A stretch of 63,186 bases of DNA, counting the filler, from Folioceros fuciformis (lineage: Eukaryota): NCBI GenBank assembly GCA_049999805.1. It is 13 parts of 13 records of this genome, joined end to end, with 100 filler letters (N's around TTAATTAATTAA, not from the genome) between each part and the next. Parts side by side here need not be neighbours in the genome. Positions count along the whole stretch, not along the records: positions 54,223 to 59,701 come from JBNGIO010000885.1; 12 more parts are not named here. One strand, written 5' to 3'. Shown here piece by piece: positions 1 to 63,186 of the stretch; the stretch's first letter is position 1; each line of letters begins with the position of its first letter. A program made the translations under genes and the position numbers. The notes below the pieces were generated by a model. It saw only the letters and a program-made list of their open reading frames with translations, searched no databases and had not been told where the DNA came from.

Positions 1-3000
1 CCTTAAGGCAAGAAGTGAGTGCGTCGGTTCACGATGTCGTGAACGACAGTTAGTTAGGTCACGACTCTATGAAATGCCGGAGCGTTTCATATCTCGGCGT
101 TTCATACCTAATGAATAAATAAATAAATCTGGCTACTTAAAATGCTACTTACTACGTATTTGCATTTTCCATACTCCCACTTAGACAGATTTTCATTTTA
201 GTCTTCATTACTTCCGACTCTCCGCTAGGTTTGCTCCTTGTGCGTTGAGTTTGCGAAGCTGCACAGCGCTGAGGCTGAGCTAGAGACAACGCATGTTCGA
301 TGGAAGCGGCTGCAGGGTTTTTCCTTGCCTGGTACTAGATGCGCCATTCAGAATGCTTCCAAATTGCATGGACAGATTCGTGTATTGAGTTCACAGAAGA
401 AGGGCGGCTCATCATTTGCTATGGTGAGGCCACAGGCTCCGTGAGATGATGCCTCACTACTGTCTTTCCATTCTCTCTATTGACCCGCTCCTGCCTTGCG
501 CAGATCCTTGGTATAGGTGCTCCAATGTGATGCTTACTTGCCGCTTCAAGAGCAGCTAATCCTGGAAGTCTGAAGGCCTGCATGAAGCTTGTGCAAGTGC
601 TGACCTTTGTGGGAGTGTTTTTTGACACTTCTGTCTCTCTACCAGACCCACAGCCTTTCATGTTTGTCCTTAGCTAGGGCTTTGGTTAGCAGGTCCGACA
701 CATTGTCATTAGTTGGCACATATTGCAAGGTTGCCTGCCCGTTGCTGATCACTTGCCTAATAAAATGGTGCTTCACCTTGATATGCTTAGTTCTTGCATG
801 CATGACATAATTTTGAGCTAGTGCTATTGCTGACAAGTTGTCACACAAGAGCAGTGTAGGTGCATTTTGGGTTTCACCTAGTGAGGAGAGCAGCTCCCTT
901 GTATAAACTATGTCTTGAGCAGCAGTAGCTGTAGCAGCGTACTCTGCTTCTGTAGAAGATAGGGCCATGACCTGTTGTTTCTTGCTGTACTAGGAGATGA
1001 CTGTAGCATCATACTCGTGTGCTCCTAGTAGCAGGCAATTAGCTAATATTGAGCTGCGAGTGTCGGCATCAGCTGCCCAGTCCGCATCACAGATTCAGGT
1101 CATCAGCAGACTCTTGGGCCTCTGCTTGTTTAGCAAGCCAAGTCTTGGAGTGCCTTTCAGGTATCTCATCACTCTTTGTACTATAGTCCAGTGTGCTGTT
1201 CCATAGCAGGTTAGGAATTGGGAGGTTACTAAAACTGCGTGTGACAAGTCTGGACGTGTCCAGTTTTTGCAGTAGATCAATGAGCATACTGCTGACCGAT
1301 AGGGGACCCTCTCCATCTGCTGCCTTTCTGCTTCTATTTTAGGCGATTGTTCCGTACTATGTTTTTTGCCAAAAGCCATAGGTGTTGCAGCAGGTTTGCT
1401 ATCTACCATTCTGTACCTAGCCAGTACTTGACTTATGTACTATGCCTAATGTATGAACACCATGTATGTTGCCATGTTCTGCAAGATCTCTGTGCCAAGG
1501 AACCACGTGAGCTTACCCAAGTCAGTCATAGAAAACTCAGAGGTAAGTATGGTTTGACCTTAGCCATGATTTTTAGGTTGTTGGCAATAAGGACTGCGTT
1601 GTCCATGTACAAGGCTAGGAAGACCACTCCATTCTTCTCCTCTAGCTTGTATTCGTCGGAGTCAGACTCTGACTGCAGGAAGTCCGACTGCTTGAGGTAT
1701 GTGTCAATACGTTTGTACCAAGCTCGAGGGGACTGCTTCAGTCCATAGATGATCTTGATTAGTCTGTACACCTTTCCTGGATGTTTGGGATCCACAATCC
1801 CCTCCGGCTGACTCATGAATATTGTTTCCTCCAGAGTCCCATTCAGGAAGGCTGTTTTGACGTCCATGTGTTCCATGGCATAGTCCCTTTGTGCTGCTAT
1901 TGCGAATAGTGTATGGACAGAGGTGGCCCTGACTACAGGAGAAAAGGTTTCTGTATAGTCCAGGCCTTCAACCTAGCTATACCCTCTTGCTACGAGATGA
2001 GCCTTAAAACGCGCTATGCTCCCATCAGCTGCAAGCTTTTTCTTGAATACCCACTTGCAGGTTATTGGCTTTCTGCCATGAGGTAGGTCCACCAGTTCCC
2101 GTGTTCCGTTGTCTAGCAGTGACTAGTACTTTGAATCAATTGCTGCTGACCACTTTGATGCATCTGGCCCGTTGATAGCCTCTTTGTAGGATAGGGGCTC
2201 ATCCAAGCTGTCAAGTGCAATGTCATCCTGCACAAGGAATGAGCTATAGGTGAGGGGTGGTGTTACCCACTCGTCAGGCGAAGCTGTGTGTCTCCTACTG
2301 CTTTGTCTTGGTAGTTCAGCTTTTGGAGCTGATTCCTCCTTCGTCTCTGAGGCTTGTCCTTGTTCAGGTTCCGTGACAGCTGCTTCCTCTTGGCTGCCAG
2401 TGTGGCTGCCTTCTGAATCTGTTTCATTCTCGTTGTTGTCAGTAGTTCCAGCTTGGGTGTCACCAGTGGTTTCCGCATCTTCGTCATCTGGGAACACGCT
2501 TGCGGTCTGGTCGACAATAGCTGCAGGCACGTGAGCAAAGTGGGTTGTGGTGCTCGTATGCTGGTATGTCTCCTCACTGCTTTCCCCTTCAATGATCCCA
2601 CTTGTGGATGCTTCCTATTCAGGTACCAGCTCCAGGAGCTCAGGAGGAGGTGTGAGGAGTGACAGCTCGTCGAACACCACACTCCGGCAATGGGTGGTGC
2701 TTCTAGTGTTAGGATCCAGCAATTTATACCCCTTAATACCTTCTGTGTAACCCACAAATATGTACTTGCGTGCCTTATAGTCGAGCTTGACCCTTTGGTC
2801 CTCGGACAAGTGTGCGTATGCTCTAGGAGCATCGAAAATCCTCAGGTGATTTATTCGGGGCTTGTGGGTTGTCCAGCGCTCGTAAGGAGTTGCTCCTGTG
2901 AACACGCTGGTAGGTACCCTGTTCTTGATGTATACAGCCATACTAACTGCTTCTGCCCAGTAACCACGTGAAAGACATGCTTGCTGCAGCATTGCTTTTG

Positions 3001-3658
3001 CAGCTTCTTGTGTGTGCCGGTTACTGATCTCTGCTATGGGGTTCTGTGCAGATGTGTACGGGGTGGTTAGCTGTCTGGCTATGCCCTGTCCCTTGCAGAA
3101 GCTGGCAAAGGCATCCAAGGTATATTCGCCCCCGTTATCGCTCCTCAAGGTTTTCAACAGTTCACTTGTTTGCCTTTGTGCAAACGTCACAAATTCCATG
3201 AAGCAATCCAGGGTTTGGCTCTTCTTTTTCCTTGAGAGGGTACACCATAGTGTATCGGCTCCAATCGTCTATAAATGACAGAAAGTATCTAGCTCCGCCA
3301 AGGGAGGTTGTGGACATGGGTCCACATAGGTCTGTATGTACCAGCTCCAGGAGCTTTGTAGCCCGATTAGGGTTGCTGTCTTTGTAGGGAGCACGGTGGT
3401 GTTTGCCAAACACACATGCCTTGCAGGAGGGCTTCTCAACATGCTTCATCAGGAACTTCTCACGGTAAAGTGTGCTACTTTTAACCATTGTGTTTAGCTT
3501 GTCAAAGTTTGTGTGACCTAGCTAGCAATGCCACAGCTTGGCGTCACGCTCTTCTTGTTGTGCTCGTGTCAAGTTTGCCACTGGTCTGCCAAGCTCATAC
3601 TGGATGTCCAATTTGTACAGGTTATGCACAGGAGTCCCTATTGCAACTATTTCACCTT
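1..3658 (-). mobile_element. Ty1/Copia LTR retrotransposon, 3' part (GAG-pre-integrase, integrase, RT, RNase H, PPT, 3' LTR); degenerate
   Basis: Minus-strand ORFs: LELVHTDLCGPM and LRSDNGGEY (integrase, 2615-3488), MDVKTAFLNG and YGLKQSPRAW (RT, 1526-1876), ALSSTEAEY...HARTKHI (RNase H, 639-968). INT-RT-RH order is Copia. Frameshifts and stops present. PPT CTAAGTGGGAG on minus at about 174-184, LTR below about 173. Confidence 0.95.
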
Positions 3659-3758
3659 NNNNNNNNNNNNNNNNNNNNNNNNNNNNNNNNNNNNNNNNNN
3701 NNTTAATTAATTAANNNNNNNNNNNNNNNNNNNNNNNNNNNNNNNNNNNNNNNNNNNN
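3659..3758. other. Artificial contig spacer N44-TTAATTAATTAA-N44
   Basis: Identical 100-bp spacer with stops in all six frames; also at 8809-8908, 12114-12213, 16132-16231, 20542-20641, 30856-30955, 36405-36504, 43251-43350, 47947-48046, 51101-51200, 54123-54222, 59702-59801. Confidence 0.99.
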
Positions 3759-6700
3759 GATCCAGGTTAGTAATAGAGTGTGCTTGAGCATAAGACGAAA
3801 CCGGTCTAAAGTCAAGAGCCTGATAGTAATCCGGTGCTCGACGTTCTCTAGCAGGATAGTGGCTTACTAGCTGTGGAGTAAGGACAGGACCACCATTAAC
3901 AGGTAAATCCTGTGGCTCAATAGGAGGAGGTTGCTGCTGCAGATCATCAAAAATTATGATTGTCTTCTGCATCCACTATTAACTCTTCTTGTTGATGTAC
4001 TTTCTTATCATCCCCCCTTGCAGGAGCAATATCCTCATGTGTAGAATCATCAAACAAAGTTACATCAAGGAAAGGTAAAAGTGTGTCATCCGCCTCCAGA
4101 GTGGGAGAAACTCCCATTGAAGGTAAAAATCGTCCTTCATCAAATGTAACACTTCGTGAGCAAAGCACTTTGTCACAAGAGATGTCATAGAGTTTATAAG
4201 CTTTTATCCCCTCTATGTAGTCAATCATAAGAAGTCTTCTAGCCTTTGCAGATAGCTTCTTTCTCTTCTCCTTAGGAATGAAGGCATAAGCAACACACCC
4301 AAAGGTACGAAGATGTTGAATGGAGGGCTTTCTGCAAAGAAAAGCTTCATAAGGTGTCTGTCCTTCAATAGTAGTGGTTGGCAATCTGTTTAACAGGTAA
4401 AAAGATGTCATAAGGGCTTCAACTCAATATGGCAGGGGTAAAGCTGCATCATGCAGCAGGCAAGAAACCATCTCCTGAAGAGTGAGATTTAGGCGTTCTG
4501 CAATGCCATTCTGCTGTGGCATGTAAACAACGGTAAGTTGTCTGCCAATCCCTTTGTCTACACAAAATGTTTGAAAATCATGTGAAGTGTATTCGCCCCC
4601 ATTGTCGGAGCAAAGTGTTTTTAATTGTTTTCCAGTCCATCTCTCTACATACTTTATATAGTCCTTGAATAGAGAGAAACATTCACTTTTGGCCTTGAGA
4701 ATATAAGCCATAACAAAACGTGTTTTGTCATTTGTGAATGTGAGGAAGTAACGACCACCACCAATAGAGGGCTGAAAGATGGGTCCACAGATATCAATAT
4801 GGACCAACTCAAGAACTTCAGAAGCTCGATATGGAGTCTTATTCTTGAAAGCAGCCTGATGACGCTTAGAAAGTACACACGCTCACAAAGAGGTAAGGGA
4901 GGCAAGGGACCAATTTGGTCATCATGATACAAGTCACTTGTAGCCAACTGCTGTAACTTGGAACTGTGTGGATGACCTAAACGAGCATGCCATAACTTCA
5001 CCTTGTCGATTTGTTTTGGAGAGGCATTTATAGCATGTGAAGCTAAGTGAGTTTGTGCAGCACCACTATTGGTGTGAAGACGAAAGAGATCACTATCAGA
5101 TGATCCATATACCAACGCCTTATGAGGATCAATGGCATCTATAATTTGACATTCTGTAAGTGTAAACAAGATGTGTGTATTATTATCCATGTCCAGCTTT
5201 CTAACGGACATAAGGTCCCTTGTCATCTCAGGTACATAATATACATATGTGAGTAACAGAGTAATGCCAGAGGGAACACTAAGGTTTACAGTTCCTCTAC
5301 CAGAAGACACAAGGAATCTATTATCACCCAGGTAAACAAACTGATTTGTTATTGGCTGATAGGTTGCAAAGGCCAATGATTGCTGTCAAAACATATGTGC
5401 TTTGTTGCACCAATGTCAAGGTACCATTCATGGAATAATCTAACCTTGGTTCTTGTGGACAGATAGGTGGGATAGATAAGAGGGCAAGCAAACTCCCTAG
5501 TCCCTACAGTCAATATTGATGGGGAGGGCTGCTTCTTTACCACAACATGTGTCTCAGAAGTGAAATTGCCCTCCTTGCAAGGTATTCCGACTTGCTTCTT
5601 GCGACATTCATGCTCCCAATGGCCTAGAATTTGGCACCAATGGCACTTTCCAGCCTTCTTGGGTTTCTCCTGTGTGGCACCCTTCTGAGGAGTTCAAGCA
5701 CTTGAAGAATATTGTCGACCTCAGAAATTAGGTTTGCCCCCCTTTCCTCGGTTTGTGGTATAGAGGGCATGCTGTTTGCTCCTTCCAGATCCTCTTGTTG
5801 CCTCTTCCTCAAAACGAGCTCCCACTAACTTTGTGAATGCCATCTTAGGGAGAGTAACATTTGAAGCCTTTGCTAACTTCATAGCTGTGAACTTTGAAGC
5901 ATTCAATGAGGTCACAAAGTGTGACCATGATGGAGGTAAGAAAAGCATCAAATATAGGGTTAACATGTCATCTTTGACGCTCTCATTTGAAGCACTCTCA
6001 AGCTTTGAAACGAGGTTCTTGAAGATCCCAACGTGCTTCTCCACAAAGTCACCATCCCTCATTTTACAGTTCTGTAAATTTCGCAAAGTTATCATTTGAC
6101 TAGTTATATTGTTACCTGAATACAAGTTTTGCAAACAAGTCCAGACTTCTGCAGCAGTTACACATCCAGAGGTCTGCCGCATCATATCAGAAGTGGTCTT
6201 ACTTCTTATTATGTACATGGCATGCTCATTCTTAATTGCCCAAGCTTCTTGAGATGCCATGTCCGTTCCCTCATCCTTTTCCTTGTCAATGGTTATCTTC
6301 CACAATCTTTTACTATGAAGAATGCCCCACATCCTCATAATTCAAATGTCATAGTCCTATCCACCAAACCTATCCTTTTCCCTAAAACCATCACCTCCCA
6401 TGTAATTCATACTGGATGAAGACTCACCCATATTAGAGTATGAAAAGGGAACTCACACTTGGAGGTTCGAGGATGGATACCAACATAGATATGTGTCTGT
6501 GAGCTATCCTATTGCAGGTTAGTCACGGTAACGTAATTTTAGGGAGAATAAGATGGTGACAGGAATATAGTAAGATGGGCTACAATTAGAGTTCGCTGAC
6601 AAAGGTAGTAGGGCAGTAGTGTTCAAGAAACATTATAGCTTGCTGGAATCTTCTCTTATTCCTAGTTGCCCACCTATTCTTCGAATGAATAGGGACTGGA

Positions 6701-7888
6701 GAGAATGATTTGAAACTATTAATTCTGCAGGGGATGTCAAATTTGCTAGAAGGCTAGGATACAGCATTGTGAAGTGCTAGTTGATGAACTAATTTAGGCT
6801 TCAACAAAGCTAGCAATGTAGAATCAATATGAGAAGTATGTTGTTTCAAATCCAGAATATGAGATCCAATAGCGGCAATTCTCCATTCAATATTATTACA
6901 TCTTCTATTCACACTTTTATGATGTGCTTCAATTCTTTTAGCCAAGCTACTTACAGGATTGTATTGTACAGCATGTGTAGTAGAAAGACCTCTGAGATTT
7001 GTTCTCATATCGAAGGCACATTGAGCATGAATTTCAGGCAAAGAAGTAAGAGCCAAATGTCGCTCATTAGGGTAAAGAATAGCAATCAATGTATTGAAGG
7101 ACTTCCTTAACTCAATAGCTAGGATTGATAGGCCTTGATTGAGAGCTATCCAGTCATTGATCTTCTAATGAAGGTCTTGAGGAATAGTTGACCAGGTTTG
7201 CTTGCCTTTGGACATGCATATCCTACGACAATTCAGCCATCGCTGAAATCGCGCTTCAAGTTGCAATGGCCACTGATCTAGCTTGATCTGATTGCTGGCC
7301 ATTCATTTGGCCATTTAATATTTTGACAGAATGCATTAAAATTATTAATGCATTCTATTGCTCTAAATATTTTTGTAAACTGCCTGCAAATCAGGCAGTT
7401 GTCTTAGTATATTTCCATCTATTGCTCAAGAAGCAATCTAGCAAAAGTACACTGGGACTGCTACCTTGATTTGCTAGGTTTCGTCTCCTTTTTTATTTTT
7501 TATATAATGTTTAGAGCAAGAAATGTTTTTTGACTTTCATTTTTATTTTCTTGATCTAGAATATCAAAAAAACCTAGAACTCTATAAATTAAGGCATATA
7601 TTTATGCATTTTTTAGGATGCATTCTATACACCCTGCTCTCTGATACCATAACAAATAAACTTGTCTCTTATACCAAAAATACATTGTTTTATTACATTG
7701 TGTATCAAGGAGGACATAAAACTTATGCTGAAAAGACACTATCATTCTAAACTTAAACGACATAACGGTTCACCACAAGTCGCAACCTTAACGAACTAGT
7801 ACTTATAATTATTTATTCTATGTACCCCTATATGTCACTATACATGCACCTTTAATAACAAGATATTATCAACACTATCCTATTAACA
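3759..7888 (-). mobile_element. Ty1/Copia element, 5' part (LTR, PBS, long leader, gag, protease, integrase); degenerate
   Basis: gag 5721-6338 (LQNCKMRDGDFVEKH), protease WYLDIGATKHIC (5349-5543), LWHARLGHP, integrase VHIDICGP...SDNGGEY...QQNGIAER (3947-4807). Candidate LTR about 7650-7888 starting TGTTAATA on minus. Confidence 0.93.
7636..7649 (-). promoter_or_regulatory. Primer-binding site complementary to tRNA-iMet 3' end
   Basis: TGGTATCAGAG on minus strand directly after the candidate 5' LTR. Confidence 0.85.
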
Positions 7889-8808
7889 GATTCCATGGGT
7901 TCGGTTGAGGGTGTGCCCAGTTGTCTGTCACATATTTTCCGGGCAGAGTCTTGTAGTGCTAAATCTCCTACCACCCTGGTGGTGCGCCCACTGACCTTCC
8001 TTCTTTTCGCGGGGGTCTTCCGCCCGGCCCTTGCCTTTCTCTTCCTTCTGACAATCGCCTCCTCTTTCGAACTCCTTGTTGCTCCCGACTCCCAGCTGTT
8101 GGACTCGGCCTCCTTCTTGGGTTCCTCCGGCTTCCACTTGACTTCCCGAACAGGATTCCACATGCGCAGAGAAGCAACCACCTCTATCTCTGGCAAACTG
8201 TTAGTATAGCAATACAAATGGACCAGGAAGGGTGAGTTCAGAGACGAGTGGGGCGTTGGTGAAGCCAGATTCTGTCTCTCCTGGTTCAGTTAATCGAAGA
8301 TAATTTTCCCCCAATCGATCCTGCTCCCCTTCACCACTTCGTGCACGAACAGCAGCATGTAGTCTGACACGTTGTCTTGCTTCCAATTCTGCAAAAAACA
8401 CAAAAGCCACTTGGCTAGACCCATGAGCTTGGCAGTCGTTATCTCCCTTGCCAGCAAACCATTAGCCTCCCTTCCGATTCCTGCTTTGAACAGCAAGGTT
8501 GCCGCCGCGGTGGTGTTGCACTTCCTCAAGGACTCGATTACGAGTCCTCCGGCTTCCTCGTGGCTCTGCCCATACACTGTCCTAACCAGCTCGACGTCTC
8601 AGTCCTGGGGTCTTCCCCTGGTCCCTTCCCCTTTTATCCTGTTTCGCAGCCGGTGCGCGCACTTCTGCACTAGAGTGGGAGTCACATGGTTCCACCTCTT
8701 GGCCATAAACCCGAGGCCTAGCTTCTCTACTAGTCCTTCGGCTCTGGCCTTCCAATGGTCCATGTTGGGCTAGAGGGCTACCTCTACCTGAGGTACCGGC
8801 TTCAGCGC
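7889..8808 (-). mobile_element. Degenerate accessory-ORF fragment, probably of a Gypsy (Athila/Tat-like) element, into which the Copia LTR abuts
   Basis: GC-rich broken ORFs 8290-8577 (SDYMLLFVHEVVKGSRIDWGKIIFD) and 7852-8217 (basic, low-complexity); resemblance to plant retroelement accessory ORFs judged by eye only. Confidence 0.4.
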
Positions 8809-8908
8809 NNNNNNNNNNNNNNNNNNNNNNNNNNNNNNNNNNNNNNNNNNNNTTAATTAATTAANNNNNNNNNNNNNNNNNNNNNNNNNNNNNNNNNNNN
8901 NNNNNNNN

Positions 8909-10013
8909 TCCAGCCTGACACCGCCGATCTTCCATGGTCTTTATGCTGACCTTCCTTTGTTGTATCTTTTTTGAGCAACCTCTACTTCCAATGCATCTCC
9001 CCTATCCACTTCACAAACAAATGCATCCAGCTGAAACTCCTTGTAAGCTTTCTCCTTCTCACCCAAATCCTTCCTTTTTTCCATTGTCCTAACTTCCTTG
9101 ATTTTAACTCCGCCATTCTGACCACCAGCTGCCTTCAACCTATCATTCTCAGCCTTCAAGTCTGCTATCTGCAACTTTAACGATTTGTAAGATCTACTCA
9201 TCCGGCCCAAATTATTTGTACTGGCTCCTCCAAATCTATTTCCTTCAGCTCTCTGCACTTGTCTCACATTCTTAACATTATGCCCCTTAAAACCAAACTT
9301 TGTGGGCTTGAGAGATGAATACTTCTGCTAACAAACTTTCTCCAAATGTCCTTTCTTTCCTCAATGATTACAACCTACATCCCTCTTAATTGAACACTCC
9401 ATCATCACATGAGAACCACTCCCACAACGCAAGCACTTTATCCCTTTTTCTATCTCTACATTCATAATAGGTTTCATGTACCTATTGTCCATTCTTGACA
9501 TGTTCGGATGCTGTTGCCAAGTTGATCTCCATTTAGGCAGAAAATTATGTCGGGGAACTGTCGCTGAAAATACACCTCCCTTTCTATCTGTCCCAACCTT
9601 TCTTCCCATGGCCTTTAGCAATGCTCTTGCCTGATCATGCTTTTTTGCAATTGGGAATACTTGGTCCAGTGTGTATGTTTTACTATACAATGCTGTCAAT
9701 TCTCTAAACACATCTTCCTTAATATCTTCATCCAAATTGAAAATATACTTAAAGCAAACTTCCATCTCATTGTGCATCCCTGTATCTGTCACCAACTGAC
9801 TAGTGCGATTGTAAAACATAAGTGCTGTCTCATCCGGCTTCCTCCTCAAATTTGCCAACTCTTCTATCTTCATGGCATTAACAAATGGAAGCCTCATCTC
9901 CAATCAAATGAAGAATTCCTTCATTTGATTGGAGATTTGAACCGGCTCAGCATGTTTACTGGTCCCTATCAAATCCATGAAACTCTTCAGGTAAAACTTG
10001 TAAGCATCTCCAC
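8909..10013 (-). mobile_element. Retroelement (Gypsy-like) gag fragment with two CCHC zinc knuckles
   Basis: ORF 9361-9903 contains CLRCGSGSHVMMEC, then CNH*GKKGHLEKVC; the frame continues to 10013 where an LTR interrupts it. Confidence 0.75.
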
Positions 10014-11213
10014 TGTGGAGTGATTTCTTGCACCCAAGAACCACCAAAGGGCCACACCTCCCCTTATTGTCGTTGCAGTCCTATGATTCGCTTCCAAGGG
10101 AGTGAACTAGTGTCAAGGAACACCTACAGCTATCTACTCAGACTTCTACCTATTAGCCGGTCTATAGGCCTGACCACACACACACAACAAAGAGGCCAGA
10201 AGCCTAGCCTATCTTCAAATCAGCTCACACAACTCACACTCCAGATCTTCAGTTCTTCCTTCTTCACTTCAGCCCTTCACCCTTCACTTCAGCACACACT
10301 CTTGCACCTCAGCAACTCACTCTTCACTTCTATGCACTTCACTCCAACTCTTCCTCTCTTTGCTTCAGCTATCCCCTGGAAATTGGGACACAACGGCTTC
10401 ATTGCTTGCAGCCTTCAGGCGTGGTGTGGATACTAGGACTGGATAGCCCTCTTGGCTCACGGTCCTGTCACTTCACTTCAGCCAGCCTGCGAATCATTCA
10501 GCCCTTGCGGATCCGGCCACACAGATCTTGGCAGTCTTGGGATCCTTCACGTTCCCCTAGTGGCAAGGGAAATCAGGGCCTTGGTTTAGTCTCAACCGGC
10601 TCAACGCCCTAAGCCAGGAGTTCTGCACACAAGGTCCAGGGAAATCGCACCATAGATAGCCCCTTCTCAATGGTAGGTCTCCCCTCTTATACTGCCTACT
10701 CTCTATCTCTGTTTACTAGGGTTAACCTAAATCAATTACCCCACCTCCTCTCTCTGACCTAACCAAGTTATGACCTAAACCTAACCTAGGTATGACCGAA
10801 CCTAACCTAATCGAGGTTTGACCTAACCTGGATCTGACCTAAACCTAACCCAAATCTAACCTAGACCTAACCTAAGTCTAACACAGACCTAACCTAGGTC
10901 TGACCTAAACCTAACCTAGACCTAGCCTAACATGACCTAGGTCTGACCTAAACCTAACCTAGGTCTAACCTAGACCTAACCTAACCTAGAATCCTAACTC
11001 TAACCTACCCCTGCTTCTAATTGCCCATTGCCCCTTGACATCGTTAGCTGCCCACAATGATCAGCCCCTCACATCTAGCAAAAATCAGGGGTGCCTCTCA
11101 ACATCCCTCTCCCCTCCCGGGTCAGATCATCTCCCCTCTTCTGATTATCCTACCTTCTTCCCCAGAGTCTCCCATCTTTAAGTCCGTGCCAAGCATCAAG
11201 GGTCTTCCCCACA
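10014..11213 (-). mobile_element. About 1.2-kb LTR (family shared with about 37150-38366) carrying an internal degenerate TTAGG array
   Basis: Termini TGTGG...CCACA; reverse complement aligns along its length with about 37150-38366; array of about 22-bp GACCTAAACCTAACCTAGGTCT units at about 10757-11000. No target-site duplication found; orientation not proven. Confidence 0.8.
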
Positions 11214-11688
11214 ATCCCGGTTTCGGGCTCGCCTCCTTGTTGCCGGTCGTCGGCCGGGCCATCTGCCAAGACCTGGCTAGGCGACCATCCCCCCCCCCTG
11301 GGTCCGGTCTACCCGGCTCGCCTGCCTTCGTCCTAATCTGCTCCTATGGTTCGGCCTGGCTGTTTCTGGGCTGAGCGATCGACTACCTAAGGCAACCAAC
11401 CAGGCCACTATGCTCAGCCGAGACCAGCCACGTCACCTAGCATCTCGCCGTGAACCTACCATGGCCGGTTCCTACCAGCCTGACGGCATGCCTGCTCCCC
11501 TAGCTGCCGGGCCGCCCCGGCCAGCAGATCCGCACCTCGATCGGCCCCTGACCGCCTGGCTGCTGCTCAGTAGCTAGTCGCTGCTGAGCCGGCCCCCCTG
11601 CTACTCGCCTTGCCGATCCAACTAGGTGCCCGCTAGCTAGCCGGTTCTAATCCGGCCTACCCTGTTCACCTGCAGCAGATTGGCTTGC

Positions 11689-12113
11689 TGTGAACCTCCA
11701 AAGTTTGGGGTAGTGGTTTGTTTTGGTTGAAAAAGGGTTAATAGTGGTATGGTTTGGTTTTCTTTTTCTACTTTTTTTTCCTAAATTTCCTTTATTTTCT
11801 GGTCATTTTTCCTATTTTTCTTTGTGCTAATTAAGTTAATTGACCAGGAAATAGTTGGTTTGGTTATAAGAGTGGGTATAGGTTTGGTCCCAGAGCTGGG
11901 AAGGTCTAGGTTCGGTACCAGGCCATAGGGTTGGGTGATTAGTTTAATATTAATTAAAGATATATAATATTAAATTATTAAATAATATTATAATAATATT
12001 ATAATGATATAATAATGGTTTGAACATAGGAAGGGGTATCTGGGTGTGTCAGGGTCTGACGATAGACTGGCTGATTGCTTGGCTGGCACGAATGGTTGTG
12101 GAGGCCATGCCCT
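11689..12113 (+). repeat. Start of a young high-copy repeat, probably an LTR (copy 1)
   Basis: Begins TGTGAACCTCCAAAGTTTGGGG; near-identical to 42810-43250; both copies run into contig ends. Confidence 0.85.
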
Positions 12114-12213
12114 NNNNNNNNNNNNNNNNNNNNNNNNNNNNNNNNNNNNNNNNNNNNTTAATTAATTAANNNNNNNNNNNNNNNNNNNNNNNNNNNNNNN
12201 NNNNNNNNNNNNN

Positions 12214-15200
12214 ATGCAGGAGAACCAAAAACTCTGAGATGAAGCAAGCTTGGTTTTCTTCCCCAGAATGATTCATAAGGAGTTTTACCAGGCACAGACT
12301 TTGTCAAAACTCTGTTTAAAACGTAAGTTGCTGTAACTATGGCCTCAGCCCAAAAACGCTTTGACAGTCCTACCCATGAAAGCATGCTTCTAGTCATTCC
12401 CATAAGTGTTTGGTTCTTGCGTTCTGCCACGCCATTTTGCTGCTGTGTATATGGTATAGACAGCTGCCTTGTTATTCCAAACTGATCAAATAATGAATCA
12501 TACTTGTAACTTGCAAATTCTCCTCCATTATCTGACCTCATACACTTAACTGACTTTCCTGTCTGCCTTTGCACCATAGGTATCCAAGATGATATCTTAT
12601 CAAAGGCATCACTTTTCAGCTTGAGAGGAAAAATCCAAGTGTACCTTCTGAAGTCATCAGTCAAGGTTAAATAATACTCAGCTCCTCCTAGAGAAGGTAC
12701 CTCTATCTTTCGCAATGTCCATGTGTATTAATCCTAGAACACCTTCAGCTCTTGTGGCATTTTTGTTCTTAAAAGGCAGTTCCTTTTGTTTAGAAAGGAC
12801 ACATGACTTGCAAACTAGAAGATGCTTAAAACATGAGGGTAACTTTTCTTTATAGAAGTCACCTGTGGACATTACGTCTAGCTTGACCTTATTTACATGC
12901 CCAAGTCTAGCATGCCATAGGTTTGCTAGAGACTTAGATGTAGTAACATTCACAGCTTGACTATGATCTCCCACAGAAAGCTGATAGAGATCATTTTTAA
13001 GTACCTCTAGCTAAACACACACTAGGTTGTGTTATGCTATATAAGCAACAAGAGTCCTTCTCAAAGCGAAAAGCAAATTCTGACATTTGTGTAAGTGCTC
13101 TAATTGACAACAGGTTCTTTGACATATCAGGAACATAAAGTACATCCAGCAATTCAAGAGTGAATTCACTGGAAACAAGTACACTTACTGTTCCACTCCC
13201 AAGTACCTTCGAAGCACGTGAATCTCCCACATACACTGACTGTGGAGATGACTGCCTAGTGAAGGTAGTAAACATGTGACGATTATTACACACATGTGAA
13301 GTCACCCCTGAGTCAATGAACCAAAGAGAGGGATGCTCTATTGTTGAAGTCAAGCAAACAGTCAACACTGTTGAGCTGCTCTTTGGGGCACTGCGAGAAC
13401 TTGAAGATTTGTTGCCTCTTTCAACAACATGAGCTTCAAGCTTTGGCTCCTTCCGAGCTTCTCCTGATTTCTTCTTACGACACTCTCTTTCCCAGTGACC
13501 ATGGAGCTGACACCAATTACAGTTGCCTTGCCTTTTGGGATTTCCAGATGGGGGTTTCTTGCCCTTATCCTTCCCCTTCCCAAAAGGCTTCTTCATTGCA
13601 ACTAACACTTTCTCTGTTCTTACCTTTGCAGAACCAGAAGGCCGATGGTGAGACTGCTCCTCTTGATGGAGAGCTCCCACAAGCTCATTGAAAGTGAGGG
13701 TGGCAGCACCGCCTGCTTTTACTGCGGCAACATAGGTGCGCAAGGCTACATTCTGTGTGGACACAAAGTTTTGGTAGGAGGAAGGAAGACTGGACAACAA
13801 CTGTGCAACAGTGTCTATATCAGATACAGTTCCACCAAGCTGAACAATTTGTTGTCTCAAATATTGGAAGCGAGTAATGTGAGCACTCATAGAATCTCCC
13901 TCCTTCATTCTTAGTCCATAGAATTCATTCCTAGCAGCAACAAAGGTCAATATGTTCCTTACTTGATAGGTGTCATGTAACTGTGTCCAGACATCTGCTG
14001 CAGCTGGTAGGAACTCTACCTCTGTCACTGTGGCCTCATCAAGGCCAGAAAGTAATATGGCAAATGCCAATTTATTACCCTTTTTCCACTTATCAATATC
14101 AGCTTGCTGTGCTGCAGGGCCAGGTTGAGTAATGGTGCCATCCACAAATTCCAAAACATCTCCGGCATCAAGAGGCCTTCATTCTGGCACGCCAACTCTC
14201 AAATCGTTGTGGCTTGCCATCAAAACGATCCCTCTCTTTGAAGTCACCAGAGAATGTGGAAGATGTTGCAGAAGACATATTTGTTGACCCACCGAGTAAA
14301 CTAAATGCAGCAAATTGGGCAACAAGTTGATCTAAGGCAAACATATGCAGCCACAAAGGAAAAAGGTAAACTTGTGAATAGGCTTTTTACTACATACACA
14401 TGAAAAGGCATGTGAGGTAAGCAAGAAACCCATTCCAATTGAAAAATTACCCTAATTTAAAAATTAAATTAAATTAAAGGCCAGAAGCCCTAATTGCTAA
14501 CCAATCAAAAAAGAACTAGACTTGATAGTTGCTGGTGCTTGCTGCAGGCACCCTTTCATCACAACCTTTCAACAAAGACTGTGACCTTTGCTATATGCAA
14601 GTATCAATTGGATTGAGTGCCCAAACTCCCAAGAGTAGGCTTCAAATTTGCTTGTAAATTAGCAAAATTAGATTGATTAGAAGCAAATTGTGTACGTGGA
14701 TTTGAAAATTCATTCAATCTATTAACCCTAGCAGAAATATCTTGCAGAATTAACAGCAACAAGTCCAAACGATCCACCAAAGCCTCAATTCTCTCAGGTA
14801 CTTTATCAAGACAAACAAGCCTATTGAAAATGCGTTGTAGACGATGCCTGGGAAAATTTCCAGCACCACTATCTGCAGCTATTCTATGATTAAATTGTTG
14901 TGCAAGATCTACACGAGGAGTTGTACGTCTGCCCCTTCCAGCACAGAGAAATTGAGGCTCTGTACAGCAAAATAAAAGCAGCATAGAGAAATTGAGGCTA
15001 TGTACGGCAAAATAAAGGCGACAGACGAGGAGATTGCTGCCTTCTCACTATTCTCTGACCTTGGAAGGGATAATTAAACTTTCTAAAGCCATGAGAACAT
15101 TGTTCTCCTCTCCTCCGCGTCATCCTGGATAATTACACTAGCATGATTGCATTTTAGCACTACACGTAGCACACTATGCTAGACTATAGAGAGACAAAGA

Positions 15201-15405
15201 CAATGTACAATCAGGTATAGGACTACAAGATAAAAAAAAATGCATGGTGCTCTGATACCATGCTAGAAGAAAAGAGCTAGTGCATAATAACAAAATTACT
15301 CAAACTCACATCAACAAAAGTACAATTTATGCAAAGTGTCTTTTCATAACTACTGTTAATTAACCCTAAGGTAGGTTATATTAAAATAACCCTTTATTAC
15401 TAACA
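12214..15405 (-). mobile_element. Ty1/Copia element, 5' part (145-bp LTR, PBS, leader, gag-protease, integrase)
   Basis: LTR 15261-15405 (TGTTAG...TAGCA), PBS TGGTATCAGAGC 15249-15260, gag/protease 12997-14356 (CNWCQLHGHWEREC; WFIDSGVTSHVC), integrase 12214-12974. Confidence 0.95.
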
Positions 15406-16131
15406 ACTTGTATGATCCTTTGCACACGTAGCGGCACAGGAGGGCGAAAACATCGCCCTCTGGTGGAGGATGATTGAGCTAGCCACTCAGTTGTCTGTCA
15501 TGAAGGAGACCTCTTGTAAGTTAACCGAGGCAGTCCAGCAGGCGGAGGAGATGCGGGGTAAGCTACGGACCTCACAGACGGCGGAAAAGGCTGCGCACCA
15601 GGAGGTCCGAGCTGTGTAGGCCGAACTCTCCCAGACCTGCGAGATTATGCAGAGTTATGGACAAGTCTGGGAGCAGGAGAGGAAGCAGCTCGTAGATCGA
15701 GTGAACAGCTTCCGAATCAAGGCCGAAGAGCTGCAGACACAACTGGCCGACCTCGAGACCCAAGGGGACCAACGTGAGATCACCCTGCTCCGCTTAGACT
15801 AAAGCTATGTCCGCCCTACGTCTTCGGGAATTGGCGACAGTCACCTCCTCTATTCTGGAAGAGCTTCACCGATACGTCAACACCGCCGCTACCCAACATA
15901 TTGAACTTCTGGAGGCAAGGTGGCAACCGGAGTACAGGACCCTGCGAAGAATGGTAGTTGATGCCATCCAACAACTGGATAACAGCCATGCTTTCTTCCA
16001 TGGGGAGGTACTTTAGGTTTTGACTAAAATAGCGGAGACCGTGTTAGCGAAGTTGACTCCCATGGGGAAATGGACAACCCCTAGTAGCCCCCGCTGTTGA
16101 GATGTCACCCCCGCCATGCTCAAAGGAGGTT
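15406..16131 (+). other. Degenerate coiled-coil ORF remnant, probably TE-derived
   Basis: Heptad-rich frame (EQERKQLVDRVNSFRIKAEELQTQLADLE) with in-frame TAG stops; no recognisable domain. Confidence 0.35.
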
Positions 16132-16231
16132 NNNNNNNNNNNNNNNNNNNNNNNNNNNNNNNNNNNNNNNNNNNNTTAATTAATTAANNNNNNNNNNNNN
16201 NNNNNNNNNNNNNNNNNNNNNNNNNNNNNNN

Positions 16232-17489
16232 CCCCTGGATCATGCCCATGGCTTTTCGCTTCACTGCCTCCCATAGAGAGGATAATTGACCTCCAACCGA
16301 AGCACCGAGCTGTAGGGAACGTGTAGGCAAAGCATGCATCTCACCCCCCTTTGGTATCCAGTAGTAACGAGCTTTGTTCACCTTCTTCCATATAAGTACA
16401 CAAATCTTGACTTGCATGGTGTTTGTGTCTGCAAGCCACGAAAAGAATCTGCTCTAAATTCTACTAACCCACAGCTATGATACCAAGTTTGCTCTCCCTG
16501 GCTTCTTCTGGATCCCTTTGAAACCTAGTAGGAGACCATATTGTGTCGTCTCTGAGTTATCCCTCTTGTCTCCTGCCCCTGTACAAAGCGGGCAAGCCTG
16601 CTCGAGATGACTATGTAAGCCGCAAATTCCACACTTGATAGGAAGGTCAGGGTAGTCAAAAAGTTGGGTGTAGCACTTAGACAGGTATTCCGGGTCACGA
16701 AAAATAACACCTGCAAGCAAGGAAGAAAGGCTATCTACTCTTACACCAAATCTCGGTGGTTTGCTTCTGTCAAAAAGACAAGAGTCCACCTTAGGCACCT
16801 CTACCACCCTACCGATTGTCTCCAAAATTCTATTGATCATTGGGATGAGCTGGACCAGCATGACAGGGGGTCCCACCCGTACAAAATGCCATTTAATCTT
16901 GGATTGCATGACTGTGCTCACAGGAGACCATGCCTCCAACAGTATTATTGGGAAGGATCCTCTGAAGGTCAACGTCATGTGTAGGAGCGCTAAGGCCCCT
17001 ACTGCATCATCACACTTAAATCTGGAAGGAGCCCTCGTCTTTCAAGAAAGCGTATGCAAGGGGGCATCATGTATCCTACGTTGCCTAGTCCTCAAGATCC
17101 CCAATAGTAGGAGGCCCACCAGAAAAAAGCCGCCCCACCACCGAGCTGACCGCAAGCTTGTCTTCCTCCTTTTGAAAATACTGATCCTCGGTGAGAATGT
17201 CTGCCAAAGGACCTAGTTGTAGGTCCGTACCATCATTTGCCGTGGCCGGAGCGGATCCTTGACTTGGGTCCCAGTTGGGCCTCCCACGAGTGCCGTCCAC
17301 CTCAGACGACCGTACATGTGACTCCTTCACCTTCTCTGCCATTGTCCAGCTAGGGCCAGGGCCACTAGGATTGGATGCCACCTCCTTTGTGTTAAGCCCT
17401 CCCAACTTCTGCTTATCTAAGCACATGCCAACCACCTCGGCCCATGTGCTAATTGTTGAGCCCCCCCGAGGGAGGCTCATCACCTCCAT
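16232..17489 (-). mobile_element. LINE (L1-like) ORF1 remnant
   Basis: ORFs 17085-17489 and 16475-16978: SWTMAEKVK, VVGRLFSGGPP, IGRVVEV...PPRFGVRVD, then zinc knuckle CGICGLHSHLEQAC; layout typical of plant L1 ORF1. Confidence 0.75.
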
Positions 17490-18116
17490 CGTAGCTTCAC
17501 ACTACCACATTGGCCAAATTTCTTCGCTTCTTCCCGCCCATCGGAGAGCACCGAATCCCCTACTAGAGCATGTTCTTTGGCAAAGGGGGCACATTCGGAG
17601 GTGGAGGAGCTTTAGGTCCCAAGCTTGCACATTGCTAAGTCATTATTTATATGACGATCTTCTACACCAAACACATCAAGAAGACGGGCACTACTGCATG
17701 CGACTTCAAATGAGCATGAAAAGAGAGGTACAGTAGAATGTTTTTGTGCTTCTTTTTTTTCATCGTCTCTTCTCATATTATTGAGGGCATAAGTAGTTTG
17801 TGCCTTTGTGTGTCCTCAGAACAATAATCTATGTATGGACGATATAACAAAGGAGCTACATAATGAGGTAGCAAAAGAAGATAGTCGTGGTAGTGAAGGG
17901 ATGTAAATATGAACTATAGCTAAGCCAATGACTCACTAAAGAGTAGCTGCAAGTGTCTTCCTGCCAATGAGAATGTCAATTAGGGTCAAGCCCCTAGTAT
18001 GGCTTCAGCATACTAAGCAATACATTATCTTAACCTAATGTCATTTCAAAAGAGCATTAAAAGAACCTAATGTCATCACCTAGTGTGGTTGAGTATGCTA
18101 GTTCCTCCTCCATAGA

Positions 18117-18397
18117 GCACCGTTGCTCAATAAGTCCATAAGCCATAAAAGCAAGAACTCCACACTAAATTGCACCACTGCTCAATAAGTCCATAAGCCA
18201 TAAAAGCAAAAACTCCAGACTAAACTGCACCACTGCTCAATAAGTCCATAAGCCATAAAAGCAAGAACTCCACACTAAACTGCATCACTGCTCAATAAGT
18301 CCATAAGCCGTAAAAGCAAGAACTCCACACTAAACTCTACTACTACTCAATAAGTCCATAAGCCATAAAAGCAAGAACTCCACACTAAATTGCACCA
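18117..18397 (+). repeat. Minisatellite, about 5 x 55 bp
   Basis: Unit GCACCACTGCTCAATAAGTCCATAAGCCATAAAAGCAAGAACTCCACACTAAA(C/T)T, head to tail with no spacers. Confidence 0.95.
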
Positions 18398-18479
18398 GTG
18401 TTGTTGTATGAGTAGTCGGCTTAGATGACCGCTTTATCTAAGCCAAAGAGGGTTATTTGCTTAGAGACCACAATAGTGG

Positions 18480-19000
18480 TTGAAGAAAGAGCTGCTACAA
18501 GCATTCTCTACACCTCCCTCCATAGCCCTCGAGCATAGTCACATTAAAAGAATATGTGCTGGCTTTTGTTTGATGCATCAATTGTGCACATCTTGCAAAA
18601 CTCCTCATCCATAGCCATTAACAGTCCATCCTACCAGTCAGCATTTGGTAGACAGGCTTAGAAGAAGTCCTAGATCGTAACCCTATCTTTAGCAAGATAC
18701 TAGCAGTCGACTACATGAGATTAATAGAAGAGAGTTGGCATCAGCTAGAGAAACTCAACCTACAAGCCATTGGCTTACGTTGGTCATCCTTCTATGAATG
18801 GATCAACCTATGGTACGTGTTTGCGGTGGGGAAGTTAATAAACAACTTGGATTTCACATATTCTCTTCCTCAATGCTTGGGCCACTTGAATAGATTAGGC
18901 ATAACCTGTTTCGAGGTAGATGGTTTCCCATCCTGTTTATGTCAAGTAAAGGAGTCTCTTCAATTTCTTTAGGCTTCTAGTAGAAATTTCCTCATTAGAA
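18480..19000 (-). mobile_element. LINE ORF2 C-terminal (zf-RVT-like) remnant
   Basis: Minus strand reads LPTKC*L and, in another frame, CKMCTIDASNKSQHIFF*CDYARGLWREV, matching the CxxC...HxFFxCxxAxxLW pattern of plant LINE ORF2. Confidence 0.55.
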
Positions 19001-19828
19001 GTATGAAATGATCTTTTAAAAAACTTACAAATCCCCCAACTAAGAAGAATTGGCAAGAGTTAGTAACTAGTTCCGTTTTCTAAGTACATATGAAAGGCCT
19101 TTTGTTTTATATTAAAAAACTATTTGTTGTAAAAAAATTTATCTTGAAATACACTAGTATTTTTCTTCAAACTATATAAAACACTATCCAAGTAAGGAAT
19201 GTGCGAAAAAAAACGAAAAACACGGCCTACGACCGATGTTGAAAACCGTCCTCGTATTTCCTTCCTTGCAAGAAACGCTTTCATCAATCTTTGGAGCCCA
19301 AACGTTGACACCGCAACGCATTGTCAGAAGAAAAAGAAAAAAGAAGAAAGAAGGAGGAAAGAAGACACAAGAGGACAGAAGTCAGGAAGCCAGGTTCCAT
19401 CCCAGGATGCCCTTAGAGAGCGCACGCTGGGTAGAGACAACTAGACGCATGGGCGGCATGGATTAGATCCAGTGGGCTGAGATTGGTGAACAAAAAAAAA
19501 AGGTTCCCGCCTTTCTCCTCGTTGCTCTTTCTCTCTTTTCCCTTTTTTTCTCTGCTACCCGGTGGCAGCTCCGCTGACCTACCGTACTTCCAGATATTGC
19601 GTGGCGGCGAAAACTGTGCTCGGATTCTGACTCCCAGCCCCAGATTATCAATTTGAATAAAATGAAGCCCAAGTGACGGAGGGAAGGGCCAGAAGGCGCT
19701 TGTCCAGGTGCTGCCGTTGGCCCAAAACCCCTGGCGCTGGGCTTTGGCTGCCTCCGTCTGTCTTCATATGCAATATGTAAAGTGGCCGGGCCGGGCTGGG
19801 CCAGGTTGGGCCGGGGCTGTTGGCTACA

Positions 19829-19910
19829 AGGGAAGGGAAGGGAAGGGAAGGGAAGGGAAGAGACGAGAAGGGACGGGACGGGAAGGAAAGGAAAGGAAAG
19901 GACGGGAAAG
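19829..19910 (+). repeat. Polypurine (GGGAA/GGGAC)n tract upstream of the PP2C gene
   Basis: Direct reading of the sequence. Confidence 0.85.
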
Positions 19911-20194
19911 TGAAGTGTAAGTGAAAGGAAAGGGGAACGGGGGAAGGAAGACTGAAGGGGGAAGCTCGATCGCCAGGCCTCCTGGACTACTCCAATACTG
20001 AAGAAATGCAGTCGATGCGGGGAAGCGGGATGGCGAAGAAGCTGGCCGCGGCAGCCGTGAGGTCGGCGGTGGCGCTTCCCGGATGCGCGCGTGGGGAGGG
20101 CAGCCGCGAGCCGGGGGAATTGGATGAGAGATGAAGACCCCAGTCGAGCCCGGGGACTGGGAGGATCGACCCCACGCTGCTGGACGCCGCAAGA

Positions 20195-20541
20195 ATGCTA
20201 GCAGCCTGCTGCCTTGGCGGGAGTGGTGGTGGAGGCGGCGGGAGTGGCGGCGCGGATGGCGCGGGGGACGAGGAGGAGATCGTGCAGGACCGCAGCGACT
20301 CCTTGCTGCGGTACAGGGATCTAGGGGCCTCGGCGGCCGGGCCCTTCAGCATCGCCGTGGTGCAGGCCAACGCCGTGCTTGAAGACGAGTCGCGGGTGGA
20401 GTCCTCCTCCGCGATCGGCACCTTCGTGGGAGTGTTCGACGGCCATGGCGGCCCCGACGCCGCGCGTTTCGCCAACCAGCATCTCTTCGAGCACCTGCAG
20501 CGCATGGCTGCGGCCGGGGAGGAGGTGACGCCGGATCTGCT
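20195..20541 (+). CDS. Protein phosphatase 2C, clade D-like, 5' part (truncated by contig end)
   Basis: [10 protein letters not shown]...[20 protein letters not shown]...[18 protein letters not shown]; the FSxAVVQANxxLED and DGHGG motifs are characteristic of plant PP2C.D. GC-rich codon usage. Confidence 0.9.
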
Positions 20542-20641
20542 NNNNNNNNNNNNNNNNNNNNNNNNNNNNNNNNNNNNNNNNNNNNTTAATTAATTAANNN
20601 NNNNNNNNNNNNNNNNNNNNNNNNNNNNNNNNNNNNNNNNN

Positions 20642-23600
20642 TGCCGTAACGAAAAGCTGGTGAGCCTCAGAAACAGGCCAAGCCTACTGCAAGTGTTGCA
20701 GTGAGGGATAGGCCTGTGGAGAAGGCACCAGTCAAGATACTTACCATATGTTTGTCAAGTTCAACATATGATGAAGAAAGCCGGTACTTCGATTCCGGGG
20801 CTACCACGCATATCTGCAACAAGAGGGAGTTGTTTACTTCCCTTAGCCTTGCTCATGTCCATGACAAGGTCTTCTTAGGTGATGAGCAATCTAAGACTAG
20901 CCTGAACATAGAGGGCAGGGGTCAGTGTGTGTTCAAGTTACATGATCACACAAATCTTATACTAGAAGATGTACTCTACGTCCCTAGTATGGCAAAGAAC
21001 CTTCTGTCCATGAGTCAGCTCATGCGTTTAGGTATCTTCTCAATGGTGGCTGACTCCCAACATTGCTTATTCTATAAGAAATCACTTCCTCATAGATGTG
21101 TCTTTAGGGGCATCCTTGCAAACTCATTGTACCCCCTGGATATTGTCTGTACACATACAACATCCAATAGGCACATAGCTCACTCTACTACCACTCCTAC
21201 ACTCACTGCTGAGCAGGAGGCGGTATTGTGGCACGCAAGATTAGGACATGTCAATAGAGGAAAACTGATTGATATGTCCATCACTTAGTGCCATAGAGAG
21301 CCATTGCCTAAATGCTTCAAGGATTTACCTGTGTGTGAGTCATGTATCTTGGCAAAACAGAAGGAATCTCCTTTTCCTAAGGCTGCTGCACAGAGAGCAA
21401 CTCAGGTCCTTGAGTTAGTTCATGCAGATATCTCAGGGAAAATTCATGTGCCTTCTTTAGGGGTTCCCAATACTTCTTCACTCTAACAGATGATTATAGT
21501 AGATATACCTGGACCTTCCCCCTTCGTGTCAAGAATGACACTTTTGAGTGTTTCCGAGATTGGTTCCACGTTGCTCAGAGGCAATCTGGAAAACTGTTAA
21601 AGATACTGAGGTCTGATAATGGAACAGAGTTTGTCAATGCTGCATTTGATGATTTTCTCCAGGAGCATGGTGTGCTTAGGCAACTTACTGTACCCTACAC
21701 ACCACAACAGAACGGAGTGTCAGAAAGGAAAAATCAGACCCTTCTTGGTATAACACGCAGCATGCTGATCTGTGCAAGCTTACCTCAAGGGTACTGGGTA
21801 GAAGCAGTGGTGACTACCACATATATTCTCAACAGGGTATTAACAAGCTCTATTCCACAGAAGACACCATATGAGGTATTTTGGCATAAAAAGCCAAGCC
21901 TCTTACATCTGAGGGTTTTTGGAGCACGAGCTTTTGGCCATATACCTGCTGAGAAAAGAAGGAAGTTAGATCCTCGAGCACAGGGCCTACTTTTTGTAGG
22001 CTACAGTGAAAGGACAAAAGCATACAAACTTTATAATCCGAAGACTGGTGCTATCTTACTAGCACGGAGTGTCACCTTCATTGAGCCTGGAACCCCTACC
22101 TCTCAGCCGTTCCCAGCTCAGTCACAGGATGAGAACATCGTTGAGGAAGACTCTCCATTGGAATTGGATGCAGGAGGAGTTTTTACCACTTATCCACTCG
22201 ATGATATGGATCCTATTGATCCTAAAACTCCTGATGACCTTGCTGACGAGTATGGAGACGATGCTGAGATGGCAGATCCTCCACCAGAAGAGCCTGCTCT
22301 TCGTGACATTGATATTCCAGGTGCTGCTGAAGTCCAGAATGACCTGCACCCGCTACATTATTAGCTTGGTGAGCTAGAAAATACTCACCCTCTTGAGAAC
22401 GAGGTGAATGTTCCTCACATACCAGACTTAGAGGGGGAAGTTACAAATGGACATAACATTCAAACTGATGAGTTACCTACAGAACAGCCTACACTTCGAC
22501 GATCTGCACATCATAGACCACCCCCTGAACAGTGGACAGAGCCACGCTACCAGTCCATTGATTTCCGGCAAACTTCTCTTGCCCAAGCTCCTGCTCTTGA
22601 TACAGTAAGTCCAGATGTCCCTGAGGAGCCTACCACCTTACAGCAGGCCTTCAATGGTCCACAAAGTGAACAGTGGAAGGCTGCAGTGGAGGATGAGTAC
22701 CAGTCTCTTATCAAAAATGAGACGTGGGTACTTGCAGACCTCCCACCTGGAAGGAAGGCCATTAGCTGCAAGTGGGTTTTTAAAATCAAACTCAATGCAC
22801 TTGGACAGGTGGCTCGATATAAAGCAAGGCTTGTGGCTCGTGGGTTTACCCAAGTGGAAGGACTTGATTACCAAGAGGCATTCTCCCTTGTAGTTCGTAC
22901 TCAGTCTATAAGGATTCTCCTCGCCTATGCTACTGAATTTGATCTTGACTTGCAACAGATGGACGTTTGTACCGCCTTTTTGTATGGTACACTTAAGGAG
23001 GAGCTATATATGTTGCAGCCTGAAGCCTACGAAGACAAGCAACATCCAAACCAAGTATTAAAGCTTCTCAAGTGTATATATGGTCTTAAACAAAGTGGAC
23101 GTGTGTGGTATATCACAATGCATTTATACCTGCTCAATATAGACTTCGTCCAGAATGCAGCTGATAGTAATGTGTACAAGCTCACTCGAGGAGAGTCGAT
23201 TGTCATCTTAGCGTTGTACGTGGATGATGTTATATTTGCCACAAACGATCAGAAATTGTTAGCAAGCGTAAAGGAGAAACTCAGCAACAGATTTGACATG
23301 AAGGACATAGGGGAACTGAAGTTCTGTTTGGGAATCCAACTGCTTCGTATAAGACAGGAAGGAAAACTATTTATACATCAGTACAAATACATAAACGAGA
23401 TATTGAAGAAATTTCACCTTGATGAGGCAAGACCAGCCGTTACTCCTTATGCTGCTGGTACGAAGTTAACAAGAGACCAGTGCCCACAATCCCAAGGTCA
23501 GAAAATGGATATGCAGAACATACCTTATCATACCTTATCGTCATGCAGTTGGGTCTTTAATATTCGTTACGAATTGGACTCGACCTAACAAACAGTACGC

Positions 23601-25110
23601 TGTTAGCACAGTCTCACAGTTCCTTGAGAATCCTGCTAGGGTACACTGGGTAGCTGTCAAAAGGATATTTCGTTATCTCAGAGGAACGCATAAGTATGGA
23701 CTCATGTACAAAAGCATAGGACAAAAGCAACTTGTTCTGAGAGGTTTCTCAGATGCCGACTGGGCCTCAGATTCCGATGCGAGAAGGAGTCTTTCCACGT
23801 ATTGCTATTTGCTAGGTTTAGCTGCTGTTACATGGAGCTGCAAGAAACAGGAGTATAAATCCTTAACAGAAGCTGCGAAAGAGGCCGAATGGGAACGCAT
23901 TTTCCTCCAGGATTTGGGACAGCCACAGGAAAAACCTACTCTTGTACTTTGCGACAACACTGCAGCTCTTGAGTTAGGAGGAAGCTCCAAATTCCATGCC
24001 CGAACAAAGCACATTGAAGTGCAGCACCATTACATACGAGATGTAGTTCACAGAGGTATTCTCAAGCTGGAATACATACAGATAGATGAAAATACTGCTG
24101 ATATCCTTAGGATTGACAAGACACAAACACTATTATCACATGGAGGGCATAGGGTTGAGGGACTACTCAGCTTATTTTGAGTGACTGACAAAAGTGCAGG
24201 ATCAGGTGGATGAAGCGTGAAGGATAAATTCAATCACCTGTACACCTGCCTTCTTATCCCCTTCTTATTCGTCAAAATCCAACTCCTTGATCCCGTTCAG
24301 TATTCTGATGATGCGCTCCAGCTGATTGACAAGACCTTGTCTTCTCTCCTCAGTTTGCTTGCGAGTTGGAGGATTAGAAGTATGGGTGTCCCTATCTCTG
24401 ACTCTGCCAATCAGCAAAGACACGTTCAGCTCTACATGGTAGTTCCCTAGGCGCACATGCTGGCCGACTACGTGCTTATTGTCCCACTCCCAGCCTTTCA
24501 TCGCCTCCTCTTTACTCAATGGAGTAACTTCTGATGAGGAAGACGACCTTGTCCTCATCGTTGTTGGAGATTGCAGATCATCGGGGCAATTTTCGACAAC
24601 CTCACTCCTTCTCTGCCTCCTTGCAGTAGGTACTTGGCCTTCCCCACTGCTTCTCCTCCTCATGCTTGGTCAGAGAGCAAAGATGCAGAGCTCTGAAGAT
24701 GAAGAACGTCACCTGTGAGATATCGATGATGACTGCGTGGAGAAGATTCATTCTTCTAGCCACAGCTTTCAATGCGAAGCAGGATCACGACCATCAGCTC
24801 CAACCACCGAATTGCTTCCACACATGTGCAGTGAACTGGCTGTTCCTCGTGCTTCGCTGTTCATCATCTCCTCATAAAGGACATGTTTTTTGAACTCGAC
24901 CATAGAAAACTAATAGTGGTTAGTTTAAGAGGGGGTGTTAAGAAGGAAATTAAACCTAACGCACAATTAGTTAGGAGTGAGTTACTACCCTAGGGTTATA
25001 TCATGAAAAGACACACAAACAATATTTAAACACTTTTTGACATTGAGAATAATTAATTCATTTTTCATGCTAGTTGTTTTATATACTCTCGCATTCACCC
25101 GTTTTACTCA
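20642..25110 (+). mobile_element. Ty1/Copia element (protease, integrase, RT, RNase H, about 750-bp 3' region, PPT, 3' LTR); degenerate
   Basis: YFDSGATTHIC; QQNGVSERKN; RT YKARLVARGF...LYVDDV (22404-23588); RNase H GFSDADWA (23704-24180); PPT AAGAGGGGG about 24927-24935; LTR from TGTTAAG at 24936 to about 25110 (end inferred). Confidence 0.95.
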
Positions 25111-25833
25111 AGCAAGGGGGAGGAATAGTGTCTGAATTGACATCTTGTTGGTCTGCTTCCTTGCTAAGCTTAAGGTTCATTTCTATGGGTGTAGAGATAG
25201 GTTTAGCCTCTAACATCTTAAACGTAGTTAAAATCTCTTGAATATACTTAGATTGATGAACAAGAATGCTTCGGGCCTTTCTATCTCTTAGAACTTGGAT
25301 GCCTAAACAAAATGAAAGTTCTCTAGAAGTGGTCATAAAGAAACGCCTAGCTAGCATAGATCTAGTCTCTTCTAATATGGTCTTAGTATTAGACATAAGA
25401 ACTATGTCATCTATGTACACTCCAAAGATAATAACGTGACCACCTGATCTTTTGATATAAATGTCACTATTAGAGTTCAACTTAGTAAAACCTAGTTCCT
25501 TAGGACTAACATCTAACTTAGAGTACCATTTCATAGCACTATGCTTAGGTCCATAAAAGGACTTTAGTAATAGACAAGCATTGTGCTTTGCCCTGTCCTT
25601 GATATTTATTCCCTCACGAATCTCTATGTAGATCGCGTGGTCGAGATCCTTGTATAGAAAAGTTGTCTTGATGTCAAGTTGCATTAACTCTTAGTTGTGG
25701 TGAGATGCTAAAGCTAAGAGAATCCTAAGTGAGGTTATCTTGAGTATGGGACTAAAAGTTTTATCATAATCAAAACCATACTTCCAAGAATATCCCTTTG
25801 CCACTAGTCTAGCTTTGTATCTTTCTATGCTAC
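25111..25833 (-). mobile_element. Older Copia RT fragment
   Basis: [17 protein letters not shown] 25079-25684 QLDIKTTFL...VYIDDIV. Confidence 0.88.
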
Positions 25834-26699
25834 GATGGAGTGAAATCTTGTGTCCGGAGACACCGTGAGGTCCACATTCACCCTCTATGACGTTGTAGTT
25901 GTATGATTCACTGCCAAGGGAATGATTTGTGCCAGAACACTAACCTCTATCACTACTGTCCTTTACCTAAGTCAAGACTCACCTACTACCTACCAGCTCA
26001 TCTACCTAGTTGGCCCAGCTACCATAGGCGCTATGCTATGACTCTGGTTCCCACTCCATGACCGCAATCGCTATTTCCGCGTCCGGTAGTTGTTTCCACG
26101 ATCGTGATGGGACCCACCTAAAACCCTTACTAATATTTTTTGGTGCACGCACCGCCACGGGTTTCCACCACGGGTTTTTGCCCCAGAGGCTTCTAGACTC
26201 ACAGATCTAGTCTTATGGGATGCTCTCTACACATGCAAGTGCAAATCCTTGGGGAACGAGACCCCACGAATCAGCCACACTCCTACACACACAAACAAGG
26301 CTCTCCACACATGCAAAACACGCAAGCACTCGGCTCACACTTGCTTCTCACAAGCCCGCTTCCAAATATCCCCAATCCTCCAGTAATGTCCACAAATCCC
26401 CATCAATCCCTCAGCAATCCTCCACAATTTCCAACGATCTTCAACAATCTTCCACAAACGCCTAGGAATCTCTCATAAATCTTCCAGGAATCATCTCCAA
26501 TCTCCAACAAAAACATCTCCAATCTCCCAACAATTTCATATAGTTTTCCAGTTAGTTCTTCTCAATCTCAATCACTTGCCTCACACCTCACATCGCGTTC
26601 AATGTTTGGCCACACTTCTCTCCTTCTCTTCTCAACTCACTCACACACACACATTCTCTTTACTCACCCCTTCAATCCTCGTCTACACACACTCACTTC

Positions 26700-27240
26700 C
26701 ACACTCAGAATTTCGGAACACGGCTAACAGCTCAAGAAATAGGGGAAGAGAAAACTTTTGGATGACACAGCAGCGTTACGAGCAAGCTCCAGACCTGCCT
26801 CGTGCCAATCCTTCAGCTCTCCTCCCTTGTTAGCAAAACTTGCTGATTCGTACTCCTCACCACCAGCCGTGGAGCAACGCTCTCGACGACCCGTAGGAGC
26901 GCCCACCTAGGCAGTGCGGGGCGCTCAACCCACTACTACCCACCTAGGCAGTGCGGGGATCTCAACCAGGAAGTTGTCTCACACACACTCAAATTTCACA
27001 ACACAACCAATAGTTCAAGGAATATGGGGAGGGGAAACTTCTGGATGACACGGCAGCGTTACAAGCAAGCTCCAGACCCGCCCCACGCTAATCCTTCAAC
27101 TCCCCTCCCATTGTCAGCAAAACTTGCTCATTCGTCCCCCTCATCACCAGCCGCGAAGCAAAGCTCTCCACGACCTCTAGAAGCTTCTCGCACACACTAC
27201 CCACCTAGGCAGTGCGAGGATCTCGACCGGGAAGCTGTCT
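26700..27240 (+). repeat. Two diverged tandem copies of about 270-280 bp inside a probable LTR-like segment (about 25850-27430)
   Basis: 26700-26980 and 26981-27240 share GGATGACAC...CAGCGTTAC(G/A)AGCAAGCTCCAGACC...CCCACCTAGGCAGTGCG; TATAAAGAGGC on minus at about 27261-27271. Confidence 0.75.
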
Positions 27241-27836
27241 AATTAGAAAGGCACCAACAGGCCTCTTTATACAAAGTTTGCAGAGTGGGTGCCACAGCCC
27301 ACCATAAATTCTAGGTCTAAAAACAGTCAACTTGAAAGGTGCCCTTAATTATGGGCGACATCAGGTCCAAGATAGCATCTTACTAAATCTTATCTAAATT
27401 CTATTTTAAGATGTAATAACTCTTAGCCTACCTTAGCGCCGCGCCCTCCTCCTATCCGTTCGTTTGGCCCTCCTTCCTTTGCCATTAAATCCCCAGGCTC
27501 TCCCTCCTCGTTGCCGGTCAAGCAAGTCCTCCCATAAAATCTCCACCTCGCTCCCACTACTGGCTGACCTCTCCTGGCAAGGCATAGGTGGGGCCCGCCT
27601 CGAAGTCCTCTCTTCTTCCTCTGGCCGCCTGTTACTAAGGACCATCACTGGTTCTTTCTCCACCCAAGCATGTGCCTCCTCTTCCGTGAGCTCTTTCAAG
27701 ATTGCCTCGCATAACAAGGGGTTAATCCCCATACCCTGACACAATGGAAGAAGCATCCATTCTGGGTCCTCACTTGCAGACGGTAGGCCCTGGTCCCTCC
27801 TATTCCCACACGCACATGGACAGTAAGGTTAAGTAT

Positions 27837-30628
27837 TGTTACGATAAAGATATCTCCTAATTAAACCTAAACATAACATCACATATATAGTGGTCGTATG
27901 AGCTAGGGTTGTACACGAAAGGACACACAGATATTGTATTTAAAAAATTTTGTATGTCATTATTAATTAATCAAGCCACAAGAGCTAACAGTAAGTTTTC
28001 TCGCTCCCACTCGAGAATTTACATGGTATCAGAGCATGGTGCTTTGTCCCGGTTCTAAGAATGCCGAGGCAGGGCGGCCGTAGGGGAAATCGACGTAGTG
28101 CACTTCCAGAACAGCAACATCAGGAAGTCTACCCATGAAGACGTCTAGCAATTTTCCCAACGGATGCTTTGCTGGACCCCTACGAGCACGAATTCCCTGC
28201 ACTCCGATTTTGGCATCATGTGGCCCAGCGCAACACTCATTGCGGATCAGCTCACGTTCTCAGCAACAATCAGGAGATTGAATGCCCGCACAAAGAGCAC
28301 TGCTGGAAGAGAGGGAGGAATCTAGAATTGCTACTCAGACGGAGAATCGGAGCATCCTCCTCCATCAGATACTCACCTCTGCCACAACAGCGAAGAATCA
28401 GCACCATTTCTAGCGCCGCACAATTCAAGAATGACACCAACGGGAGTTCTACATTGGCCGCCTTGGCTCGTGCGGAGGAAATGTTAACCCTGTCGCTCAC
28501 TAACCAAGAATCCAACAAGAGCAGAGTTGAGAACCTTAGTCGCAACACACAGTCAGCCATCTCAAATTGCAAGCTTGAAATCAGGGAGGACCTTAATTAT
28601 ATTATTCATTCTCTGCAAATGATGAACCTGAGATTGTAGAATTTGGAGACTAGCAGAGATTATTCTGTTGCTGGACAGAAAGTTCCTGACTTCTGATTTT
28701 TCCGCTGCGACCGAGTGGAGCGCCCTGGCGTAGGAGCAATTCTAGCCAGGATTCGAAGGGGCGTGACTAAGCCCACACCCCTTCGCTTGATACTCTTGTG
28801 TTGATTGCTATTCGTCCATCTCGTGGGCGTCTATTCACAGGACAAGGACACGTCGGTGAGGAGTAAACCCTAATTACCAGTTTTTTAGTTTTCTCAAACA
28901 CCACCATTTTTTTTAGGGCTATGTTTAACGCAACCGTTCACTAGTGCATGAAAGGAAGTTGAGGAGTTTCAGCATGAGGAGGGCATGATTTGTGTAGCAT
29001 TCCCCACCTTCTGTTGAACCCCCTTTCCTGCAAAGTGCTAGTTATTTTCCCAAACTTCAAAGATGCAGGCCAGGGTTCTTATCTGTGAGTCAGGGACCGC
29101 TAGGTAATCGTATATGTCCTCTTACGTTTTTGATATTGACGACTATTTTTCTTGGGTATTTCCCTCTTCACCCCTAATGGCTGCTCCAAACCTTGCATTA
29201 ACTTTCACTTCTGAGCTGAAAGAGAAGGATCATTGTAGGGGTACAGGTTACCTGATATGGAGAGTCAGAATGAAGGCCATCCTATCAGCCCGTGGAGTCT
29301 GGCCAGTCCTTGACGGTACCATCAAGAAACCGGACCCGGTTACTCACCCTGATCACTCCAGATGGGTTAATCATAATGGAGTGGCTATGGCCCTACTCAT
29401 CAATGGCCTGGATGCAAATCTTGTGCCTAATGTTGAGTTTCTGGATACGGCTGCAGACATCTCGAATCAATTAGAAACCACTTATCATTCCACCAATATG
29501 ATGTCACTATCAACCATGCATATGGAATTTTATGCTTTGAAGATGAAGGAAGGAGAGAAAGTAGCCACACATACCAGCAAGTTTTGGCATCTGAGAGCCC
29601 AGATCACGTCGTTGACTGGACACAAGATGCCGGAGGTCGAAGCTGTATCCCAGCTACTTATTAGTCTCCCTCCATCATACCAAAGTTTTGTCACAGCCCA
29701 AAACGGCCCCGTTAAGCTGGATGCTGGAGCTGCTATCGCTGCTGTCCCCATTGTTGAGGATATCATCGGTGCACTCTACTAGGAGGAACAGGCCCGTGCT
29801 CTCTCTGGTTTTGCTCCTAAGAACAAAGCCAAGAGAGTGTTAGCTGTCAACTCTCGTTTTTCTAAAAGCAAGACAAAATTCAAAGGTGGAAATAACCTTC
29901 CTAGAGGTTCTGGTCAGCGAACTGATTCCGCCAGTTCTTCCACCAAAAGACCAGGATCATGCAACTGGTGTGGCCCTCCTAGCCATTGGGCAAGAGAATG
30001 CCGTAAAAGGAAGGCAGTGAGCCACTGTGACAACCTCGAGCAAATTGTCAACGAGAAACATCCAGTGGAACCAAAGGCACCAGTTAAAATACTTATTGCC
30101 TGCCTATATAGTTCTACTGATGATTATAGCAGCTGGTACCTTGATTCCGGTGCTATGACACACATATGTAGGGACAGGGAGTTGTTCACTACCCTTAACC
30201 TTGCCCATGTGCATGACAAGGTGTTGCTCGGAGACGAGCAGAGCACCACCAGTCTGTACATAAAGGGTAGAGGTAACTGCACTTTTAGGCTGCATGACGA
30301 TACATATCTAAGATTAGATGGTGTAATGTACGTGCCAGACATGGCCAAAAACCTCATGTCTATGAGTTAGTTACTGCAATTGCGTACCTTTTGCATGCGT
30401 GCCAATTTCAATCACTGTTCCTTTTATAGGAAGGCATACCCCGATGCGTGTGTTTTCAAGAGCATTCTAGACCATGACCTGTATAGGCTGAATATTACTC
30501 GCAGTCCTGCTCCTATATCTTAGTATGCTGCACACTCCACGTCAAGGGGTTTAGCCAATTGAAGGCAGGAGGAAATTTTGTGGCATGCCAGATTAGGCCC
30601 CGTGAATAGGTCTAAGCTCATAGACATG
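27837..30628 (+). mobile_element. Ty1/Copia element, 5' part (187-bp LTR, PBS, leader ORF, gag, protease); same family as 20642-25110
   Basis: LTR 27837-28023 (TGTTAC...TTTACA), PBS TGGTATCAGAGC 28024-28035, gag 29114-29782, CNWCGPPSHWAREC and WYLDSGAMTHIC (29837-30370); interrupted at about 30629 by unrelated sequence starting TGTAGAGG. Confidence 0.95.
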
Positions 30629-31006
30629 TGTAGAGGAAAAAAACTTTTGGGACTCCCATTTTGAAGGACAGAATGCACAGGTTGCGATTTTTTTTGTGCG
30701 AATGCGAGTGAATCGGCTTAGCGTGAGAATAAGACTTGGGTATTCATACCCAAAGTCTCCTTGGCCTTTGGTGTTTCGATGGGACTGAGTGACAGGGCCG
30801 AGGAGAAGTGTGGGCGAGAGTGTCCTTGGCCCTTGGTGGTTCGGGGGTACTCAGGNNNNNNNNNNNNNNNNNNNNNNNNNNNNNNNNNNNNNNNNNNNNT
30901 TAATTAATTAANNNNNNNNNNNNNNNNNNNNNNNNNNNNNNNNNNNNNNNNNNNNTTAGCTATAGTCAAATCTAGCAAATGATTATGTAATGATACTTAA
31001 CAAGCC

Positions 31007-31351
31007 ATGCCAGGTGAGGGGCAACCCGCTTCCGCGACTGGCGGATCACGGGAGGGTCTTGGGAATATAGACGTTCGATCTAGAGCAGGTGCTGAGAAGG
31101 GGAGAGCGTGGATTGACGAGGCTCTTAATTTGGTAGAGGCCATCATGGACCAAAAGTTCATGGTCACTTTTGGACAGCTCCTCAGGGACACCCCACGATA
31201 CCGGCAGCAAGTATGGCGGCCGCTGAACGCTACCCAGCCTAAGAAAAAGCAAAGCATGCCGAGAGTAAGATCGAGACCCCTTGCTATGAACCTGGTGGCT
31301 ATGACGGATCAAGGACTAGCGGAGTTACAAATAGAAATTGCAGGTTGTGTG
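31007..31351 (+). mobile_element. Gypsy-like gag/protease-junction fragment
   Basis: FMVTFGQLLRDTPRYRQQV...AELQIEIAGC resembles the region preceding Gypsy aspartic proteases; recognised by eye. Confidence 0.5.
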
Positions 31352-31372
31352 TTTAGGGTTTAGGTTTAGGTT

Positions 31373-34300
31373 CCTTTTGGAACTGCAAGATGAAGGATGG
31401 TGAGAGCGTGGAAGATCACGTTATGCGATTTCGCCATCTACGTCAAAAATTAGCATCTGCAGGCACCAAGGTTACTGAATTACAGGCTTTCGTAGCACTG
31501 TTAATGTCACTCCCGGAAAAATACTGGATCTTTGTTAGTACACAAAACAGTAATCTCAAATCTATTGTAGCTGGAGCAGTCTCCTTGTCTAACACAATAG
31601 GTGCCCTCCTTGAGGAGGAGGCAACACTTACCTTGTCCCGGCAGCATGCTTCGCAAAGCAGTAGAGCTCTCTTCTCATCGAGTGGTGGTCGTGGCATTCG
31701 AGGAGGGCGCTATGCCCAATGTGGACGAGGAAGAGGCATGTCTTCAGGGTTTCAAACAAACAAGCACATCATCTATAACTGGCGCAGAATACCTGGGCAT
31801 GTAGAGAATGACTGTAGGAAAAAGAAAGTAGGTGAGCCAAGGAAACTTGCACAAGGAGAAGCAAACATGTCAGTTAAGACCAAGAATGCGTCCACGATAC
31901 TGGCAGTTTACCTTGCTCATGCCAAAGTGGAGAGGAATCGGTGGTTTGTAGATTTTGGAGTGTCCACAAATATCTGCCACTGTAAAAAGGATTTCTCGAC
32001 TTATACTAGCATGGACCCAGGACATTATGTCCTTCTGGGCGATGAAAGTGGTTTACAGATAGCTGGAGTGGGAGAAGTTCCCTTACTCTTGGCAGATGGA
32101 TCAATTCGACATCTGCGAGAAGTGCTCCGCGTTCCACAGATGAGAAAGAATCTCATCTCAGTAAGACAAGTCTGTAAAGACTGGGGTGTAACGATTGAAT
32201 TTGATGATGAAACCTGTTGGTTAAGAGATATGGCCTCAAAGGAGATCTTGATGACTGCAAAAATGGAGTCCGACCTGTATCTGCTTGATTGTACGTCTGC
32301 AAAATCCTCACAAGCAGCTCATGCATATTTGGGGGTCAGGACTCAGTAGAATGATGCCACTTATATCTGGCACTGTAGACTAGGGTACCCTAGTCTCAAA
32401 CGCATGGAGGCCATCTTCAGAGGAAATTTGTATAAGGATACACCCAAGCTAACGCTCTCCATCGAACTATTCTGTGAAGCGTGTGAAATTGCAAAGTCAA
32501 AGTATAAAAGTCCTAAAACATCCAATGCAAGTAAACCTTCAGACCTGCTGGAAGTTGTTCATACAGACTTGTGTGGCCCCATGTCCATTACCTCGCTAGG
32601 TGGATCTCGTTACTTTATGGCTATCACCGATGACTGGAGTCGGTCTATAGTCACTTATTTTCTTCATCTGAAGACGGAAGCGTTGGACAGGTTCTTTGAA
32701 TACCTGTTCTATGCACAACGGTCCACTGGCAGGCAGCTCAAAGCAATTAGAACCGATAACGACGTGGAATTTATCATTGATGCTTTCAATAAGTTTTGCA
32801 CGGAAAGAGGGATAGCTCGACAATTTACTGTGCCATACAACTCCAGCCAGAACGCAATTGCTGAATTGAAAAACAAGTATCTTCAAGAGTGTGCGAGATC
32901 ACTCCTTACTCAATCCAAACTGCATAAAAGGTACTGGGCAGAAGCTGTTCAAACGGCGACTTATTTGCATAATCGACTACCGACCACGGTGTTTGAAGCA
33001 GCCACACTGTTTGAACGCTGGACGGGCCGCAAACCGAGAATAGATCACCTACAGATTTTTGGTGCGCCCATCTATGCTCATGTTCCAGCACAACTTCCAA
33101 GGAAGTTTGATGATAGAGCCAAGAAGCTCATATTTGTGGGATATTCTGAATAGGTCAAAGGTTATAAGACTTATGATCCAGAAACACGTAGTGTTAGCTT
33201 CACACGTTCTGCTAAATTTCATGAACAACAACTGTTCGCCACAGCACCGCAGAGTATTCCTACATTAACTCCATCTATGCCCAGTACTGATGAGCAAGAG
33301 GATGTCTTGGAATTTGAACTTGAAGATGATTCCAGTCTAGGTCCACCTCCGCCTTCATAGATTCCATCCTCTACTGACTCCACTACTGTATTTGATAATG
33401 TCGAAGATTTGTTGGAACCTACAGTTGAGGAGCCACATGAGGAGGTTAGTCAACCGCCTCTACGGCGTTCTACGAGGCATCATACCTCATCTCCCCTTGA
33501 ATGGCATGAGGTTCCCCTTGCTATGTAGGATCATTTGTTCAGTGGGAGTACTCAATTGTCAGTTTCTGACATCCCTTCACATGGTATGGCACTCATGGCC
33601 AAGGCCCTCCTGGCAGCACAAGATTTAGGTGAGCCTGCTACTTTATCCGAAGCTCTAAGTGGCCCTAATAAGGACAAATGGCAAGATGCAGTTAACTCTG
33701 AATATGCATCCATCATCGAAAATCGTACTTGGCAGCTTGTTCCTCTGCCCTCGGGGAGGAGGCCAATTACTTGCCGCTGGGTATTCAAAACAAAGCTAAA
33801 TCTTGACGGCAGCATAGCCAGGTACAAAGCGAGGCTTGTCGTGTGTGGCTTCACTCAATGAGAAGGAATCGATTACTTCGAGACTTTTTCACCTGTTGTC
33901 AAAACGTCGTCAATACGTACCCTCTTAGCATTGGCAGCTTAGGGAGGATTTCTGGTACACCAGATGGATGTTCAAACAGCCTTCCTGAACGGCATTCTCA
34001 AAGAGGAAGTTTACATGTGTCAACCTAAGGGATTTGTAGATAAAAACCGACCTACAGACGTTTGCAAACTGCTGAAAATCTTGTATGGTCTAAAGCAATC
34101 TCCCAAAGAGTGGAACAGAAGACTACATAAGTATCTCCTTTGTAAGGGATTTGTTCAATCTGCCTCTGATAGCTGCATGTACATCTATAGAAAAGGAGAT
34201 CAGGTGACATACCTGGCGGTGTACGTCGACGACACTTTGATACTATCTTCGTCGTCAGCAGTCATGGAGGAGGTTAAGCAAATTCTCAAGTCAAAGTTTA

Positions 34301-35925
34301 AGATGATTGATCTCGGCCAAGCTTCTTTCTTCCTTGGAGTGCAGGCTGAGCTGCTCACGACACCTAGTAGGATTGTGATACATTAGAGACATTATATTCA
34401 GAGGTTGCTGGAAAAGTTTAATATGACTATTGCTAAGCCTGTGAACACACCTGTAGCAACAGGTGCGTTGCTCAATAAGGAGCAGTCTCCTAAGACGCTG
34501 GAGGAAGAGAAGCAGATGCAGTAAGTTCCGTACCGGGTACTTGTGGGATGTTTGCTCTGGGTGGCAAATTGGACCAGGCCCGAATAGCTTTTGCGACGTC
34601 ACTGGTTTCACAATATTCGGTTAATCCAGGACCCGCACACTGGGGAGCAGCAAAACGCATACTCAAGTATTCAAAAGGAACTGCAGATTTGGGCCTAGTC
34701 TATACACAACAGAGCGAATCACAGAGTATCATTGAAATGCATGCGTGGTCAGACTTCGACTGGGCATCGGACACTGATACTAGAAGGTCAATCACAGCAT
34801 ATTGCATCAAACTTGTGGGCAGTGTTTTTACCTAGTCTTCAAAGAAACAGAGTGTGGTTGCGCTATCACCCACGGAAGCAGAGTATATAGCTGCCGTGAG
34901 TGTGGTCCAGGAGATCATGCATATGAGAGCGTTGCTTGATTCCCTGGGACATACACAGAAGCAGGCCACAATACTCAAGTGCGATAATCAGTCCGCTATT
35001 GCATTGAGCAAAAATCCAGTTATGCATTCAAGGACGAGGCACATGGACGTTAAGTTGCATTTCATCAGGAAAGCGATAGAAGATGGGCACATCAGGGTAG
35101 AATATGTGCCGACAGCTGAAAACGTGGCAGACATTCTTACCAAGTCTTTGCCTAGGGCAAAGCATGAAGAGCATGTAGCAGCACTAGGACTGACCAACCT
35201 GGAGAGGATTCAACAATCAAAAGCACAAACAAGCAAGACGTAGATTCTTCAGCACTTCACAACTTGCAGCGTTGAATTGAATATCATCACCATAGAGCCG
35301 TCATCCGAGACATGTGACTGGTGTAGTGTCAGCCGCATGGCCGGATAGCGTGAGGTTGTAGGAAGAGTGCGCAACGAGTCGACAGTTGCTGCACTCAACC
35401 CTTGAGCTTTCGCTAGGCGGCGATGCCACAATTGAAGCTGGTGGCGAGCTCTCTCTTCACTTATCGTGGGTGGAGAGCTTGAGTGGGAGTTGTGACGACG
35501 CCACTCCGTCACCATGGTTGCGTGGTAAAACGCGAGAAGAATTGTCAGGTATGCTTGGTGGTACGCCTGAATGTAGCTAAGAAAGCTGCCGTAGTTATGA
35601 ATGTAAAGGATCAGCGCACCGAATTGCAACATCGTGAGAGATGGTCAAGCTGTCAGCAGTAGCTGGCGGCCGGGCCAAGTTCGAGAAGTTCAAGACTGAA
35701 CGGCTGCCGCTACGACTAAGTGGGAGTAAAGAAGTATCGAAGAGTAGTCTAGGGTAGCCGCCTGGATAGCTAAATAGGAAAAAAACCTAATTACTTATTT
35801 ATATATATTCGTAAATAGCCCTAGATTTAATAGTCACGTGAACGTAAACTCCAACGGTTGTAACCGTCAGCCGCATGCTATGTAAACGTTTGATTCACAG
35901 TAAAATGCATCTTTGATGAATTCTA
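31373..35925 (+). mobile_element. Ty1/Copia element lacking its 5' end (partial gag, PR, INT, RT, RH, 3' region, PPT, LTR); degenerate
   Basis: ORFs 31390-32349, 32404-33153 (VHTDLCGPM), 33964-34386 ([15 protein letters not shown]), 34854-35243 (ALSPTEAEY); PPT CTAAGTGGGAG about 35716-35726; LTR end approximate. Confidence 0.93.
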
Positions 35926-36505
35926 GATGTCCGAACCCGTGGCAGATCACAGGCCAACAAGGGGACAGGAGAGCCTACCAGGAAGGGAGAACGGGAAAGG
36001 AAAAGCAAAAAGGGGTGGGCTGTGTTCTCTGGCACGTCTAGGCCTTACGGGATGCCTTGACCTCAATCAACGGGGAAGAGAAGGAAGAGCAACCTCCGCC
36101 GATTCAAGAGGTAGTTTCGATTTGCCAGCCGGCGGTTGAGAAGGAGAATCTAGAAAAAGAGAGGGCGAGTATTGATCCTGCGATGCACACTAAAGGTGGT
36201 GCCTGGACAGGGGAAAATCGAATCCATGAAACCAAAGAAGCAGGAGGAACCTCGCGATTTAAGAACTTGAGAGCGTTAGGATTTCCACTAGATGTCCGGA
36301 AGGAGGTAATGGAAATGATTCGAGAAGAGCTGGAGCAGACCACGACACACCCAGCCATGTTACGGGTTAAGCTGCCATATGGTTAACTTATCATATTTAG
36401 ATATNNNNNNNNNNNNNNNNNNNNNNNNNNNNNNNNNNNNNNNNNNNNTTAATTAATTAANNNNNNNNNNNNNNNNNNNNNNNNNNNNNNNNNNNNNNNN
36501 NNNNG

Positions 36506-36667
36506 GGGGGTACACTGGGGATTGCGTACCTGCACCACGAGGCAAGCCAGCCGATTTTCCATAGAGCCATCAAGGCTAACAACATTCGGCTGGATGGAAA
36601 GCGGAATGCTAAGGTTGCGGATTTCGGGCTGTTAAAGCTGGTGCCGGTGCGGAGCAGGGGGGGTTGA
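36506..36667 (+). pseudogene. RLK/Pelle-family protein kinase fragment (subdomains VIa-VII), probably non-functional
   Basis: Not in the ORF track. From 36515: [47 protein letters not shown] is HRA and the frame stops at 36665-36667 before the activation loop. Confidence 0.8.
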
Positions 36668-37149
36668 GTCTGGGGCATAGGTCGACGGTGGTGAAGATCT
36701 TGAAGAAGCATCATAACTAGACCGGGGGTGTCCTTTGCATGTCTTATATCCAGACTGTCCTGCACCGGCCTTCTACACGACGGAGCTACGGCCTCAGCTG
36801 GTGAAAGACTGTAAGGGGACTTATCTTACTTGTTTCCTATGCCACCCACTTCCCAGCAGTAGCCTGCTATGGAAGCCCTCCTATTCGATGAGGGTGAAGA
36901 CAGTGTGGGCTTCGTAAAGCTCTTGGGATGATGTTGAGCGGACGGATCGAAGCCATGAGCGCGAGCAATGGGCAGCTGGGGGCGCATCCCTCCTCAAGTA
37001 GCCTGGCTTGCTGCAAGCTCTTACTTAACATCCTAGAGAATCTCCAAAGTCAGGTTGCAGCCAGTCTCGAGATTCATTTCCAGTTCAAGGGGTTTGCGGA
37101 TAAGTGGGAGAAGGGGCAGATTTAGACTCTAAATGTTGCAGATGATCTG

Positions 37150-38366
37150 AGGGAAAGGAATGATCTGATCCGAGAGAGGGGAGGAGATCGTTGAGAAGCA
37201 CTCCTGATTTTTGGTAGATGCGAGGGATTGATAATTTTGGATATAGATGCGAGGGATTGATAATTTTGGATATAGATGCGAGGGATTGATAATTTTGGAT
37301 AGAGGGCAACCAACGGTGTCAAGGGGTAACGGGCAATTAGAAGCGGGGGAAGGTTAGGGTTAGGGTGCTTGGTTGGGATCAGAACTAGGTCTGATTAGGT
37401 CTAGATCTGATTAGGTCAAACCTAGGTTAGGTTAGGTCAGACCTAGGTTAGGTTAGGTCAGACCTAAGATAGATTAGGTCATACCTAGGTTAGGATAAGA
37501 TCATACCTAGGTTAGGATTAGGTCATTCCTAGGTTAGGTTTAGGTCAGACTTAGGTTAGGTTTAGGTCAGGCTTAGGTTAGGTTTAGGTCAGGACTAGGA
37601 GTAGGTATGGTTTAGGACAGAGAGAGATGGTTAAGTGGATGTTTCAGGTTAACCCTAGTAGACAGAGATGGAGGACTAGGCCAAGGCAGTGTAAGAGGGC
37701 AAACCTGCCATTGAGGAGGGGGGTCTACGGTGTGATTTCCCTCGACCTTGTGTGCAAACTCCCAGCCTAGAGTGCTGAGCCGGCTTGAGACTAAATTGAG
37801 GGCTTGATTCCCCTTGCCACTAGGGGGACGTGGTGGATCCCAAGACTGCCGAGATCCGTGTGGCCGGATCCGCAATGGCTGACTATTTTGTAAGCTGGCG
37901 GAGGTGAAGTGATAGGACCGTGAGCCAGGACGGCTATCCAGTCCTAGTATCCACACCCATGCTTGAAAACTGCGAGAAGCAAGTGGGTGAGCTGAAGCAA
38001 CTGGGGAAGTGTTGGGGTGAAGTGACGTAAAGTATGAGCTGTTGGAGTGCAGGAGTGTGAGCGAAGTGAAGGGTGAATGACTGAAGTAAAGAGGTGATGG
38101 GCTGAAGTGGAGATCATGAAGGGCTGAAGGATTGAAGTGCTGGCTTGTGAGATTTGTGGATTGAGATGAAGATAGGCTAGGATTCTGACCTTTTTGCTGG
38201 CGTACGATTAGGCCTAGAGACCAGCTGATAGGTAGAAGTGAGTGCAGGGAATTGTAGGTATCCTTAGCACTAGTTCACTCCCGTGGAAGCAAATCATAAG
38301 ATTGCAATGACACTAAGGGAAAGTGTGGTCCTTCGATGGTTCTTGGGTGCAAGAAATCACTCCACA
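37150..38366 (+). mobile_element. Second copy of the TTAGG-array LTR family
   Basis: Reverse-complement homologue of 10014-11213, ending GAAATCACTCCACA at 38366; array at about 37350-37612; 3 x 29-bp tandem TAGATGCGAGGGATTGATAATTTTGGATA at 37215-37301; left end approximate. Confidence 0.8.
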
Positions 38367-41300
38367 ACAAGACATACACCATGCAGGGTGAACAGTATAC
38401 CCCCGACAAACAGTTGTTTGTAGTGTCTGCTTTCAATAAAGCCATTGCCTCTGGCAAGTTCATGTACGTAGCTAAGCTAAAAAAAGTCTTACCCCTAGAA
38501 GGAACCCTAGAGTCCAGAGCTATAGAAGCCAAGGCTCATGAGGAACTCCTGCCAACCACCATGAAGTCACTGCTACAAGAGTTCCAGGATGTGGTCACCG
38601 AACCAGCAGAACTTCCCCCTAGACGTCCTGTCGACCATGCCATAGATCTCCTGCCAGGCCATAAACCCATCAATATCCAGCCATACCGTACGTCAGCCAC
38701 TGAAAACGAGGAAATAAAAAAACAAGTAGACGAACTCCTACAGAAAGGGTTTGTATGCCCTTTAGTGTCCCCCTTTGGAGCCCCAGTCCTTCTTGTTGGC
38801 AAACCAGATGGTGGTTGGCGACTGTGCATTGACTATCGAGGACTCAACCGAGCCACAGTCAAAAATGTCTACCAAATGCCGAGGATCGATGATTTCCTAG
38901 ACCAACTTCACGGGCAAAGTGGTTTACCAAGATCGATCTCAGATCCGGCTTCCACCAGATCAGGATCAAGGAAGGGGATGAGTCTAAAACAGCCTTCCGC
39001 ACAAGAAATGGCTACTTCGAGTTCAGAGTTATGCCGTTTGGCCTGACAAACGCACCTGCAACATTCCAATGTCTCATGCATGACATCTTACGACCGTTAT
39101 TGAGGCATGGCGTAGAAGTATTCCTCGACGACATCCTAATATACACACCTAACCTGGAGACACATTACACCTTGGTCAAAAAGGTACTTGAGCTGCTGCA
39201 TGCCAACAAGTTGTTAGCCAAAAGAAGTAAGTGTGTCTTCATGAGGCAGGAGTGTGAATACCTGGGCCACATCATTAGTGCCACAGGTATCCGGGTAGAT
39301 CCCCGCAAAGTCAAAGCTGTGGTGGACTGGCCCCTACCTCAGAATATCACACAAACTCTGTGGATTCCTAGGCATGGCCGGCTTTTACCGCCGCTTCATC
39401 CAAAGTTTCAGTATGATAGTTGTTCCACTGACGGATGCCCTCAGGTACTCAACTACCAAACCCTTACAACTGGGGCCAGAGGCAGTCCAGGCATTTGAAC
39501 GGCTCAAGCAAGCCCTTAGCTCGGCTCCCGTACTAGCGGTGGCAGACCCCCAGGCCCCCTACACCCTGCACATAGAAGCATCAGATTTTGCCAGTACGGG
39601 TGCCGTATGGGTGCAGTATTGTCACAACAGGGTTGAGCTATTGCCTACAAATCCAGGTTGTTGCAAGGGGCACAGTTGAATTACGCTGTACATGACAAAG
39701 AGATGTTGGCAATCACCCACACTCTCAAGGTGTGGAGGCATTACCTCTTAGGGTAGAAGGTGGTGTGTCATACAAACCACCAATCCTTGCAACATTTCTT
39801 CTCACAACCCAACCTCAACTCCAGACAGCGCAGATGGGCCGAATACTTGGCGGATTTCGACCTCGAGATCAAGTATGTTACTGGAACTTCTAACGTGGTC
39901 GTAGATGCCTTGAGCAAGAGAGCCTGCACACTCATGACCACACAGTCCCAAACGGTGCAGTTAGTCCGGGATGGATTGCCTCAAGACCCAGAGTTGTGGC
40001 AGCTGTATCAAAATCTCCTAGCAGATGCAGCAGCAGGTATTCCCACGTACTTACCCAACTCTATTCCCTCAAGGATGCCTGTGTTTACCATAAGGGCCGG
40101 TTGGTCATCCCCTCCGAGCTCACCGCTGTCAAACAAGCCATCCTCCATGATCTGCATGACTCCCCAATCCTCGGGCACTTGGGTATTGACAAAACCTATG
40201 CCAAGGTCTGGGAGCATTTCCACTGGGAAGGGATGCGCTCCGACTGCATCGAGTGGGTGCGCTCATGTCAGCCCTGCCAACAAGCCAAACCTAACCATTA
40301 GAAATACCTAGGCCTACTCCAACCCCTCCAAATCCCCAATGGCCGTTTCCAATCCATAGCCATGGACTTCATTACACACCTACCTCGTACCCGCTCTAGT
40401 AAGGACAACATCTGGGTGGTGACAGATAGGTTTTCTAAGGTCTGACACTTCATTCCTGTCACCTTGACCATCACTGCCCCCAAACCTGCCACCCTTTTTG
40501 TTCGTGAAATCTTCCACCTCCATGGAACACCAGAGGACATTGTGTTGGACAAGGACACAAAATTCACCTCCGGATTTTGGCGGAACTTCATGCACACACT
40601 GGGCATCAAACAGAACATGTCTTTAGCCTATCACCCAGAGACGAACGGCCAGACAGAGAGGCAGAATCAGGTGTTAGAAGACATGCTTTGTCATTTCACA
40701 AACGAGAAACAGACGAAGTGGGAGGAGCTCCTTCCCTTGCTGGAGTATGCGTACAATTTCTCGAAGCACGCAGCCACAAGGGTTACTCCCTTCAAACTCA
40801 TGTATGGTGAGACACCCCCGCCTCTGCGCTTATGGCCCAACAGTCAAGACAAGTGGTGAAGCGCTACCAAAATCGCTGAGGACATCTGGCACGAGGTCAA
40901 GATGGCTCGACACAAGCTTCAAGCAGCACAAGACCGGACCTACATCACAGCAAACCGAACCCTAAACCCGACGTCAACTACTCTGTTGGCCAGTTTGTTT
41001 GGCTCCGAGTCAAGCCTCACAGGTACCCTGACATGATTCAGCAACACAGCAAACTCACCTACCGCTTTGTAGGGCCTTTCCGGGTGTTGAAACACATCAA
41101 CAAGGTTGCGTACCAGCTTGAACTACCCGCCGACTGGCGCCTCTGCCAAACATTCCATGTGTCCCTGTTGAAACTAGTAATCCACCGCCGTGCTGACCTT
41201 CCCTCACTGCCGACACCAGCTAAGTCTGTACCAGACCCCAGCCCTGAGGGGGCACCAGGAATGCCCTCCATTCCATCCTCCGTCACCCATTCCAGCACAC

Positions 41301-42088
41301 AGACTCCCGTCCCCTCTCCGGAGGCCAGCCACAGTCTTCCCTCTGAAACCTCCCGACGATATCACCAATTCCCCACCAACCGACCCGCATCCTCCAGCGT
41401 CGACACCGGCACCTCCGGCACCGACACATCCATGACTTCCTAGTTGCGTGGGAGGGCGAGCCTGATTCAGTGGCAACATGGGAACCCGAGGATTTCTGTC
41501 TACAATTCCCCCGTCTGCACGCAAAGATTCTAGATGGCCAGGAGGACCCGGCCCCAACAAGTGGGGGAGAATGAAACAAGGATGATGAGCAGGCCACTCA
41601 AGCCGTCCGCCCAGGAGCTGAAGCTACCACGATCAGGTAGCAGGAACCCTACGAAACACTCATGTTTTTATCGTATACCCAGCTGATATGAAACAATCAA
41701 GTAGATACTAATTAAGTAGATATTATTTAAGTAGACACTAATTAAATAGATACTAATAGATAGATAAAATGCCAGTATATGGAATGTTTGGATAACTAAA
41801 AGTTGTTATACCAGCAGAATCCCAAGAAGTAGGGTAGTTAGGTGGGCAAGTACAACCTTCCTAGAACTGCTCGCTAAACATGTACTTGTAGCAAAACCAA
41901 ACATGAAGAGAACGTCCATTTTCCTAAAGCTAGAATCCAGAGCTGCCCCGTAACATCTTCGGGCCAGTAGCTACTCACACACCCTGACACACCCAAGACT
42001 GAAAAACACCAACGCAATTTTATGTGGACCCATGGCATATTTAACAATATTATTACAATCAATGATTTACTAGGCACGGTCTGTTTCA
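38367..42088 (+). mobile_element. Ty3/Gypsy chromovirus: RT, RNase H, integrase, chromodomain, PPT, 517-bp 3' LTR; degenerate
   Basis: [32 protein letters not shown], integrase YHPETNGQTER, GPFRVL, chromodomain FLVAWEGEPDSVATWEPE (about 41437-41490); PPT AAGTGGGGGAGAA; LTR 41572-42088 bounded by perfect TGAAACA/TGTTTCA. Confidence 0.95.
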
Positions 42089-42809
42089 ATACCCAATTCA
42101 CATGCAAACATGCAATTCATTTTATTGCTTCAGCAACCCGCAAAACATATTTCTTCCTCAAACCAGCTTCATGCACTTCATTTTGCTTAAGCCAGTTTCC
42201 CACCTGTCTTCCACAAAGCTATGTTGGGCACTTGGTTTTGCTTAATGGAGAAAGACATGAATCCGTATGCATCAGCCTCAGTATAACAATGTTGTCCTGC
42301 ATAAGTGGTGGTTTCAATAGTCCAGATGAGTGACAAGTGAGCGGCATGTCACAAGCCTCACAAGTGAGTAGCTTTTCACCTACTACCAGTTTCTCCTTGT
42401 TGCCTTTCACAGTGCCCATGCTTGAGGCGTCTATCGTTGGCAACACCTTGCCACCAATTGCTATGCGGGGTTTGGCAACAAGCCCTTCCTTACAGGTACA
42501 TTCAACACCACAACCTGTAGCTCATCTCCCTAAAGATGATTGTGTGCAAATCTCTCCACTGCCCACCAAACGACGACGACGTGCAGTGAAGAAAGAGCAA
42601 TTCATGAAGACAGGGGATTTTTTGGCTAGTGGCAAGAAGGAGATGCGTGGAAAGAGCATCATGTGATAAACCCCATTTATGTGAAAGGTGGGATGAAGGT
42701 CGAATTTCACAAAACTCCAAAACAAGGTTGGCCTTTTGCTATAGTTCAAGAGTTAGTCGCAACAAATTCAAGTTCTTATCTCACAAATTTCCTACCCCTC
42801 CAAGATTTG

Positions 42810-43250
42810 TGTGAACCTCCAAAGTTTGGGGTAGTAGTTTGTTTTGGTTGAAAAAGGGTTAATAGTGGTATGGTTTGGTTTTCTTTTTCAACTTATTTTC
42901 CCTAATTTTCCTTGATTTTCTGGTCATTTTTCCTATTTTTCTTTGTGCTAATTAAGTTAATTGACCAGGAAATAGTTGGTTTGGTTATAAGAGTGGGTAT
43001 AGGTTTGGTCCTAGAGCTGGGAAGGATTAGGTTCAGTACCAGGCCATAGGGTTGGGTGATTAGTTTAATATTAATTAAAGATATATAATATTGAATGATT
43101 AAATAATAATATAATAATATAAAATAATATAATAATGGTTTGAACATAGGAAGGGGTATCTGGGTGTGTCAGGGTCTGACGATAGGCTGGCTGATTGCTT
43201 GGTTGGCACGAATGGTTGTGGAGGCCATGCCCTAGCAAGAGCTAGAGGCA
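42810..43250 (+). repeat. Start of a young high-copy repeat, probably an LTR (copy 2)
   Basis: Near-identical to 11689-12113. Confidence 0.85.
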
Positions 43251-44958
43251 NNNNNNNNNNNNNNNNNNNNNNNNNNNNNNNNNNNNNNNNNNNNTTAATT
43301 AATTAANNNNNNNNNNNNNNNNNNNNNNNNNNNNNNNNNNNNNNNNNNNNATTCCTCGACCTCAGCAATCGCGCCCTGCCGCTTCTCCTTCTCCTTCTTC
43401 TCCTTCTCCTCCTCGTTCCCGTTACCAACTCCTTTCCTCGGCTTTCGGTACCCGTCACAACTTTACTCCCCCCGGCTCAAAATAAGTTATCTTGCGATAA
43501 GTTAGGGATCGAATTTCACTTCCCCGACCCACTCTACTTCCTTCTTCGTACCCTGCTAGCTGAATAGGAAAATGATAAATGCAACTTGTTACATGACCTT
43601 ACCACTTTCTGCAAGCTGCAATTCTAGTCTACATGTCTATCTTATACCTCAAGTCTGTATGGTTTTCATCATACATAAATATTAATAGAATTTTTATTTT
43701 ATTTTATCTATAATATTATTATAAAATAAATATTTATGCTCTTTGTTCTAAATTATCATAATAATGTTTATTTGAAAGTATTCTTTCTTGATGACATACT
43801 AATATAATTTAAAATACTAATTTTTTTATTTTTTTATTTAAATAATTATATGTATTAATCTTTGAAATTAAAATAATTTATTATCATGGTTGAGGATATG
43901 GTATCATTTGAAAAAAAAACATACATATTATAATGAATGCTGCGATTCATATTAGTATAACATAATTTTGATCAAAGACAATAAGATAACTCAAGTTTAT
44001 CACAGCTTAAATACCATATTAGTGTACAATTTCATGGAAATCAAGCTAAAGAATTTGCCCATGAAAAGAAAAGGCTTGTAAGCAATCAGAATGATATGAT
44101 ATAGAAAGAATAATGTTTAATAACTAATATTCATTTTTATAAACGTAATGAATATATAAATTAGATTTGGATATTGCTTTCTTGAAACTATAGTATTCTT
44201 TAAATCAGATAATAAAAAATTAATTTATATATATATTAAACTAAATAAAAAGATATAATTATTGATAATCCATCAAGAAATAGAATATGGTATACAAAAA
44301 TATTATAGGATACCAAGGTGATTTGTAAATACGTATGTATCTTTATAATCCTAAAAGTATGACCAATCACACCATGGATCAACTCATGGGTGTGAAACTA
44401 GGTTTATCGTGTTATTTAAACTTTTTTTATTTATATGATATAATATATACTATTATAATTAGGTAGGAAGATTTTTAAATATAATTATACATTGTCCAAA
44501 AACTTGTTGGGTCCACAAGAGGGGACAAATGTCAGTTATGACTCCACTAAACGGTTGAACTGCAAGCAATGTTAGCTTGTCTTTTGGTCTCCAACTGCTT
44601 TCATCTTGTCTATAGTTGTCACTTGGCTAGACTTGCCTTTTAGCTAGTTACCCCTTCCCCTTCCTGGAGTTTCTTTTGGGCTCAAGATGCATAGTCTCAA
44701 AGCTCAAGTTTGGTCAACTTGTATCACTTGATAGTACTAGCTTGACTAGCAGCTACTCCAGAAAGTGATGCACTTAGTTGATTAATGTGTGTCATTGCTG
44801 TCATGGACCTTATGTCAATTTATGGAGAGTGATTTTGTTCTTCTACATTTTGTTTGCATGTAGCTATAGATTTCAGTTGATTCGTATTACATTGAGCTAC
44901 CCAAATCAATGTATGCAATTTTTACTAGTATTTGTGAGTTGGTTTCATGGTGATAGCC

Positions 44959-45171
44959 ATGAGAAGAAGTTCTTATTGGAGTTGCATTTTGCTGGTGGCC
45001 TTGTTCTTTCAAGTATACTTAATCAACGGAGGTAAGAGTTCTCTTCACTAAATCATCCAGCTTCGCTAAGCTTAGATTGCGCAATGTTTGAGTATGAGCT
45101 TCGGTAACACAAACAATCACCTTGAGTGAGCAGTTCAAGATATTGCTAAAAGGACTTCTACTTTTTCTTTA

Positions 45172-45218
<47 letters not shown>

Positions 45219-47946
45219 TGCAAAGTTGCTGTTGTTGTTTTAGAAATTTGTCTCACAAAGTGGTGCAAATGATATTTTTTAGTTCAACTTCATCAATGGA
45301 GAAACAACAAGGTACCCACAATATCCAGTAGATGACTCTGGAACATATCCGGATGATGTGCGAAATTGGCAAAATGTGGGTGCTAATACCATCACATTCA
45401 ATCATATGCGTCACCTTCTTCAAGGTATATCTTTGTCCATTAAAGACATGCTATTACAGTATTTTCTAGTGTTCTTGAATGATGATAAGATGCATCATTG
45501 CATGCAAGTTGTTGTTCATGTTTTTCCTTTCTATTGCTCTTGTACTTAGTAAGTTTGGAAGAACACATTGTTGTTCTTGTTAGATAGTTTGAATAGTGTG
45601 ATCAATAATAAGATATTCCTGATTGCATCTAAACTTGTAAGCCTGTTCATTTTGGTTGTTCTTGCTCCCCCAGAATCTTCTTCTTCTTCTGGAGTAGTTC
45701 AGGTTTCTGATGCAATATCACTAGTTCAAGCATTACTAGATAAACGTTCCCAGATCTACATCAATCAAAATATAGATATTGCTGGTAAGAGTTTAAGCAA
45801 GAGAGATCTGTCTTGTTCATGTTGTATGTTCTGTGGAATACAATCTGTTCTCCAAATAGTCACTAGCTTTGCCAATCGGAACTGTGCTGATCCGCATTGA
45901 TGCAAACCGGTTGCGGTTGCAGGGGCAGCTCCTCTTCCTGATGTCACCAGCCAGATCACCATCACAGGAGTTTGTGTCGGTAGCCCATGCAAGATCGATG
46001 CTGGGGGCACGGCCCAAATCTTTCTGGTGGGCATCAGCGGTTACCTCGTTCTCAAGGACCTGGAGATCACGGGAGGCCAGTGCAGCTCGGGTGCAGCCAT
46101 CACTGTCTCGGGAACAGGCACAAGCACCGCTGGCACAGGGGGCAAACTCGTTTCCATCAATGTCAAGTTCTCAAACAACACTGCCTCGGTACATAGTTAT
46201 CCTTCTCTGCCATGGAGCATTTCATGGCTCAGCAAAACACTTGCCTTTATCAACCCGGTTTGCCTGAGCAGGAACGTGGAGGTGCTATCAACATCCAAGC
46301 TGGTGGCTCTGCTTACTTCCAAAACAGTGTTTTCTCGCAGAATAAGGTGAGTTCCACAAGCTCTTTTCTGATGCCCTGGTTGCTACTCAGGTTGTCGTGT
46401 TGAAACCCAATACTGTCTACAGGCCATGAAAGGAGGTTCCGTGTACATAGGAGGCTCCGTGTACGTTGGGGACTCCAGCGAGAAATCCCCTGATCAAGAA
46501 GCATACCCCGAGCAAGACGGGTGCGGACTCACCAGTTGTGCCACCTTTGTCAATACTGGATTCTCTGATGGTTGGGCAGACATGGGAGGTGCAGTCTATG
46601 TCGATGACTCTGCCCATACCTGTGCTCCCTCTGGAGGCGGCAGAATTGACTGTTCCACCTGCAGCTTCCGGAACAACCGAGCCACGGTTGGTCCTGCTCC
46701 TCACTCTGCTCTGACATCACCTCCGGAGTCCAAGATTTGATTCCAGCATTAGCTAGTTCCCAGGACCACAAGTAACCCAACCCGTGATTGTCAGACATAT
46801 GGTGGTGCTGTTCTCCTGGCATGGGAAGCAAGTGGCGCTGTGGGCTCCTTCAAGTGGAGTGCATTTCACAACAACACAGCAGGGGTATGGCGTTCTTGCT
46901 TCTTGCACCTTGCACCTTGTTGACGGTGTCCTTCCAAGCTTGTTGGTAACCTCTAGCTGACAGCTTTAGCTACACTCTCACTGGTGCTTCAGGAAGCTGG
47001 TGGGGATATCGCCACGCAACCCGGCCAAGCAGGCAGCCCAGGAGTGCAGCTTTATGTCTATGCAACCGAGTTCAGTGATAGCACTGCTCCGGTAGAATTC
47101 AATCCCTGCAACATCCTAAGCAAACACTGTGTAAATGCACATCACGGTCGGCTCTCGCCATTAAACAAATTCCTTCCTTGCCCCCGTTTGCAACTTCTGC
47201 TGACTTCTCGACAAATATTAGTCACATACCTGGAGTCCCACAGCTAGACTAAGCTATGCACACTGACTGACGTTGTGCGCTCACTTGTTTGGCTGGGCAG
47301 TATGGAGAAGCCGTGGCAGTAGCACAGTTTGCAAATGCTTCCTTTTCAAATTCTGCATTCCGAGAATCTGCGGTATTGACCGTCTAGCGTCATGCATTCT
47401 GTATACCATAGGCTGTACACACCTTTAGAGGCCGTTCAGTGCCACACGCTTGCATTCACCGCACTCGTCCTAGTTGAAACTCACCTAATGGCTCAGAAGA
47501 ATCCTAACTTTGTATAACCATCCTTATGGAAGGGATCGTACTCGGTGTTGTGTGAAGGAACCTGCAACTTCTGTCCGTCACAATCGTCGTCAGCACAGGC
47601 AAGAAACCCTTCAGAAATGAATGATTTTGCACCCGAACAGTCAGAGTTGATGATGGCTCTGACATCTGTCTCCATGCTACAACTCCAGGTTAGCGTTCAA
47701 GGAAATGGAAACAAGCTTGTGACTACAGGTGCGTGAAGCAAGCATGTCCACACATCCTTGTAAGTGACAGAAGATTGACCAAGCCATAGCCATACTGAAG
47801 GTCCGACCGTCTCTGCAGGCACATGTCCCTTGCCGCCAGAATCTCTGTGCGGATGGTTTCCCCCAGAATGTGCAACACCACCACCACCTCCTCCAAACAG
47901 CCCCCCACCTCCAAGTCCTCCTCCACCATCCCCACCTCCCCCTCCT
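44959..47946 (+). CDS. Spliced gene for a probably secreted beta-helix (Pmp-like GGA(I/V)/FxxN repeat) protein with an extensin-like Ser-Pro tail; 3' truncated
   Basis: Signal-peptide-like MRRSSYWSCILLVALFFQVYLING (44959-45030). GT-AG exons 45674-45784, 45923-46188, 46272-46346, 46423-46686, 46795-46884, 46993-47091, 47301-47372 join in frame to give LPDVTSQITITG...LVLKDLEITGG...FSNNTA/RGGAINI...FSQNK/KGGSVYI...MGGAVYV...FRNNRA/YGGAVLL...FHNNTA/AGGDI. Last visible exon (47819-47946) reads PPPPPPNSPPPPSPPPPSPPPPP. The join of the 5' exons is unresolved. Confidence 0.75.
45175..45216 (+). repeat. Poly(A) run of 42 nt, probably intronic
   Basis: Direct reading of the sequence. Confidence 0.9.
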
Positions 47947-50900
47947 NNNNNNNNNNNNNNNNNNNNNNNNNNNNNNNNNNNNNNNNNNNNTTAATTAATT
48001 AANNNNNNNNNNNNNNNNNNNNNNNNNNNNNNNNNNNNNNNNNNNNGACCATCGGAAGTGCTGTGTAGGTGCAGTGTCTGGGACCCGGCGGGCCGACCCG
48101 ACCAGGTGGGCTGGCCTTGGCTGGGCTTGGCTTGTAAGTTGTAAGGTGTGAGGGAAGAAGCACCGAGGGGCCATGGCACATGGCGGGCGCCCTCTCTCCT
48201 ATTAATTACGTGCCTGGAAGTGCGGTTTGAGCAGGCAGTGAGGAAGCCAAGCTGCCAACCCGAACCCAGCCCCTTTGGGGCATGGCGATATGGCTGTGGC
48301 TCCATCATTCTAGCCTGGGCCTGTTACACACTTCGGAGGCCTGGGCTTGCGCTGCTCTGCTCTGCTCTGTTCTGTTCTGCGCGCGCTCCGGTGTGAGTGA
48401 TCGTTAACCGATGGGTTTGGTTGCGTGCAGGCTGCCACCTGTACATGTGCCCCGGAAATCGAACAGCGCGGGGCGCTGTTCGACAAAGCGCAGACACTCC
48501 AGGCCCCTCGGGTGGCGCTACATCGATATCCATTCATTACCCCGCTACTCTCACCAACATGATGGCTTCTTTGTTGCGCGTCAGTTTGAACAGACTCTGA
48601 CTCTCGATCGATCACGGCGGGCTAGCGGCCTGGTGGGCTGGCTGGCTGGCTGGCTGGGGGCCTGAAAGCTCGCCCAGCCGGGGAATAGGTGTGCGTGAAT
48701 GCGAAGCGGAAGCAGAGAGCATGCGATGCGATGCGATACGATACGATACGATGTGCAACTGCTGCAACGTTGAATGGCCAGAATCTGCAGGCAGGGACAG
48801 CGTGCTGAATATGCAATGCCAACCGTTCTTGGTGCAGCTGTGTGTGTGGGCAGGCAGCCTATGCTGGATCCCCCGGGCCCAATGCAAGCAGCGTCTACAG
48901 CATCTCGTCATCATGAAGGTCATCCACTTTGCATCCGCAAGGCTTAGCGCATTGTAAGGACAGGGACAGGGACAGGGTCAGGGTCGGGGTCGGGGTCGGG
49001 GTCAGGGGTCACGTCTGCACAGGTATGAGACACTACACTACGCTACGTTTCCCTTCTTCCCTTCCTTTCCCTACCCCTACAACCACACTGCACACCAACC
49101 ATGCTGCGTCTCCAGCTAGCCCGGTGCGTGTGGAGGCAGCGGTTGCAAGCGGTTGAAGAAAAGTGGAGCAATTCTGGGATAGGACGCAACTGCACGCTCC
49201 TATCCTACAGGACAATGATCCTCTAGCGATGGCGTATGCATGGCACTGGCATGGCATTGGCTTTGGCATTGCTCTTAAATAAATAGCAGCTTTCAAAATA
49301 ATAGAAGTAATAGGTGCTGTCTTATGAACAACGAACATCACTCTCTCCCTTATCTGGAGGACTCTTTTACAGGACTCCAGACACCTCAAAAAAAAAGACG
49401 GGACGGGACTCTCCAAAATTGTGGACGTCGATCCGGCATCAGTCCCACCCCGACTCCCAGTTCCAGTCAGCTCCTCAATAAACAGATTAACTACAGTACG
49501 TAGCACATGTGTAGAGTATAAATTTATCTAGAGCATGCAATCTCAGCTACAGTCCTGACCAGAGCCATCTGGAGCACTGCCATCAGTCTAGCTAGTCTAG
49601 AGCAGGCAGGGCCAGCAGGTCCATCGGATCTACCACGTACATACGTCTCCCAGCTAGATCCCGCCTTCAGCTTGGACCAAGAATATATATGTATGACGTG
49701 TGCCTGCAAAACAAGAAAATTTGCAATGCCACTGCACCCACTGCGACAAGCAACCTTGCTTCCTTGTTTCTTTCCTTGCTTCCTTGCTTCTTCCCTTCCT
49801 TCCTTGCTTCCCTCCCTCCCTCCCTCCCTCTCTTCCTCCTCCTCCTCCGCCGCCCTCCTTCAAATCCCTCCTTCCAGCTGCACATGTACATCACATTGCG
49901 TGCACAGCCCACATGTTGGAACGTAACTCCTCTCCGGGCCTTCGCCCAAAGACAAGGCCATTGCCGAGTGCTGCAGCATACATATTATGGACCGCCACTC
50001 CTAATGCAGCCGTGGCGTGTGCATCCTCAGCCTTCGGACACATCACATCTGCGCTCCGCAATGGCGCCCGGCCAGCTGTGACTGCCCGGCCCTATGCTGT
50101 CAACAACTGCACAGCCTCGTCAAATGGCGATCAGGGACTTCCAACATGAGGTGTCACGGGTGGGTGTAGCTTCCATTCCATGCCCAGCCCCTCTCTGGTA
50201 TCACAGATGTCAGTACACATAACATGAGAGTAAATATGTCCTGCCAGACATTACCCAGGACCTGGTGTGACGGTAGTTAAGATATGTAGTTGCGGACTCC
50301 AGGCCCCCAATAAGAGTGGATCACGAGCAGCTGCTGCTGCAGCTGCAGCCGCGATCGCACCTCGACCCATCTTCTAATTAACCTGTTCAAAAAAAAACCT
50401 GAGACTCTAAGCGCTCAGACAAGTCTACCTGCCTCCCTTAAAGTCGACGATGGAGTAGGCCCAGGCGTTGTTGTACAGGCCTCTGCGTTGACAAACAACG
50501 TTAAACTCTCTCAAGCTTCCTTCAGATTTTCCTTCTCGTCGATTTAACTTCTCCCCCACCCTACCCTTGATACCAGAATTACGCTACCTCCGTATAGGCC
50601 GGCCAAGCCTCGCCCACAACACAGGCAAGACCGGCCGCCCACCTACATGGCGTAGCCCAATTCCAGAACAACCAACCATGATGAAGTGAAGCGGCAACAT
50701 GCGCAGGGGAAGAAGGAAGCACAAGAAGAAGAAGAAGAGAAAATTACAGAGACTCGCAGCACGACTACTCCACGGGTACCAACAATGATAACGGGGAACA
50801 CATATCCATCCGTCCATCCATCGTCATCTCTACCACCCCTGTTCTGCTCTGTTCTGTCCTGTCCTGTCCTGCCCTGCCCTGTCCCCCGTTGCAAGCCAAG

Positions 50901-51200
50901 CCCGTCGACCTCCCCGAAATAATAATACGATCGAGAAACAGCTACAAAAGTGGCTACTGCTTCCATGAAGCTTCCAGCCCCCAGCAGCGCATCCGGCCAG
51001 GCTCTCAGGCTCCCTCCGCTGTGCAATACGAGAGGAGAGGAGAGAATGGTGGAGCAATTGGAATGGCGGGATCAAATCGAAGTACGTGCACGGACCGCGT
51101 NNNNNNNNNNNNNNNNNNNNNNNNNNNNNNNNNNNNNNNNNNNNTTAATTAATTAANNNNNNNNNNNNNNNNNNNNNNNNNNNNNNNNNNNNNNNNNNNN

Positions 51201-54009
51201 AACAATAGAGGCTCCTAAAATGCGAGTGGTAAGCCTACAAGCTTGCATTCGATATGAACAAGAAGACATACCAGGTATGCAAAGCACAATATTCTAAGTG
51301 CTTAGTTTGACATAACTGAATGAAAATCAAGTCTTCAAACTTGTAGGAAGCAGAATGATATTAGAGCAAAACATCAATGAGAACATGGATGCCATAATCA
51401 ACTTAGGTTGTTGTTTATACAAGGTACAACTAACCTAAGTTTTTGATGTATGAGCTGGGATGTTTGAATAGAATAAAAACATCTTAAGTACAATTATCAT
51501 TGATCTCATGCAGGAAGAAAACTATCAAGCTGCTTATGTGCAATTTACAGAGGCTGCTAATGCTACTGGGTTTCAGGTGATTATAACAGTATGTTTATAG
51601 ATCTAAAGATTTTAGTCATGAAAACAAGTTTATACAAATGATAGGATCTTCATTGATACTATTTCAATAAAACTGTTACAGCCTGAACTAGCATACAACA
51701 GAGCCTTGTGCCTTTACAAGTTGAAGTCATTCCCTCAAGGTATTTTTAAAGATGACTTGATGGATGTCGCTTTATTGTTGCTTGGTTTGAAAGCTCATGC
51801 GCTTTTGATGTGTTTCTTGTTGGAATAGCCTTGAAAGTGTTGATGGAAATTTTTGAGCATGGAATGAGAGAGTACCCAGAACTAAACATTGGCAGGTAAC
51901 TATTCCCCATATGTGATATGAAAAGTGAGTAGCCTCAGTCGTATGATTGAATTTTGTGTGGGTGTGTTTCTCAGTCATGCAGAGTCTATGGAGCTTTTGG
52001 CTGTTGGAAACAGTCCCACTCTGAAAGAGTCTGCACTTGTTGAAGCCTTCAATTTGAAGGTGTTATGTTTTTCTTAACACATGCACATGTGTACTTGGAT
52101 AATTATGCATAAGAGGTTCCTTTGTCTTCCTACTGTAGTGTGCAATTGAATATGTCACTGGAAACATTGAAGTAGCAAAACAAGCTCTGAAGGACATGCC
52201 ACCTAGAGCTGAAGAAGAGCTAGATTCTGTAAGCAAAGCAAGTGCAAAAGTGATTGTGAAGTTGCACAAAGTGTGCAAATTTGCACAAGGCCTTACAACT
52301 CTCTTGAAAATATGGAATCTATTAAAACTACAGATTACTTTACATAATCAAGGTTTGATCAACATGGATACAGATCCAACATCAGGATTTCGAAAGCTTA
52401 ACTTCTTACTCCAGGTCTGTGCCTGGCTCTATCATAAGGAACTTCGTTCAAGCTTATCTTCTTCCTTCATGTCTTCTCAATACTTGCAATATGTTTGAAA
52501 AGAACATAACCAGATGGGTTTTGGTGTTAGAATCCTCCATTCCCTCCAGAGACTTTTGGAAATTTACTACTCCTGTATTGCATGCCCTCTTACGGATTCT
52601 ACGATCTTGCTGCTGATGTCATGGCAGAAAATGTTGATCTCACATTCAAACATTTATCACAAGTTAGTGATTACATCTCTACCCACTGCAAGTCTCGTTA
52701 AATCAACACATTTCAGCTTTATTCACCATGTTGCATGATTTCATATTCCATTGCAGGATTTGTACGATTTCTTAGATGCTACCATTTTGACACAAACATC
52801 CATAGAGGTCAGCACATGCTTAATGAGATGGTGAAAGTAATGAAATTATTCTACCCAAAACCATCATGCTAACGTAACTGTGATATAAGTTTTGTTACAG
52901 GAAGCGTATCAAAAATTTAATGAGCTCGCTAATAGGCACGGTGAGGTATTACGCAGACTCACCAAACAAGTGCAAGATGCTCGCAACTCTCGAGATGTTG
53001 AAATGCATAAGAAAACATTGTTCGAGTATGATCAAAACTTAAAGGTTCTATGTCTTCTAGCATAAATTTATTCACATCGTGCTATCATGTTTTCAAAGTT
53101 GTTTAACAGCATTGTCACATACTTTTATGCTAAGAGTAACCATGCTCATGTAACAGAACTATGTTCCAGTACTAATGGCTATGGCAAAGATTTGTTGGGA
53201 TAAAGAAAACTATTCACAAGTGGAAAGAATATTTCAACATTCAATCGACATTTGTGCTGAACAAGATGCCTGGAAATTGAATGTAGCACATACATTCTTC
53301 ATGCAAGTAAAAAATGAAGAATTCTTACCTTTTTATTTTTTTATTTTTTTTTATTTTTTTTTATCACAAGAGTTTAAGGATGTGTAATTATTCCGGCATT
53401 CAGTTTAACCGTGTATTGAGTTAGGATGACAAGTATAGAGAAGCAATCCACTATTACGAGCCTATCGTTAAAAAAGCTGGCGATAATATCCTCACCGTGA
53501 CTGCCATAGTGCTTGCTAATCTTTGTGTTTCATACATTATGACAAATAGAGTAAGTTTTAAATGCATGGAATGCTTAAGTGTGGAAATATGTATTTAGCT
53601 TATATTAACTCAGATTAAAAATATTATTATGTTTAGAACGATGATGCTGAGGATTTGATGAGAAGGATAGAGAAGGAGGAAGAGAGAATTATTTATGAGG
53701 TATTGTAAATACAAAATAAAAAAATACTCAAATTTATGAATAATTTTACCTATATTGTTGTGGAAATAAAGTACTCATAGAGATGGATATTGTCATTTCT
53801 AGGACCCTGGGAAACAAAATCTTCATTTGTGCATAGTGAATCTAGTTATAGGAACGTTGTATTGTGTGAAACAAAATTTTGAATTTGGAATCAGTCGTAT
53901 CATTAAAAGCTTAGAACCTTATGGGAAGAAGATTGAGATGGATACTTGGTTTTACGCTAAGAGGTGCATCTTAGCGTTGATGGACAATCTAGCCCAACAA
54001 ATGATAATG
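51201..54009 (+). CDS. IFT70: Intraflagellar transport protein 70 (TTC30/DYF-1/fleer), multi-exon, partial at both ends
   Basis: Exons translate to hallmark motifs: NLGCCLYK, ALVEAFNLK, DMPPRAEEELD, ITLHNQGLINMD..PTSGFRKLNFLL, WKLNVAHTFFMQ, AIVLANLCVSYIMT, HLCIVNLVIGTLYC..NFEFGISRIIKSLEPY..DTWFYAKRC; separated by short AT-rich GT-AG introns. Confidence 0.95.
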
Positions 54010-54456
54010 GTGAGATGAGAACGATATGACATATGGATTGAAGTTGATTCCAGCTTGTTGTAGATGTCTCTGATGGATTGAAAACTTTTGGGTTGAAGTT
54101 GATTCCAGCTTCTTGTAGATGTNNNNNNNNNNNNNNNNNNNNNNNNNNNNNNNNNNNNNNNNNNNNTTAATTAATTAANNNNNNNNNNNNNNNNNNNNNN
54201 NNNNNNNNNNNNNNNNNNNNNNATATATAGATCTCCTGATACCCCCTTGCCCACCAAAGGCCAAGGACAACCTTGGTCGTTCCCGACACTTGATCCTGCT
54301 GCCCCGTTTGGCCAAAACACCATGGTCCAAGGAGACTTTATGTAAAAATACCCAAGTACTAGTCTTAACTAAGCCGTTTTCCTCACACTTTCACACAAAA
54401 AAAAAGTGTCCACGCATCCTGTCACTGAGAAAGAGGTTTCCGAATATTTTTCTCCT

Positions 54457-55380
54457 CTACACAATGTCTAATCCAATCCTTCTTTTCTTGTGAAAGTATG
54501 TTGCTCTAACATCCCCAGGTAAGCCTTCGTAACTAGGCTCATGACATATAGCATTTGAAAGGTTAGTGTGCCTATGTTCAAAAAGGCCAAGCTCAATAAT
54601 CATAGGCCATAGAAGAAGTTTCTTCACCCTAAAATTTGCTTGACATCCATGCTTCATACTCTCTCTGTGCATGACCTTACACTTAGTTGTATAAGCACCA
54701 CAAACCACTCCAACCTCTTTTTTGCAAAAGTCTTCTAGGCCATGAGAACACCAATACTCTCTAGTCCCAATGTTAAAATATTAACACCTCCCTAAATAAT
54801 AAAACAATTTGCATACTTCAAACATTCATACTTGACATATGATGCAATTATAAGCATTGTTGGTATTGTAGGATGAGGTAAACGCCCTTGACCCTTAGAA
54901 TCCTTCTTCCATGAGAACACCAATACCCTCCAGTCCCAACGTAAAAATATTAACACCTCCCTAAGTAATAAACCCTCTAGTCCCAACGTAAAAATATTAA
55001 CACCTCAGTAAGTAATAAAATAATTTGCATACTTCAAACATTTGTACTTGGCATATGATGCAGCTATAAGCACTGTTAATACTGTAGGATAAGGTAAACT
55101 TCCTAGATCCTTAGAAGCATTCTTATAAAAGTTTATAGGGTGGGAGCTTACACTGCTCATTCCCCAATAAAGTCTCCCACTCTACAAAAGGATATGTAAG
55201 CCATCCTCACATGTTTTTGCTGCCCTTGTGCCCTAGAATGGTCATGTTGAGAAGATACCCATTTCAGGTTGGTATGCTTAAATAACCTTAATTTAGGAAG
55301 CTGCACCACAAAAGGTGTGTTAGTTGGTGACTCTTCTAAATTACCATAGAAATTTAAATCCATATCGTTATCCTTCAACC
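54457..55380 (-). mobile_element. Probable MULE-like DNA transposase N-terminal fragment (WRKY/FAR1-type Zn finger)
   Basis: TREYWCSHG...HRESMKHGCQANFRVKK...EHRHTN; internal duplication (about 54760-54910 vs 54975-55125). Confidence 0.5.
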
Positions 55381-55538
55381 CTAAACCTCTATTTCTAATG
55401 ATAAAACCCTAATCCTAACCATAACCCTAATCTCAATCTTGAATAACCATCCTATCCCTAATAACAACACAAGGACGTTTCGCACCTAACAACGTGCACC
55501 TAACAACGTGGGAATGGCAGAGTCTTGGACACACGCCT

Positions 55539-55707
55539 CCCAAGGGTGCACTTGTAACCTTAAAAAAATATTATTAGTACCCCAAGGTTGCACTTGTAAC
55601 CTTAAAAAAATATTATTAGTACCCCAAGGTTACAATTGTAACTTTAAAAAAATATTATTAGTACACCCAAGGTTGCACTTGTAATCTTAAACAAATATTA
55701 TTAGTAC
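55539..55707 (+). repeat. Minisatellite, 4 x about 42 bp
   Basis: Unit CCCAAGGTTGCACTTGTAACCTTAAAAAAATATTATTAGTAC. Confidence 0.95.
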
Positions 55708-56431
55708 CGTGTAAAGGGAGAACAACCACCGGTGTAAACTCCAGGTTTCCGTGTCCCGTGTTGAGAACACTTGTGGCCACCCGTGCGATGCTGCATGACT
55801 TATCATGCTATGGCCATGGGGCAAGAACATAAAGGTACATGTAGCGGGCATGGGGGGCCTCGTGGACACAAGTGCAGGCCTTAATGGCCATCGGGTATCC
55901 ATGTGCAAGCGGCTCGCGCATGCCAGATGGCCCCGTCCATCTAACAACAGAACAACTGTCATGGCGGAAAAGGAATAAAACATGGAAGGGTTTTAGTGTG
56001 TATGGATGCATGGACATCCGATAACAGAACGAACGATCGCGTTTCAATCCTGGGAACAGGCTCTTGCGGGGAGGCGGGGCCTGCACTCACCTGGTACACA
56101 TGCCTGGAATGCATTGTCGTAATATCAATGGCAAAGAACGGTGTTCGAGCCGAACCCACCTCGCCACAGACGAGGACATGCCCCATTTGAGGGCTTCACG
56201 AAAGAACGTGTCGAAGAAATGGTATCCTTGCTGCGCCAAGGTGGCCATCTCTTTGGCAACCATGTTGCGCTGCTTTCCAAGTGCTTGTTTTGGTGTCTAT
56301 TGCCCTGGGTACGCAGTGGAAGACAGCTCGCACTATCCCGCAGGGCCATGCGATCGTACACAGTGCCTGCCCATCCTGCCATAGTTTGTTGTTAGACTCA
56401 TCTTCTATCTTCCGACAGAGGTCCCTGAACG

Positions 56432-59400
56432 ATGGCCAAAGTGTGGCGACCGGACCCGTTTTGGACCCCACAGATTGGTTTGCGCTCAGGGATTCTTCAA
56501 GGAGATGCCGCTCATCTCACTGTTGGGAATAATCTCCCGGCGAACAACCAGGCCTGTAGGTGCAGCAGTGTAAGGAGCGCAGCACTCCCCCTTCCCACAG
56601 CGTGTGTCGGTGGGGGCGGGGTCTTCAGTGAATGTCGTCGCCAGGAGCAGGAGCACTTGTGGCAACGATTTTTCCTGGAACCTACCATGTGGCGGGACAA
56701 CAGACGGGATAAAAAGAGCTCCCGCTCGCCTGACTTCCGGCGTAAGGGGTCCGGCGAGGTCCTGTGGTTAAACAGCATGTTCAAGCCAGCTTGGGTTGAT
56801 GAGCAGCTGGTTTCCTTGGACGTGCAGATGGGTCATGGTGAATTTCATTCCAAGCGGGCCTCTACAGATAACAGTGGACCTGGGACGCGGTCAGGATCGG
56901 AAGGTGACGTCGTTACGGCTGGAACTGTGAGCATGTTATGTCAGGAGGGTAAGCTTTCTGAGGCTGTTGGAGCCCTGGAATCTTTGGCGCAGACAGACTC
57001 TTCTATTTCTCAGTCTCTGTTGTACACCGTGCTAAAGCTGTGTACAGCGAGGAAGAATTTGGGCGTGGGGCGACGAGTTCATGACCTGACCGTTAAACTT
57101 GGGTACGAGTCGAATGCGTACTTGGGGAACCACATCTTGCGCATGTATGCATTCGGAGGTAGGCTGAAGGAGGCCATGGATGTGTTCACCAGGGTGACCA
57201 AACCTGATCCCTTCATGTGGTTTTCCATCATCTCTGCACATGCTAAACATGGGAAACCTGAAGAGGCCATACAATTGTACCATGCTATGTGTAGGTCAGG
57301 AGTGAAGGCAAATGGTCACGTCTTTGTCGCTGCCCTTCAGGCTTGTGCATTGGCCGCTGACTTGGAAACTGGGAGAAAGGTTCACTGTGATGTGTTGCAC
57401 AGTGGCATTCCTACCAACTTGTTTGTTGGCAACGGCCTGGTGGACATGTATGCAAAGTGTGGAGAACTGCAAGATGCACTCCTGGTTTTTGAAAGCATGA
57501 CCACAAAGGATGTGGTGACATGGACGGCGCTGATTGCGGGCTATGCGCAGCAAGGGCTCAGCCAAGAGGCGCTCCTTCTGTATGAGCGAATGGAACAGGA
57601 GGGCCTGATTGTGGCTAACCATGTTACTTTTGCTTGTCTTCTCAAGGCCTGTGCAAGCATTGGTGCTTTGCAGAAAGGCAGGGAGCTGCATGCCCGGATT
57701 CTCAAACGAGGACTGCTGGATGACATACTGGTGGGCACATGCCTGGTGGACATGTATGCAAAATGTGGGAAACTGGAAGATGCACACATGGTTTTTGATG
57801 GGTTGGCCAAAAAAAATGTGGTTACATGGACGGTCCTGCTTGCAGGGTATGCCCAGCAAGGGCTCGGACATGAGGCACTCGTTGTGTACAAACGAATGGA
57901 GCAGGAGGGGGTCATTTTGGCCGACCATGTGACTTTTGCTTTCCTTCTGAAGGCCTGTGCAAGTGCCGGTGACTTACAGAAGGGCAGGCATCTGCACTCA
58001 CAGATTGTGGAACAAGGACATCTAGGTAATGTACTGGTGGCCAACTGCCTGGTGGACATGTATGCGAAATGCGGTGAAGTGGAATATGCACGCCAGGTAT
58101 TTGAAAGCATGGCCACCAAGGATGTGGTGACATGGACGGTACTGATTGGTGGGTATTCCCATCAGGGCCTGGGACATGAGGCACTTGTAGTCTATGAACA
58201 AATGGAGGAAGAGGGCGTGAGTTTGGCTAACCATGTGACTTTCGCTTGCCTTCTTAAAGCTTGTGCAAGCAGCGGCGCCTTACAGAAGGGGAGGCAACTA
58301 CACTCACGAATCGTTGAAAGAGGACTGTTGCACAACGTGGTGTTGGGCAACTGCCTGGTGGATATGTATGCAAAATGTGGTGAACTGGACGAGGCTCGCG
58401 AGGTTTTCGACAACTTGGCCACGAAGGACGTGGTGACATGGACAGCGCTGATTGCTGGGTATGCCCAGCAAGGGCTTGGACATGAAGCACTCGCTGTCTA
58501 TGGACAAATGGAGCAGGAGGGCCTGATTGTGGCTAACGATGTTACCTTTGCTTGCCTTCTTAAGGCCTGTGGCCTCGCCGGTGCGTTACAGATGGGCAGG
58601 CATCTGCACTCACAGATTGTGGAGAGAGGACTGCTGGATGTAGTGTTGGGGAACTGCTTGGTGGACATGTATGCGAAATGTGGTGAAGTGGAAGATGCAC
58701 GGCAGGTTTTTGACGGCATGGCCACAAAAGACGTGGTGACGTGGACCGCCCTGATATCTGGGTATGGTGCTTGTGATGAAGGCGTCAAGGCACTGGCTTG
58801 TTTTGAGGATATGTTAGTTGCGGGTATTCAGCCTAACGAGACAACTTTCACTTGCCTTTTGGTAGCATGCAGTCATGAGGGACTGGTCGACGAGGGTCGC
58901 AAGCACTTTGATTCCATGGCTGAACAGCACGGCATCAAACCTACTGTCGAGCATTACCTTTGCATGATTGAGCTTCTTGGGCGTGCAGGCCATTTAGATG
59001 AGGCAGAGAAGATGCTATTATCATGTGAGGGCCAGACTAATTTTGTGGGCCTGACGTCATTATTAAATGCCTGCAAAAGTCATGGGGATATAGATAGGGC
59101 GATGTGGTGTTTTGATAGCATTGTAAAGCTGGACCCTCAGCGGGCGTCGTCTTATGTGCTCATGGCTAAGGCGTACGCAGATGCAGGTAGGTGGGCCGAT
59201 GTAGACAGAATTGAAACACAGAGAATGGTAGCCGGAGCTAACAAGAAACCTGCAGTGGCAACGGTTGAGGTGAATAAGCAGGTACACAGATTTCTGGTTG
59301 GAGAAAGAAGGGAGGATATTGCACAAATGGTGGAGAGCACGAATATACGTCTGAAGAAGGAAGGAGGCCACGTACCTCACACAAAGTTGGTGTTGAAGCC

Positions 59401-59647
59401 AGTGTGTGAGAAGGAAAAGGAAGACGCACTTTGTGGGCATGCTGAGAAGCTAGCTCTGGCGTTTGGGCTCTTGAACACTCCGAGTGGGACGCCTCTGGTA
59501 GTAACGAAGAATCTACGGATGTGCAGTGACTGCCACAGTTCCACGGAGATCATGTCAAGGATTGAACAGAGAGACATTGTTGTAAGGGATGGGTACCGTG
59601 TGCATCGATTCGCAAATGGTTGTTGCAGTTGTAAAGGTCGACCCTGA
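56432..59647 (+). CDS. PLS-class pentatricopeptide repeat protein with E1-E2 and a DYW:KP (GRP-type) domain; candidate U-to-C organellar RNA editing factor
   Basis: Intact 1071-aa ORF; about 21 PPR motifs in P-L-S triplets ending P2-L2-S2, then E1, E2, then KKPAVATVEV (in place of the PG box), HAEKLA, CSDCH and terminal CSCKGRP*. The true start codon is uncertain. Confidence 0.96.
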   Translation: MAKVWRPDPFWTPQIGLRSGILQGDAAHLTVGNNLPANNQACRCSSVRSAALPLPTACVGGGGVFSECRRQEQEHLWQRFFLEPTMWRDNRRDKKSSRSPDFRRKGSGEVLWLNSMFKPAWVDEQLVSLDVQMGHGEFHSKRASTDNSGPGTRSGSEGDVVTAGTVSMLCQEGKLSEAVGALESLAQTDSSISQSLLYTVLKLCTARKNLGVGRRVHDLTVKLGYESNAYLGNHILRMYAFGGRLKEAMDVFTRVTKPDPFMWFSIISAHAKHGKPEEAIQLYHAMCRSGVKANGHVFVAALQACALAADLETGRKVHCDVLHSGIPTNLFVGNGLVDMYAKCGELQDALLVFESMTTKDVVTWTALIAGYAQQGLSQEALLLYERMEQEGLIVANHVTFACLLKACASIGALQKGRELHARILKRGLLDDILVGTCLVDMYAKCGKLEDAHMVFDGLAKKNVVTWTVLLAGYAQQGLGHEALVVYKRMEQEGVILADHVTFAFLLKACASAGDLQKGRHLHSQIVEQGHLGNVLVANCLVDMYAKCGEVEYARQVFESMATKDVVTWTVLIGGYSHQGLGHEALVVYEQMEEEGVSLANHVTFACLLKACASSGALQKGRQLHSRIVERGLLHNVVLGNCLVDMYAKCGELDEAREVFDNLATKDVVTWTALIAGYAQQGLGHEALAVYGQMEQEGLIVANDVTFACLLKACGLAGALQMGRHLHSQIVERGLLDVVLGNCLVDMYAKCGEVEDARQVFDGMATKDVVTWTALISGYGACDEGVKALACFEDMLVAGIQPNETTFTCLLVACSHEGLVDEGRKHFDSMAEQHGIKPTVEHYLCMIELLGRAGHLDEAEKMLLSCEGQTNFVGLTSLLNACKSHGDIDRAMWCFDSIVKLDPQRASSYVLMAKAYADAGRWADVDRIETQRMVAGANKKPAVATVEVNKQVHRFLVGERREDIAQMVESTNIRLKKEGGHVPHTKLVLKPVCEKEKEDALCGHAEKLALAFGLLNTPSGTPLVVTKNLRMCSDCHSSTEIMSRIEQRDIVVRDGYRVHRFANGCCSCKGRP

Positions 59648-59897
59648 CAATGTGGCAGAAGCAGCGAGTGCGCAAGTTTGTATCTTAGAGAACATTGGCG
59701 TNNNNNNNNNNNNNNNNNNNNNNNNNNNNNNNNNNNNNNNNNNNNTTAATTAATTAANNNNNNNNNNNNNNNNNNNNNNNNNNNNNNNNNNNNNNNNNNN
59801 NCAGCTGTGCTGAAGGATGCTGTGACCAGTATGGAACCAAGCTGCACTGGGGTTGCAGCACCTCTGGATGCCTGAATCTTATGAATGACACCTGTCC

Positions 59898-62800
59898 ATG
59901 TCATACAGAAATTGGCGCAACAGAATTCCATTGCGCAAGACACCTAAGAGGCCTAATCAGGATCCTTCTTTGCTACCACTAGCAGTAGATCCTTTAGGAC
60001 TTGCACACCAACCTGCTCAGTCAGCAGCATCGGTGGGGAGTACCAATGTTGTACCTGCAAATTTACTAGCAGCACAATTAGCTCATGTAGTACAGGCTGT
60101 TTTCATACCTCAGCAAACACAAGTAGGACAGGTGACCCAAGCTGCCAATGCAGCACTAGCAGCACAACTAATCACAACATTTAGCACAATGGGTACTCCA
60201 CAAAATATCACCAACAACACAACTGTGAATAACATTAAAATAGACTTTAAGGAAAAAGACAGATTTACAGGTTCACAGTTTGACATATGGTCTCTTCGGG
60301 TTCAGACCATCCTGAAAGAGCATGATTTATGGGAGGTTGTTGATGGAACCTCTGTAAAACCTGCAGCAGGTTCACCACCTGCTGACATTGCAGCATGGGT
60401 TAAGAAGGACTTACGAGCATTGGGAGTTATTCAGTCCGCGCTTGATGGGACGATGATGCATCACACGAGAGATGCAGCATCAACAAAGGCCGTCTGGGAC
60501 TCTCTTTCTCAAGTATACCAGGTTGTGAATGGTACATCCTTGGTTTGTGCAACCCGGGACTTCTACAACTGCAAAATGCGGGAAGGTGAATCAGTCGAGC
60601 AGCACGTCATTAAGTTTAGGCAACTAAGGTCAAAACTTACCTCAAGTGGCACCACCACTACTGAGATGCAGGCCGCTGTGGCTCTACTATTGTCACTTCC
60701 TGAAAGCTATCGAACATTCGTTAGCAATTACAGCACATCTCTTCGTCAAATAGGGCTGGCCACACCAGCAGGCCAGCTTCCTCCTGTTACACTATCTGAC
60801 CTCATTGGTGCTCTTCTTGAAGAAGAGTCTACTAGGCATACAAGCAAGGGTGGTTCTCACAAGGGAGACCACATTAATAGGGTGCTTTACACTAAAGGCC
60901 CTCAGAGGCAACCTCCACGACAAGCTTGGCCTGCTAGTAGCAGCAGTGGTAACACTAAGAAGAAACCAAGTGCTGCCACCACTAAGAAAAAAGGCACCTG
61001 CAACTGGTGCTTGATTCCTGGACATTGGGAAGCTGAGTGTAGAAAGAAAAAGGCTGGAGAGCCTAAAAGGACTGCACCTCCTGAAACCAATGTGGTACTT
61101 CGAAAAACCAACACCATACTTGCAGTCTGCCTTGTCTCATCTGTATCAGATAAGCACATCTGGTTCTTAGACTCCGGAGCCTCTGCACATATTTGTCATA
61201 CAAAGGATTCCTTTGACAACTATAGACCAGTGCAACCTGGACAGTCAGTCAAGCTGGGGGATGACAGAGGTCTTACCATAGAAGGAGTCGGTACAGTTCC
61301 AGTTGTCCTTGCAGATAAGACAACTATCCATCTTAGTGATGTGTTACATGTGCCTGACATGGCAAAGAATCTAGTGTCTATACGTAGGTTCACAGCTCAA
61401 CATCCTCTTGACATCTCGTTCAGTAGAGATGAATGTCACATTACTGATCCACGGTTGGGAGACAAAGTAGTTGCAGTTGGTACCCCACTGCATGACCTGT
61501 ACAAGGTCAACTTTACCTCCAAGTTTGGCACACGTCCTGCAAGAGCACATGTGCATGTCAGTCAAGAGGAAAAACAACAGCAGCAGGCCATGCTATGGCA
61601 CTGCCGCCTGGCTCATGTCAACTTTGACAAACTAAAAACTATGGTGGCCAGTAACAATCTGTATAGAGAAAAATTTATGCTCAAGTTTGCAGACAAGCAG
61701 TTCTGCGAATCATGTGTCTTCGGCAAACACAAGAGGCTACCCTATGCTGATAAGAATCCTACAAGAGCAACTAAGTTGCTGGAGCTCGTACATACTGACC
61801 TATGTGGCCCCATGTCCACAGCCACCTTTGGAGGTGCACTCTATATTCTGTCCTTTTTAGATGACTGGAGCCGCTATGTGGTAGTATACCTGCTCAAACA
61901 CAAAAGCCAAGCCTTGAGCCGCTTCCAGGAGTACGTTCCCTATGCACAAAGACAAACAGGCCAACTAATTAAGTGCCTTCGCAGTGATGGAGGAGGTGAG
62001 TTCTGTTCAAATGCTTTTGAGGAATACTGTAAGGACCTGGGGATAAGCAGACAATACACTGTACCTTACACATCTTCTCAAAACCCTCTTGCCGAGTTGA
62101 ACAATAGACACCTTCAAGAAGCTGCTAAGTCTTTGCTTCAGTTTTCTGGTTTATCACGGGGTTACTGGGGTGAGGCAGTTGTAACAGCTGCATATGTCAG
62201 AAATAGGCTACCCACAAAAGCCTTTGAGGGTGCTACTCCATTTCAGAGATGGACTAATCATAGACCAAGGATCAATCATCTGAGGATCTTCGGGTCGCCT
62301 GCGTATGCACACCTTGCAGAAAAACAACGCAGGAAGTTAGATTACAAATCCCGTAAGTATGTGTTTATTGGTTACACAGAAGGAATTAAAGGGTATAAAT
62401 TATATGACCCAGTGTCTAGAACCACCACACATGCTAGGAGTGTAATCTTTAATGAGCAGCTGCTGTTACATCCACCTACAGCCAATGCACCTCAGCAGAA
62501 CCCTACCTCAGACCAAGCTGATGAGCCTCATGACATCACCTTAGAAACTGGAACTATGTCTACATCTCAGACTTGTGCACAGCAGCAACAGATTAGAGTA
62601 CCCCAGTCCTCTACACCATCATCCAGTCAGGCCCCACACCCATCTATGGATACTGACCTCTCAGATGACGATGACGAGCCAAGTGTGTTCCCTGACAATG
62701 ATAGTGAAGGGGAGGAGCCAGTCTCCTTTGAATCTGTGCACAATGCAAGTGATGGTGAGGAAGATCAGCCACATACAGAAACAGCAGCAGCAGAAAGTGC

Positions 62801-63186
62801 ACCTGAACCTGAACTTAGAAGGAGCAACCGAGTGCATACCTCTTCTCCAGCTGAGTGGAAGGAGCCACCACTTACATACAAAAGCTTTCTAGTCCAAGAG
62901 GATGCTGATCCCATGGATGCAGGAGACCCTCAGTCCTACCAAGAGGCTCTAAATTCACCAGATAAAGAAAAATGGAAGGAGGCCATAGAGTCTGAGTATA
63001 AATCTATTATGGATAACAAAACGTGGGTTCTTGAGGATCTCCCTGCAGGAAGGAAGGCTGTGACATGCAAATGGGTCTTCAAGACCAAGTTGGGAGCGGA
63101 TGGGTCCATAGCCCGATACAAAGCAAGACTTGTAGCACATGGCTACAGTCAGGTAGAAGGGCTAGATTACACAGAAACTTTCTCTC
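59898..63186 (+). mobile_element. Ty1/Copia gag-pol, uninterrupted to the window end (gag, CCHC, protease, integrase, start of RT)
   Basis: ATG 59898 (alternative 60189) is in the same frame as YKARLVAHGY at 63117. Motifs CNWCLIPGHWEAEC, WFLDSGASAHIC, LWHCRLAH, VHTDLCGPM, RSDGGGEF. The ORF track lists no terminated ORF in this frame, consistent with no stop. Confidence 0.93.

What the first reader, a model, noticed from the sequence alone, without database searches (positions are those of the whole stretch)
59243..59647. DYW:KP / GRP-terminal domain: candidate reverse (U-to-C) RNA editing enzyme
Seen: the C-terminal domain has KKPAVATVEV where C-to-U editors have KKxPGxSWIE, HAEKLA in place of HSEKLA, an intact CxxC, a shortened gating region and a GRP end in place of DYW. 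Established: this DYW:KP variant is confined to hornworts, some lycophytes and ferns, the lineages with U-to-C editing, and engineered DYW:KP proteins have shown U-to-C activity; the amination chemistry is still poorly understood. Inference: this is an intact natural U-to-C editor. The class is known, but this member is probably uncharacterised.
Basis: partly seen in the sequence, partly recalled or inferred. Interest (0 to 1): 0.8.

Follow-up and report, generated by a model that had tools for sequence, protein, structure and literature searches.

The report
Natural GRP-type DYW:KP editing factor gene
This is an intact plant nuclear gene for an RNA-binding repeat protein whose end domain is the rare variant linked to "reverse" uridine-to-cytidine RNA editing in organelles; it is one more member of a known class, and it also carries an unexpected DNA-binding-type motif at its front end.

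Summary
Window 56432-59647 (+) is one uninterrupted 1071-codon ORF. It encodes a presequence, an OSB-type PDF motif (aa 72-128), about 21 PLS-type PPR motifs, E1, E2 and a 133-aa DYW domain (aa 939-1071).

The DYW domain carries every DYW:KP mark I could check:
- KPA box and HAE.
- Lys88 (K1026) and Met92.
- Gating region 4 residues shorter than in OTP86.
- Both zinc sites intact.
- GRP end, and Glu in place of the Lys four residues after CxxCH.

In a tree it sits in a GRP clade (SH-aLRT 97) inside a DRH+GRP clade (96), apart from canonical DYW domains (99). It scores 51 bits higher on a home-made KP HMM than on a PG HMM.

The papers I read assign GRP and DRH variants to hornworts. They report that consensus GRP designs (KP2, KP3) edit U-to-C in E. 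coli.

So the gene is very probably a native U-to-C editing factor, but target, expression and activity are untested. It is a new member of a known, large family; interest is moderate.

The N-terminal PDF motif is shared with organellar ssDNA-binding OSB proteins. My literature searches found no paper linking it to PPR proteins. The window is an artificial join of 13 contigs.

The parts
54223..59701 (.). The real contig that holds the gene. It is bounded by N44-TTAATTAATTAA-N44 linkers.
   Evidence: N runs listed; linker letters read.
56432..59647 (+). Intronless ORF of 1071 codons plus TGA (P0001). An in-frame stop lies directly upstream at 56429-56431.
56432..56644 (+). aa 1-71: N-terminal extension without a family match, net basic. 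Presumed organelle presequence (inference, not tested).
   Evidence: 0 Pfam families for aa 1-159. Homologues P0002 and P0004 also have about 60-80 residues before the motif.
56645..56815 (+). aa 72-128: OSB-type PDF motif (LWxxFF..P..W.DNR.DKK....PDFR.K....LWL...KPAWV).
   Evidence: HMM from A2 hits aa 72-128 at 7.4e-30. 55% identity over 56 aa to a PDF motif of a protein named OSB1, E 1e-17. Profile searches. AlphaFold2 pLDDT 93.4.
56909..59041 (+). aa 160-870: PLS-class PPR tract of about 21 motifs, in order P-L-S, P-L-S, 4 x (P1 36 aa, L1 34-35 aa, S1 31 aa), P2-L2-S2.
   Evidence: Pfam PPR families (PPR 2.6e-100, PPR_2 3.7e-94). Motif borders set by hand.
57428..58766 (+). 306-bp tandem period x 4.4, 77% matches. 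These are the S1-P1-L1 units of the tract.
   Evidence: Pairwise dN/dS between units is 0.11-0.30.
59042..59245 (+). E1 (aa 871-904) and E2 (aa 905-938) motifs.
   Evidence: Pfam E_motif PF20431 at aa 884-946, 2.4e-11. Borders set by hand.
59246..59644 (+). DYW:KP domain, GRP subtype, 133 aa (aa 939-1071).
59246..59254 (+). KPA box (K939 P940 A941), in place of the xPG of C-to-U editors.
59285..59437 (+). Gating region H952-G1002: 51 aa against 55 in OTP86.
   Evidence: definition from PMC7611903.
59438..59446 (+). H1003-A1004-E1005: Zn1 ligand, the KP-type Ala, and the catalytic Glu.
59507..59509 (+). K1026 = Lys88 of the DYW:KP numbering = OTP86 K915. M1030 (Met92) follows in KNLRMC.
   Evidence: Position counted. 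Role taken from PMC11845758, PMC11713852 and PMC7611903.
59522..59536 (+). C1031-S-D-C1034-H1035: two Zn1 ligands and the first Zn2 ligand. E1039 lies four residues after H1035, where other DYW domains have Lys.
   Evidence: (column 101). PMC9478123 passage on K103 to Glu in GRP proteins.
59603..59632 (+). H1058 ... C1065-S-C1067: the remaining Zn2 ligands (OTP86 H947, C954, C956 by equal spacing).
59636..59644 (+). G1069-R1070-P1071 end, in place of D-Y-W.

Best explanation
The locus is an intact, intronless nuclear gene of a seedless land plant, most likely a hornwort. It encodes a PLS-class pentatricopeptide-repeat RNA editing factor whose catalytic end is a DYW:KP domain of the GRP subtype.

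**Inferred mechanism.**
- After import into a plastid or mitochondrion, the roughly 21 PPR motifs bind about 20 nucleotides of single-stranded RNA just 5' of one or a few target uridines.
- By the PPR code and the usual register (both recalled, not from a call), the P and S motifs predict 5'-U n n U A n A G n U A n U A n U A n n-3' at positions -22 to -4.
- The DYW:KP domain then converts the uridine to cytidine. Its active site has Zn1 held by H1003, C1031 and C1034, plus E1005 and K1026.
- In the current model K1026 (Lys88) attacks C4 of the uracil. This gives a Schiff-base RNA-protein intermediate that is resolved to cytidine.

**The PDF motif.** An N-terminal motif homologous to the ssDNA-binding motif of OSB proteins probably adds unspecific single-strand nucleic-acid affinity. 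This is hypothesis.

**Shown here:** gene integrity, domain architecture, class and subclass membership, conservation of all named catalytic and zinc residues, and the deaminase fold.

**Inferred:** organelle targeting, the target sequence, U-to-C direction, and the PDF role.
For: **Integrity.** A 1071-codon ORF with no stop. Its internal PLS units differ at dN/dS 0.11-0.30.

**Architecture.** PPR, E_motif and DYW_deaminase Pfam hits.

**Class features** (table of 209 DYW domains). P0001 has KPA, HAE, K88, M92 and a 133-aa length, like the KP-type rows. Most rows with a DYW or DFW end have xPG, HSE, V or I at position 92, and 136 aa.

**Subclass.**
- GRP end, and Glu at the Lys position four residues after CxxCH. 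This Glu is shared with GRP rows P0003 and P0004.

**Tree** (109 rows).
- The window protein lies in a clade of all 5 GRP rows (SH-aLRT 97).
- That clade sits inside a 21-row DRH+GRP clade (96), on a 42-row KP side (92).
- A separate 43-row clade (99) holds all 34 DYW/DFW-ended rows together with 9 rows with other ends.
- With the nine diagnostic columns removed (box columns 1-3, HxE middle residue, position 92, position 101, last three columns), it still joins GRP rows (4 rows, 98) in the same 21-row clade (96).

**Home-made HMMs**. 204.6 bits on a KP model built from 37 rows with no GRP row, against 153.1 bits on a PG model built from 133 rows.

**Fold.** AlphaFold2 pLDDT 85.2. Best Foldseek matches are 9kfx_A (1.4e-16), OTP86 DYW 7o4e/7o4f (1e-10 to 1e-12) and DYW1 7w86.

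**Function of the class.**
- Consensus GRP designs KP2 and KP3 edited U-to-C at about 26% and 22% in E. coli, with no C-to-U detected (PMC9478123).
- Lys88 is essential for U-to-C (PMC11845758; PMC11713852 abstract).
Against: - No activity, target or expression was shown here. The one run of the same organism that may be RNA is only guessed to be RNA.
- The organelle genome of the source could not be reached, so the predicted binding site is unmatched.
- In the papers I read, every tested DYW:KP enzyme is a synthetic consensus. None of them reports a native DYW:KP enzyme assayed individually. I read passages and abstracts only, not whole texts.
- The synthetic enzymes stall as RNA-protein crosslinks in bacteria, and KP6 (a fern-type design) also edits C-to-U (PMC11332814 Discussion).
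- The gene belongs to a very large family of close paralogues: thousands of contigs at 90-95% identity in runs of three organisms. It lies on a 5.5-kb unplaced contig. A redundant or recently disabled copy therefore cannot be excluded.
- The start codon and targeting peptide are inferred.
Confidence: 0.75

Rival explanations
1. The protein is a C-to-U editor or a dual editor rather than a dedicated U-to-C editor. The KP-type active site keeps everything needed for hydrolytic deamination.
For: - KP6 edits C-to-U in vitro and in human cells.
- K88A variants of KP2 and KP3 edit C-to-U at about 81% and 76% (PMC11845758 passages; PMC11332814).
- The window protein has HxE, CxxC and both zinc sites intact.
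Against: - It keeps Lys88. The papers say Lys88 restrains C-to-U and is required for U-to-C.
- The GRP designs KP2 and KP3 showed no C-to-U in E. coli.
- It clusters with GRP and DRH rows, not with PG rows.
Confidence: 0.12
2. It is a redundant or decaying copy of a recently amplified family. The reading frame is still open, but the gene is not expressed or has no essential target.
For: - Thousands of paralogous contigs at 90-95% identity.
- The gene sits on a short unplaced contig. Four of the other 12 contigs I sampled hold copia-type ORFs.
- PMC13386178 (passages) describes retroposition-like, TE-flanked expansion of intronless PPR genes in hornworts.
Against: - 1071 codons without a stop, and all catalytic and zinc residues kept.
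- dN/dS is well below 1 between internal units.
- P and S motif code residues are canonical combinations: 6 ND, 6 TN and 1 TD out of 16 P and S motifs.
Confidence: 0.1
3. It acts mainly as a sequence-specific RNA-binding or RNA-crosslinking factor (stabilising, blocking or marking a transcript). It would not turn over as an enzyme, as seen for the stalled synthetic KP proteins.
For: - KP2, KP3 and KP6 remain covalently linked to RNA in bacteria.
- The authors raise the possibility of suicide enzymes (PMC11332814 Discussion).
Against: - The same paper reports that U-to-C edited RNAs in the fern Ceratopteris are not crosslinked in planta (abstract).
- The conserved Glu and zinc sites argue for completed catalysis.
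Confidence: 0.03

Closest known systems
Designer PPR-DYW:KP proteins KP2 and KP3 (consensus of hornwort GRP-type domains; Ichinose et al. 2022, PMC9478123)
   Same: GRP-ended DYW:KP domain with HAE, Lys88 and Met92, and Glu in place of the conserved Lys after CxxCH. PLS-E1-E2-DYW architecture. The U-to-C direction is expected on this basis.
   Different: - Those are artificial consensus sequences on a short designer PLS tract of three triplets, aimed at Arabidopsis rpoA. This is a native gene with about 21 motifs, its own unknown target, a presequence and an N-terminal PDF motif.
- I did not have the KP2 and KP3 sequences, so identity to them was not measured.
Natural hornwort DYW:KP candidates of the GRP and DRH subgroups (Gerke et al. 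2020 and Gutmann et al. 2020; not held in the library, known to me only through PMC9478123 and recall)
   Same: It clusters with unnamed GRP- and DRH-ended proteins at 55-69% identity over the E2-DYW region. Same feature set.
   Different: - The nearest relative found is only 69% identical over aa 870-1071 (P0002), so this is a distinct paralogue.
- Whether it is already catalogued in those surveys could not be checked. Their text and supplements were not available.
DYW:PG cytidine deaminase domains, for example Arabidopsis OTP86 (PDB 7O4E/7O4F) and DYW1 (7W86)
   Same: - Same fold (Foldseek 1e-10 to 1e-12).
- Same Zn1 and Zn2 ligand spacing, catalytic Glu and active-site Lys.
   Different: - KPA instead of PG.
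- HAE instead of HSE.
- Met instead of Val in KNLRxC.
- Gating region 4 residues shorter.
- GRP instead of DYW.
- About 38-46% identity to the five DYW/DFW-ended rows of A3.
[quoted passage not shown]
   Same: - aa 75-130 are 55% and 48% identical to the two PDF motifs of a protein named OSB1.
- A profile built only from PPR proteins finds an OSB-like protein at 9.7e-19.
- A wider profile finds 166 proteins (120 listed), many of them named OSB1-4.
   Different: - There is no OB-fold/SSB domain here (no PF00436).
- The motif is N-terminal to a PPR tract instead of C-terminal to an OB fold.
- So the protein shares a module with OSBs but is not an OSB.

Membership tests
PLS-class PPR-E1-E2-DYW RNA editing factors | Tandem P, L and S pentatricopeptide motifs | tested here: met
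   Pfam PPR 2.6e-100, PPR_2 3.7e-94, PPR_1 5e-63. 306-bp (102-aa) P1-L1-S1 period. Hand segmentation.
PLS-class PPR-E1-E2-DYW RNA editing factors | E1/E2 motifs followed by a DYW-family deaminase domain with HxE...CxxC | tested here: met
   E_motif 2.4e-11 and DYW_deaminase 3.8e-33. H1003-A-E1005 and C1031-x-x-C1034.
PLS-class PPR-E1-E2-DYW RNA editing factors | Second (structural) zinc site: H after CxxC, H in HxF, CxC near the end | tested here: met
   H1035, H1058, C1065 and C1067 have the same spacing as OTP86 H924, H947, C954 and C956. This rests on alignment only; no metal was modelled.
PLS-class PPR-E1-E2-DYW RNA editing factors | Import into plastids or mitochondria and editing of an organelle transcript | not testable with these tools
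   No targeting predictor, no organelle genome of the source, and no confirmed RNA data.
DYW:KP subclass | Lys-Pro pair at the start of the domain in place of Pro-Gly | tested here: met
   K939 P940 A941. Definition from PMC11845758.
DYW:KP subclass | Ala (or Cys) instead of Ser between the zinc His and the catalytic Glu | tested here: met
   HAE. Definition from PMC11845758 and PMC11332814.
DYW:KP subclass | 3-4 residue deletion and a domain length of 132-133 aa | tested here: met
   133 aa. 4-residue gap against OTP86 and 3-residue gap against 9kfx. Definitions.
DYW:KP subclass | Conserved Lys88 in the active site (also present in PG domains, so necessary but not diagnostic) | tested here: met
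   K1026 is residue 88 of the domain.
DYW:KP subclass | Groups with KP rather than PG domains by phylogeny and profile score | tested here: met
   - Trees.
- KP HMM 204.6 bits against PG HMM 153.1 bits.
- The HMMs are my own, built from hits. They are not the published DYW:PG, DYW:WW and DYW:KP models, which I did not have. No WW model was built.
DYW:KP subclass | Host belongs to a lineage with U-to-C editing (hornworts, lycophytes, ferns) | tested here: inconclusive
   - The organism is coded and unnamed.
- The nearest named relatives are from a lycophyte and ferns at 48-53% identity.
- The closest unnamed relatives end in GRP or DRH, which PMC9478123 assigns to hornworts.
DYW:KP subclass | U-to-C editing activity | not testable with these tools
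   Needs expression with a target and cDNA sequencing.
GRP subgroup of DYW:KP | Ends in Gly-Arg-Pro; the conserved Lys four residues after CxxCH is replaced (Glu); forms its own clade | tested here: met
   - GRP end.
- E1039 (column 101: E in P0001, P0003 and P0004; T in P0002; Q in P0006; K in most other rows, with a few exceptions).
- Clade of 5 of 5 GRP rows, SH-aLRT 97.
[quoted passage not shown] | PDF motif | tested here: met
[quoted passage not shown] | N-terminal OB-fold / SSB-like domain | tested here: not met
   No PF00436 or other OB-fold hit in P0001. The protein is therefore not filed as an OSB.

The most novel reading that the evidence does not exclude
The N-terminal OSB-type PDF motif is a functional single-strand nucleic-acid-binding module that a subset of seedless-plant PPR editing factors has recruited. 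The fusion occurs in both KP- and PG-type factors, in one to three copies. It may not have been described before. It may help native editors capture RNA or nucleoid-associated nascent transcripts. It may even help finish the U-to-C reaction that the PDF-less synthetic KP designs fail to complete.
Probability: 0.25. Interest if true: 0.6.

Novelty: new member of a known kind. Interest (0 to 1): 0.4.

Why it matters
U-to-C editing is the only known enzymatic uridine-to-cytidine conversion in RNA, and its chemistry is unsettled. In the papers I read, the tested DYW:KP enzymes are synthetic consensus designs. They stall as covalent RNA-protein adducts in bacteria, and the authors ask whether native sequences behave differently (PMC11332814).

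An intact native GRP-type gene with all catalytic residues is a concrete test object for that question. It is, however, one of many such genes in hornwort genomes, so the gene itself is not a surprise.

The PDF-PPR fusion is the less expected element. It links the RNA-editing family to a motif so far discussed for organelle DNA maintenance, and it has a confident predicted fold with no solved relative.

Tried and rejected
**Whole-genome search.** No genome is held for this window. Counts of KP and PG genes in the source genome, and a search of its organelle DNA for the predicted target, were therefore not possible.

**Expression.**
- No RNA holder is listed.
- Run X3 of the same organism is only guessed to be RNA. 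It holds exact pieces at 56104-56427, 56791-57146, 57298-57418 and 58505-58633.
- This cannot be told apart from DNA, so nothing is concluded from it.
- The laid contigs were otherwise swamped by paralogues at 90-95% identity and gave no usable joints.

**Other look-ups that found nothing.**
- Earlier findings of this scan: nothing by place, words or sequence.
- ESM Atlas with the PDF region: no usable hit.
- PDB sequence search with the PDF profile: 0 hits.
- Foldseek of the PDF model: best E-value 6. VIA-align wide: best Z 4.2, which is not meaningful.
- Pfam on aa 1-159 at E up to 10: 0 families.
- tblastn of the protein against the rest of the window: 0 hits outside the gene, so there is no second PPR gene here.

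**Literature.**
- 'PDF motif' plus 'pentatricopeptide' found only one review, which does not link the two.
- 'PDF domain' plus 'pentatricopeptide' found 0 papers.
- PMC13386178, which surveys domain fusions of editing factors, has 0 occurrences of 'OSB'.
- The two key family surveys (Gutmann 2020, Gerke 2020) did not turn up in my searches of the library, and supplements are closed. A prior mention of the fusion, or of this gene, cannot be excluded.

**Rejected idea.** The copia element downstream (59898-63185) is not a genomic neighbour of the gene. A linker separates them.

Full report
**1. What is in the sequence**

Window 56432-59647 (+) is a single ORF of 1071 codons that ends in TGA. An in-frame stop lies immediately before its first ATG.

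Pfam finds PPR-family repeats along most of it (PPR 2.6e-100, PPR_2 3.7e-94). It also finds an E motif (aa 884-946, 2.4e-11) and a DYW-family deaminase domain (aa 979-1069, 3.8e-33).

The C-terminal 165 residues match the sequences of three solved DYW structures:
- a synthetic PPR-DYW protein, 9kfx, at 8.3e-45;
- DYW1, 7w86, at 8.8e-30;
- OTP86, 7o4e, at 2.8e-28.

**2. Anatomy**

I set the motif borders by hand from the printed sequence, using the usual PLS motif lengths (recalled). The layout is:

| Residues | Element |
|---|---|
| 1-71 | extension with no family match |
| 72-128 | PDF motif (see section 5) |
| 160-870 | about 21 PPR motifs |
| 871-904 | E1 |
| 905-938 | E2 |
| 939-1071 | DYW domain, 133 residues |

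The PPR motifs run P-L-S, P-L-S, four P1(36)-L1(34-35)-S1(31) triplets, then P2-L2-S2.

The central triplets form a 306-bp tandem period (4.4 copies, 77% matches, 57428-58766). Pairwise dN/dS between the units is 0.11-0.30, so the units have been kept under constraint.

Counting K939 as residue 1 of the domain:
- HAE is residues 65-67.
- The lysine of KNLRMC is residue 88 (K1026).
- The methionine is residue 92.

These are exactly the numbers the DYW:KP papers use for Lys88 and M92 (PMC11845758 and PMC9478123, passages).

By equal spacing with OTP86 (PMC7611903 passages):
- Zn1 ligands are H1003, C1031 and C1034.
- Zn2 ligands are H1035, H1058, C1065 and C1067.
- K1026 corresponds to OTP86 K915.

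The stretch corresponding to the OTP86 gating domain (H837-G891, 55 residues) is H952-G1002, 51 residues. In alignment A3 the missing residues are the S/T-H-P-Q stretch of the PG-type rows.

**3. Class and subclass**

I collected relatives in two searches:
- 77 proteins at E <= 0.001 among 521 candidates.
- 2656 proteins at E <= 0.001 in the representative library, with the best 150 listed.

Of the 230 proteins then held, 222 matched the domain. I kept the 209 that covered it nearly end to end and dropped 13 partial ones.

The feature table splits cleanly:
- Rows with KPA-like boxes have HAE, Met92, 125-133 residues (mostly 132-133) and ends other than DYW.
- Most rows with a DYW or DFW end have xPG, HSE, Val or Ile at position 92, and 136 residues.
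- The window protein has the full KP set.
- It also has Glu at the position four residues after CxxCH, where most other rows have Lys. GRP rows P0003 and P0004 share this Glu (P0002 has T, P0006 has Q).

PMC9478123 says that hornwort DYW:KP proteins fall into DRH and GRP variants. It also says that in GRP proteins the terminal Asp is lost and the partner Lys is replaced by Glu.

The maximum-likelihood tree had 109 rows. These were all 75 rows without a DYW or DFW end, plus 34 of the 134 rows with one. I had drawn 35 at random and removed the aberrant P0078, so 100 DYW/DFW rows were left out. Results:
- The window protein lies in a clade of all 5 GRP rows (SH-aLRT 97).
- That clade lies inside a 21-row clade of DRH-like and GRP rows (96).
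- This sits on a 42-row KP side (92).
- A separate 43-row clade (99) holds all 34 DYW/DFW-ended rows together with 9 rows with other ends.

Removing the nine diagnostic columns (box columns 1-3, HxE middle residue, position 92, position 101, last three columns) leaves it with GRP rows (4 rows, 98) in the same 21-row clade (96). This was a quick search on few columns. Many forks are unresolved, but these branches are supported.

Two HMMs of my own gave 204.6 bits on the KP model and 153.1 bits on the PG model. The KP model used the 37 KP-side rows without any GRP row. The PG model used 133 rows. These are not the published models, and no DYW:WW model was available.

An AlphaFold2 model of the last 150 residues has pLDDT 85.2 and pTM 0.76. 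It matches 9kfx, OTP86 and DYW1 best, and more distantly other cytidine deaminases.

**4. What it most likely does**

From the papers read:
- Consensus GRP designs KP2 and KP3 converted a targeted U to C at about 26% and 22% in E. coli, without detectable C-to-U.
- Lys88 is essential for U-to-C, and its loss switches the enzymes to C-to-U.
- The current model has the lysine attacking C4 of uracil to form a Schiff-base adduct.
- Synthetic enzymes stay stuck at that adduct in bacteria, whereas edited fern RNAs are not crosslinked in planta.

The window gene has every residue these papers name. I therefore read it as a native organellar U-to-C editing factor, with confidence about 0.75 for the function. 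The classification itself is near certain.

Using the P and S code pairs and the S2-at-minus-4 register (established conventions, recalled here), the 5th and last residues of the motifs give 6 ND, 6 TN and 1 TD. They predict 5'-U n n U A n A G n U A n U A n U A n n-3' at -22 to -4. I could not test this, because no organelle sequence of the source was reachable.

**5. The N-terminal PDF motif**

Residues about 72-128 are conserved in several relatives: P0002, P0004 and P0008 (alignment A1).

Evidence that this is the OSB PDF motif:
- A profile built only from these four PPR proteins found a 402-aa Bertholletia protein at 9.7e-19. That protein is 54% identical over 297 residues to a protein named OSB2.
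- A wider profile (A2) found 166 proteins at E <= 0.001, with 120 listed. Many are named OSB1, OSB2, OSB3 or OSB4, and some carry the SSB domain PF00436.
- The window residues are 55% identical over 56 positions to one PDF motif of a protein named OSB1 (E 1e-17), and 48% identical to its other motif.

The motif was defined in OSB proteins. There it is reported to be sufficient for ssDNA binding in OSB1 (PMC6963530 passages).

The same motif precedes PPR tracts in other seedless plants:
- 9 of the 120 listed rows are PPR proteins. They include a Diphasiastrum protein with three copies and a Ceratopteris protein.
- 8 of the 209 DYW-domain proteins carry it. Four are KP type and four are PG type, one of these from the liverwort Calypogeia. 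Many Logan-derived proteins are N-terminally incomplete, so this is a lower bound.

AlphaFold2 gives a confident model (pLDDT 93.4): helix, short strands, helix. It has no meaningful solved relative.

My searches found no paper that connects the motif with PPR proteins. The main family surveys did not turn up in those searches, and supplements are closed.

The window protein has no OB fold, so it is not an OSB. It shares one module with them. A role in unspecific single-strand binding is a hypothesis.

**6. Context and caveats**

The window is not a natural stretch of chromosome. Twelve N44-TTAATTAATTAA-N44 linkers join 13 short contigs. The gene's own contig is 54223-59701, and only 54 bases follow the stop. 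The copia-type polyprotein ORF at 59898-63185 and the other copia fragments lie on other contigs. There is no other PPR gene in the window.

Laying contigs of four runs showed thousands of pieces at 90-95% identity in three organisms. The gene therefore belongs to a very large family of close paralogues. This fits the reported expansion of PPR genes in hornworts (PMC13386178). The same family size leaves room for redundancy or recent inactivation.

The source organism is coded. 'Hornwort' is inferred from the GRP and DRH relatives. The nearest named relatives (a lycophyte and ferns, 48-53% identity) fall outside the 21-row clade.

**7. Verdict**

Its interpretation is supported as far as sequence analysis can go.

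The gene is a new member of a known kind, a native GRP-type DYW:KP factor. It is useful as a test object because, in the papers I read (passages and abstracts only), only synthetic consensus enzymes had been assayed. It is not surprising in itself.

The PDF-PPR fusion is the element most worth a follow-up.

Noticed in passing
window 3659-59801 (12 linkers, e.g. 59702-59801): The window is an artificial join of 13 short contigs (about 3-7 kb each). They are separated by N44-TTAATTAATTAA-N44 six-frame-stop linkers, so gene neighbourhoods across linkers are not real.
   Followed up: yes
window 4654-5385 (-), 12997-14178 (-), 21414-23588 (+), 31357-33153 (+), 59898-63185 (+): Ty1/copia-type retrotransposon ORFs (gag, Pol beta-barrel, integrase, RVT_2) on five of the joined contigs. 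The one at 59898-63185 is a long open polyprotein frame that runs off the window.
   Followed up: partly
window 56324-59700: Contigs of runs from three coded organisms lay on the gene by the thousand at 90-95% identity, including on the PDF-motif region. This points to a very large family of close paralogues shared by related species.
   Followed up: partly
window 56645-56815 (aa 72-128): OSB-type PDF motif at the N-terminus of a PPR editing factor. The same fusion, in 1-3 copies, occurs in PPR proteins of a liverwort, a lycophyte, a fern and unnamed sources. The confident AlphaFold2 model has no solved structural relative.
   Followed up: yes
window 57428-58766: Four S1-P1-L1 units of 306 bp are 76-79% identical in DNA and 65-72% in protein, with dN/dS 0.11-0.30. 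P1 motifs are 36 residues (ending ...EGLIVAN) instead of the usual 35.
   Followed up: partly
P0223, P0237, P0239 (proteins): Long PPR proteins (1159-1374 aa) without a DYW domain carry three tandem PDF motifs at the N-terminus, mirroring the multi-PDF architecture of group III OSB proteins.
   Followed up: no
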